Assembly: GCA_964247055.1 (NCBI GenBank)
Contig: OZ176055.1
Coordinates: 496,001 to 560,000, forward strand
DNA length: 64,000 nucleotides
Origin: Paragordius varius
Taxonomy: Eukaryota; Animalia; Nematomorpha
Direction: 5' to 3'
In this document: in pieces, positions 1-64,000 of the stretch
Layout of the letters: each line of letters begins with the position of its first letter
Numbering within the stretch: position 1 is the stretch's first letter
Translations under genes and position numbers: made by a program
Notes under the pieces: generated by a model
What the model was told of the DNA's origin: nothing
What the model saw: only the letters and a program-made list of their open reading frames with translations
Databases searched by the model: none

Positions 1-1334
1 AGTGTTGCCTTAATAGGAATTTAATAAAGTTACCGTTTTCTTGACCAAAGCCACATAATGGTGGCTATTAACTATCTTGCTTATTCCACTTTTATTTTTC
101 AACTTTTTATAAATCTGCTTTAAGTTAAACCTACCATTTATTCCGTTATTTGCAAAACTAGCAACCCTAGTACATCAAAACTGTTTAGAAAAATTTAGCT
201 CATATAAATTCATTGGTTTCAGTATTTACTCTATAAAAATAAAAATACGGTAAATGGTCCCAAGACAGAGCCCCAAACTATGCTAAATACGTCTTCACAT
301 AATCGTTAAAATCATTTTCCAGAAGCGTATAGGTTTATTATAATGAATGTCCAGGTATAGACGCTTAAATTATAATCTGGTTTTTTTTTAAAAAAACTAA
401 CCACTAGATTTACTGTAAAACACAAAAATGATGGATTAGCAAGAAACATGTGTAATTATAAGATATCAATGATTCAATATGCCATTAATATATACACCTA
501 TTATGATGAAGCCGATTCTAATTTAAACCATAACACATTGACAAATTAAGCCATTATTTTTTAGCTAGATTGTTGTTTAATAAGGCCATCAGTGAACATT
601 AATTATAAATCCATTAAACGAATCAAAAACTCATTGGGTGATATCTATCATCATGTTTGGAGTAAAAAAATTTATTAGCTCCGTTTTTTATATACATTCT
701 TTTTAATGCCTGTAATTTTAGTAACTGTTACACGTTTCGACTATGCCACAGTAATTTTCTATAAAGTCCGTCCAGTTAAAAAAACTAAAGGTACCATGAA
801 TTTGATTTAAGTTCTGTCAAAAAATCTCATAACGTTTTAAGGTACACAACCGTTAACTTTTAATAATTTAGTTAGTGGCCATTTTTTATTTTTTTTTAAA
901 TATTTGCTAAAAATATTCACAATTATATTATATCAATTGATTATATGTTTTAAACCTAAGATTATGTTTTTAGCGTCTTGATAAATTGTACTCTCCGATA
1001 AATAATTACATTAGCTCAGATAATTCAAAAATTTATTATAACCCAGACTGCCAAATTTTTATAATCGTAAACAAGCAAATAAGATATAAATTAAGTACAC
1101 GCATTAGATGATTAGATATTTGAGCGTTAAAGCTCACTCTGTAATCGATAAAATTGCTTAGCTGGTAAGGTCAAAAGATTAAAATACCATTTATATAAAC
1201 AACAGCTTTCATAGGCTTTTTTTACCGTTTAATCAATCATTATAATTTAAGCTTGTTGAACTCCAACGTATTCGACAGTTTTTTTCAACTAAATATTTAG
1301 CACTTTTTATTTATCAAAACAAACCATCATAAAT

Positions 1335-2035
1335 ATGAGAAAATTTGGTTTCTTCCTTATATTCCTAAGTTGTTTGGCATTATGCCTTAATGGAGATGCA
1401 GGACCTGATCCAGAAGCCAATGCGGAGGCCCACGCTGAAGCACAACCTGACCCTTCCCCAAGGCCCGAAGCTGGCCCTCAACGTATTTATATAAATTTTA
1501 TGCTTTTTATAAATTTTATGCTTTTTATAAATTTTATCCTTTTTTATAAATTTTTTTATAAAATTTAAAATACCATATTGCCTTAAACATTTAGTAGTCT
1601 AAAACATTTTCTTAAGTTTTTAAAGCTAAACATTGATAGATAAATTTATAACATTTATAATACAAGTAAAATTGAAATTATTTACAGACACAAAGTACAA
1701 ACAAAAGACAAATATTTTTTTTGAAAAGACAATCAATCATCAATTTCAAACCTTAATTTTTCCTTAATCAATCTAATGACATTGTTTAGTACAAAAGTGA
1801 TTATGATGTTACCAATACATTTTAATACATACAATTTCAAAAAAATATAATGCAGTGAAAACTGCATTATATAGGGGCCGTCTCTCAGGCTATATAGCGA
1901 ATATTTTTATATATATGAATAGATTCGTATGAACAGATTGAACCATCCGATTTAAGCCAAGTGTCGTGTTTAGAAAGTTGTACGAGTGAAGATCCCCAAC
2001 GAGATGCCACTTGCAGACAATCCTGTCAAAAATAA
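1335..2035 (+). CDS. Secreted prepropeptide, 86 aa, 2 exons (1335-1482, 1923-2035): signal peptide, X-Ala/X-Pro dipeptide pro-region, 4-Cys helical-hairpin-like mature peptide
   Basis: Exon 1 encodes MRKFGFFLIFLSCLALCLNG then DA GP DP EA NA EA HA EA QP DP SP RP EA GP Q and ends at a phase-1 GT (1483). The AG at 1921-1922 opens H-SYEQIEPSDLSQVSCLESCTSEDPQRDATCRQSCQK-TAA(2033-2035), 261 nt in total. That frame is closed by a TGA at 1916-1918 just upstream of the acceptor. AATAAA overlaps the stop. Confidence 0.72.
1490..1565. repeat. Short tandem repeat, ~18-nt unit (ATAAATTTTATGCTTTTT), ~4 copies, at the intron 5' end
   Basis: Directly visible. It produces the spurious INFMLF-INFMLF-INFILF tail of the 1335..1568 ORF. 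Confidence 0.8.
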
Positions 2036-2189
2036 ATAAATTTAACCAATCACACTTATCATTCTTATCAATCGAAAAATGAATGCTGAAATTCAAATTG
2101 ATTTTTTTAAAAATTTTAATTAAATAAAAAACTTTCTCTTATTTTTTATTTTGTATGGGGCATCCAAAATTATAATAAATAGTCAATTT

Positions 2190-2370
2190 ATATATCAAAC
2201 GCAACATTTTTCAAATTCAAACGCATCATTTTTTAACCAAACGCCACATAATCATCCAAAAAAGGATTCAGAAATGTTGCTTTCACTTGAAATGTTGCGA
2301 TTGGTTGGAAATATGTTGCGTTTGGATTAAAAATGCTTAAAAGGTGTTGCTTTTGACTGAAAAATGGTAT
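2190..2370. mobile_element. Palindromic MITE-like element with ~21-bp AAACGCAACATTTTT subrepeats (family C)
   Basis: CAACATTTT arrays on the left and AAAATGTTG arrays on the right. The end TTTGACTGAAAAATGGTAT is shared with the copy at 37145-37328, and a related copy lies near 39700-39830. Confidence 0.6.
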
Positions 2371-3029
2371 ATAAGATGTTTTCAAGAGGAAGAAATAATA
2401 TTTAGGAAGGATTGAATATAATATTTTAATCGGCAGTAATAATGAGACAACTCAGTTTTTTGGAGGTATATCAAACCATTTTGTAATTCAAATTTTTATA
2501 TTGTATAGCTTAAAATTAGCAATCAAACGATATAAAATTTGCTATGATTTAAAATAATTTTTTAGCCATATTCTGTATGAAAAAGCTTAACATCATATGT
2601 AAAAATCTATCTTTGAAAATAAATTTTAAGTTTGTTCGTCGGAAGCTTTTAGAAAATAATGATATTTATTTTCGAAATAGTATTCTCAGGAAATTATAGG
2701 GAATATTCGGAATGCAGGTAAGAACCAAGACCCGCAGTTAATACGAATTCGCTTAATAGTCAATATTTAGAGATCATTTAAAAAACCTTTACGTCTTATG
2801 ATGTAGTATATTTATATATATATAGATATATATTAGCGTAAATCTCGTGCTGCCACGCAGCCCGAGGAAGTCCTTCGGACTTCTGGGGGGGAGGCTATTG
2901 GAAAAACGGGACAATAAAATGATCCACATATGAGGATTATTTCGAAACATTATTTAATAGATATGATTTTATAGGAATTTTAAAACGGAGCATTCACACT
3001 AATATATTGTTTAATTGGGGGAAAAATAT

Positions 3030-3730
3030 ATTTAAATAGTTATTTTTGTGGACTTTTTATAAAAATGGCATTTTACGGGGGGAGCGGGTAAAAAGAGGGT
3101 CTAAATCAAAAAAGTGAGTCGACTATGTTCGGCGGGATCAAAAATAATTAAACAAAAATCATATTTGAAATTGAATGGTCCAACACATTCTCCGGAAAAT
3201 TGTCACAACCCGTTTTTCACACGGGGTGGGCCCGAACTGGGGGCCTATTTCAAAAAAAGGGCGAAGCTATTGTCGGGGCATTCATTAATGATTATATTTT
3301 TTCGATATTTGGATTTGATTAGGTTCACCGGTTTTCCGGAAACAGATCACAAAGTTACATGAGGAATCAGTTTTTAGCAGGTAGCTTTTTACCCAGCAGT
3401 CAAAAAATTTTTTTTGTGGACTTTGTTTTTTTTTGAAAAAACGGCATTTTACGGGGGGAGCGGGTAAAAAGAGGGCCTAAATTAAAAAAGCGAGACGACT
3501 ATGTTCAGCGCAATCGAAAATAAGTAAACAAAAATCATATTTGAAATTGAATGGTTCAACACGTTCTCCGGAAAATTGTCACAACCCGTTTTTCACACGG
3601 GGTGGGCCCGAACTGGGGGCCTATTTCGAAAAAAGGGCGAAGCTATTGTCGGAGCATTCATTAATGATTATATTTTTTTGATGTTTGGATTTGATTGGGT
3701 CTACCGGTTTTCCTGTACCAGATCACAAAG
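3030..3730 (+). repeat. Dispersed repeat family D, tandem duplicated ~370-bp unit
   Basis: About 3030-3400 and 3405-3730 are near-identical (GGCATTTTACGGGGGGAGCGGGTAAAAAGAGGG...GGGGTGGGCCCGAACTGGGGGCC). Reverse-complement copies lie at ~46790-47140 and ~58990-59350. Confidence 0.8.
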
Positions 3731-4399
3731 TCAGCATTTTCCATTTTTATAAATATATAGATTTCATAACAGTTGGCTGAGATTTTATTAGTTAACTATA
3801 ATTTACTCTATACATTTGTTTCCAAATTTTGTCGCCAGTGTTACAAAAGTGATAACTTTCTTAAATCACTCAAAAGGCCAAAATAAAAGGACCATGATAA
3901 TCCTGATATATTTTCCAAACAGAAATATATATATATATATATATTTCATCAGAATAGTTTTTGTTTCCCGATTTTCGCAGTTTTTATATGTATCAGATGC
4001 CTAACACAAATTGCTTGGCATTTCCAATAAAATCGTATGGGCGTTAATAAAATAATATATCACAAAGGCAGACTCTAAAAAACCACAAGCCCAACTACTA
4101 ATTATGGACCAACTATTGCTATATCATTTTAAAGCCTTAAAATAAATATCTTTTTTTAAAAAAAGAATAGCTTAAAATCCAGTCATTGGATAAAATTTAG
4201 TATATATATACAGCCTAAAATACTAATTAACCCTTAATCTTACATTGGTCTTATTAATGAGCACAACATAAAAACACAAAAAATAATATTAAGAATAATT
4301 AATTAAAGTATTTAACTTTAACTATGAATTTTTAAACATTTTTTTGAAAGAGAGAGAATTTGAATTCATTTTAAAACGAGACGGCACAAAGCCGTCTCC

Positions 4400-6520
4400 G
4401 GATTTTTAGTGATATGAATTACAGAGTAGGAAATCTCTTCTATTGGAAGGCACAAACTACCTCCAGAAAGTGACCTTTCTTTGCAATGATTGTCATCTGC
4501 CGATTGGTAACACTTTTTTGCTGATAGCCAACATAAACCAAACTTTAGATTTACTAGAAATTTATCCCCTTAACAAATTGATTTTGTCACCCATATGGGA
4601 AACAGATCTTGCCTGTCGTTAAGGACATTATCTGCTTGATTTATTATGATTTGTTTGGTGACCACCTTTTACTCCGAATCATAGAGAAGGAGGTTAATTT
4701 GAATGGGATATCGTGTTTTGTGGCTTCGAAAACCAAGCAGGCAAGCTCTCTAAGAAGATTGGCTACCTACATGCACAAAGCGGTTTCTTCATGCTATACA
4801 TAATAAATGTCAAACGCAGATCGATTGAAGCGCAAAGATAATATCACTGTGTGCAAAAAAATCTTTGACAAAATAATTTTTTTTTCGTGAGATAGCTTAT
4901 GACGAGAGTATTTATTTACCGTAAAAAATTTTATTTGTTTACGACCTAGTTTTTGATATATTGAGAGAAAATCGACATCGGGCAAAAAGTAAAAATTAAG
5001 TTTAAATAAGGATAATTCAAAATAATAATGATAAAATTTGAGATATTATGGTTTATTATCATTTAGGAAATATTTTCAATAACATGACCTAAAATCATAT
5101 AGTTAGGATTTCCATAAAATCTCTGTCAAAAAATGGTGTTTTTCTTTTAACACACTTAAAAGACAATTTTTTATGAAATTATACTAAAATATTTTTTTTT
5201 AATTATTTACTAACTAAACTCACTATTAATATCTTAAAATTATATTTTATTCAGTAAAACTTAATATCATAATACCAAAAATTATTGTTTTATATTTTTT
5301 TTCCTTTAGTTTATGAGTGTATAATAAATTTATACTGATTTATTTTGGAATCTTACATGAGTTAGAATTTAAAGTACATATTTTATGCAAAATAGGATTT
5401 AAGAGAGGAATAACAACTAACAATTCTTACTAATCCCTGTGATAAGTCTGTTTTACAAATTAATATTATTGTTGGGATTACAAATTGCTGGTTGATATTC
5501 CACTACTTTCTTGCACCGTTCTACGTTGATTTCTTGGGTGAAAGGAAAACATCTCAGGATGGCATTATTGACAAACACCCATCAATAAAAGAAACGTTTT
5601 AGTTAGGTATCGAGTTTTTACAAATAATAATGTGTCTGGACAAAAGCATGGCTGTATCATTTATAATTACTTAGAACTCATGTTATGGATGCATAGGAAA
5701 ATTTGAAATAAGATCCGACCATCTTTGATGATTACAAAGGGATAGCCCTTGTAAAAACATATAAAATCTTGGCTAATGTTGATCAGACAATGCACCATTT
5801 TAACGATGAACACCATGCAATTCTGTGGTCTCAGCCGTAGATAGGAACAATGAACCTCAACCTCTTTTGTTTTTTGGTTATCGTCGAAAAAAAGGCAGCA
5901 CCACAAACACCTTCTATTGGTATCGTCGACATAACCAAGACTTTCATTAAGCTGGACAAAGACGCAATGCTTTTTTTGGATAAAGTTGATATGATGGAAA
6001 ATGCTAAAAGAAAAAGGCGGAATGGCGGTTGTAGCGGAACACTCGAGAATTTATTCAGAAAGATGTTTATTGCAGGGATGTCTATTGTCACCTAAGATTT
6101 TCATCTTGACGATGGACTTGACAGTTTAAATTACACACAGTCCTCTCCAACGACTTCTTACATGTATTGGCATGCAGATGACCTTTGATTTGTGAAGAAA
6201 ACTTGAGCCAATATCTCCGGCTGGAATGTGAAGGGTAGTCGTCGGTTTAAATTTTGATTTTGACAAATCAAAAATTATGATGATCCAGCTGATACTAGAA
6301 AGTTCACAACTACTTGGCCCATCAATTACGCCATAATGAAATGAGCTCTTTTAAGAGCAACTGTTAATTAGATGTTTGTTTGCCCAATCTCTGGAAATTT
6401 AGAAGGATTTCTAGCAGCGTGTTGGCATTGCAGAAACTGATTTTGTTGACCTAGTGATGATAGGTAATTGGTAAGCTCATCGGAAAATAATATGCTGGAT
6501 AAAGATAACGTCTATATTGG
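4400..6520 (+). mobile_element. Highly decayed non-LTR retrotransposon (RTE-like LINE): APE endonuclease and RT remnants
   Basis: Broken frames read LPIGNTF and FGDHLLL (APE motifs), DYKGIALVKTYKIL, LVIVEK...IVDITKTF, HADDL (YADD) and GLNFDFDKSKIM, in LINE order, with many stops and frameshifts. Confidence 0.6.
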
Positions 6521-6689
6521 GCCATACGTAGCGTCGGCGTGAGCGCCGCGTCAGAAACTACGTGCAAAAAGGGTCGATTCGGTGGGGATAGTTTCTGGTC
6601 GTTAATTAAGAGGCATATTTAATCATCTATTAATTATTTGTAAAAATTATACGTTTCACTGTTATTCGTTAGAAGAACCAAAAAAAGTG

Positions 6690-6880
6690 CCTCTCTGCCC
6701 AGATACGTGTTTGTAAGAAGGCGGACAAGGTCGTAGTGTGTGGAAAGTAAGGAGAGGGATCATGCCTGTCACATTCTTTTCTGGATACCTGAATCTTCGC
6801 GGACCGCACAAAAGTCACAGAAGGCCGCATACAGTCCATAGTAACATCGCACCGCACGCCTCCCTAGTGCCTATATTCTT
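6690..6880 (+). repeat. Unclassified GC-richer repeat fragment, related to 58880-58990
   Basis: GAAGGCGGACAAGGTCGTAGTGTGTGGAAAGT resembles GAAGGCGGTAAGGGTCGTCCTGTGCGAACAGT near 58915. Confidence 0.35.
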
Positions 6881-7216
6881 TAAGGGCTGAATGGAGTATT
6901 TGACTGACAGATGGGCAAAAATATTTCTACACCCTTAACTTTTATAACTAAGCTTTTTATTACAATCATAGCAGAGTAGCGCTTAAAACGGCGCTGGTGT
7001 GAAAACTAAATACTTAATCATTGCCTATGAGCGAATAATCACCTGCTAAAAAACGCCTTGATCTAAATTTTGCAATAAACAACTAACTAAAATAAATTTT
7101 AAAACTTTTAACTAATCAAATAAAACCATTAACATCTGAATTCAGGTGTGCAAAAAATTATTCTAAAAGCAATTGCATTGGTTATATATGATCACTCTCC
7201 ACAGTCTATCCACCAA

Positions 7217-7289
7217 GCCCCAGTGGCGCAATGGATAGCGCGTCGGACTTCTAATTCGGAGGTTGCGGGTTCGAATCCCGTCTGGGGTG
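7217..7289 (+). tRNA. tRNA-Arg (anticodon TCT), intronless
   Basis: GCCCCAG/CTGGGGT acceptor stem, A-box TGGCGCAATGG, anticodon loop CTTCTAA, B-box GGTTCGAATCC, 73 nt, followed by a T7 run. Confidence 0.95.
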
Positions 7290-7291
7290 CA

Positions 7292-7298
7292 TTTTTTT
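7292..7298 (+). terminator. RNA polymerase III oligo-T terminator of tRNA-Arg
   Basis: TTTTTTT begins 3 nt after the tRNA 3' end. Confidence 0.8.
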
Positions 7299-7403
7299 AT
7301 ATTTTTTTAATATTTATTTAATATAAGCACATGGTATGCACACATAGATATTATATATATTTATAAAAAAATTAAATATTTTGTATAATTTTTTTGATTA
7401 TTA

Positions 7404-9213
7404 TCAACTAGAACCTCGAAGCGCTCCCAAAATGACAGGAAAAATGAGTGCGAAAATGGAATAGCAAGCAACAGTTATGGCTAAAGAGCTCATTTTAAGA
7501 CGCCATTCTAAATCTTGTTCATTCGCTTCAAGCAATGCAAGTAACTCCTTTTTATCAATGAAATTTAATTGCACAATGTCTGTTTTACCACTTAATAAGG
7601 CTTTCTTAATATCTTCCATATCTTTTTCAACAGATTTTGGGGGTTGCTCGACACCCTTCTCGGTGTTTAGTTTAATGTCATTATTTGTTACCATTTCTCC
7701 CTGGTTGTTTGCATTTGAATTAGTATGGATTGCAAATATAGGTGAATGAAGTAGGGTAGTATTTTGAAGAATTTGGTGCCAAATGTTTGGTAAATCGTTC
7801 AAATATTGCTTGTAGGACAATTTTCTTTTTTGATAAAATTGATAAAAGCTATCATAAAATTGGGTCCCAAAGGGCGTTGTTTGCGATTTGGCTGATCTAT
7901 TCCTAATCCTCAAAACATCCAACGATAGTAAGAGTTTCAAATCCGTTACAAAATTTTCAAATGTTTGTCTTTGCCTCTGTAATTCTTCCAAAAGTTGTTT
8001 TTCATTATCCTGAGTCCGGATTGTGGGTATTGTTAAATTATTAATATTGGAGCTAGTTTCAATCGGTATGGGTCCATTTTTATTCTTATCACCATTTTGT
8101 TCAACAATCAACGTTTTTAATTGCTTCATTTTAATACTGTTATTCACGTTGCTACAGATGAAACCCAACAAAATACCCAAAATTGATCCAACCAGCGAAA
8201 TGTATTTCGTTTTTTCATTTTGAATTTTTTCGGTTTCGTGACTTTCACGGAGCGCAGACGATAACATTTGAAATGATAGCCTTTCATGCTCCTCGGCTGC
8301 CTTGAATTCCTTTTCAAGATCCATTTGTCGCTTCAGGATATTGTGTTCTTGAGTCACCAAATCTAAATATCTGAGAAATATATTTTTTTAAAGTTTTACA
8401 ATTCAACAAAGTTGTCATACATGGCAAGAAAACTCTGAAGCCGGAGTCCTGATTTTTACCTACCTACATATTATTTTATGGTTTTTTGGAGTTTCATTTT
8501 TTGATTGATACAAATTAGCTAGCAAATTTTTTATATTGAAAATAAAAGGGTAAAATAGTGTATAAATTAGGAGGTTAAACGTTTAAAAATTAAAGGGATC
8601 ATATTTTTGGTTAACATTTCGACTGTTTTAGTAGGCTTTTTATTAAAACAAATAACTCACCTTATGTTAAATATTAAAAAATTATGGTATATTTTTTAAA
8701 CCAAATGTTCCCTGGGAATATCCATGTATTCGTACATAATTGTCTGGAAGGTGTTACCAAAAAAGTTAACATTTTTTAACTATATAAAATTCAAACTACA
8801 AAAATCAAACATACGATATAGTAAAATATACTTGTCATTTTGTCTCGGGGTTTTATCCAGCTCATTTCGGATACGACTTAATTCAATGTGTAGTGTCTTG
8901 AGAGATTTATCAAAAACTTTTCGAGAATCAGTGGCTCGTAAAAAATTATTTTCAGCATTAATTACGGTTTGCTGAGAATTTTTAACATCAGTTACACCTA
9001 ATAATTTAATATAATATATATGTATATACCAATAACATCCTCATATAACTTAAAAATATTTAGTGGATTTTTGGTGGTGATATTGTGTTCAGCTAATTTA
9101 TCATCGGTAATAGGCAATTGTTTTCTTTCTGTTTCGTTGTATACAATTAATTTTGGGTAAAAGGACGCATTTTTATTGATAAAACGCGACGCTATTTTTC
9201 TCAGATTTATCAT
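7404..9213 (-). CDS. CCDC51: Coiled-coil domain-containing protein 51 / mitochondrial potassium channel MITOK, ~438 aa, exons 9213-9030, 8997-8832, 8370-7404
   Basis: The spliced frame gives YEDVIGVTDVKNSQQTVINAENNF...DKYLDLVTQEH...SSALRESHETEKIQNEKTKYISLVGSILGILLG, matching CCDC51 motifs, plus a C-terminal hydrophobic helix. The N-terminus is basic and mitochondrial-presequence-like. CDS is 1317 nt with GT-AG introns of 32 and 461 nt. Confidence 0.88.
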
Positions 9214-9280
9214 AAAATATCATGTGCGTATCATGTGAGTAAATGCATGAGTAAAAAGCGCAAAATTTAAATTTTTTCAA
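9214..9280. promoter_or_regulatory. 67-bp head-to-head interval (putative bidirectional promoter / 5' UTRs) between CCDC51 and BARD1
   Basis: Divergent ATGs at 9213 (minus) and 9281 (plus). Contains the tandem ATCATGTGCGT-ATCATGTGAGT with two CATGTG E-box-like cores. Confidence 0.55.
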
Positions 9281-11465
9281 ATGGAATTGCAAGATATTGA
9301 AAAAATCAAATCAATCGTAAGCTGCGATGCTTGGTAGATATATTTATTATAAATTTTAGTCAAATGATTATGAAAGATCCAATGAATTACATAGGATGTG
9401 ACCATAAATTTTGCAGGTTTACCCAACCTCTAACTTTGTAGACGATGTTTGAAATGCGACCACTCTTGTTTGCTATGTAAAACTGAAGAAAGGGCTAAAC
9501 TAGACAACATGTTAAATAATGTCATTAAAATTTGTACTAAACTTTTAAATTTGCCCTCACAAGGTAAACCAATTTACTTTTATATAAAGCCAATGGTATT
9601 GAAACACCACCGCTTGATATTACAATTAAACAGTCGAAAACCAATTTAAAGGGCGAAACACCTCTTCATCAAGCAGCAATCAAGGTTAGTATTTGGGCGA
9701 TTAGTTTTGACAATCATTTTTGCTAAACCATATTATACAGGGTGATTTGAATCGTTGTAAAGAAGTTATCAATACTTTTTCCAAATCAATTACACCTGTA
9801 ACATCAAATAAGAATTGTGCGCTCCGAGACTTTTTGGACACGAAAGATAATGCAGGATGGGCCGCCCTTCATGAGGCCTGTAACCATGGAAACGCTCAAA
9901 TCGTGTCATATCTTGTAAGTCAGGGTGCTTCCGTTGACATCCTAGGACCTGATAATTTAACGCCTTTACACGATGCAATAACAAATGAACACATTGATTG
10001 TGTTCGCATTTTGCTGGAGTCTGGGGCTGATACACATATTAGGTTTGTAAATGAAAGATACTATTGGTTGTAAAAAACGGTTTTTTAAAACCCCCAAAGT
10101 TTTTCCTATAGGTAGCGTAAAAATTGGCTCAGGTTTATATACTACCATCAAAATTAAAAATACAAAGAAATCAAAGTAAAAGTGGTAATATTTTAACAGG
10201 TTAGGTAACACAAGTAAATTTCATAATTCACATTTTCAATCCAATAAATTTTATAGAAAATAATTAAGAATCAAAAATGTATAGTGTCTTATTGTGGCAT
10301 TTTAATATTCCTTTTTAAATTGTGATATAATATTTAATCAAATTGTATATATATATTTTAAAATTAATATTTTAGAACGATCAATGGTGAAAATGCATAC
10401 GATCTCGCTTCACCATACCCAGATATTCGTAAACTTTTGGAATCATATCCCAACGCTGTGTTAAACAAATCACACAACGATAATGTTAAAACTATAAATC
10501 CTGGACCAATTAGCAATACTACCAAGATAGTTTTGTTAACTAGTGGTAAGGATGAATCAAATTTGGTTGGAAATTTTTTAAGCATATTTACTCCGTTAAA
10601 TGTCATCGATATAACACTAATAGACAAATACCATTCCTCAGTCACACATTTAATTTGTTTCAATAATGATCATAATGATAATAATCTTTGTCAAAGAGAA
10701 CCCCAAACAGCTACCGAGAGCCCAAATAAAATAATTTTAGCCAAAAGAACGGTAAAATATTTAATGTGCGCCCTAACCCCTGGCTGTTGGATCCTTAATG
10801 AGGAATGGCTAAAGGAATGTATTTCTAATCGCCATATCGTAAATGAACAAGCCTATCAAATTACAGGGTGTCGCAATAAAACTCGTAATTTTATACCCTT
10901 AAGCTTAAATACTGCATCAAGGCCTTCAGAAAGTGGCATATTTTGCAGTTTTAATTTTTACTTGAAGGGCAGGCACGAAAACCCAAATCGTATAGAATTA
11001 ATAGATTTGATTAAACTAAGTGGGTCGGAGTTAGCATTGAAAGATCCTTCTCGTACATCAACCATAACACTCAAAAACAATAAGCGATCAACGATGGATC
11101 AAAAGAAAAAAGACAACACAGATAATAATATACTCAAAAGAATAAGCATATTTGATTTAGTATCCATGGATAAGGCGAATCAAACTAATATCGATACGTA
11201 TCGTGACATTAAAACTTTCATATTGTGCCCGAATGAAGACGCGTCAGAGATACCAAATAATAGTAAACATCCTCCGAATTTTTTCAATTACCTGATTGGC
11301 TTTTATGGTTTCACAGAGGAAAAGGAAAAAAGAATATCATCATACCATAAATATGATCCAAACTTAAACTATAACAAAAGTGAATACTCAAATTTTTACA
11401 TCGCTTCATGTATTATGAATGTTAATTGGTTTTTGGATAGTATTTCATACGCACAAATTATATGA
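9281..11465 (+). CDS. BARD1: BRCA1-associated RING domain protein 1 ortholog (RING, ankyrin repeats, tandem BRCT), ~572 aa, exons 9281-9333, 9360-9416, 9442-9563, 9590-9684, 9741-10042, 10376-11465
   Basis: Splicing restores the RING SCDACQMIMKDPMNYIGCDHKFCRRCLKCDHSCLLCK and the helix DNMLNNVIKICTKLLNL. Ankyrins: KTNLKGETPLHQAAIKGD, GWAALHEACNHG, NLTPLHDA. BRCT: KYLMCALTPGCWILNEEWLKECI and NVNWFLDSIS. CDS is 1719 nt, divisible by 3. Confidence 0.92.
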
Positions 11466-13064
11466 ACATGTGCTATTATAATAAAGTTTTTGGGTTGATT
11501 TTACAGAAAATTTGCTCTAGCATACAAATTAGATAATTTTTGAATACAACTAAAACATCGTACGATGCAATTTTTTTGAAATGTAGGCAAAATTAACCTT
11601 TGTTTCAACCAAATGTGGTTAATTTAGTTTCAAATTTAGAGAGAATGTTATTAAGTAATTTGAAATGGGAATGGGCCCAAATTAATTGAAAATGTATAAT
11701 GTTGGCTTTGAGACAATTATCATCTGGAATACATAGGCCCATTAAAATGAATTGACATGTAGAATATTTTTATTCATATATTAATGCGCCAACTTATAGT
11801 ATTATTAATTTCTTAGCTCTTTGAATAGGTTCAACTCCAGGTCAAAGTATGACTATTTTTCTAAAAGGCTCCTGAAAATTGTGTGCTTATGTAATTTTCC
11901 GGCAAACATGAACCCCCATTCTTACACAGTAAGTTTTTAAGGAAGAGTTTCAAACATAGTCTGTTCAGCTCTTTAATAGTTCTACATGTATTCCTATTAT
12001 GATTTAAAAAATTTCTATTGGCAAAAAACTTAATCCAGCGCTTTTTTACCATACCAACCGTTAGACATTGTCTCAGTCTCTGTAAAATTTGCCACCACAT
12101 AAAAATAACTAGCTTTGGAGCAAATTTTTAGGAATCCTATGAAACTTTAAAAAAGGGTTTAATATATTTCCGCTACCAAAGCAAATTTTTTTGATAAGAT
12201 CTTTTTAAATAAGTGGGCTTATTTATGTGTAAAATACACCACCATGTAAAAATATATATTTGAAGCCTACGAAACGACACCATGTGGATTAAAAAATAAT
12301 TATAATTTTTTAGCGCGTTTTAAATTGATTGCTGGTCCACCTCTGGTAAATACGGTCAGGAATTACGTTGTTTGAAGTAATTTTTCACCCCAGTTATACT
12401 AGTATGTAAAATAAATTACTCCCAGTTATAGTTTTAGTCGAGGGCTTTTTCTATTAACTCCTTGGTAGGGCCTCAACCTATCTTAAATATGCCACTATAT
12501 AAAACAGCGTGCGTGTAAGAAGCAAATTTTGGAAATCTCAGAAGATCATATGTCCAGTCTAGAGACAAAATTTTCTTTTTAATAAGCCGATGAAGCACGG
12601 TTTGTATGCATTTGGTTAAAGTCGTTGTCGATTTATAGCTATTCCGTAGATAAATGTAAGCCAATATGCTCTGTTGTAAGTAAGGAACAATATAAATTTT
12701 TGTCGTAAAAAGTTTGTGCTATTAGTATGAGTTTCGGCGCATTTTACCACAGTAGCGCTGTCTTTTTCCCTCCATTTAACGTGTCATTATATAATATTCT
12801 AATTTCTGTGTCATAACGGTGTGTCCGAAACACGTTAATTGTTTTAACCTTTGAAAAGATTCGACCATCCAAAAATATTTGACTTTAAAGCAAATATTCA
12901 GAAAACCATGAGATCCGATGCCTTTAAAAGACGGTTATTTTGACAACAGTATAGAGACAAAATGGATGTTAGTTGGCGAATCTAGCTGGTTCTGGTTCCA
13001 ATTCGAAGCCATTGCGTTTGGGGGCTTCTACTAAAAATTAAACATATGCTGTTGGTCTAGTTCA

Positions 13065-13324
13065 AGGAACAGACGGCCCTTCAAAATATTTCTGCGGCCC
13101 GCGATAAATTTTAAATACAAAATTTTACGAAATCCAAGACAAAAATATTATCTCGAACAAATTTCTGAAAAATCATTCCGAATAAGAGCAAAAAAAATTT
13201 AAAATAATATGGTTGTTTTTACAGTCTTAGGTCTAAAATTTAATAAATATTTGTTAATGCCCATATAATTTTATATGCGGCCCGCCAAATTTGCTTGCGA
13301 AGCCATTTGTGTTGGACACCCCTG
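13065..13324 (-). mobile_element. hAT-type element end (terminal CAGGGGTGTCCAAC)
   Basis: GTTGGACACCCCTG at 13311-13324 with GCGGCCCGC subterminal motifs. Similar ends lie at 44533, 52396 and 54332 on the plus strand. Confidence 0.5.
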
Positions 13325-13845
13325 GTCTTGTTAATTTCGGGTAGCTTTTTAAATCATGAAAGTTTACACTTATTGGATTTAAAGTTAAAATTTACAATCT
13401 TTTTTTCGCTTTTTTTAAATATTACACATTATGCATAATTCAAGCAAGTATATAACCTTTTATTCAACAATTAAAAACCCTTATATACTTAATAGTTTTC
13501 ATAAGATGTTTTAATACTTTAAAAATTTACATTTTTAAACTAATAATAATTATTATTTTAATGATTATTAATTTTAAATGCTGTTTAACTAAGGTTCGCT
13601 AGATAACTTCATTTTTATCAAGTACAATTAAATTTTGCATTGGTGTGTACTTAGATGTGACTATTTATATACCTTGAACTGAAAATAATAATTTTTAGGT
13701 TATATATATAACATTATATTTTAAAACCAAAATAACTACTGGGTACATTGAGAAAAATTGGCAGCGGCTATTTAAAGAAATCATAAAATATTAATTTTGC
13801 AAATCAAAAATTAATAAATTTTTATATTTTTACACTCACGCGCCA

Positions 13846-15448
13846 ATGATCTTGTCATTTATTTCAACAAAGATTATGATGATTAAAATGATATGTAGTC
13901 TAATCATTTGTAGCAATTTAGCATACTGTCGACAGGATTTTGTTTCAAGCGCCCTATCAAATTCGATAAAATCGCCCAAAAAAGTCGCTTTTAAACGTCG
14001 GTACCAAACTCCGTTGTATGTGCCAAGCCTTGTTGACAACAATTCCATGGTTCCTCAATACTGTAGCGCAAATACTGAAGGTTGTGCTTTTTTTTCAAAA
14101 TTAATTTGTTAGATTCTTAGTTTTACACTTTTCAAATAAAAGTCTTATCCATACTCTAATTATTCATCTCATAATTAATCAGTTTTACGCTGTATACAGT
14201 AACAATTAAAATTGTACAGACAAAACGTAAAAATATAAGGACAAATATTTGGTTTAAAAAGACCGCTCTGTTTATTTTTAAACTTGATGTTTTGTAAATG
14301 TAACTCATTGTTTAGAATTGCAAATGAAATAAAGTTTAACACTATCAGTTACGTATTTTACAGTTACAATTATATAATTTACTTAGGAAAAAATTAAGGT
14401 TACAATAAAAAGTATGGTATTGAAAAGAAATATTTGTCATTTATATTTTTATGTTTTGATTGTATAATTTTAAATTTTACTCTATTATTTATATATAGAG
14501 GTTTACATTGAAAGTCTATTGTGCTATCAACCGTTGCGAGGATTAATTTCTAACATGGAAAATTATAAATATTTGACCGTAAAAGGCAATTCCGAAGGCA
14601 ATGTAACATCCAATTTGATTAAAAACGTAACTTTTTTCACAAATTGTGAAACAGATACTAAAAATCAAGATGGATCAGTCCTTCAAATTGAAAAAGGTAC
14701 TTAAATTATAGAAGCATTTTAATTTACATCATATATATATATGTTTTTTACAAAATAGCCATCAATGAAACATTGTATCAAAAAAAGTTGGAACGACTCA
14801 GAAACTTGAAAAGTTTACATTTTATTTTTATGTTTTTTTTAAATATACAGTATGAGTAAGTATACATTGCTAGAAAGTCATTTACTATTGCCAAATAGCA
14901 CATCCAACAAAGGGCAGTATTATTGGCTTATAGTTATTTTTTTCACTTTTTACTATTATTAGCCAATATTAATTCCTTTGCTGCATATTCTATTTGGTGT
15001 AGTGATTACTTTCTAGCATATATACTTACTATACTTTAATATGGAAATTAAATCTGAATATTTTTTTAACTAAACTGAAATTATACGGACAAAACGTAAA
15101 AATATTATGAAAAATATTTTTTCACCAAAAAACAACCACACTTTTTTTGAATCTAAATTTTTCCGTTATATATTATATATTTACAACTTTAAAATTATAA
15201 TTGATTATGTTACCGATATACATATCTATTTCATATTTTGCAATTGCAAAAAATGATTTAAATTTTACAAAATCGATATTAAACAAGTATGGTTGTTTTT
15301 TTTATAAAAAACACATGTGTCTTTATAGTGTTACGTTTAGTCCGTATAATTTTTTTACTTTTTATCCTAAATTAATATAGTGGAGGCCATCGTTAATCTA
15401 ATGTCTCAAAGTAATATATATTCTGGGTTTAAATATTTTTTGTAACAT

Positions 15449-15508
<60 letters not shown>

Positions 15509-17429
15509 TAATATACCATTTACAATTCAAATTCACACTGAAAATAAATTATGTGTTTTCGAACAATATAACAACTATTAATATTAATTAAATATATCTT
15601 TATGGCATAGTTCATTATTTTTTCAGTATTATTTTAATTTAAAACAAAATTATTATTTTTTAAAAATATAAAAAATATAGGTAATTTTAATCTTAAAAAA
15701 CATGCATTTTATTTGAGGGTGAATTTGAATTGTAAATGATATATATATATAAATTTGATAATTTTATAGACTCACGGCCAAATGGCCGTTCCATACGTCA
15801 TATCAATGCTAAAAGTAAAAAATTACATAATTTGCAAAATAATGTAATTTTATTTATAATATTTCACATTTTTACCAAATTAGTTCGTTGGGCCCTTAAA
15901 AAAATGGCAGGTTTAGTATTTAATTTTTATTTTGCCAAAATAACTATATATTTACAGTAAAAATTGAAGAAATCATAAGGACAAATCGTGCATAGTAACG
16001 GACAAAAACACTTTTATAATTATATTTATGTTTTATTTTTTAATTTACAGTAAAAATTGAAATTATACGGACAAAACGAAAAATTTTTTTATAAGACAAC
16101 CAACCATAGTTTATTAAACACTCATTTATCCCAAATAAATTATTTAATTACAATTGTAAAATATATAATTGATTGTGTTACCAATATACATTTCCAATTC
16201 ATACTTTCCAATTCTAAACAGTAAGTTATATGTAAAAAAGTCAAGTTGGATGTTTTTTGAAAAAAAATATTTGTCTTTATATTTTTACGTTTTTTCCGTA
16301 TAAATTAATTTAATATATTTAAAAAAAACCTCATTTCAGTTTGCAGTCTATGGAATATATATGGATATTATTAATACCAGTCAAATTAATATAATTCTAA
16401 ATCGTTAAATAAGTAGTTTATGCAGGATAAATCAAGGTTTAAAAACTTAATGTTGTTTGTTTGTTGTAAAAAATATTCTTTTAGTTTTCAACATTTTGTC
16501 TGTATAGCTTCAATTTTAACAAACTTTTTGTGTAGAGTGCAACACGACAGGCGTTTTGAGTCCTGAACCCAATATGGTTACAAAATTAGTACAGATCTCG
16601 AAAGGTAAAGTTTTTGATTCATGTAATTTATCCTATATTTCTTAGTCTAATCAAAGAGCGACATTTTATTATACTAAAAACTATATGGTTAATGTGACAT
16701 TCTTTGCAGTCATATCTAAAGCAAAGAGGGAAATAACCGCTGCCTTTTAAGATTTCTTTCAAAAATAATAATTTTAATAATTTGTGATAAAATTTTATTT
16801 GGATCATAAATAAATATTTGGAATATCAATCGTAGTTCGTAAATTTTAATCGTTTTGAGTTTAGTAAAATCCTTAAACAAAAAGCCACATTGCCGACAAT
16901 TTTATTTTACGCCTCTATATTTTTGGAATGTGTTTTAAATCATTTGATATATTAAAAATGAAATATTAACTTCTATATTACTGGGTAAATTTTACAGGGA
17001 GAATTGTTCACACATCTAAAACAAATCTTGGGAATGTGACGTTGGAAACTTATATAAGTAAATAGTGAAAATACTTTGCTAACATATTTTAAAAAAATTA
17101 TATATATTTATTTAAACATTTATAGTTGAAGTACCTCCTCGAAAAGAAATTAATAAAAATCTTACTACGAATGCCGCGGAAAAAAATAATTTAACCATCC
17201 AAGAAAACAAGCTCTTGACAAATCAGCAAGCTCCTGGTTATATACCAATGATACTTATAAAAGGTTTCACCTTTTGCTTAAATAAATTAAAGAAGAAATT
17301 TTTACAGTAGTAAAACATACAGTAAAATCAAAATCCAGACAAAACTTTAAAAAGTAAAGGAATGCTATTTGTAACGACCATATTTGTTTTAGATATAAAG
17401 TTATTTTTTTGCTTTCCAAAAATGGAGCA

Positions 17430-17460
<31 letters not shown>

Positions 17461-20400
17461 CTCACTAATGTAATAAATGATCAAATATTGTTTTGTTTAT
17501 CAAAAAAAATTTAATCAGTCCATCACTTTTTACTTGATTGCCTTGATAATTTTTAACGTTTTTACTATATTTAGTACCAAATGATACGAAAAAGTTGAAT
17601 AAGGCAAATAATGATAATAGCAGTTACATCAACAATATAATGCAAAAAATTATGTCACCAAACGTGTCGCAAACCGATGGAAAAAATATGACAAATATGT
17701 TAACCAAAGATGAAATTATACAAATATTAAGTAATACAATTATATCATAAACTATTATTTCTTACTATATTAAAAAAAGGATGGTACACAAAAAAAGCAA
17801 ACACATCCGACGAAGTTTATAAATTTTCATAATTTTTAAGAAACGTTATTGAGGTTTCAATAAATTTTGGCATGCATTTAAATAAATTCGTCGCAAAAGC
17901 TTTAATTTATAAATCTAACATAAATTATGCTAAAACTTTTTGAATACAATAGATTATTTAGCTTAAATGGAAATTATACTAATTTTTAAAAATCTTGTTT
18001 AAATTATTAAGCTATTATCTCGTAACTTTTTAAAATTGGTCTTCCATTCAGTGGAAAGGGTGTACAACTTCAGACGCCATCATGGGAAGGGGTTTATTAA
18101 TTTTTTTATAACTTAGTTTTTAATTCAACTTTTGAAAAACTACAGCCTAACTTGGGCTTAAGGATTCATTTGCCGGGCCTCCGCCTTGATTATTATTGTA
18201 AAATTATCTGATATATCGCTATTTATCCTCCTTTAAAGGGTGTACACAAATATCTTCACAGACCGCATTTAAAAAACCGGCGAGCCGCATTCGAAATATA
18301 TATGGGTTATCAAATCATTTCATTAAATTTCGAACATAAGACTTTAAAATGCAAATTTTTTCTAATTCTGATGATTTTACCAATTATTTTATTAGCATAA
18401 TATATGGATATCCAGATTTTTTGCAGGCCACCTGTTGGGGATTCCTGATTTAGTTTATCGTCATTATCTTTTAAGCGTTTTTCTTAAAAAAAATGGTGTG
18501 TGTGTTATAAGATACTCATGTAGTGACTCTTGGCTTTCTCATAAATTAATGTTCTCCATTTTTGACGATCCTGTGATTCTCTCAACAATCGAGGAAAAGT
18601 TCGGTTTGTTATTGATTTAAGCATGTTGATCCACCGCTTTTTGGTTCGGCCCCTTCTGCGGGTGCCATCTACCAACCCAAAAAGTATGCTTTTTTCTAGC
18701 GAGTCGGATCGCAGGATATGACCCAGATATTTTAGCTGTTTGAAGATTATTAAATCGTGAAGTAAAAATTCGGGTTTGATGAGGTTGAGGATATAAGAAT
18801 TGGAGATGTGGGCTTTCCAGGAGATTCTCAATATTTTCCGAAAGCACCACATTTGGAAAGAGTTTATGCGGGCTTTGTCAATGGATTTGCATATCCATGA
18901 ACAGCTGCGATTAAAACCCAATTCGGTCCCACCGATTGGTTTCCTATCCTCAGAGGTGTGAGACAAGGATGTGTCCTTTCTCCCCTCCTATTTAACTTAT
19001 AAACAGAAACATTAATACGCATTTGTAACTTTCCCCAACATATTACGGCACGGATCGGTGGTCTTACTATTTGCAATCTCCGGTACGCCGAGACACCATC
19101 CTCTTGTCAGAATCCCATACGGACATGATCTATCTTTTAAATAATCTCACCATCGAAGCAAGTTTGATGGGTCTTAAGCTGAACCCAGCTAAATCTAAAA
19201 TAATGATCCTAAACGCTCCACAACTACCATTTACAATCAATAACTACTCCATCGAACTAAGTGATCACTGTAAATATCTAGGCATAATTACATTCGACGG
19301 TAGCTCGAATCCCGAAATCCGAGCACGGAGCATTAGGACGTGCTACTATGGGTAAACTATCCAAAATTTGGAACTCGTCGGTCATAAGATTTCCAACCAA
19401 ACTTGCCATCCTGAAGGCGATAATATACCCCGTGGCAAAAATAAATTAGATTCGTTCTAAATATTTTATGACAATAAAAAAAACGCATTATGAAAGTTTT
19501 AACTACTCTCATATGTCGACCCCTCAATAAAATAAGACATAATTTAAGTTTGATATTGTTTTATTTTTTATATATTATTATGCCATGTATTTACAGTAAA
19601 AATTGAAATTATACGGACAAAACGTAAAAAATAAAGAATTTTTTTCTAAAAGACAACAATATTTTTTATATCTTGATTGTTTCAAATAAAAGTCATTTTA
19701 AACTCCAAAGTATAAATAGAAATTTATATTGGTAACACAATCAATTACATATTTTACGATTATTTTTAAATGATTTAAATAGGATAAATCAAGTTTTGAA
19801 AAAGTATGGTTGATTTATGAAAAAACATTTTTGTCTTTATATTTTTAAGTTTTGTCCTTATAATTTCATTTTTTACTGTATAACCTAATTTTCAGATGTT
19901 ATTTCGAATTAAACTTAAATATTTGTGTTTTCCAACATCATCAGCTTTGATAGCACATTATTGCAAAATATTAATTATTATGACTTGCAGAAAACATAGT
20001 CTATATTAAAATTTATTATTATACTGACAAAAGGTATAAAAATAATGAAATTTAATCAGCTATAAACTATTTATATAAGATAGATCTTAATTTAATAATC
20101 AAGTGCTTAAACAATTTATATCTTTTCACCCAATTTTGAATCTATATTGAAAAATCGATCTTTTTATTTTTACATTTTGTCTGTATTATTTGATTTATAC
20201 TATGTATGGCAATAGTTTAATCTGATTTATTCAATTCCCATTCAGATATCTCCACAACAACCAGTTCAAGAAATAAGAAAGATCCGTCGGAAATAAAGAC
20301 AAAAATCACTAAATCTAGTATTTATTGATATATGTTAGAAATTTGCGCATATTATATATTGAGAACACATTGCTTAACTCCGCTATAAAAAATTCATAAT

Positions 20401-21407
20401 ATAAATCTGTTTAAGTTAAAATATATATTTATATATTTATTGTAAGTATTTTCAGCAACAAATTGGTATTAAAAATTTCTAATGCTAATGCAAAACACCT
20501 TGAAATCAGTATGAAAACAATCTAACAAACTGAAGTCGTATTTTTAGCTGTTTAAAGGATAGATCTAAGCAAATCATATTTTTACTGGTTTAATCCAAAA
20601 TTTTCCATATATTTTTAAAATTATAGAATAATGTAAGTTTATTCATATTTATATGTTTAAATCAATTTATTTTCAAAGCTAATTTTAAATGAACTGGAAC
20701 ATTTTTTTTGAATTGCCAGTTTCAAAACTATAGTCATAATCATACTGCCCTCGATGAAAATGAATGTATTTTTCAAAATTTTCAATGCTTATATCTTTAT
20801 TTAACATGAATAGGTTGATAAAAGAAACTGTATAAGGATATTTTATGACTAATTCAGAGGTTTATGTTTGAAATAAAAAATCATTTTGAACCACTAATTA
20901 CAGTAAAAATTGAAATTATACGGACAAAAGGTAGAAATATAAAGACAAAATGTTTATCAAAAAAACCACCATAGTAATCTCGGTTTTTAAAATTTCAATC
21001 ATTTTTTGAAATTGCAAAATAAGAAATAGAGATGTAGATCGGTAATACTATCAAACCTTCTTTATAATTGTAATTTAAATATAGGAGAAATTAAGTTTTG
21101 AAAAGTATGGTGTTTTGAAAAAATTGTCTTGATATTTTTACGTATCCGTATAATTACAAATTTTACTGTAATTTTTTTAGGATATCAAAATAAAATGTAA
21201 ATTTGATATGTTGATGGAAAATATATCGGGAAATGCCGCATGCTCATGCTTACATATTCAGCATGTCCCTACATATAGGCATTCTTTTAAAATGTTTTCT
21301 AACCGATAAAAAGCGAACAAAGCTATTTTTCCACGAGAAGCGCTCAATTTTTTGAATACCGAACTATTTTGATTTTCAAAAAAATCATTTATATTGTAAA
21401 TATCATT

Positions 21408-21440
<33 letters not shown>

Positions 21441-24400
21441 AGAAACGGAAATCAGTTATGAATTGGTAGGCGCTGGTGACATTAAATTTGATGAAAAAGA
21501 ATTTACTCAAAGACGAGGCTCCGATCAATCTTCACTAACTGTCTTAAGTCCCTTTAAATGTAATTTTTGCATTTAGTATTTTAATAGTTTATCTAACACT
21601 TTATTAACTTTTGGGAGGAATTTTAAACCAGTGGTACTTTTTTGTGGCCTTGAAGTATTTATTAAATAGTTTGATATATCAATTTTGTGTATAAATATCG
21701 GTAAATGTGTCAAGCAACTATGAGATTACGGCACTTGAGACAATATAAATATATTTTTCTGTCTTTTAAAATTAATTTTTGGTAAGTACCATGTTTTAAA
21801 CCATGGCAATTTCATAATACAACTTACAATCTGTAACTGTTTAGGGGCGCATTGTTAAAAATATATATTTAATTAATATATAAAATTGCAAAAAATCTTA
21901 TCATATCCTTTTCCAAGATTTAATCTTTATTTTATATATCTTTTAGTCGTGTTACTGGGAATCGGATTAGGAAGTATGTTGATGCATTATATTTCATGCA
22001 CGTTTTTCAATAAAAATTTAAATTATACAGACAAAACGTAACTAATCAATAATATTTTTTTCCAAAATAGACAACCAAACTTTTACCACCCACTTTTTCC
22101 ACATAAATTATACAACTGAAAACATTAGTAAAAATTCAAAAACGGACAGAAAATATAAAGACAAATTTTTCAAAAAACAACCACACCTTAATTTTTCTCA
22201 TATTATATAAGTACAATTGTAAAATAAAAATTGATTATTTTACCAATATACATATCAATTTCCTACTTTGCAGTTCAAAACAATGAGTTTTTAAAAAAAT
22301 CAAGATATTAGAAGTATGGTTGTCTTTTAGAAAAAAATATTTGTCTTTATATTTTTTCGTTTTATCTATATAATTACACTTAAAAAAAGTAAATAATCTA
22401 CATTCGCATCTTTTACTAAGCAAAACAAACGAGTTGCATTTAATGTTTATAAAATCATGGTTTAAAAAATACAGGTGCCTTTTTCCAAAAATTATGGTTG
22501 TCTTTTAATTTATACATACGGTTAGCTACAATGTATGAGATTAAAGATACATATTAGTTACATCTTATAAATATGTATTTTGATATAATTTCATCTTAAA
22601 CGCATTATATAAGCTTACGTTTCTTTTGGTGCCATTATGGGAACGGCAAGTGGAATAGGGGCTGCCGGAGGGGTGGGTGCAGGTGGGGCATCTTTTCGCC
22701 CTCCTGGAAATCCTGGACCTTCAGTTCCAGGAACTTCAACTGGTTCCTCCAATCCCTCTAATGTTCACACTGCTCCTCAAGGTTTTTATTTATACTTAAA
22801 TTTTTATTCGAAAGTTTTTGGGAAAAATGGGAAATATAAGAAAAACATAAAATATGTTTGGACCCCGACTTCAAAAAATTTTTAGGGTTTTTTAAAATTT
22901 CTATATTGAAATTTCGTTCACCAATTTATAATATTAATGAAAATTGCAAACATTATTGACTTTTTTATTGACTTTTTTGGTTGTCTTATACACTACTTAG
23001 GTCAAAAAATAAGGGAATTAAAACTAAAATTTTAACTCATAACCGGAATACAAATGCGAAAGAACGATTCTTTTCCCAAAATTTTCGAAATGAAATAAAT
23101 GAGATCTAGCAAACGGCTAAGGTTTTAATCTTGTCTAAAATATTGATTAGACACCTGGCTGTGGCTTCTATATTTGCCATTTATAAAAAATGTTTTGAAT
23201 TAGTATTAAGATAAAATCAATATCATAGGTAACAAAGTTATATTTGGGGAAAAGTAATATCACTTTTGATTGAATTATTATTGAAAAAATCAAAAAAATA
23301 GTTTAATATGTTTGCTTAAATAGTAGAATCACCCCAAGCTGGCCCATCATGGAGTATAATTTTTTTAGATATTTTGTTCATTAACACTTAAATGTATTTA
23401 TGAGAAAAATTTTTTTGTTTAGGACCTGATCCTACCCCAAGTTCATTACCTGTACAGGAAACAAATGTCCATGAGCCTTTATTAGGTTTTTAAAATAATT
23501 AAAATATTTATATAAATTTTTAAGACATATGTTTTAAAATACGAAATTTGGGTGTTTAAAATTTCAAATTCACCCTAAATTTATATTATGTGTTTGAAAA
23601 TCAAAAAATACCTATATTTTTCGATATTATGCCATAAATAAATATTTCATATCAATAATAAGTTAGATGAGCCTAAATTTACAAATCATTTTTAGATCGA
23701 ATTTGAAAACTGTTTAAAAAATATTTGAGCGTAAATTTTAATTTTTCAAGGGTGAATTTGCAGTGTAACTGGCATATGTTATATTGGTGGTCTCCTAAGA
23801 TAGGGAGAAAATCCTTTGAATAAGATTAAAAAAAAATTTAATTTCCAATTACAGTAAATTGAAATTATACAGAAAAAAAGTAGAAATATAAAGATAAAGT
23901 TTTTGAAAAGACAATCAACCATACTTTTTAAAATATATAGTTATCCTACAAAAATCAATTAATTACTGTAAAATACATAATGGATTGTGTTACCAATTTA
24001 CAATTCTATTTCATATTTTCAACTTTAAACAATCATTTTTATTTAAGATAAACAAGATATAAATAGTATGGTTGTCTTTTATAAAAAAATAATTGTCATT
24101 ATATTTTTACGCTTTATCCGTAAAATATCCATTTTTACTCAGAGTCTTTAAGTATATAGCCATCGATAAATACATATTTAATACCAGTTAAATTAATTTT
24201 TCCCACCAATCTTTATATCAGAACCACAATCAAAACCTACGCCTTACGATGATAATGGCGATATACCGAATTTCGAGGATGACCTTTCCTCCATATGTAA
24301 GTTTAACTAAACTAAACTAAATTACAGTAAAAATTGTGATATACGGACAAAGCTTACAGTCATGTATCCTTTATTTTATTAAAAATTAATTTTTTTGTTA

Positions 24401-27400
24401 AATGGGAAATATTTGGTAAAGATAGAAAAAACAAGGGCTCTATGGCAATTCTTACACTTTCTTGATGAATATGATATTGTTAATACCATAGAGCTCTTGT
24501 TTTTTTTTCCATTCTTTAACAAATATTTACACCCATTTAACGAAAAAAAATAATTTTTTAATAAAATAAAAGAATAAAAATATAAAAACATATTTTTTTC
24601 TTATTATTTATAACTCATTATTTATCGTTGAAAAGGAAATAAACATACATGTATATTGGTAACACACAATCATTTATTATTTCAAAATTGTAATTAAGTA
24701 GAGTAAAAATTGAAATTATACGGACAAAACGTAAAAATAAAACATTTTTTTTTTCAATAGACAACCATACTTTTTTAATTTATTTAACCTATAAAATCAT
24801 TCATCGTAAAATACATAATGTGTTACCAATATACATCTCTATTAACTTTGCAATTTAAAACAATGAGTTATATTTATAAAAATAAGATCCAAAATGTATG
24901 CATGTCTTTTGCAAAAAATCTTTGTTCTTATATTTTTATATGTTTTGTTCGTATAATTCCAGTTTTTACCGTATTTTTCCTACCTCAACTCTTAAAAGGA
25001 TGAGGGTTGCCTAAAAATATATTAGAATTTTTATGTTGTTTTACAATTTAGCATCTGAAGGTGAAATTCCCGAATTCGAAGACACTATCCCTGACATTGA
25101 TTGTAATATTTTTTAAAAAAAAATTTTAAATAAATTTTATAAAATATATTTTATTTTCCAATATGGTTAATTACAGTTGATTCACTGGATGAGAGTACTG
25201 ATACTGGAGGTAAACGAATTTACACAAAACAATATGTAGTTATTTAACCTCAAGTTGGTTCTTATAAACACCTCAAGTTCTTCCTTGAACATTTCAAGTT
25301 GGTCTTTGAACATTTCAGGTTGGTCCTTGAACATTTCAAGTTTGTCCTTACTTCAAAGAGTATACCCATAATATATTAAATGGTATCTTTATCGATTTTT
25401 AATTTAATTATACTTAAATTTTATATGTTTCTTACAAAAAATATATATTTTACTTGTTGGGTATTTTTTTTATTTATTAAACAGTACTATTTTAACAATC
25501 AGATCAACTTGAAATGATTAAGGAACACACTTTAAAGACCAACTTGAAGTGCAAATGCTTATTATCCAATTTAATTCCTTTTTCGGGGGGTTTAGTATCC
25601 GATTATAGCATAGAATATGACACTCCTACAAATGAAGGTAAATCGATATACTCTAAAAATTAAATATAAAAAGAAATATTTTTTAAAAAATAGAAACCAT
25701 CCCCATAACTATTTTAACCTTGATTATTTTAGTTCAACTTATGATTTTGGGTTTGCAAAATTCAATAAAAAATGAATTTTTACGGACAAAACGTAAAAAT
25801 ATAACTACAAATATTTCAAACGACAACCATACTTTTCAAACCTTAATTTATCCTATAATCATTTATAACATCGTAAATTATGTAATTGATATTGTTACCA
25901 ATCTCTATTCTATACTTTGGAGTTTAAAATAATGAGTTATATTAAAAAACAATATTTAGAGAGTATGGTCGTCTTTTAGAAAACAATATTTGTTTCATTT
26001 TGCGTTTTGTCCGTATAATTTCAATTTTTACTGTAGTAAATAGAGATTTACATTGTTAACACAACTCAATACTATAGTTCAAAATTGTAATGTGTTAGTT
26101 TATATGCATAGAAAATGAAAATTAAAAAAGTATAGTGTCTCTTTTTCAAAAAAAATATTTATCTTTTATTTTTTACATTCTGTCTGTAGAATTTCTATTT
26201 TTACCGTATCATACATATTTCGTAACATTTTCCAACATTTACCTCATTATAACACAAAAATACTATTAGGTCACTCTAATGCAGAAGGACCTCTTAGACA
26301 AGGCGGAATACCCAATGTAATTGATGAAATTTTCAGACCGCCTAGACCCTTTTTAAATCCACCACCAGTTCCAGCTCCACTCCCTGGTTTGTAAGAATTA
26401 TATTTGTAAAGAAGTAGAATACTAATGATATGATTGATTTTATCAATCCTATAATTTATAATCTAGTTTTTATTAACCTATACGATTAAAGTAATAGCTG
26501 GCTTACAATATCACTATTTTATTTATCAAATCTAACCAATGGTTCAAAAATAAGAAACATGGTTTTCTTTTATAGTAAATTAAAGTGTTTCGCTTTTATA
26601 ATTTTATTATACATTTTTCTCTATATAATTTATTGTACAATATAAATTGAAATTATACGGACAAAACGTAAAAAGGACATTTTTTTTCAAAAGATCATAC
26701 TTTTTTAAACTTCAATTTACCCTATAAAAAGCATTTAATTTCAATCATAAAATACATAATTAATGGTGTTACCAATATACATTTCTATTATATACTTTGC
26801 AATTTAAACAATGAGTTATATTTGAAAAAAATCAAGATTTTACAAGTATGGTTGTAATTTGAAAAAGAATATTTGTCTTTATATTTTAACATTTTGTCCG
26901 TTTTAATTTCAATTTTTACTGTATAACTCTATCTATACTACTAAAACCTCTAGTTATCCCAGTTAATCCTATTGCAGAAGTAAACATTCCAGGAAATTTA
27001 CCGCAAAATATTCCTGAACCACCCCCGATTGAACCTAATGCAGACTTGGTAGAACCAGGACAGGCACCCTCAGAATCTGGCTCTGGTTTATTTTACATCC
27101 CAAATTATTTTATATAATATATTTTCAACATTTTATTACTCTAGAACGAAAGTTATATATATATATATATATATCATTTATAAAACAAATTCATGATTGA
27201 ACAAAAATTCAAATTCACCCTAAATTAAATTATATGTTTTTTAAATTTAAAAATTACCTATGTTTTTTATTTTTGAAAAATTAAATTTTCTAAATAATAC
27301 TTAAAAGATATAAACTGTGTTATAAGAATATAAATCATATTAATGATGAGTTATATTACCCCAAAAACTCATAATTTATTTTTAGGGTGAATAATTGTTC

Positions 27401-30400
27401 AAGGGTAATTTTGAATTGTTCGAGGGTGAACTTGAATTATTCAAGGGTTAATTTGAATTGTTCGAGAGTTAACTTGAATTGTTCAATGGTGAATTTGAAT
27501 TGTAAATGGTGTATAATATATAAATTTTTTTGCCTATATTAGATATTACTCTCGACAGTGTGCCCGAAGAATGGATGGATGTCAACCAAATTGAAAATCC
27601 AAACGGTTTGAAAGATATTATTAATTTTTTTGTTAATATTTATTATACCAATAAATATATATATATATATATATAGATGTTCCAGAAAATTTGAACAGTT
27701 TATTGGTTAGAAGAGGTGGTTACAATTTTATTTAACGGATTATATTATCATATTTAAAGGAATCAACACAATTAGAAACAGTAAGAAAAATAACAAAATT
27801 AACACTTTTTTATTTTATATTTATTGTTTTCTTGAATCTATTTACAGGGGCCACCAGAATGAATAGATGTAAGAATTGGAAAAATTTTAAATGTGTTTTT
27901 TGTTAAAAACTACATTCTTAATATTTTTTAGTATCGGGCGCTCTAGCTATAGGTATTTTTCCCGCAAATATACAGTATAAATTGAAATTCTACGGACAAA
28001 ACGTAAATATATAGAGACAAATACTTTTTTCTAAAAGACAACCATATTTTTTAAATTTTTATTTTTAATATTACTGATTGTTTTAAACAGCAAACTATGA
28101 AATTGATATGTAAATTGGTACACATCAATTTTTTATTTTACAATTGTACTATTGTAATTTATATGAGAAACATTTCGGTTTAAAAAGTGTGGCTGCCTTT
28201 TGGAAAAAATATTTGTCTTTATATTTTTAAGTTTTGCCCGTATAATTTCAATTTTCGCTGTACAAATATGACAGAATGCACATAAAAATATGATGATATA
28301 TTTTCTGATATAGATAGATTAGGATTCTCATGGTCTTTTACTTTTTGAGCCTTAAATATTGTTTAAAAAATATATTTCCATTACTTTGGAATTGGTGTAC
28401 ATATTAAAAAGTCGTAAAAATTTCCCACATAACATTATGTTAAACAAAGTTTTAATGAAAGCTAAATGCTTCATTTCAATAAGTATCCTTAATAATCCTT
28501 ATCTTTTCGCTTTTCCCATGACATATTGGTAGTTTTATATCTTATAGCTGAATCTTGTAAACTACTGTTTTAAAAACTTATTCTATTAATTTATATAATT
28601 ATCAAACATTGTTCTATTGTATTAGATAAAAAAGTTTATGTATTTTTTACATTTACTAACTTCAAGAGTCTCAAACTGGGATAGCTACAAAACACGATTG
28701 AAATGAACAGCTATTATTAAAATCAAAATGTATCAAGTTATTTCTGGTAAAATGTAGCCCGAAGCTTTTTATTAATTATTTATCCAACCATAATATACAT
28801 TTATTCGCCTGTTGCATTACTATTTAAAAAGTATAGAAAAAATATGGCGGCAAATTTTTTAAAAATTTTACATTTTTTAGTAAAGTTTTTTTTTGTATAA
28901 TATCAAGAAAGCATAATTTTATATTCGGCTCGTTAAAATACTTTTGACGATATTCAATTTTAAATAGTTATGGGATATAAAACTACCCCAAAATGTAATG
29001 GAATGTTATAATACTTTGCTTCATATATATTTTATAAGGGCATCTAGTTTTAGCCAAAAACATATTTAACATAATTAATGATCGGTAATTTTACGATTTT
29101 TCGATATGGAGCAAATAAATTAAAAGTATCTTTTTCTAAAAACTCATAAGATACTAAAGCTTAACCAAACGTACCAGGAGAATCTCATATATCTACCTAT
29201 CATAGAATATATTATTTCAAAAAAATATTTTTTATAATCCCAATTTTGTGCACTGTATATTTTTTTAACATAAAATATATTTTTGTTAAATCCACGCAGC
29301 CGTAAACAGATTAAGAAGAGGTAACGCATGATAATATTTGTTTTAAAATTTTTTCAAAAAAATTAGAAATGTATAAAATAAAATTTTATTAGCCGTAATG
29401 ATTGGAGGTATGTATTTATGAAAAATAATATATATCAAGATTTATTTTAACGATTATCGCAATTATGTATCATTTTTTCTCATACAGGTGCTAGATCTAT
29501 GCTTCAAAGTAAAAATACCAATTTTTAATTGTTTTGTTGTAAAGTAAAATTTAAAATATTCTAATAAGACTAAGGGCCATGTGAATGAGCTTATTATCTG
29601 AATCATATAAATGATGGATTATGAGAAAATATATGGGGATGTGATTGAGTTTTTAAGGCGGGAATTTCGAATTTTTTTTATTAATATGCTGAAAAACAGT
29701 TTTACTGGCGATTTATATGTGGGTCTTATTAAAAAGTTTTGTTTAATGTAGATATTCTTGCATTTTATGAACGTAAATAAATTTAGCAATGACGATAAGC
29801 TTAAGGCCTGCAAGATTTTAGCCAAAGAAATAACCCAGGGGCGCGCTTGGAGAATTAAATAAAAATAAAACTATAGGGTGCGAATTATCAAGATTTCATC
29901 GATATGGAAAAATATTTTAAAAATACAGATATAAGGATCTCATTGATTGAGATTATAATATTTTAGTATTCTATATTTTTATCTTGAATTTTTTTTTAAA
30001 GAGGGCGCAAGAACCCATATTTTGAATTTGGTGGGGCGTGAGCAAAAAAAGGTTAGGAACCACTGATTTAAAGTCTCACCTTTTCCCAATTGCTATTTAT
30101 ATTATAATTTTATCAATTATATTATTAAGGTTTTATAAATAAAGATCTCCTTTTGGGACTAGTAAATCATATATATTGGCCAATTAGTATTAATTAGCTT
30201 TTGTCCCATTTTGGTTTTGACGTATCTTTCGTTCGGAAATTCTAAAAATTGGGTTGTTTATATTTCTAAACCAAGTATGGCGTAAAATTTGACAACATAT
30301 ATTATGTATGATACATTGAACTATTATTTTAGATATGAGAAATGGTAATTTTTTAAACTATAAATAATATATATAGTGTACTAATGTGAAATAACAAATT

Positions 30401-33242
30401 ATAAAATTATATTTCCTCAGGCGGACTTGAATGTAAGCACCTATTGGCTTATAAAATCTCTTAAAACACTATTTTATAATATATATATTAGTATACGAGA
30501 GAACTATTGAAAGTTAAATTTAAATTTTCTGACGTATACAGTAAAAAATAAAATTATACAGAAAAAACGTAAAAATATAAAGACAAAAATGTTTTTTCAA
30601 AAGATAAACAACAATATTTTTTAAACCTTCTATTAAAATCATTCAATAACAATCGTAAAATATTTAATGTTACCAAAAAACATCTCTATTTTATACTTAA
30701 AAAATGAGTTTTTACAATTAAAATTTTAAAAGTATGGTTGTCTTTTGGAAATATTTGTCTTTACTTTATATTTTACGTTTTGTCCGTATAAATTTTTTTA
30801 CTGTAATATGAATATATTTATTTCTAATGTCGAATAATTTGGCAAATATTAGAATTTGACGAAATTACGGATGATATCGAAACTGAATTAGACAGTATAT
30901 ATATTTTTACTCAATCGATTCCGTTTATTTTTCGATATGATAAACTTTTTATTTACCATTTACACTTCAAATTCACCCTTGAACAATTGGAATTTACCCT
31001 AAAAGTAAGTTATGTGGATTCGGACTAATATAACTAACTCATCATTAATATGAATTAAAACTTATAGTGCATAGTCTATTATTTCGGTATAATGTAAATT
31101 TTAAACAAAATTTCATTTTCAAAAAATATAAATATAAGTTACAAAACATAATTTCAAAAGTGAATAAATTTATTTCAGGAATGGGTGAATTTAAATTGTT
31201 TAAGAATAATTTGAATTGTTTGAGGGTAAATTTGAATTTTTGAAGGTGTATTTGAACTGTAAATGCTATATATATATATATATATATATAATGTATTTAT
31301 CTATTTATGTATAGTTATCGAAGAAAATATTCAAAGTATATTATATATGTATTTTATTAAAACGACCTTTATAAAACCAACAATCCACCAATAATGAGGG
31401 AATTCCGTCAATTTAAATAATCACTCAATAACTCAATTTGACTTATATGGGTCAAATTCCCATAATATAATAAAACTGGTAATTAGATCAATATTATATT
31501 TGTTATCAATCCATCCCATGACAGTACTATCTAGGTGATGACTCGGTGATTTTGCATTAACCCTTTTTAGTTTTTTATTTTTTTCGGAAAAAATTAAAAA
31601 AAATTGAATTATACGGACAAAACGTAATTATACAGATAAGATTGTTTAAAAATATGACAATTATACTTTTTAAGACCTTATTTTTTCTCATATAAATTAT
31701 TAAGAACATATGTAAATGATTATCCAATATATATCTCAATTTTTGACTTTGGATTAAAACAGTGAGTTATATTTAAAAAAATCAAGTTTGAAGGTATGAT
31801 TGTCATTTAGAAAAAATTATCAGTCTTTATATTTTTTAAGTTATATCCGTATAATTTTAATTTTTAGTGTAAGTGTGCATAGAATATAATTTAAAGACAT
31901 CCCCATTATTAATATAAACCTTTCTAAAGACAAAGATTCGTTTGAAAGTCTTAACTAAAAAATTATTAGGTATACCAAAACGGCTAATCCGCAAATAACT
32001 AAATGCGTAAGTAAAATGACCTGTGCTTTGCTTTACGATTACTGAAAACAGAATTTTTTATTTTTAAATATTGGACTACTCATTAACATAATCATAAAAA
32101 AGATTATAGTATGTTTCACTAAGGGGTAGCCATGTATTTTTTATAACAAACCATATAATCTAAAAAATATGATAAATTTATTTTTAGGAGCTGATGAAAA
32201 TGGAGTTGGTATGATTAACATTATTGCTAAATAAAATAAAACGATATTATCCAATGAATACCTACTTATATTGGCTTTTTATGAAACGGATATTCTTGCT
32301 TAAGACTTTAATTCAAATTGGGTATCCAAATACCCCAGATTTAACATTATTACTGAAAGAAACAGTCCGGATTTATATGCTTCTATCCTAATAAAAATTA
32401 TAAAATAGCCGTAATATCTAAATATAATTTGGTTGTGAAAAAAAAAATGTTCCATATCAATCCAATTTTAAACAGGCCTGGCGTATCCAACGACATCAAT
32501 TTGAATCGAAAGATTAAAATGAATGTGTCATATACAAGTGTTAAAAGCAAATATTTTTGAACCTAAATTTTTCTTACAATATAATTTTGAATAGGAAATT
32601 CTTTATCTAAAAATTTATTATCAAAATAATACAAATCTTAACTTTTTTTAATATCTTTAGCGGATGATGAGGAAGGGCTTAGAGGTATGCAAATACTTTC
32701 TTAGTAATATTAAAATTTAATAAAATTTAACAAGTTATACAGTAAAAATTGAAATTATACGGACAAAATGTAAAATATTAAAGACCAATGTTTTGGTCTA
32801 AAAGACAACCATACTTTTTAAATCTTTATTTTTTTACCTTTACTGATTGTTTTAAACTTTTAAAGTATAAAATAGAGATTTTAATTGGTTACACAATCAC
32901 TGAAACGATTGTATTTAAATGATTTTTATAGGTTACTTGAGGTTTAAACAAGTATGGTTGTTTTTTGAAAAAAATTTGTCTATATATTTTTACGTTTTGT
33001 CCATATAATTTCAATTTTTACTGTAATTTTATGTACTGTGTGTGATTTTAGATACATTTAGAGAACATATCAGTAATATCTATACATTTTTATAATCATC
33101 ATAATTTTTTGACTTGCCCCTATATTTGTGTCATTAGGAGAACCATCAGGTAAAATTTAAAAATTTAACCATTTATTCTACTATTGAATTTGTCAGGAGC
33201 CCATGAAAGTTCATTTTTTTATATATTTTAATTTTAGGCTAA
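13846..33242 (+). CDS. Unknown probable type I single-pass membrane protein (~733 aa if all exons are used), ~36 exons, all internal exons phase 1-1, microexon-encoded C-terminal tail
   Basis: Exons: 13846-14080, 14499-14696, 14759-14812, 15770-15814, 16536-16604, 16998-17057, 17126-17236, 17575-17730, 20246-20317, 21443-21547, 21947-21973, 22614-22781, 23423-23485, 24222-24296, 25052-25102, 25177-25209, 25596-25637, 26270-26386, 26954-27085, 27543-27605, 27677-27715, 27760-27780, 27848-27868, 27932-27952, 29488-29508, 30333-30344, 30421-30432, 30492-30512, 30853-30894, 31315-31335, 32188-32208, 32661-32684, 33052-33072, 33138-33149, 33197-33208, 33238-33242. Each internal exon has AG/GT ends, a length divisible by 3 and an open frame. 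Signal-peptide-like start; TM-like LTVLIVLLGIGLGTYVSFGAIM; Pro/acidic tail. Continuity across 17.7-21.4 kb and the last exon are the least certain parts. Confidence 0.68.
15449..15510. repeat. (TA)n microsatellite; others near 17425-17460, 21410-21440 [(TA)n(GT)n], 31267-31290, 53430-53452, 56395-56437
   Basis: Directly visible dinucleotide runs. Confidence 0.9.
15516..15738. mobile_element. MITE family B (TIR CCATTTACAATTCAAATTCACC); other copies ~23560-23775, ~27200-27510, 30956-31265
   Basis: Inverted ends CATTTACAATTCAAATTCAC / GTGAATTTGAATTGTAAATG. Some copies carry 21-bp subterminal repeat arrays. Confidence 0.7.
16710..16750 (+). other. Candidate alternative terminal exon (VISKAKREITAAF*) giving a short secreted isoform
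   Basis: Strong acceptor TTCTTTGCAG at 16700-16709, in frame (phase 1) with exon 16536-16604, ending in TAA at 16748-16750. Confidence 0.4.
18490..19437 (-). mobile_element. 5'-truncated, 5'-inverted RTE-clade LINE (RT core on plus ~18905-19437; C-terminal segment on minus ~18905-18505), intronic
   Basis: Plus strand: GVRQGCVLSPLLFNLY, YARD (YADD), GLKLNPAKSKIM, KYLG, MGKLSKIW...TKLAILKAIIYPVA. Minus strand: CSWICKSIDKARINSFQMWCFRKILRISW...RRRGRTKKRW...QDRQKWR. Confidence 0.85.
19594..19878. mobile_element. MITE family A, representative intact copy
   Basis: TA|CAGTAAAAATTGAAATTATACGGAC ... GTCCTTATAATTTCATTTTTTACTG|TA. Confidence 0.9.
24357..24560. mobile_element. Internally deleted derivative of the 62823-63850 foldback element, nested in a family A MITE
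   Basis: CAGTCATGTA...AAAACAAGGGCTCTATGG / CCATAGAGCTCTTGTTTTTT arms interrupt a CAGTAAAAATTG...ATACGGACAA end that starts at 24324. Confidence 0.6.
27400..27504. repeat. Five 21-bp tandem repeats (CAAGGGTGAATTTGAATTGTT consensus) inside MITE family B
   Basis: Head-to-tail units at 27400, 27421, 27442, 27463 and 27484. Units alternate between CAA- and CGA- starts. Confidence 0.85.
29600..30065 (-). mobile_element. Internally deleted hAT (Charlie-like) transposon remnant
   Basis: Minus-strand terminus CAGTGGTTCCTAACCTTTTT at 30065. The decayed frame LIRPTYKSPVKLFFSILIKKIRNSRL resembles the hAT C-terminal dimerisation motif. Confidence 0.45.
32740..33023. mobile_element. MITE family A, representative intact copy
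   Basis: TA|CAGTAAAAATTGAAATTATACGGAC ... GTCCATATAATTTCAATTTTTACTG|TA. Confidence 0.9.
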
Positions 33243-33544
33243 TTTGCTTGAATTCATATTTTTACTGTTATATATTTGTGTTAAAATAAATGATTTAACA
33301 ATACATCACTTTTTTTATGAGATATAGAGCTAAATATTTTTTCCTTACTTTTTATCCTGATCATGTATGTTATATCAAAAACCGGTAATTAAAAGTTAAT
33401 ATTATATATCATCACATAAACGTGTATTTATTGGAATTGAAATGTGACTTTCAGTGTCATAGGAAAATTTTATTGTTTCAAATATCATAAAATCAGATAT
33501 GGATTAGCGGGTAAAAATTTAAGCGTTTTACAAAAATTTTTTAG

Positions 33545-36500
33545 CTATAAGCATCTTATAATACGTTTTTCAAGCACAATAAGTGATGGGCTATACTCAT
33601 CTTCGTGTAAAATTATGCCTGGAGCTGATCCTAAATATTGAGCTTGGGGAAATATCGGTACACATTGAACTAAAATTGGTAGAGTTTTATTCATTGAAAT
33701 TGTTTTTGAAATTACTTTGGATGAAGTATTTGAGGCAGCATTCTCAGTTATATTACGTGGTATGTACACTTGAATCTCCAAGAATTCCAATGTAATTGCA
33801 ACATGAAACTAAACGAAACGCAAAAATATAAATATACTAATTTTAGAGTAAAAATAGAAATTTTACGGACAAAACGTAAAAACATAAAGACAAATGTTTT
33901 TAAAGACAACCATACTTGTTCGAACTCAAAAATTATTTGAAATTGCAAAATATGAAGTAGAGATATATAATGGCAAAACTAATCAATTATATATAATACT
34001 AAAATTAAGATTTGGAAAAGTATGGTTGTTTTTTGAAAAAATTCCGTATAATTTCATTTACTATACACACTCTACCTATTTATGTAATTTACAGTATGCA
34101 TTTTAATGGTTGCTTATTTCACACTCCAGTTGGGCAATTCGAAAAATACTAATAAATGGAAAAAAACATCAAAATGTTGAAAAAACAATTTTACCTTGCT
34201 TATATTACTGTGTTTATTTATTTAATATTTTCTTGTTTTTTTTCATACACTACTGTGTTGCAAATTGCCAATTTATAGTTTGCAATAAGCAACTATTAAC
34301 ATGCATACTGTATGATTTAATACAATTTATAGGATGTTTCAATCCTTTTATCAAAATTAATCTCCAAAATTATAAAGAACATTGAAAGATTATTATATGT
34401 TAAAACTGTTTTTATATACTTCGGTTAGGACACAGATTAAAATGTATGGTAACGCTAAAATTCATGTAAACGATATTTTTTGAAATGATTCTTTTAATAT
34501 AATAATAACAAATAATTAAATAAAAAGTGAAAAGATTAAATCATTTAGGTTTCTTAAATGAGTAAAAATAAAGTATCTATCATACTGTATTGTTATTTTA
34601 TTATGCAAACATAACGTAAAACACATCGACAAATATTTTTATTCTACAAAAGCCACACTTTCAACCAATTTTTCTATGAAAAATTACAACTGTAATGTAA
34701 AAGTGATTGATTGTGCAACCACTTTACAGCTCTATTTGCTTTGCAAACAAGAATTCGAAAGGAAGCTGTCTTTTGATAGTAAAAATGTTTGCCTTTAGGT
34801 TGTAACGTTTTGACTGTATGATTTCGAATTTCAGTGTAGTTGATAAAACAAATGTAAGAGAGATAGCATAGAGAATTATTATATATCGCTCTCATTGAGT
34901 TCGCTTCCAGGCGAGAATTTTCATACGCTAGAGCCAAATTTAGAACCATATTTAATCCCACTGGTGTGTCAGTCGGGGTACCTGTTAAGTAGTTCGGTCT
35001 CTAGTTTTTTTTTCCTTCAACCCACATATAAATACGTCCCGTATGAGCTCATCAATGTTCCCTTCAACTCATATGCGGCGGCTAAATTTTTGAGTCTTAT
35101 TCAAAATTCTAAGAATCCTTCACCCACTAGTCGTTCCGCTCTAAAAAAATCGAATCGGGCTAAAAAGGTATTTTTGGTTGGTTGAAATATTTTCACCCCA
35201 GCTTCATAAATCTCCTCCCAAGAGATGTTTTCAATGTTAAGCGGGTAAAAGAATTGCTCCATTTTAGAAATGTTATCAATACCGGATTGGGCAAGAAAGA
35301 TGGCTTTAATATTTTCATTATTATCCTGTATTCCTTTAATCACTAAATTTCTTCGTAAATATTTAATATATTCCGTAAAATTATTATTGATTTTTATAAC
35401 TTTCAATACTTATTTTTTCCATAATAATGAATATGGACAAATAAATAACCGCGCCAATGTAAAATATGCAACCGAGTAAACATAAGTTGCTGGGAATCAA
35501 TTTTTCGTCCATACATGTGTTTTCAAGGCTGGTAGATGGTACATAATCTATATTCCAATGGCCATATAAGGCTAAATTAATGATTGTTGTTGATTGAATC
35601 AGAGATTTGGGAATTATATTATCAGCTGTTGTTTTATCAAAGTCCGTTTTTATTGGTTCTGTCGGCAAACTCGTTGCCCTAGTAACCGGAGCTGCAGACG
35701 AAAAGGATAAAATGGCGTCCACATTTGGGGTGGGAAAGTAGAATTCAAATATTTTGGATGATATTTAAGTGTATCCGCCACAAGAGTAGATAACAATAGA
35801 ATCAGTAATCCAATCTGGTGTTATCAATGTCAAATTTAGGGTGGTTAAAAATTGGGAAAACTTATTTTTCGTGCCTTCGGTTAAGGTTTTAATCCAATTA
35901 TCAATTTTCAAAATTAGAATCTGTAATAACGCAAAAATCTTTCTCCTTGATTTTTTCAATGTTAGTGAAATTTTCTATTTCAGGATTTAAGAACACTTTA
36001 AAATTGATATGACCATCATTAGTTGTTATTAATGTCCAAAGAACATCGATATCTGACATATCATATTGAGAAGATTTTTCAAGATCCACAATAAATATTT
36101 TATCTGTAAACAATTTGCGTTTGGGATAAAATAATTCTTGCGGTAAAAGTTGGTCACAAGTTACTGATAACCTAACCCAATCGGAAGTTACACAACTTGT
36201 TTCATGAATATCTCTTTCTTCGATTTCGGGTGGGTCTTCCACATTAATTCCAGGAGTTTCTGCAATAACCAAACTAACTTGACCCGTTAAATAGCTGTAT
36301 TTTTTAACACCTCTAGACACTAATAAATCATCGATTATGTTTTCATCTTTAAGGTTTTTCCAACCACATAATATTTTATATTTTAAAAAAGTTGGTCCAT
36401 CCAGTTATATTTTGCATGCTGATTAGCCCTTTATCGCGTTCGTCAATTCAGCGCGTTGCTGCCCGAATAATTTGATAAGAGGTTTATGGTCTGTTCTAAT

Positions 36501-39500
36501 ATCAAATTTTCTACCATATAAAAATGTTTTAAATTTCCTAGGGCCAATACAATGGCATTTGCCTCTTTTTCTATAACCAAATAATTTTTCTCTGCTGATG
36601 AACATTTTTTTGAAAAATATGCAATGGGTCGTTTACCTTCCCACGTCCTGTGCGACAGGATGGCCCCGAACCCCTCCCCAGATGCATCTGTTTCTAGAAG
36701 AAGGGGAAGTCTGGGGTTAAAAGAGAAGAGGCGGCTGTTATCCCCTATTAATAACTTCGCCCTTTCAAAAATATTTTGGTGTACCTCGGTCCAACACCAT
36801 TTCTTTTTGGAACCAGCTAGCTGATGGAGCTCGTTAACAATTGTATTTAGAGAAGGTATAAATCGTGAATGAAAGTTTAAAAGGCCCAAAAACGAACGGA
36901 GACTTGTTTTATCTTTAAAGGCTGGACACTCGCAACTAGCCTTAATCTTACTGCTCGCTGGTTTTATACTTTTTTCTGATATAAACCCCAAATATTCTAC
37001 TTTCCGTTGAAAAAGCTTTATTTTATCTTTTTTTAATTTAAGACCCATTCGTTTTAATCTTTCAAATACTTGTGTTAGGTTTCTATAATGCTCCTCATCC
37101 GTTTCCCCCGTAACAATTACATCATCTAAATAGACGGCTGTTCTCTTACAACATTTTTACAAGCAAAAGCAAAAAAATTTTAACAAAATGCAACATTTTT
37201 TTAACCAAGCGCAACATTTTCAAGCAAAACCAACATTTTTTCAACCAAACACAACATTTTTCAAGCAAAGACAACTGAAAAAATGCTGCGTTGATTGAAA
37301 AAATGTTGCTTTTGACTGAAAAATGGTATCCTATATATTTTTCCCATTTAATAATTTACCTAAAACAATAAATCTATGAAATATTAAATTGGTACCGATT
37401 GATTAACAGGCGATCTCCAAACAATTTCTTTACCAGTTATCAGATTCATTAACAACATATTGCAGCTATAAGCATTTGTAGGATTTACGGAAATATTATT
37501 CTAAACATAATATACATAATTAATTTTTTTTAAAATTCCGTAATTTTTTTGAATCTGACAGACATATCGATATTGTTCTTTAAGCGATACAGGAAAAACT
37601 GAGGCTTTAAATTGTGGCAGCCAATTATTTTTCACGAGGAAGCGTCGGGCCCTGAGAACTTAAGCCAAAAAAAAATTATATCAAGTGAATAATTCAATTC
37701 GAATCGAATTAATTTTGAAAAAGGGACAAAATTCATAATAAAAAAATATTTCTACAATCATTTTTAATTGTAGAGGATCTTTTATGATAAAAAATTTTTC
37801 CTTATTAGAAAAATTAAATTATCTATAAACACATACCATAACTAATTTTTTTTTCAACTGCGATCGGTGTGAGAGATAACAAAAATTTATACCTGTTTAT
37901 AAATAGCTTACGTGGTTTTGGCATATTTTAATGTAAAAATAACCAATAATAAATTACATCATTTCTAACCAGGAATATTAAGTAAAAATGATAGTATAAA
38001 AATTTCTATTATTTTTAATTGTACTCAATGTTTAATATGCATTTTCCATTCCATTTTACCAGCAATCTAATTTTAAACAAATCTTAAATTTTATGTTAAA
38101 TGAATAAACATATTATTCTCGGATCGAAATACGAAATTAATCACAAAACAACGGTTAAAAGCGATTTTTTATAATTTAATATATGTAATTATTAACCATA
38201 ATATAAATATGCAAAAGTTATTTTTATATATTTATAATTGACTTATTGTATAAACAAGGTTCCCAAAGGTTTATATAAGGCCGAGAGTTATGAACTCTAC
38301 TTTGTGAAAAATAACCCCCCCACCCCCCCTTACAAAACAGCCCTATCATATATGGCAAAAAATTTAAAATCATATATCCCTTATTTGAAACAAAAAACGA
38401 TAGTAAATTAAGTATTTAACAACCGCTCCCTCCAATTGCGTTATGTCAAATGGTGCCAGGACCTTAATTGCATGAGCTGTTTTAGGATCCACAATGTTTA
38501 AATATTCAATATTGTTGGCTTGAAAGAAGGTATACGAACTTTCCAAGCGTCCCATAATGGGTTTGGACAAATCTTCATCGGTCCGTATTATAGATACAGT
38601 TATACCTCTACAAATTAGTCAAGATAAATTTGTAATTATAAGGACAAAACTGAAAAATGTAAAGATAAATATGTTTTTCGAAACAGACAACCATACTTTT
38701 AATAATCTGATTGTTTTCAATAAACTCATTGTTTTGTAACTCCAAAGTATAAAATAGAGATTTATATTGGTAACACAATCAATTACATATTTTACGATAG
38801 TTGTTAAATGATTTAAATAGAATAAATTAAGGGTTTAAAAAGTATGGTTGATTGTCTTTTGAAAAAAAATTGTCTTTATATTTTACTTTCGATGGGCATA
38901 GGCGCATTATTAGAAAAATTATTTTTTATAAGTAAACTTAACAAATACATATTTTTGCCGCTATTTTTAGATTTTATGCAAACTAGCTTCTGATATAAAA
39001 CTGATCAACAGTGATTATGCGATATTCATATTTTAGTGAAAACGAATTTTCTAATTTTAATATAAACAATTTTAAAGCTTTGGGATTATATTATATAAAT
39101 ATGCATCCTAATTGTACAATAAAATATATAAAATAAACTCATAAAAACTATCCTGTTAACAATTAAAAATCTTTTAATTAATATATTACAAAATCATAAA
39201 TACCCTTATCTGGTTTATTGTCTTAATATATTATCTAAAATAATTTTAAACCATTGGGGATTATATTAAACAAACCTTAATAGATAATTATTTTCTTGGA
39301 TCGTCCAAAAGAAGTTATATATTCCTGGAGTCCGATGATTGACGACAGAACACATCCAGGTATCTCTTATGAATAGTTCTAGCATAAAAATTAAATGTTA
39401 TTATTACCTTGGTTAAACTTTTGTGTATAGTTTGATACGTCGTTAGAAGCTATACAAAATATATACAGTATTCAATGTAATAGATATAAAATGGGAAAAT

Positions 39501-42500
39501 GATGGTTTAAAATAAATCAACAGAACACAACCAGTTCAGTTTAATGGGTAATTTTGGAAGCGATTCATAAGAATTTTAAAAATCTAAACAAGGTTTCCCG
39601 TTCAAATAAAATTACAAAGGTTATTTATAATTTTCCCATGAATGGGAATGGACTGGATTCTTAAGCGGAAATCTACTATAAATACATATTTAACTAATTT
39701 TCAGTCATAACCTATACTTTTCCAAGCAAACGCCACATTTCTCATACAAACAGTAAAATGTTGCGTTTGTTTAAGAAAATGTTCCGTTTACTTGCATTAT
39801 TTTGCCTTTGGATAAAAAATTGCTTTAGACTGAATATATATATATATATATATATATTTGACAATAAATCATCATATTAAATAAGGACATCACTTGCAAT
39901 CCAAAAGATGGAACAGTTTTAAGGGGAACAAATTTTAACTACTATTTAAAACATGGGTATCTGCAACATTTATAAGTTGCGGGGACAGTTTAAGCCCATA
40001 AAAAATCGTCGAGCCCGCATTCAAAGAAATATATGAAAACATCAATAAATATTTTTTATATTTCAATCAGGGGTAAACCGTTATATATCTTCTAGTTTGC
40101 TTTTACTGATTTAGTATTTGCAAAATTTAGAAAGAATATTCAGATTTGGTACATTTCTAAAAATCAAGAAAACTTTAAAGAACTTATGGTAGTTTACGAA
40201 ATGGTAATATTTGGCATAATATACTTAATATATTTATGCCTTGACATCACCCTGAATCCAGGAAATATTTTTAAAACATTTAATAAAATTATTTTAAAGT
40301 ACAGAAACAACTAAAATTATATGGACAAAACGTAAAAATATAATGACAAATATTTTTTTCTGAAAGACAACGATACTTTTAAAATCTTAATTTTTTATAA
40401 ATATAACTCATTGTTTAAAATGTATGTCAATATGTAAAATAGAGATTTATATTACTAACATAATAAATATTTTTTACTTTTATAACTAAATTCTTATATA
40501 GTTAAAATCAAAATTTATAAAAGTATGATTGCCTTTTAGAAAATAATTATTGTCTTTATATATTTCGTTTTGTCTTTATATATTTTCTATTTTTACTGTA
40601 AATGCTACAAATATTATAACTTTATATATACAAAGTAGATAAACTAATAAAGGAAACAAAAATATATAATTTCCTTGGTATGACAGCAATGGGCTTTTGA
40701 AACTTTATATATTTTGTACACGCATCCAAATTTGAACTTTTTTATTACACCAGCCAGTTAGATCATTTGGGGCTTTATTTCTCTGGTACAAGCGAATTAT
40801 AGCAAAAATGTAATATTCTCTTTGAATGTATGTTAATGGGTAATTTCCCCATAGTGGTTATTATATATAATTGGTAAGCTACAATTACAAAATTGTTTAG
40901 AAATGCCTATATATACGGTATCTAAATGAGATTGGGTGGTTTAAAAGAGAAAAGGATGATAATATAAAAATGCGTTTTTGGATTACGAGCCATTTAAATA
41001 AGATGTTTCCAATTGTGAGAATTGCTCCTTGCTGTGAAGTCGAAAGATTAGCACATTAAAGTATATCAACATTTTTATGGTAAATGCAAGGCTAACTACG
41101 AGTTCGACCCCAAATTGTTTCATCATATGATGGATTGACCATTTTATGGAAAATGCATAATTTTCAAAGAAATATAAGCAAAAGTTGGTAGAAAACCCCG
41201 TGAGTTTTATACAATAAAAAAGGAAATTATACGGACAAATGTAAAAATATATAGACAAATATTTTTTTTTCAAAAACATACATGCTTTTTTAAATCTAGC
41301 TTTTTTCTAAACTATGTGCTCAATTATAAAATTAATTGATATTGTGTTACCAATATACATCTTTATTGCAATTTCAAAACATTTAAATTTTAAAAAAATT
41401 GAACAGTAAATAGCATATGTGTCCTTATGTTTTGTCCGTATAATTTCCACCATGCACAAGATTTTGTTAATTTTATATTAACTATTGTTTATATCTATGT
41501 TATATCCATATTAAAAAAATTTATCGCACAATCTCGGCATATTCGCGATTAAACTAGACCATTTTAGAGTTAAATGCCGGACCTGACGCCTAAAACTCAA
41601 AGTTCATTAAAAATGTTTCTATTTTGGTTTGAAGTCAACTTTTACCAAAATACTTTCATAATATGAGCTAATTAATACTCCTATATGCCACAAAACAGGA
41701 AACAAGCTATAAATGACTTTTAAGACTTGAAATCAACACGAGACTCTTAATATTTATTCTATACAACATAATTACTGAATGATTCCTTATTTATTTTAAT
41801 GCATCATAGCTTGGTTTGCCCAAATTATATCTGGCATGACAGTGTAATAATTTATATCCATGATATTTTATTAGAACGTATCAAAAACACTAAATTTTTT
41901 ACTTAAAAAATATTATATATAAATATATATAGTGGAAATTATTTACAAAAATTAGGGCATTCTCGAATCAAAACATGAATGGATATAAATTGGGTTAAGT
42001 TAAGGAACGATTCAATGTTTTCGTCTTTCTTTAAAGAAAGCTCCAACATTATCCATGGAATAGGTTTAATGGGACCCCGAAATATGACAACTTTATCATC
42101 ATAAAATTCATATAAACTAATTCCGAATTCATCGTATGATTGAACGATTCGCAACTATAAGCAAAAAAGAAAGAAAGTTTAAAATATACAGACAAAATGT
42201 AAAACTAAAATAGAAATATTTTTGTTGAAATGATACAGTCTGCATTTTAATGGTTGCTTATATCACATTACCCTATAGTTGGGCAATTCGCAATACCGTA
42301 GTGTATGGAAATAACAAAATATCAATAAACAAATTTTTCTTTCTTTATTCGACACACTACTGTGTTGCAAATTGCCCTGCTTAGTGTTTACTTGAAATTA
42401 TACTGTTTTAAACCTTAACCTTTCCTCATAAACTATTTAATGATAATCTTATATTTACTTGATGTAATAACAATTTTCATATCAATTTCATCCCTCGAAA

Positions 42501-43261
42501 TAAGCGATAAGTTTTTTTTGGTTATAAAATATGGTTGCCATTTTAAAACATTTTTTTTTAATTTGTCATTTGTATATAAAATTTGTGTTGTTTATAAAAG
42601 GAAGTTATGATAATATGCGATAAGAGCATTATACTTTCGTTAATGGTTTTTCAGGGATTAATTTGATGTAATTTGAGAATTGGATTTTATACACAGGTAG
42701 GGATTGATTCCGTTCTAGTTCTGAGACAGCTCTGTCGTGAACAAGCTTTTTATGAGCCACCAAAGTTAATGTGTTTAAAATTTCCGGCTTTAAATCGACA
42801 AAAAACTAAAAATATATTTCTTCTTATATTAATATACAGTAAATATTGATATTATACGGATAAATCAAACGTAAAACTATAAAAAAAATTTAAAAGAAAT
42901 TTATGAACCTTAATTTTATTTAATTACAATTGAATACATAACTGATTGTATTACCAATGTACATCTCTATTTCATACTTTGTTATTTAAAACAATGACTT
43001 GTATGTTAAAAAACAAGTTTAAAAAGTACAACGGTTTTTTGAATAAAAATATGTGTCTTTATATTACGTTTGGTTCATCCGTATAAATCAAATGTTACTG
43101 TGTATACATCATATTTATTTCGTTTAATCGTGGTTTGCATATTGGTGTCAAAACCCAACCCTACAAAGCGAATTATATAATGAGTTGAATTCCAATTCAA
43201 AAGATTAGTGGGGGGAATTAAGCCGACCCAATTGCCCTCAAAACATTCTAGGGGTATCAAA
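33545..43261 (-). CDS. Unknown protein family, paralog M2 (5' end not located); exons A 43261-43108, B 42805-42635, C 42154-41947, D 39378-39276, E 38607-38424, F 33808-33545
   Basis: Exon-by-exon similarity to M1 and the same phase string 2-0-0-1-2-0. Exon E is 184 nt in both genes. Terminal exons share the VQCVP motif. Direct C-to-D splicing makes TAA, so an exon is missing from the model or the copy is damaged. Confidence 0.6.
34092..34310. mobile_element. MITE family F (TIR CAGTATGCAT); partial copy ~42236-42400
   Basis: TA|CAGTATGCATTTTAATGGTTGCTTA ... TAAGCAACTATTAACATGCATACTG|TA. Confidence 0.72.
34960..35406 (-). mobile_element. Gypsy-type gag remnant, with in-frame stops
   Basis: FTEYIKYLRRNLVIKGIQDNNENIKAIFLAQSG...ARFDFFRAERLVGEGFLEF*IRLKNLAAAYEL follows the retrotransposon-gag pattern (ERFxFxxRxQxxGESxxxYxxxLRxLA). 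Confidence 0.6.
35420..36410 (-). pseudogene. Disrupted ~330-codon reading frame of unknown origin between Gypsy pol and gag remnants
   Basis: ORF pieces 35901..36320, 35765..35959 and 35384..35722 are collinear, separated by a frameshift and a stop. No introns or MITEs interrupt them. Confidence 0.4.
36443..37138 (-). mobile_element. Gypsy/Ty3 LTR retrotransposon pol fragment (RT C-terminus and RNase H)
   Basis: AVYLDDVIVTG, VEYLGF, LRSFLGLLNFHSRFIP, LETDASGEGFGAILSH, PIAYFSK, EKEANAIV and (frameshifted) TDHKPL. Confidence 0.9.
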
Positions 43262-43501
43262 CTATGTTTAATAAATATATATATAAGTTTTATTAATGTT
43301 ATAATATACCGTAAAAATAAAATTAGACAGACAAAACGTTAAAACTAAAAGGATCATAAAATATTTTTCAAATGAAAAGACAACTATACCTGTTAAACCC
43401 TAATTTTTTAAAATATATATTAACAAATCATGATTTTTGTGTGGCAAAATAGGAAGGGAATGTAAATATTAATGCACACTTAAAAAAATTATATTTTAAA
43501 A

Positions 43502-43691
43502 CAGTATGAGTAATTATAAATTGTTAAAAGTTATTAATTATTGCAAATAACATACACAACAAAGGGAAGTATTATTGGTTTATAGTTATTTTTCACTTTT
43601 TACCATTATTAGCCAATAATAATTCTATTTGCCGCATATGCTATTTGGCAATAATTAATAATTTTCTAGCAAAATATACTTACTCATACTG
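43502..43691. mobile_element. MITE family E (TIR CAGTATGAGTAAG), ~190 bp; other copies 14848-15034 and 55083-55258
   Basis: CAGTATGAGTAATTATA ... TATACTTACTCATACTG|TA, with a shared internal ATTATTGG...CCAATAAT palindrome. Confidence 0.72.
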
Positions 43692-46600
43692 TAGATCATG
43701 TGGGAAAAAAATAAGATTCAAAAAAGTATGGTTGTACTTTTGAAAAATATTTGTTTTTATTAGTTTTTACGTTTGTCTTTGTTGTCTGTATTTATTTTAA
43801 CTTTTAGTGTAATTTTATATATATATATATATATATACAGTAAAAAATGAAATTACACGGACAATACTTAAAATATAAAGACGAAAATGTTTTTTCAAAA
43901 GACAGTCCTATTTAAAATCAGGTAATAGCAATCGTAAAATATGTAAATGATTGTGTAACCAATCTGAGTTTAAAACAATAGGTTTTATAATTAAGATGTA
44001 AAAAGTATGGTTGTCTTTTAGAAAAAAACTATTTGTCTTTATAATTTAGCGTTTTGTCCGTTAAATTTCAATTTTTACTCTATATTTTACGTTGATGGTT
44101 TGGCGCAACTACAATTTTGACTTTCTAAATAAATAATATTTTTATAATCGAATTTTACCGATTTCAAGAATGATACTAGTAAATAAAATGGTTAAAATAA
44201 TCAATTTTATCATTGTAGTGTTCAATAATAATCTGTTGATTTAAAATGATTGTATTGTGTAAAATGAAAATCAAAATTATTAAAAAAATCTTAGTTGCAA
44301 CTTTAATAGGTTATAACCTTTTTTTATATATATTATCTATTTTTCATTACTTATAATAATTCGAAATCAAATGTACCAAATATTTTTGTACATGTTAATT
44401 GATTTTACGTATAATCAACTTAATGTATTAATTAAGTTAAAAAAAGCCATAATATAAAATGGTAAATTTTTTTAGTTGTTTTTTTAATATCCATTGGTTT
44501 AATTTTATAATACAGAATGCGTTATAATATATCAGGGGTGGTCAACCTTATTTTACCCGCGGGCTACACTTTGAGGAGGGAATTTCATGCGGGCACGTAT
44601 GAAAATTAAATAACAAAAGACTCATATTTCACTTCCACACAATTGATGGAAATATTTTTATCTGTTTAAGAATTATGGTGATTAGAACAGATTATTTTAG
44701 AATTAAGATTACGAATAATAAATATTTTTGAGTTATTTTTATGCGTAATCTAATTTTAACAAAATACATAACTATTGATTCAAAAGTCTGGTTACCACAA
44801 CCAGTGTAAAAAGGCATAATTGCGCAATTCTATAGGAGGACTCGTCAATTTGAAGCGAAAAAATATGCGAGAATGAGTATTTTCATGTAAAATATCGGTA
44901 AGATTGTGATTTGGATTCATAACCTCTCAGCATAATTCAGATAAGGATAAGTTTTTTATTAATTTCATAAATTTCATTTTGGCTTCATAATTTTAAGAGC
45001 GCTTTAGAAGTTTGATAGATTCTATGTCCTGAAAAAAGATTTGTTGTTTTTTTATTAGGATTTTAATGTTATTTTTTAAGTTTCAATGGATTTTATTTTT
45101 GCAATAATTCACAGTGCAGTGTTTGTGAGAATTAATTGCTCTTTCTAGCTTGATTTTTGATTTGCGAATGTCTGAATTCTTTTGAAAGTTCATATGAGCC
45201 ATGGTGTAGTTGAATTAAACAACTACATTTATCATTATTGATTTTAAAAAATATCTTCCCATATATTTCATAATTAGCATATTTATGGTTTGAAATTCTA
45301 ATTATACCATAATATAAGTCTAAAAATCCTCCTGTTATTATGCTTAATTTAAATTATTTTTTAATTAAATCACAAATGGTTTAAAGTTCGAATAAAATAC
45401 ATATGATTAAATAAATATATTAAAAACAAAATATAAAAATAAATTAAGAAAAAATATTTATGATTTTGTCGAAAAAAATTCTTTATATAACTTATTATGA
45501 AATATATATATATAATTTATGAAATATTTTTACAATAATATATTTTGGGGTTTTTTCTAGTGAGGTATTTTTTATATATTGGTAAACTTATAAATATTCC
45601 ATCAGTTCTAATTTTTACATGTTATGACATCTTCGGTATGCTAAAATTTGGAAGGTTTCGAAATGCGATCGGAAAAAAGCTTTTAAAATATAAAATGTCA
45701 TTTTAATCAACAGTTTATTAATCCCAAATTTGCATTTTTAAGCAATATGTTTAAAAGGTCATAGATGCCTATTGCAAAACTCTTTGCATCGGTATTTTAA
45801 GGAGTCTTAAAATTTTTAGCGTAAAAAAATATTTTAAAAACATAAACTAAAGAGTTTTTTTTATACATGGTTTTTAGAATGATTAAAATCTAATGTTCAG
45901 GTTTTTTAGTCGAGCTTCATAGAGTGGATTTAAACACTGGTGGATATTTCATTATAATATGTTTCACTCATATAAGGACATAGTTATTAAGGTCATAAAA
46001 CTAATTTCCAAAAATTAGCATCAAAATTTTCTGGGCGTTTATTGTGGATTTCAATCAATTATTTTTTAATGTAGATTGAAATAGTTGCTTTCTCTCTCAT
46101 ATACCTTTTTTATTATTATAATGTATAATTAAATTTAAATATGGTCAACAGTTTAGTCGATAGTCCAATATGGATAAATACAAAAAGATCTTTATAATTT
46201 TTGACAAAAACATAATTACGTATACATTGTTTATTATCCCTATCTCATAAATAACTATTGTGTATGAAAATCTAAATCAAGCATTTAAGACATGTTAAGA
46301 AACGCTATATTTCGATTGATGATGAGAAAATTATTTTTTGAATCCTTATATAAATGTATTATATTCCTAAAATATTGCTTTAACGCATGTTAAAAAAAGC
46401 CTATCGCTATCAAACACAGTCCAACATTCGCCTTCCAAAATCTGTAACCGAGGAAAGGTGTTCAAAATTTTGTTTATCAAGATGTACTTTACCAGTAAGC
46501 TGACAAATCAAAGAAGAGTTTATCCTCCCTTATATAATATATGGTTTTAATTAAGTAGTTCGTTTTTTTCATGGTCTCAAGATTGTTTAATCGTGAAGTT

Positions 46601-46789
46601 GCATTATATGTAATCAATTTTTTTGCTAATAAGGACAGTACTCACCCAAGTAGGGATAATTTGGTTTATTAAATGATATATTCTAATTTCCTAAAATAGT
46701 CGTTGTGTTTGGCCGCCACAATAATAATAAACCATATAAATTCTGTTTTTTAAAGCAAATTTATATATTTATAAAAATCGAAATTACTG

Positions 46790-48450
46790 GCTTTGTGATC
46801 TGTTTCCGAAAACCGGTAGACCCATTCAAATCCAAATGTCGAAAAGATATAATCATTAATGGATGCCCCGACAAATAGCTTCGCCCTTTTTTTAAATTAG
46901 GCCACCAGTTCGGTCCCACCCCGTGTAAAAAACGGTTTTTTAAGTCGACAGAAATTGTGTCTTTAAGACAATTTTCCGTAAAACGTATTGGACTATTCGA
47001 TTTTAAATATGATTTTTTACTTTTTCAATTGCGCCGAACATAGTCGGTTTGATTTTTTTAATTTAGGCCCTCCTTTTCCCCGCTCCCCCGGTAAAATGCC
47101 TTTTTTAAAAAAAACCAATGCCACAAAAATAATTTTTTTAATCTATTTTTCGCCCAGGGTATAAGTTCTGTAAAAATTTAATGAGGTTTTCAGAGATCCC
47201 CTGTTAAAAGGCAAAAATTTTAGTCGTGCGTTTTTTTATTTTGGCTGCTGGGTAAGTTGATACCCGCTAAAAACTGCCCCGTCAATACGGTGCCTTTGGG
47301 GCTAAATTTCAGAAAATCTATTAGACCATATGAATTTGATAGGTACTCATAAAATTACCAGTAACAAGGCAAAAATTTAGGTCAGATTTTTTAAAATTAG
47401 CCGTTAATTAGACCATTCACGCCCTGGAAAATGCGCCTCCATAAAATGATTTTTCAGTTTTAATGCAATTTTTCCAAAACCAAATGAAGGCATATGGAAT
47501 CAATTAGGATTCCAGGTATTTTTCGTAAAAAGGCAAAAATTTTAATCAGGCGCTTTTTTTGTATCAGCCTCTGGGTAGGGAGCTACCTGCATAAAACTGC
47601 GCCACCAGATCAAAAATGCTTTGTTTAGCAGTTAATTTTCTAAAACTTATCAAGCCATATTTAATGAGGGCCCGATTTACCCGTAAAAAGGAAAAAAATT
47701 AATGCGAGCGGTTTTTTTAAATTGGTCGTCAATTAGGCCCTTTACGCCCTAAAAATGCGCTATCATTTAACTATCATTTATGAAACCATTCTTCCAAAAG
47801 CTATTAAGAATATATAGAATCAATCATGATTCCAACCCATATTAAGGCAAAAATTAATAGAGCGATTTTTTGTTTCGCCTCTGGTTAGGGGGTTACCCGC
47901 ATAAAACTGCGCCCTTTGGAGCCAAATTTCAGAAATTCTAATAGGAACATATGAAAATGATAATTCCAGATATTCCCCATATAAATACATTTTTCCCAAC
48001 GCCTTTTTTACCCCCTGCGTAAAGTACCCACCAAAAACTGTGCCACTATATAGAAATTACGTTGTTTTGGAACTAATTTAGAGAAAATTTATGAAGCCAT
48101 ATGAGCTCATTCAAAGCTTGAATTATTACCCGTTACTAAGTTATAAAAGGTCAGACGTTTTTTGTTAGCCGTTTATTTGGGGCCTTTTTGCCCTAAAAAT
48201 ACGCTATCATAACGATTATATAGTGTTGAAATATTTCGAATAACCCATGAGACGATGGTATCAAAGATGATGCCAAATATTTGCCCTATAAAGATTTAAC
48301 TCAGCGCTTTTTATATATAGATTTATGGGTAGGGGCCTACCGGGTTAAAACTGAGACGCCATACAAAAATGGCGCGGTTTTGAAGATAATTTTCAAAAAA
48401 CTTAAGATGCCATACGAATTCAGTTAAGCACATTTCTGGGAAATTTGGAT
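46790..48450 (-). repeat. Dispersed repeat family D, long copy with several diverged ~230-280-bp internal subrepeats
   Basis: 46790-47140 is the reverse complement of the 3030-3400 unit. The motif GGGTA(A/G)GGxxxTACCCGCxAAAACTG...TTTGGAGCxAATTTCAGAAA recurs near 47250, 47575, 47885, 48025 and 48330. Confidence 0.75.
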
Positions 48451-49576
48451 AATATCATTCTTCTTTAAAAAGGGACCGAAAATGATTTACTTTTTATATC
48501 CCTTGATCCCAGTTATGTGACAAAATAAAACTTTTACCATGATTTCGTAGAAAAAAATCATAAATTAAATCCGATAGTTTAATATACTTCAATAAGGGAT
48601 AGTTTAAATACGGTCAATTTCAATTTAACAAAATTTGAGCCTGTGCAAAAACCGTAAGAATAATTAAAGATATACTATTTATTAATTATGTTTTTTATTA
48701 TTTTATCTCCATTACCTTGATTGCAAATTATTAGGAATAAATATCGGTGAAATTACGACAGGGAAGCATGACAGGGCCAGCTAGTACATTAATAAACGAA
48801 AATGTATTTAAAAAATAAATATTCTTGATTTTAATAGAAATTATAATTAACTTTTGCATTTTTCATTTCTTATTTTAAGATCTATCCACTTTAGGTGTCC
48901 TTGAAGGATAAAATAGCAATGATCCCAGTAGGGCTCAACGCGAAACATTCACAAACAACCTGATATTCTTAAAATGAATAATAGGTAAATATCTATTTTT
49001 TATACCTAAAATATTTTATATAGAATTTGAATCATTTTTAAATCTGTCATATATAAAACAACCATTTGATAAAAATTTTTGTTTTTTTTGTAATATCAGG
49101 TGGCTAGATATTCTTAGAGCAGAGGCCAACTTCCCTTTTCCTTATAGAATTCGCCATGCTTAAGATTACTGAAATCAAAAACACAGTTTTAAAACACGCG
49201 AAAATAACAATAATTGAATTTATTTATAGGAACAATTATAAATCCGTTATGTAAATTGTGTGGACAATAAAAGTTGGTATCATACAGACAAAATGTTGAA
49301 ACTAAAAGACAAAAAATATATTTTTTGAAACGACAACCATATTTATTAGAACTCTGCTTTTTATTAATATAATATCGTTTTGAGTAATAAAATAAGAAAA
49401 AAGAGATGTAAATTGTCATGGAACTAAATTATATTATTTAAAGTAAGATAAATAAAATTTTAAACACTATGATCGTATATTAAGAATAATTATTTGTTCT
49501 TTTAATTATTTTTACATTTTGTCTGTCGACTGACTAATTTCAATTTTTACTGTATGTATGTATTGAACTGACTGGA

Positions 49577-52500
49577 TTAACAATATTTTAAACGCCTTCT
49601 CACAACAATTTTATTGGTGTTTGGATTAACAGGTAAAATGGATCGTGGGAATTGATTTAATTCGCTGTATGGGGACAATGGGACACATTGAACTTTAAGT
49701 GGTATAACTTGTCTGTGTTCTACGTAACGGCTTTTTTCATAAGTAGCAAAATCAAAATTAGACCTTTCCCAAAAAGTTTGAGGGCTATTCGTGTGGTTTT
49801 GTGATATGGATTCATTCATAATTGCTATGCGTGTCCCGTCTCGTATGACTTGTACATAAGCCTACATAAAGCATTAAAGGCTCCAAAAATTAAAATTGTA
49901 CTACGTACTAAAAAAGTAAAAATGTAAATATTTCTGTCTAGAATAGACCCAACCATGCTTTTTAAACTTAACTCATTGGCTTAAACTGCAAATGAAAGGG
50001 AAAATAGTTACACAATCAATCATTTTTTTTAATATTGTTTAACATTAAAAATTAAGGTTTAAAAATGAAGGTTTAAAAATGTATGGTTGTTTTTTAAAAA
50101 AATATTTTAGTTTTAACGTTTTGTCTGGATAATTTGAATTTTTACTGTAAAATATATTGTAACATAATCCTTAAATAAATTTAAAAACATCATTTTAAGG
50201 CCTTCCTGACTACTAATAAAACTAAATTATTACGGAAGATATCTGCAATTAACTTAATAAAAATGAAACACATTTCGTATATTGCGAATTTCGCTAATCT
50301 ATGCAGGGGATTTTTAAGAGCAACTTGAACTTATTGATATATTGTGATTAAAGTACTGTTGATCGAATAAGTAAACAAATAATATAATTTTTAAATACTT
50401 AAAAAACTAAAAAGTCAGCCCTTATCACTTTATAATTCGTGTCAGGTCGTTTCGTCCAATTTTAAATACCGCCTTAAGATAAATACCCCTCTCCAAAAAG
50501 CGAATTTTAAACGAAAACAGAGATCAGTTCAAAAAGTTTTTTTTGCATTTTCAAAATATGGATCCTTCTAAAAAACTCTTCTTAAATATTTTAATTCGAA
50601 CCGATTGATTCCGTTCTAATTCGATATACATTTCATTGCCCAAGTCCAAATTAATGAGAATAATGTTACATGAATGCGCATAGTTGAGATTAACCAAATA
50701 TCTATTCTATAGAATATAAGGATAGATACATAAATATTTATAAAATTTTTATAAGCAAGATATAATATAAAAAAAAGGTATTTAACTCTATTCAAAGCAT
50801 GTGTTTGAAAAGTAAAAATTAAAATTTTACGGACATTAAACTATAAAGACAAAAATTTTTTTTAGGACAAATATACTTTTTAAAATCTTAATTTATCCTA
50901 TATTATTTTAGAATAGAAATTGTTTGTGTTACCAATTTTCATCTCTAATATATATTTGCAGTTAAAAACAATCATTTATATGTAAAAAGCTCAGATTAAA
51001 AAAGTATGGGGTTATTTTAGGAAAAAATATTTGTCTTTATATTTTTATGTTTTGTCCGTATAATCAACAGTATATATTGGTCGACCGCCCTTATATAACC
51101 TTTACTAGGAGTGGGCTTTAAATAAACAGACCCAATAAAGTAATTAATTATTAATTAATAACAACGCTTTTAGTCTTTACTAAATTAAGTATTTATAAAA
51201 CTTAATATAAACTGAAATTATAAGGACAAAACGTAAAAATATAAATACAAATATTTTTTTGTAAAAGATAGTCATACTTTTAAAATCATAATTTTTTTCA
51301 ATATAACTCATTGTTTTAAATGGAAAAGTATAAAATAAAAATATATATTACTAACACTATCAATTCTATATTTTACAATTTAACTAAAAAGCTTATATAT
51401 GAAAGGTTAAGGTTTTAAAAAATATGGTTGTCTTTTAAATAAAAATATTTGTCTTTATATTTTTAAGTTTTGTCCGAATTTCAATTTTTACTGTATATTA
51501 TATATATAGCAACAAACATTCTTAAATAATAATCAATTCTTTTTAAGCATGCCTTTAAAAATTGACATGTAGTGGATCCCTCTAAACTTTTCAAAATAAA
51601 CAGACCGATAAAATAAGAATTAACTCATGCTAATCATGTTGCACTTTTCCATTTTTTTTAAGTTTTTCCAAATTTTTACGTTAAAATTGTTTCGAGTTTA
51701 TCTCAAAGGGGAAGAGTTATATCTGGATATTTTAAAGACTATATTTTTCCAACAATCAAGGTCAATATGAGGGTCATAGCCCATTGTATATGTATATAAA
51801 ATAAATACCATTCCAATTATCTCATGAATGTTAAACAACTTTAAAGTTCTGATGGTGTGAGCCATATCAAACGCAAAAGGAAACACATCCAAATAATCCA
51901 TTTGATTTATTATGTATTGATGATAATGGCTTTCATAATAGATATCAATTGTAACTATATAGGGCCTAGAGGTATCAATATACCTACGCAATCTGACATT
52001 CCTTTAATTAATTAGGAAAAGATACGTTAAAAACTGAAATTATACGGACAAAACGTAAAAAATAAAGACAAATGTTTTTTTCCCAAGCGACAACCATACT
52101 TTTTTAACCTTAATTTATTTCAATAGAATTCATTGTTTTAAATGGCAAAATCTGAAATAGATATTAAAACAATCAATTCATTATTTTACAATTGTAACTA
52201 AATAGATTATAATTGAAATACTAAGATTTTAAAGAGAATGTATGGTTGTTTTTTGGATAAAAATATTTGTCTTTATATGTTTACGTTGTGTCTGTACAAT
52301 TTCAATTTTTACTGTAATTATAAATTTTTAACTAAATAAATTTGATAAACCCGTAGGCTAATCTCGCTAAGCGATAAAAAAATATTTAACTAAAACAAGG
52401 GTGTCCAACATGCTGCCCGCGAAAAATTTGAAAATTTATAATTTGCGAAAAGAATATGCTGCTCAAAAAATGTTAGCAAATTTGAAAATTATTTAACAAT

Positions 52501-55500
52501 CTCCTGTTAGTCCATGAACAACACATCATTATAAATTATTATAAAATAGTTATTTGCTGGTTTACATAATTGTATGACTAACTTATATTTCATGCTTTGA
52601 AAAAATACTTTTTGAAGTATATAATGATGCAAATAAAATTAGTAATTTTGATATATTGCGTTTGAATCATGAATAATAAATAATTGTCTATTAATATCCC
52701 CCTTTACAAATTATCGACCATATAAATCGGCTTTGATTTCGCCCCACCCCCCAGCGCTATGTTGGATTTTTTTAGCCCAAAATTTAACATTGGCAAACCC
52801 ATTACTTATTCGTTTAAAAATATTTGTTTTGTTGCAAACTTTTACATAAACAACTAATGTTTGAGGTTAATATTTTTTTCATGGTTGACTTAATCCCTAT
52901 ATTAACTTTGTAAATTCCTCTTAGCTCGGATAAGAAATATTAATCATACCTTAGAAGTATAGCGTCTGTGTCCGTGCGCCAAAAAATATTATAAACGGCA
53001 TAATATCTTGTTAAGTAAGAACAGATTGTTGAATCATGGATAAATAATTCTGGTAAATACAGTAAAAAAATGAAATTATACGGACAAAACGTAAAAATAT
53101 TAACAGACAATAATATTTTAAAAGACAACCAAACCCTTTTAAATTTTAATCTATTCTATGTAAATCATATAACAACAATCAAAAAATACATATCATTGTA
53201 GTACTAATATACATCTGTATTTCATACTTTGGAGTTTAAAACAATGAGTTTTATTTAAAACAATTAAATTTGAAAAGTATGGTTATCTTTTAAAAAAAAT
53301 ATTTATCTTTGTTTTTACGTTTTGTCCGTTAAATTTGAATTTTTACTGTTAAAATTAAAACGTATATTTATTAATAATGAAACTTAATAAATTATTTGGG
53401 GGAAATTATATGCATGAAAATTTATGATTATATATATATATATATATATATATACCTTGGTCCCACTTGGTAGTAAAATCCGATACGCCATCCTCAGCTA
53501 TTAAACAAAAATTTTTTATAACAACCATTATAATTATATTGGCAGAATTTTTTTATATAATAAACAATTTATGCAACTTATTTATACAAATAAAAATTAA
53601 TTAATCACTTAGTGCCAAATCACAGGACCTAAACCAAAATGCAAAATTAATCAAATTTTCGATTCGTAAAAAATTTGAAAGGGATGATATCTGAATTATC
53701 AATTCCAGTATATTGGCATATTCTATGGGCAGAGATCCACGATATATGATTGAACGATCTGTATAAAAGGCATATATTTCAGCACCTTTTCCCACCATTT
53801 GAATAATTCTTAACTAAAAATAAAGACATTGTTAAAGGATTAGATTTTAAAGCATTGATGCTCGAATTGTGACTGACCAACTGTGTATGCATACGGGCCC
53901 TAAAAATGCTTTTTATGGTCTTGAATTATTTATTTTTTCATCCACTTATTTAGAGTATAATTACCTGCGAATATGTTAAACAGCTGTGAGATTTTATTGG
54001 TATTATATTATTGCTATTAAAAATACTTTTTGGCCCCTTAAAAAAATATTTTTATGTACCAGTGGTTTAAAGTATTGGTGTATTTAGAAATATATTAATA
54101 TTTTTACACAGGGCCTGTTACTAGATCAGGTGAAATGAGTAAACCGCAAACAGATTAGGCATTTGGATATTTTATTTAAGACCGAGGTTGTTTTTTCAAT
54201 TTTGTAACCCCTGAACTAGGTTCTATAAAAATGTAGTATGCTCCCCGCGACTAATTACTAATCTGTATACATCAATTTATTTCTCAAAAAATTATACTCA
54301 TTTCATGCCATATAAAATATGCAGTTTTGAGCAGAGGTGTCCAACATTAGCTTCGCTGGCCGAAAATATAGGGTATCATTATATTTTTATTAGATTTAAA
54401 TATTAGACTGTGAAAACATGACAACATAATATATATAACCACCATTTGTTTCACCTATTTTGGCTAGTTTTTTGCCAATAGTAAAACTTTCAGAACACTC
54501 GATTAAAAATTCAATTTCACTAGATTTTGTAACCTTTAAAAGTTTTAACATTCTGCTATTAATATATATAAAATTGACAAATTATTACTAAACAGAGAGT
54601 TATAGAAAAGAGTATATCAAAATTATTTAAAGCAGCGAAAAATTTGATATTGCACTTCTTGAAATCGTTATTGATGTCTTAAAATTTTTTACATACGTAA
54701 GGTAAAAATTATGCGAAATATATATAGGTAATAAATTGTCTAAATGTTTATATTAATTACTATTCTTTATTTATAAAGTTAGGTAAAATAAAGAAGTCTA
54801 ATCTTGATTACTATAAAATATTTTAATTACCTAAAAACCCCAATATTTCTTAACTCATATAAAGTTAAAAAGGTATAATAAAATTAATTAATAAGTCACT
54901 TTATCTAAAGCAATGTTATGGTTCGATAAATTATATAGGTTCGTAAATTTTAAGGAATTCGACTCCAACGATTGATTCCATCCACTTTGATTGCTGCTTA
55001 TTCGCTGTCCTAAAATTGTTAACCCACTCAAAACTCTGTGATCCACATCTATAATAAACTGAAAAATAAAATAAACGATTTACAGTATATGAGTAAGTAG
55101 ACTTTTTTATAACTTATGGCCGCATAGCATATAAAGCTAAGGAAAATAACTAATATTTGTTCACTTTTTACTGGTATTATCCAATAATAATGTTCCTTAA
55201 TGCATATGCTCTCTGGCAATGTATATTAAAGAACTAGAAATGTATATTTAGCCATCTGTATATAACAAGCGTAGTCATAAGTCATTACTGGTTAAGAGAA
55301 ACGTGAGTGAAAACTATACAAACGATTGATTTGACACAGACCTTATTTTGTTCATCTAACATTAAGCGACAAGCAAATACAAGTTAAACCGGCCAAAATC
55401 ATGTGGAATATTGTACCTAAAAAACATTTGTGGCACGCAAGATTTTCATATTTCTTCAGATGAAAAAAGCTGTTGAAAGTCATCTTTTGCTGATAGAATC

Positions 55501-56388
55501 ATATGTCATTGGTCCATTGATAACAACACGCGTATCATGATTTCGAAATATTATTGTGATTTTAGTGTGAAAGAGAGTGGGCGCTATGGTAGGCCACACA
55601 ATTTCAAAGACTATAGCGCATAAGTAATTGGATGATGATGCAACTCAAACTTAACGGCAATTAACAGAATCATTACATGTATTGTATTATAAGTAAAACA
55701 CCTACGAGCAATGGGAAAGATCACTAAACGGAATTATTTTTGCATCGTATTGGGAGGGGTAATGAGAAAGGAGAAAAATCGTGGCTTTCATCTTGCCAAA
55801 CTGGTTCGTCAACACCAAAACTAAACCGCTTCGGCAAGAAAACCATGTTTTGTGTGTTGCGAGATCAGAGCGCTATTGTGCACACTAGGCGAAACCTTAA
55901 TACACAATATTATCGCCAACAAATCATTAATATACACCATAAATTAATCCAAAAACGACAGGAATAGGCCGGATGAGACAAGGCAATATGATTTTGCTAC
56001 ATGACACTCCGTTTTAAGCAGCATGACAACAAAAGACAACTTAAACTTTTATGGGATTTTTTCCGTCTGCGCTTCTCCTGACTTCACACCACCTGAATTA
56101 CCTCTTCGCAATAAAGCTAAATTTCGAAGGCGCTGGAAAATGGCTTGACAAATAGTTTGCCGCAAAAACAATCAGTTGTTCTAGTATGACATATATTACC
56201 TCTGAGAGCCAAATGTGTAAAATTCGATGGACATAGAATAAAATTAATATTTTAAAATTATGTTGGTGTTTTTACCAAAACGGTATAATTTATGACTAGA
56301 TCTTGTACATTATGTTTTTATATCAGTATATAACCCTAGACTTTGAGATTCAGTTCAATTTAATCTTTAAACATACTTCTAATTGTTG

Positions 56389-56437
<49 letters not shown>

Positions 56438-57287
56438 GTGGAAGTTTGGAATTATAAACTTACATTTTAACAAAATTCTAATTATTCGCTACCCATTCTG
56501 TTCTACGTCAAATTTATCATTATTGAGCGTTTTCAAATAACAATGTAATTTTAAACAAATTTGAAAATATCTCGTTTTATTGCCTTTTACGTTATATTAA
56601 ATTACATACTGAAAAATATTTTTAAAAATAAAGAATAATAAATATTGAAAACGATGTAAAGGTGTTAAAGGATGATTAATATTTGAGTTTAATCAAAAAG
56701 GTATTTTGAAGAATAACGAAATTAATATTTAAATGTTTATATATAGTCTCTTCAGAGCTCTTAGGAGTAAATAAGCATTTTTATCGGAATATTTGCAATC
56801 TCTCAGAATTTGATCAATCTTAACTTTATAAAATAAGAAAAAAATCATATATTACATTGAATTGATGTAAATTAGATAAGTTTTGCAAATCTTGCCGGCC
56901 CAACAGAATGTTTTGAGGTATATTTATTATGTAATCGTAGTTATTGCTTTTAACTCGTAGAGCCATACTTTTAAACCAGGAATTTTCACGGCATTCGGTA
57001 TCTATGTGGGGACTGATATTTTTGTAAAATTAAAATAAAAATTGAAATTATACAGACAAATTTCCAGTAAAACTAAAAGACATATATTTTTAAAGAAATT
57101 TTGATTTTTTTGAATATAACTCGTAGTTTTGGGTTGAGAAAAGGAGATTAAAGGTGCTAATTGTTAATATCCTCAATTATATGAATCAAAAAGGAATTAT
57201 TTAATTTATTCAAAAAATTTTAGAGTTACTGAAATTATAATATATTTAATTACATGAGTGGGGATGGACAATGGCAATATAACCCTT
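49577..57287 (-). CDS. Unknown protein family, paralog M1 (5' end not located); exons 57287-57254, A 57012-56856, B 55058-54900, C ~53809-53609, D 53049-52950, E 51992-51809, F 49861-49577
   Basis: Open frames with AG/GT ends: PHIDTECRENSWFK..., FIIDVDHRVLSGLTIL...NQSL...ALDK, IIQMVGKGAEIYAFYTDRSIIYRG...FRSC, LFIHDSTICS...YNIFW...LLR, AHTIRTLKLFNIHEIIG, VQCVP...RRRLKYC*. The B-to-C junction carries one extra A relative to M2. Confidence 0.62.
53060..53348. mobile_element. MITE family A copy abutting a minus-strand splice acceptor
   Basis: TA|CAGTAAAAAAATGAAATTATACGGAC...TTTTTACTG. Its left end lies ~10 nt from the minus-strand AG at 53051-53050. Confidence 0.85.
55263..56307 (+). mobile_element. 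Decayed mariner transposon (~1.05 kb), intronic in M1
   Basis: Imperfect TIRs (ACAAGCGTAGTCATAAGT / ATTTATGACTAGATCTTGTA). Transposase remnants: SGRYGRP, LDDDATQT, KSWLSSCQTGSSTPKLNRFGKKTMFCV, YYRQQIINIHHKLIQKR, ILLHD. Confidence 0.8.
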
Positions 57288-58604
57288 CTATATATATATA
57301 TATATATAAATATCTCTAAAACCTGTGACTTCTGGAAAAGTTAATAATGAACTAATAATTGATAAATGTATAGAAATAATTTTTTTAATCATTTTATGTT
57401 TAGCGTAGAAATTTTAATTGAAAATGAATTCATATAAAAATAAATTTTGGATTGTTAATGAGAGGTCATGAAAAGCTTAGCATTTTACACTGTTAAAAGG
57501 ATAGTATAAATTTGCAATTGTTAAAAAATATAAATGTACATTTCATTTAAAATATTTTATTAAAAACAATAATTTATTTTGGGATATTTTTTGCCCCACA
57601 AGCGGACTGATTTTTATTTATTATAAATTTTCAAAGCTAACATAAATTAACATAATGATGTATTGGATATAGAAAATATTTTACATGATAGTAACACCTA
57701 CAATCTATAAAATGGATTCACTTTAATTTAAAACGAAACAACTAATTTAAAAAGTCAAAATCTATTATTTTTTGATTAAACATACGTTAAATATTAAAAT
57801 TATATGGACAAAATGTAAAAATGAAAACTCAAATATTGTTTTCTAAAAGACATCCATACTTTCTAATTTTTGATTTTTCTAATTATAACTGATTGTTTTA
57901 ACCTGAAAATTATAAAATAGAGATATAATTTTGGTAAAACAATTAATTATATATTTTACAATAAGTAAATAATTTATATAAAAAATTAAGGTTTAAAAAG
58001 CATGGTTTTCTAAAAAATTTGTCCTTATATTTTTTAAGTTTTGTACGTATAATCTCAAGTTCTGAATATAGATAATGTATTTGAAAACTCAATATGGTTT
58101 TATACACTTTTTCTTAAATAATTTAAAAGAAGAATTCAAAAAATATATGTTTAAATTTAATAAAAGATTTTGAATTATTCTAACTATGCACCAAAGAAGG
58201 TTTTATATAATATATGAACTTTGTCCCAATATTAGATATGTTTTATGAATATAAAATGTGAAATAGTATCGGTAGTACAACTTAAAAGTAAAAAAGTGTT
58301 TAAAAATATATTCTAGAACAAAATGACATGGAATTTTTTGGAAATATTTACAATATGCTTAAAAGGCAACCATATTTTATACTCCCGTATATCATGTCTG
58401 TTTTTTATATTAAGGGTATTGATGGTCAAATAGCCTCAAAAGTATGGAAATGAAAAAAAATTAACAAAAAAATGCAGATTTTTTTAATTTTAGAAATATT
58501 TTTTAATAAAAATGCCTTAAAACGCTATTTTTTAATTTTTATCCCAATATCAATAAGTCTCAAAAGTAATAAAACTAAATAATTTTGATATATAATAAAA
58601 AAAT

Positions 58605-58675
58605 TGCACCTCCCGGGACTCGAACCCGGGTCGCAAGAATGGGAATCTTGCATGATACCCCTACACCAGAGGTGC
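58605..58675 (-). tRNA. tRNA-Gly (anticodon CCC)
   Basis: Minus strand reads GCACCTCTGGTGTAGGGGTATCATGCAAGATTCCCATTCTTGCGACCCGGGTTCGAGTCCCGGGAGGTGCA (71 nt) with all stems paired and a T7 terminator at 58603-58597. Confidence 0.95.
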
Positions 58676-58989
58676 ACCTGTCCTTACAATGATTTAATAG
58701 ATTTATATTTTATAGTTTTTTTATGAAAGAAAGCTAATCTATATTATTCATAATAACTTGTTACCATTAATTTATGAGAGGGACACCTCCTATGATACTT
58801 TTTGCATTTATAAATAAATATGTATATATATATTATAAGTTCCATTGAATATCTTTGTTAGAAGCCCTTAATAATGATTGACGTCCCCCTGCCCTGAGGC
58901 GCGTAAAAGCTTAGGAAGGCGGTAAGGGTCGTCCTGTGCGAACAGTGACGGTATGAAGCAAGCTTGTCACACCCTTTTCTGTGGATTTA

Positions 58990-59660
58990 TAAAAATGGGT
59001 GGTGGCTTTGTGATGTGTTTCCGGAAAACCGGTAAATCAATTCTAATCCAAATACCAAAAAAAATTATCAATGAATACTCCGACAATAGCTTAGCCCTTT
59101 TTTTGAATTAGGTTTCCAGTTCAGGCCCAGCCCGTGTAAAAAACGGGTTTTTTTTAGCAGAAGTCCACAAAAATCCTTTCTAAGACAATTTTTCGAGTAT
59201 GTTGGACCATTCAATCAAATATGATTTTTTTTACTTATTTTCGTTTGCGCTGATAGTCGACTCGCTTTTTTAGTTTACGCCTTCTTTTTACCCACTTCCC
59301 CCGTAAAATGCCCTTTTTTTCCAAAAATTAAGTCCACAAAAATAATTTTCTGAATCTATTTTTCGCCCAAGGTATGAGACCGTAAAAATTTTATGAGAAT
59401 TCCAGGTATTCCCTGTTAAAAAACAAAAATTTTAGTCAAGCGTTTCTTCGATGATAGCTGCTGGGTAAGGAAAAACCCGCTAAAAGCTGACCCGCGTGCT
59501 TTTGAGGCTAATAATCAGAAAACCTATCAGACCATATGAGTTCAAAGCTGCTTAAAAATATTACCCGTGAGAAGGCAAATATTTATCGTGCGGTTTTTTT
59601 AAAATTAGCCGTTTCACGCCCTAAAAAATGCGCCACTATAGAATGATTTTTTAATTTTGA
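58990..59660 (-). repeat. Dispersed repeat family D copy
   Basis: Collinear with 46790-47470. Confidence 0.75.
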
Positions 59661-60579
59661 GGCAATCATTAGCATATAAATATCAACCCGTTTTAATAGA
59701 TTCAAATATAATAAAAAATTAAAGGGCTGCTAAAAATTCTTGTCTCAAGAACAGAGGAACATATTATAGTTATTAAAACTTGCAGATTTTGATACAAAAA
59801 AAGTATATCATATAATTTATTATGAATTCAGGGCCATAAAAATGCTTTTAGTGCAGCAGTTTTACTAAAGATAACTAAAGTTTAATTCTTACTTTAGCCG
59901 AAACTGTCTTTTTAAAAAATTCAAGAAAAAATGGGGCATAATCTGAAAATTTTTTAATTTCACATTTCTAATTTGAAGAATGCATATAAAAGCCATCAAA
60001 AGATGTAACTTTAATAAATAATTTATTAGTATAAGTGTATATATAATTGCAATATTCGTTGGGTTTGAAAGTTTACTTATATATAAATTAAAAAATGTTT
60101 CAGTTGTCTAAAATTCTTATAAATTATACCAATATCAGGGTATTAAGGTGTTGAAAAAGGTGTAGCAGACCCATGTCCCCATTCACAAAAGAAGTCCCTT
60201 GCTGTTCTTCCATACACCAAATGGTGGTTCAGTGACAGCCGTCTAAAGGGCTATATTAATGTGACCAGATATTTTTAACTTAAAAGCAGTACAAAATTAA
60301 AACACACTTTGCCTGTTTCTACACCATAGGTGTGGTATATATAACACAGTTTCCACAAAAAAATTTCCAGATGAAATATATCTACTCTGATAGGAAAATA
60401 TCGGGGTTATCATGGTGCTTCTGGTTTTAGATGGGGGCTTTGAAAGTCCTAAATTTTTTGGTCTTAAAACTACTGCTCTCTTAAAATAATCGCAAAAATT
60501 CCATTATGCAATAGTTTTAAATATATGCTAAATTTTGATATCAACTAAATATATTTTTTAAAATGCACATTTGATTTTT

Positions 60580-61302
60580 AGCAAATTTTGCCATGCTTCA
60601 TACTAATTTCCGCATGATGGAAACGATATAAACGGTTGTTCTAATATTTTTATGTAATTCGATAATGCTAATTTATCAATCAAAATTTTAAGTAAAATAT
60701 TCGTTCGTTTTCAAATTTAGTTTAATTAAAAATGGTGTTTTTTCGAAAATTCACCAAAATTTGCAGACAAAAAAACCTTTAAATTTAACTCTATGTTCAA
60801 CATCGAATTTATTAGAAAAAGGGTTTTATTATATTTTAAAGCAACCATGTCCATCATGCTTCGAAATTGTTAGAAGTATTCAACAAAATATCTCAATTTT
60901 GTTGCAAAAACAAGAAATTTAATAAACATAAATAGGAAAAAATTTAGTATCATACCTTCCACCTAATGAGAATAGAAAACGTAATCTTAATTTTTACGAA
61001 AAAAATTTTTATTTCGAAATCATATACCATAATAATAAATATTAATTAATACTTACGGAGATAACAATTTTCTATATAATTTTCCGTTTGATAATTTTAA
61101 AAAATAATTTTAACCTTGATCAAACTTTTATTAAAATATCATAAATTAATTTTGTTAATTTTAAATTTTGAGATATCTTTATTTGCGGAAGCCTCTGTGT
61201 GAAAGAGCCATTAGCCTGAATCTTACGATGGAGTCCGAGATTTATAGTTTCGCCAATGTGCGAAAGGCTACAATTATAAGGTTTGACCGATTCAAAATCC
61301 AA
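60580..61302 (-). pseudogene. Decayed third copy (M0) of the unknown paralog family: B-like and C-like segments
   Basis: TINLGLHRKI...TQRLPQIKISQNLKL...ILIK|gt resembles exon B, including the phase-0 K|GT end. NILLKILIDKLALSNYIKI...FPSC resembles M1 exon C (NILELIIQISSLSNFLRI...FRSC). In-frame stops are present and there is no clean acceptor. Confidence 0.4.
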
Positions 61303-62822
61303 TTTTATTTATAATTCGAGCAAAAAACAAAATATTAACCAATTAAAAATAGGCCAATCTTAGTTTTTTACCGCAAAATGAACAATATGTTTACAAATTA
61401 TGAGTTTATTTTTACGGACTATATCAAATTATAAAATAATTTTTTTGAAAAAAGGTATCATAAGTAATTATTTTTTTTAATTTTAAAAAGCAGTACAAAA
61501 GTGAGCGCTGTACAGTCGCAGTTTATTTCTGAAAATCCAGTACTGTACTGCCAAAAACAGCCTATCTGGTCACTTTAGGCTATATTTATTTGGATACTAA
61601 ATTGATGTTTAATTAAAATATATCCATTCAAATTCCAAAATTATCAAATATTTAAATCAATATTTATATTATACATAAGTTTTATGTTTGATCGAGTAAT
61701 ATGCAAATAAATTGATTAAAGTGGAAATAAATTTTTCTACATTGAATTTTTTTTATCCTTATTTTTTTGAGATGTATATGTCACAACGATCATATTAAGA
61801 TAGGTGTGATATCTTGAGAAAGTTTGTACTGTGTAATGCGCTTTAACAAAAATTTAGTGTATTAAAAGCAAAGTGTGTCCTTTTTTTGATAGATATATTG
61901 TGTGATGTGATATTCCGTTTAGTTTGAAAAACAGTTTTATTTTAATGGGAATCGAAAATCAGAGTGTTGGTTGGTGCTTAACAGACAATTAAAATATCCG
62001 TTTTATTTGGAAAACTATATTTTATCTTAACATATTTTATTTGGATGAGTGTTATTCGTTTAATATAGATTAAATACTTAATAAAACTCAAGGACTAACA
62101 TAGATCAATAAATAGTATACCAGGAAAATAAAAAAACATGGCAATTATTATAGTGTAACATTAAATTTTAGTTTAGAAAGTTAATACTTTTAAACCTAAA
62201 AATTTTTATTTTAACCTCTAACCACTATATACCGACACCTGCAATAATTTTTAACAGATAACCGGATTCTTGTGATATCGAAACACGATTCTTTAGATTT
62301 TTGGAGAAACGGGTGTGCCATATGTATTTATTTTTTTAGTTTAAATTGCTCGTCAAAATAAAATGACCATCATGATTTTATAATTTAAATATTTTTAAAA
62401 AAAATTGATCGTACTTTTTTTTCGTATTTCATTAAGTCGGATTTGATATGCTAACAATTTTTTCTGGATATTATATTTACACTTAAAGACTGACAAACAA
62501 TTTAGGCGTTATATATTAACAACATTTTTACCTCATAAATTTGTATTAACTTCTGGGTAAAAAACCATAAATTATATTAGAGTCTCAAAGCTTAGGAACA
62601 GGGAAATATAGTAAAAGTAGAGCCGGTTCCGGAACTGTTTACAATTTTAATTTTAAAAAATTACCCTGGCTACGCTTACAAAATATTAGGAACCACCTCA
62701 ATTCATTAAACTCGATACTAGGACGATTTTTTTTGAACCTGTTCGAAGACCTGATTTTACATATTTAAAAATATGGGTCACATAAACGTTTTTTTCACAT
62801 ACAAAATTTATAATATAATTTA

Positions 62823-63850
62823 CAGTCATGTAGACCTTATTTTATCAAAAATTTACTTTTTTTGTTAAATGTGTATAAATATTTGGTAAAGAATAGAAAA
62901 ACAAGAGCTCTATGGTATTAACCATATCATATTTATTAAAAGAGTAAAAGGAGTGAGGGGGAAGGGCGTCGGAAATTTTTAAAAAATGAAAATCTTTAAA
63001 TGTTGTTAAATAGGAATGGTAATATTTTTGTTAATTTTTTGACAAAATTTTATATATTAATTTTTTTGATAAAATATTTAACACCTAGCAATCCCAGACT
63101 AAATTTGGATTAGAATTTTTAAAAAACTAGTGAAAAAAGCGGTCCCATTTTAAATTTATGCTTTTTATCTAATAAAAATTATATAAATATGCCAAAATAT
63201 CAAAATAAAATTTTGTTATAAAAAAATCCATGTCAAACTACTTCGACGCCATTTCGCTACAAAATTTTTGTATCGTGTTAATTTAATTTTAAGGGTAAAA
63301 TTGAAACTAATTTTTTTAAATCACATCCAACATTGCTAGAAATAGAAAAGCGATTATTTTGTATTATTTTTCTATTTTATCTTTCGGTTTTAGCTTAAAA
63401 ATGAATGTGTTGTATTCATGTGTTAAACAAAACAAATTATCCACTTAAATATAAATTTTATGTATAGGTAAAAAATATATATTATAATTTATTTAATAGG
63501 ATATCACATCCTAACGAAATTGGATCAAATTGATTATTTAATGTAGCATCTATCGTGAATATCCCTTTTAAAATCGTTTCCATATCAAAACAAAAAAATT
63601 ATAATTGAGATAAAAATTACGATTTTCCTAATCTTTTTATACAATAATTTTAAGTGAACGGTTAGTAGTTAGTGTATTTTCATTTTTTACCAAAGATTTC
63701 CGATTCCCTTCCCCCACACTTCTTTTACGCTTTTAAAGAATATGATATGGTTAATACCATAGAGCTCTTGTGTTTCTATTCTTTTCCATAAATTTATACC
63801 CATTAAACGAAAAAAAGTAAATTTATGATAAAATGAAGTCTACATGACTG
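62823..63850. mobile_element. ~1.03-kb foldback / non-autonomous DNA transposon with ~130-bp TIRs and TA flanks
   Basis: TA|CAGTCATGTAGAC...AAACAAGAGCTCTATGGTATTAACCATATCATATT and the mirror AATATGATATGGTTAATACCATAGAGCTCTTGTG...GTCTACATGACTG|TA. No ORF. Confidence 0.85.
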
Positions 63851-64000
63851 TATTACCATGTTTATTGAATTTGCTCAACAAGCCTTATCATCATAAATAT
63901 TCATATTTCCATGCATTTTTCTTGTTTAAATGATTATTCTGTGTGCTTTGCATTGCTTTCCTTATTATTATCTTATCCGCTTTTTTATAAGATAGTGCAT

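Follow-up and report, generated by a model that had tools for sequence, protein, structure and literature searches.

On the + strand of the window, the 64,000-nt stretch of Paragordius varius contig OZ176055.1 analyzed here, the AT-rich DNA at 13846-33242 very probably holds a genuine gene, 19 kb long and divided into about 38 small exons that are neutral to the reading frame. An independent rebuild gave 38 predicted exons and a 775-aa product, with all internal exons (36 of 36) in phase 1-1 and divisible by 3 in length. The original prediction had threaded one open frame through about 36 exons over 19 kb; the single phase-1 chain was recovered, while the count shifted to 38 and remains uncertain at about 36-40. 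Its claim that every internal exon is phase 1-1 and divisible by 3 held, and its fourteen micro-exons of 12-27 nt recurred with identical counts (eight of 21 nt, four of 12 nt, and single exons of 24 and 27 nt). All 14 distal exons it had named were present, each between AG and GT with its first codon split 1+2.

No internal stop occurs across the 775 codons and 37 junctions of the model. GC content is 38% in exons vs. 23% in introns, no exon bases lie within repeats, and 35 of 37 exons have positive codon log-odds when scored with a model built from unrelated genes in the window. Ten donors read GTT instead of GTA, and exons 3, 4, 6, 10, 28, 32, and 35 are each weak when taken alone. The gene ends are coherent, with a TATA-like box, an ATG and signal-like start, and a stop with AATAAA 43 nt beyond.

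The exon pattern exceeds threading luck. We scanned the + strand at 27.7-33.3 kb (the distal 5.6 kb) without regard to frame, accepting candidates of 9-30 nt that had GC of at least 0.38, a pyrimidine-rich tract leading into a YAG acceptor, and GTA as the donor. This yielded eight splice-flanked GC islands, all divisible by 3 (binomial P = 1.5 × 10−4); five were exactly 21 nt, compared with 1 of the 55 from controls; the expectation was about 2.8. A best-chain search was run with codon log-odds learned from the window's other genes. In phase 1 on the + strand, the chain scored 63.7 bits at 13.8-21.95 kb and 84.6 bits at 21.95-33.3 kb, vs. 3-13 bits for the other + strand phases and 1-19 bits for the minus strand.

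Exon-by-exon structure

The outer part comprises the following features (LLR, codon LLR; P1 only, open in the phase-1 frame alone).

13846-14080, +: exon 1, ATG and signal-peptide-like start, ends in phase 1; LLR +7.4
14080, +: exon 1 donor, AAG/gttgtg, escapes the TAG made by the 14062 donor
14499-14696, +: exon 2, 198 nt, phase 1-1, P1 only; LLR +6.2
14759-14812, +: exon 3, 54 nt, lower confidence, chosen by the unsupervised chainer; preceding intron 62 nt
15770-15814, +: exon 4, 45 nt, lower confidence, chosen by the chainer; GC 0.44; between ttatag and gtaaaa
16536-16604, +: exon 5, 69 nt, P1 only; GC 0.42; donor AAG/gtaaag
16998-17057, +: exon 6, 60 nt, lower confidence, skipped by the chainer; P1 only; LLR +1.3
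17126-17236, +: exon 7, 111 nt; LLR +17.8, the top of the upstream half; preceding intron 68 nt
17575-17730, +: exon 8, 156 nt, P1 only; LLR +9.6
18117-18197, +: exon 9, 81 nt, chosen by the chainer; GC 0.37; between cttag and gtaaaa
20246-20317, +: exon 10, 72 nt, lower confidence; P1 only; LLR +4.1
21443-21559, +: exon 11, 117 nt, final ectodomain exon; P1 only; LLR +7.8

About 75 nt upstream of exon 1 sits TATTTAAA. A donor at 14062 was rejected for exon 1, as its junction with exon 2 would read a TAG stop; donor 14080 works. Exon 2 has GC of 0.31 vs. 0.12 in its flanks, and a MITE ends at 14498, directly before it.

The next exons encode the transmembrane (TM) helix and the proximal tail.

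21947-21973, +: exon 12, 27 nt, VLLGIGLG, first third of the TM helix; between tcttttag and gtatgt; GC 0.44
22614-22781, +: exon 13, 168 nt, remainder of the TM helix, then Gly/Ala/Pro-rich tail start; LLR +25.5
23324-23353, +: exon 14, 30 nt; GC 0.53; LLR +6.3
23423-23485, +: exon 15, 63 nt, P1 only; preceding intron 69 nt; LLR +8.7
24222-24296, +: exon 16, 75 nt, acidic IPNFEDD motif; donor gtaagt; LLR +12.1
25052-25102, +: exon 17, 51 nt, acidic IPEFED motif; passed the frame-blind scan; LLR +10.6
25177-25209, +: exon 18, 33 nt; preceding intron 74 nt; LLR +8.3
25596-25637, +: exon 19, 42 nt, P1 only; LLR +4.6
26270-26386, +: exon 20, 117 nt, proline-rich, P1 only; GC 0.46; alternative acceptor 26285
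26954-27085, +: exon 21, 132 nt, proline-rich, P1 only; GC 0.45; LLR +20.2
27543-27605, +: exon 22, 63 nt, includes EEWMDV, opens the short-intron cluster; LLR +9.8
27677-27718, +: exon 23, 42 nt, P1 only; preceding intron 71 nt

The junction of exons 12 and 13 is a putative link. Exon 13 is open in the phase-1 frame alone, with GC of 0.54 vs. 0.19 in its flanks, and includes an ATG at 22637 where a separate gene might begin. For exon 20, a GTAAGA donor at 26391 is stronger but would break the frame.

The distal features are the micro-exons and the gene end.

27760-27780, +: exon 24, 21 nt, GINTIRN; between aaag and gtaaga; introns either side 41 and 67 nt
27848-27868, +: exon 25, 21 nt, RATRMNR, P1 only; frame-blind match; GC 0.48
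27932-27952, +: exon 26, 21 nt, LSGALAI; frame-blind match; GC 0.52
29300-29320, +: extra candidate exon, 21 nt, AVNRLRR; frame-blind match, open in phase 1; between cgcag and gtaacg
29488-29508, +: exon 27, 21 nt, GARSMLQ; frame-blind match
30333-30344, +: exon 28, 12 nt, NMRN; good sites (ttttag, gtaatt) but GC 0.25 and LLR -0.3, weak alone; next intron 76 nt
30421-30432, +: exon 29, 12 nt, GGLE; frame-blind match; GC 0.50; donor gtaagc
30492-30512, +: exon 30, 21 nt, LYERTIE; preceding intron 59 nt; LLR +2.4
30853-30894, +: exon 31, 42 nt, acidic, P1 only; LLR +8.0
31315-31335, +: exon 32, 21 nt, IIEENIQ; weak alone (GC 0.19, open in every frame); LLR +3.3; next to a (TA)n tract
32188-32208, +: exon 33, 21 nt, RADENGV; frame-blind match; LLR +4.5
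32661-32684, +: exon 34, 24 nt, ADDEEGLR; frame-blind match; GC 0.54; donor gtatgc
33052-33072, +: exon 35, 21 nt, DTFREHI; weak alone (GC 0.24, LLR -0.3); between ttttag and gtaata
33138-33149, +: exon 36, 12 nt, REPS; frame-blind match; introns either side 65 and 47 nt
33197-33208, +: exon 37, 12 nt, GAHE; between tgtcag and gttcat; LLR +3.3
33238-33290, +: exon 38, the last, after a 29-nt intron; completes the final Ser codon; stop TAA at 33240-33242; short 3′ UTR
33285-33290, +: AATAAA within the 3′ UTR

The candidate at 29300-29320, absent from the original prediction, fits the 21-nt series, and in our own reading of the peptides AVNRLRR shares its neighbours' pattern of hydrophobic residues at positions 2 and 5. 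A repeat starts at 30954, just downstream of exon 31. An unspliced reading past exon 37 stops too, at 33230-33232.

Introns and inserted elements

Intron lengths are bimodal: 13 measure 29-76 nt, none 77-337 nt, and 24 measure 338-2048 nt, with a short intron beside every 12-nt exon (4 of 4). The basic intron state is short, about 60-75 nt, and many introns were enlarged later through insertions of MITEs of about 300 nt.

18505-19355, unstranded: retrotransposon debris in intron 9, not belonging to the gene; ORFs on both strands
22008-22383, unstranded: MITE copy in intron 12; many window copies begin aligning at 22008-22013
32738-33025, unstranded: MITE of 288 nt with 57-nt terminal inverted repeats, filling intron 34

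Intron 34 minus its MITE would measure 69-79 nt, depending on where the element ends are placed. Within the debris, 19071-19352 has a weak RVT_1 match (E = 7 × 10−4).

Predicted protein

In its features the product resembles a type I membrane glycoprotein, with a signal peptide and one TM helix. Hydropathy peaks only at the N-terminus (1.83, residues 2-28) and at residues 400-420, where joining exon 12 to exon 13 gives a Kyte-Doolittle peak of 1.75 (residues 400-418). This helix is glycine-rich and divided between a 27-nt and a 168-nt exon; the micro-exons lie downstream, as originally predicted. The outer part (about 370 aa) is rich in Asn, Lys, Ser, and Thr. The tail (346 aa) is proline- and acid-rich, lysine-poor, and probably disordered, with many SH3-type PxxP motifs in the probably disordered region; it has 2 Lys and 18 Arg, vs. 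37 Lys and 16 Arg in the ectodomain (Fisher P = 4 × 10−6). Because N-x-S/T sequons number 0 among its 27 Asn vs. 13 among 41 Asn upstream of the helix, the tail is probably cytoplasmic, in agreement with the earlier proposal that the micro-exons build a cytoplasmic tail.

The final 108 aa, from exons of 12-42 nt of which eight are exactly one heptad (21 nt), show helical amphipathic periodicity, and only 4 of 2000 shuffles matched their mean helical hydrophobic moment. The periodicity alone suggests a helix or coiled coil in the heptad-exon segment.

Origin and relation to known systems

On balance, we think it probable that the locus is a single genuine gene, restricted to its lineage, that encodes a type I membrane glycoprotein. 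That there is no functional gene, only a chain over-threaded from chance AG...GT islands or a decayed, unexpressed pseudogene, is very improbable. DNA of 25% GC offers several open AG...GT segments of 12-27 nt per kb (our own estimate), and 429 phase-1 candidates occur in 19.5 kb; three small RNA runs with the same species label gave no contig on 27601-33600, and no homolog was found in a Pfam search with 10 exons, a phmmer search of exon 2 against 1.84 × 10^9 proteins, or a word search with the ORF from 22637. Against this stand the uninterrupted frame, the frame-blind islands, controls built alike on the other strand, phases, and regions (3-19 bits vs. 64 and 85 bits here), and a non-random composition of 13.6% proline and 0.6% lysine in a 75% AT genome. 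A split at 21974-22613 into two adjacent same-strand genes is unlikely. Gene A, from 13846 to about 22040, would encode a membrane glycoprotein whose helix is completed by read-through of the 21973 donor (SMLMHYISCTFF), with a short tail; gene B would start at ATG 22637 with MGTASG (a loose N-myristoylation pattern) and encode a cytosolic, proline- and acid-rich protein with the micro-exon C-terminus. This ATG has A at -3, G at +4, and an in-frame stop 9 codons upstream, 22 codons of the read-through frame are open and specify a 21-residue helix of equal hydrophobicity (about 1.67, our own calculation), and acceptor 22613 (tataag) is the weakest of the model. However, donor 21973 reads a perfect GTATGT and, like acceptor 22614, is in phase 1; both halves are purely phase 1; and the short tail's stop and AATAAA, reached without splicing, both fall in the MITE from about 22008, with AATAAA before the stop. 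The sequon and lysine asymmetry suits one membrane-spanning protein, though two proteins are also compatible with it.

Within the favored single-gene reading, the original prediction had proposed a micro-exon gene (MEG)-like variation system, in which combinatorial inclusion and skipping of frame-neutral micro-exons, especially the 21-nt heptads, would produce many tail variants. Any subset of the symmetric internal exons could be skipped in frame, loss of a 7-residue exon would leave the amphipathic helical register intact, and the model falls within the operational structural MEG definition of Olson et al. 2020 (PMC7653826), with 26 of 38 exons under 70 nt and divisible by 3, 16 of them consecutive. 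We nevertheless consider such a system quite unlikely: the RNA runs placed no contig on the micro-exon region, no paralogs were found within the window, the product is a large membrane protein, the variation would fall on the cytoplasmic side, where diversification driven by a host is hard to rationalize, and the micro-exons have strong, consensus-like splice sites, as expected of constitutive exons, with UGC upstream of the acceptor in just 1 of 14. Constitutive splicing is the default expectation, and exon skipping is a possibility that the frame-neutral design permits.

The gene may have grown via exon addition or duplication inside phase-1 introns, where only symmetric 1-1 exons would keep the frame, which would be why all internal exons are phase 1-1. 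Exon addition or duplication in same-phase introns is the usual assembly route of disordered, modular proteins. No recently duplicated exon units were found, and the micro-exon units that we compared lack similarity beyond their splice sites; we therefore infer a duplication origin only from their shared heptad pattern. Symmetric exons tend to encode disordered regions, and tandem duplication is a frequent source of such exons (Schad, Kalmar & Tompa 2013, PMC3632108). As in those genes, a phase-symmetric chain here encodes a proline/acid-rich, probably disordered region, and growth is naturally explained by added or duplicated exons; unlike in those genes, the symmetry is extreme, the exons are far below the typical size of human symmetric exons, and recent duplication is not detectable.

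The likeness to the MEGs of schistosomes and tapeworms (DeMarco et al. 2010, as cited in PMC7653826) stands for structure: long runs of exons under 70 nt and divisible by 3, long introns bearing repeats, a first exon that is larger and encodes a signal peptide, and a gene that ORF finders miss. It does not extend to the product, since the MEGs of schistosomes encode small, secreted proteins no longer than 189 aa (PMC10526429), whereas ours is a 775-aa protein with a TM helix and micro-exons probably encoding a cytoplasmic tail. The modal exon also differs (21 nt here, 15 nt in MEGs), exons longer than 81 nt carry about half of the coding sequence, and no similarity to MEGs in sequence was found.

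Bilaterian neuronal micro-exons (3-27 nt, SRRM4-dependent) are scattered singly across many genes. Our locus resembles that program in placing in-frame 12-27-nt micro-exons in a cytoplasmic, interaction-prone region, but clusters them in one gene and lacks the UGC enhancer motif that lies upstream in that program. One structural repeat per exon is known from the 54-bp exons of fibrillar collagen and the PEVK exons of titin. Only 8-9 heptad exons occur here, and they are not near-identical repeats; yet, as in those genes, an exon spans a whole number of structural repeats, here one heptad (two helical turns) per 21 nt, and exon gain or skipping preserves both reading frame and structural register.

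The predicted gene and its surroundings

Independent rebuilding of the gene at 13846-33242 (+ strand) gave 38 exons and 2,328 coding bases, encoding 775 aa with no internal stops. The original prediction had placed about 36 exons and 733 aa here; its single open phase-1 chain held, and its size was revised to the larger figures. All 36 of the 36 internal exons in the rebuilt model are phase 1-1 with lengths divisible by 3, as had been proposed. The micro-exon sizes were also reproduced (eight exons of 21 nt and four of 12 nt, along with one of 24 nt and one of 27 nt), and each of the 14 predicted distal micro-exons (14/14) was found in place, preceded by AG, followed by GT, and with its first codon split 1+2. 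Window GC ranged from 23 to 36% in 2-kb bins, with most of the locus at about 23-26%. The ORF listing returned only short, scattered ORFs between 13 and 34 kb. An ORF finder would therefore miss the gene, bearing out the earlier claim that almost none of it would be seen.

The working exon 1 donor is at 14080 (AAG/GTTGTG). A donor at 14062 was rejected because its junction to exon 2 would create a TAG, and a strong donor at 26391 (GTAAGA) was rejected because no acceptor that could follow it keeps the frame. Three features lie toward the 3′ end; the first was also matched by a frame-blind scan, which seeks splice-flanked islands while ignoring reading frame:

29300-29320, + strand: extra 21-nt candidate exon, splice-flanked and phase-1-open
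33209-33237, + strand: last intron, 29 nt, AT-rich, gttcat...ttttag, at the 3′ end of the gene
33240-33242, + strand: stop codon, followed by AATAAA at 33285

Intron 26 (1.5 kb) holds two phase-1-open, splice-flanked islands, 29300-29320 (21 nt) and 29393-29407 (15 nt), which may be further or alternative exons.

Introns fall into two length classes, with 13 of 29-76 nt, 24 of 338-2048 nt, and none between. All four of the 12-nt exons (4/4) have a short intron next to them. The following repeats lie in and around the gene:

32738-33025: MITE, about 290-310 nt, with 57-nt terminal inverted repeats, starting TACAGTAAAAATTGAAATTATACGGAC
14192-14498, 22008-22383, 26602-26946, 27964-28277, and 30534-30821: examples of related MITE copies
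18505-19355, ORFs on both strands: retroelement remnant with a weak RVT_1 fragment, in intron 9
36446-37048, - strand: RT_RNaseH_2 ORF (E=2e-23), downstream of the gene

Between 25 and 60 related copies of the MITE lie in the 64-kb window, and the element accounts for much of the long-intron length. In the DNA run these repeats stand out as blocks of very high depth, with the exons between them. We rejected the "introner" idea, that the MITE created the introns, as an account of the introns at large: taking out the MITE brings introns 30 and 34 alone down to short lengths (57 and 69 nt), and most long introns retain 250-1700 nt of unique sequence. Four repeat-free introns coincide in length, at 386-393 nt (16605-16997, 17731-18116, 21560-21946, and 25210-25595). 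No similarity among them was detected, and homology was rejected.

Testing the exon chain against chance

Phase-1 open AG...GT candidates numbered 429 in 19.5 kb. Because short open segments of this type are common in such AT-rich DNA, the thread needed testing against chance. In the frame-blind scan, a segment of 9-30 nt counted if it had GC of 0.38 or more, ended at a GTA donor, and followed a YAG acceptor preceded by a pyrimidine-rich tract. At 27.7-33.3 kb on the + strand, the scan recovered 8 segments, against a figure of 2.8 predicted from the remainder of the window. Every one of the 8 had a length divisible by 3 (P=1.5e-4), and 5/8 were exactly 21 nt, vs 1/55 controls. Over the wider interval of 21.9-33.3 kb, 14/25 segments were divisible by 3. 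When each acceptor there was counted once with its nearest donor, the fraction was 13/19, and 12 of those 13 segments were open in the phase-1 frame.

Coding potential was assessed using a codon log-odds model trained on three unrelated ORFs in the window, comprising the ankyrin and BRCT gene and the 7404-8360 ORF:

9720-11462, + strand: ankyrin repeats (E=1e-16), then weak, below-threshold BRCT-type matches (best E=7e-6)
about 7404-8360, - strand: open frame of 318 aa whose C-terminus is hydrophobic

The gene at 9720-11462 is BARD1-like; the 7404-8360 ORF had no Pfam family and no match in a 5.8-billion-protein word search. Log-odds were positive for 35/37 exons of the model. An unsupervised chainer, which seeks the best chain by codon score, gave 63.7 bits (13.8-21.95 kb) and 84.6 bits (21.95-33.3 kb) in phase 1 of the + strand, compared with 3-13 bits in the other phases of that strand and 1-19 bits on the opposite strand; in regions of ordinary genes, all phases score. 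Retrotransposon debris in intron 9 contributes about 15 of the 63.7 bits of the first chain. Exons have 38% GC vs 23% for introns, and no exon bases lie inside repeats.

Read data were also available. X3, a DNA read run from the same or a near-identical organism, had 0 differences in pieces spanning exons and introns (27601-33600), and so it is silent on constraint. None of the 22 listed variant sites fell in exons, where only about 1 would be expected. Three small runs presumed to be RNA (X4-X6, 19-30 Mb each) had no contigs on 27601-33600.

The predicted protein, and one gene or two

Signal and transmembrane (TM) calls were made heuristically from Kyte-Doolittle hydropathy in 19-residue windows, which exceeded 1.4 at residues 1-28 and 390-420 only. 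The N-terminal peak looks like a signal peptide, and the second, reaching 1.75 at residues 400-418, corresponds to a predicted helix formed by exon 12 and the start of exon 13. The 373 aa between the two peaks contain 13 N-x-S/T sequons among 41 Asn, vs 0 among 27 Asn in the 346 aa after the helix. This distribution fits an outside-inside topology, and with it the earlier proposal that the micro-exons would build a cytoplasmic tail. The predicted product thus has the makeup of a type I single-pass membrane glycoprotein: a signal, one TM helix, and sequons before the helix only.

The junction between exons 12 and 13 is the weak point of the single-gene model. The locus might instead hold two genes split at this point, the second starting at an ATG at 22637, which has a good context and a stop nine codons upstream; reading on past the donor at 21973 meets no stop for 22 codons and likewise completes a hydrophobic helix. 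However, that donor matches GTATGT perfectly, and both it and the acceptor that follows are in phase 1. The read-through stop and its AATAAA sit within the MITE starting at about 22008, and both halves of the gene are purely phase 1. We consider one gene to be distinctly the likelier arrangement.

Judged by its composition (Pro 13.6%, Asp+Glu 18.8%, net charge -45), the tail may be disordered. It contains 2 Lys and 18 Arg (residues 430-775, encoded at 22782-33242), vs 37 Lys and 16 Arg in the ectodomain (Fisher P=4e-6). These 346 aa form a "lysine desert" in a genome that is 75% AT. That lysine is almost lacking suggests selection against ubiquitylation, from which the tail might thereby be protected. 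An acidic "IP-x-FED" motif appears in two exons, as DIPNFEDD (24222-24296) and EIPEFEDT (25052-25102), and EEWMDV in exon 22 conforms to W-x-x-V, a pattern of LC3-interaction motifs; all three may be short linear motifs of the tail.

The last 108 aa, encoded by exons 23-38, comprise a basic stretch followed by an acidic one, and their mean helical hydrophobic moment was equalled by only 4/2000 shuffles. On inspection of the peptides, exons 24-27 and the 29300-29320 candidate place hydrophobic residues second and fifth among the seven residues that each encodes. In this set, one exon would appear to be one heptad, in register.

Relation to micro-exon genes and other symmetric-exon genes

Searches with parts of the model found no homolog. 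Pfam queries with 10 exons gave nothing credible, phmmer with exon 2 found no match among 1.84 billion representative proteins, and the frame from the ATG at 22637 had zero matches, itself included, in the 5.8-billion-protein word search. Comparing the model with the window by tblastn recovered only its own exons and no paralog. The best-supported reading is a real, lineage-restricted gene for a predicted type I membrane glycoprotein.

The original prediction had described the locus as a variation system resembling micro-exon genes (MEGs). Structurally, this likeness holds: 26/38 exons of the predicted model are shorter than 70 nt and divisible by 3, with exons 22-37 forming a run of 16, and the model falls within the structural MEG definition of Olson et al. 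2020 (PMC7653826). In their biology, however, schistosome MEGs are characterized by small secreted products and demonstrated splice variation, and no S. mansoni MEG protein exceeds 189 aa (PMC10526429). Those products lack a membrane anchor, whereas the product here is 775 aa with a hydropathy peak and a predicted membrane helix, and the likeness does not extend to it.

Variation by exon skipping would be allowed by the design of the gene. Host-driven diversification is unlikely because the variable part would be cytoplasmic. An attractive alternative is that the heptad exons may have a register-preserving role. A broader proposal, which we regard as improbable, is that the 21-nt exons are register-preserving cassettes whose inclusion or skipping as whole heptads adjusts how long and how charged an amphipathic helix is at the end of the lysine-poor cytoplasmic tail, and that the gene is one member of a genome-wide micro-exon family with an origin separate from that of schistosome MEGs, in a parasite that is not a flatworm. 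Were the cassette reading true, the MEG principle would no longer be confined to secreted host-interface proteins but would include intracellular signalling tails. If the model holds, micro-exon architecture occurs beyond small secreted flatworm proteins, and a large membrane protein can have its intracellular tail built this way as well; one heptad per exon would be a clean case of exon boundaries tracking a structural repeat. Standard gene finders, too, are likely to struggle with exons of 12-21 nt, and genes of this kind could be part of what looks like gene loss in such genomes.

Disordered modular proteins are usually assembled by adding or duplicating exons within phase-1 introns (PMC3632108), and the gene shares exon symmetry with the genes for these. 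What appears specific to this locus is a predicted membrane anchor with a lysine-poor tail built of micro-exons. Its uniform 1-1 phase may have arisen by the same growth, through exon addition or duplication inside phase-1 introns. Recent exon duplication was rejected, as the nine micro-exon units compared, each taken together with its flanks, share no DNA similarity and the model product has no internal protein repeat. The sole hint of tandem exon duplication is the heptad pattern common to exons 24-27 and 29300-29320.
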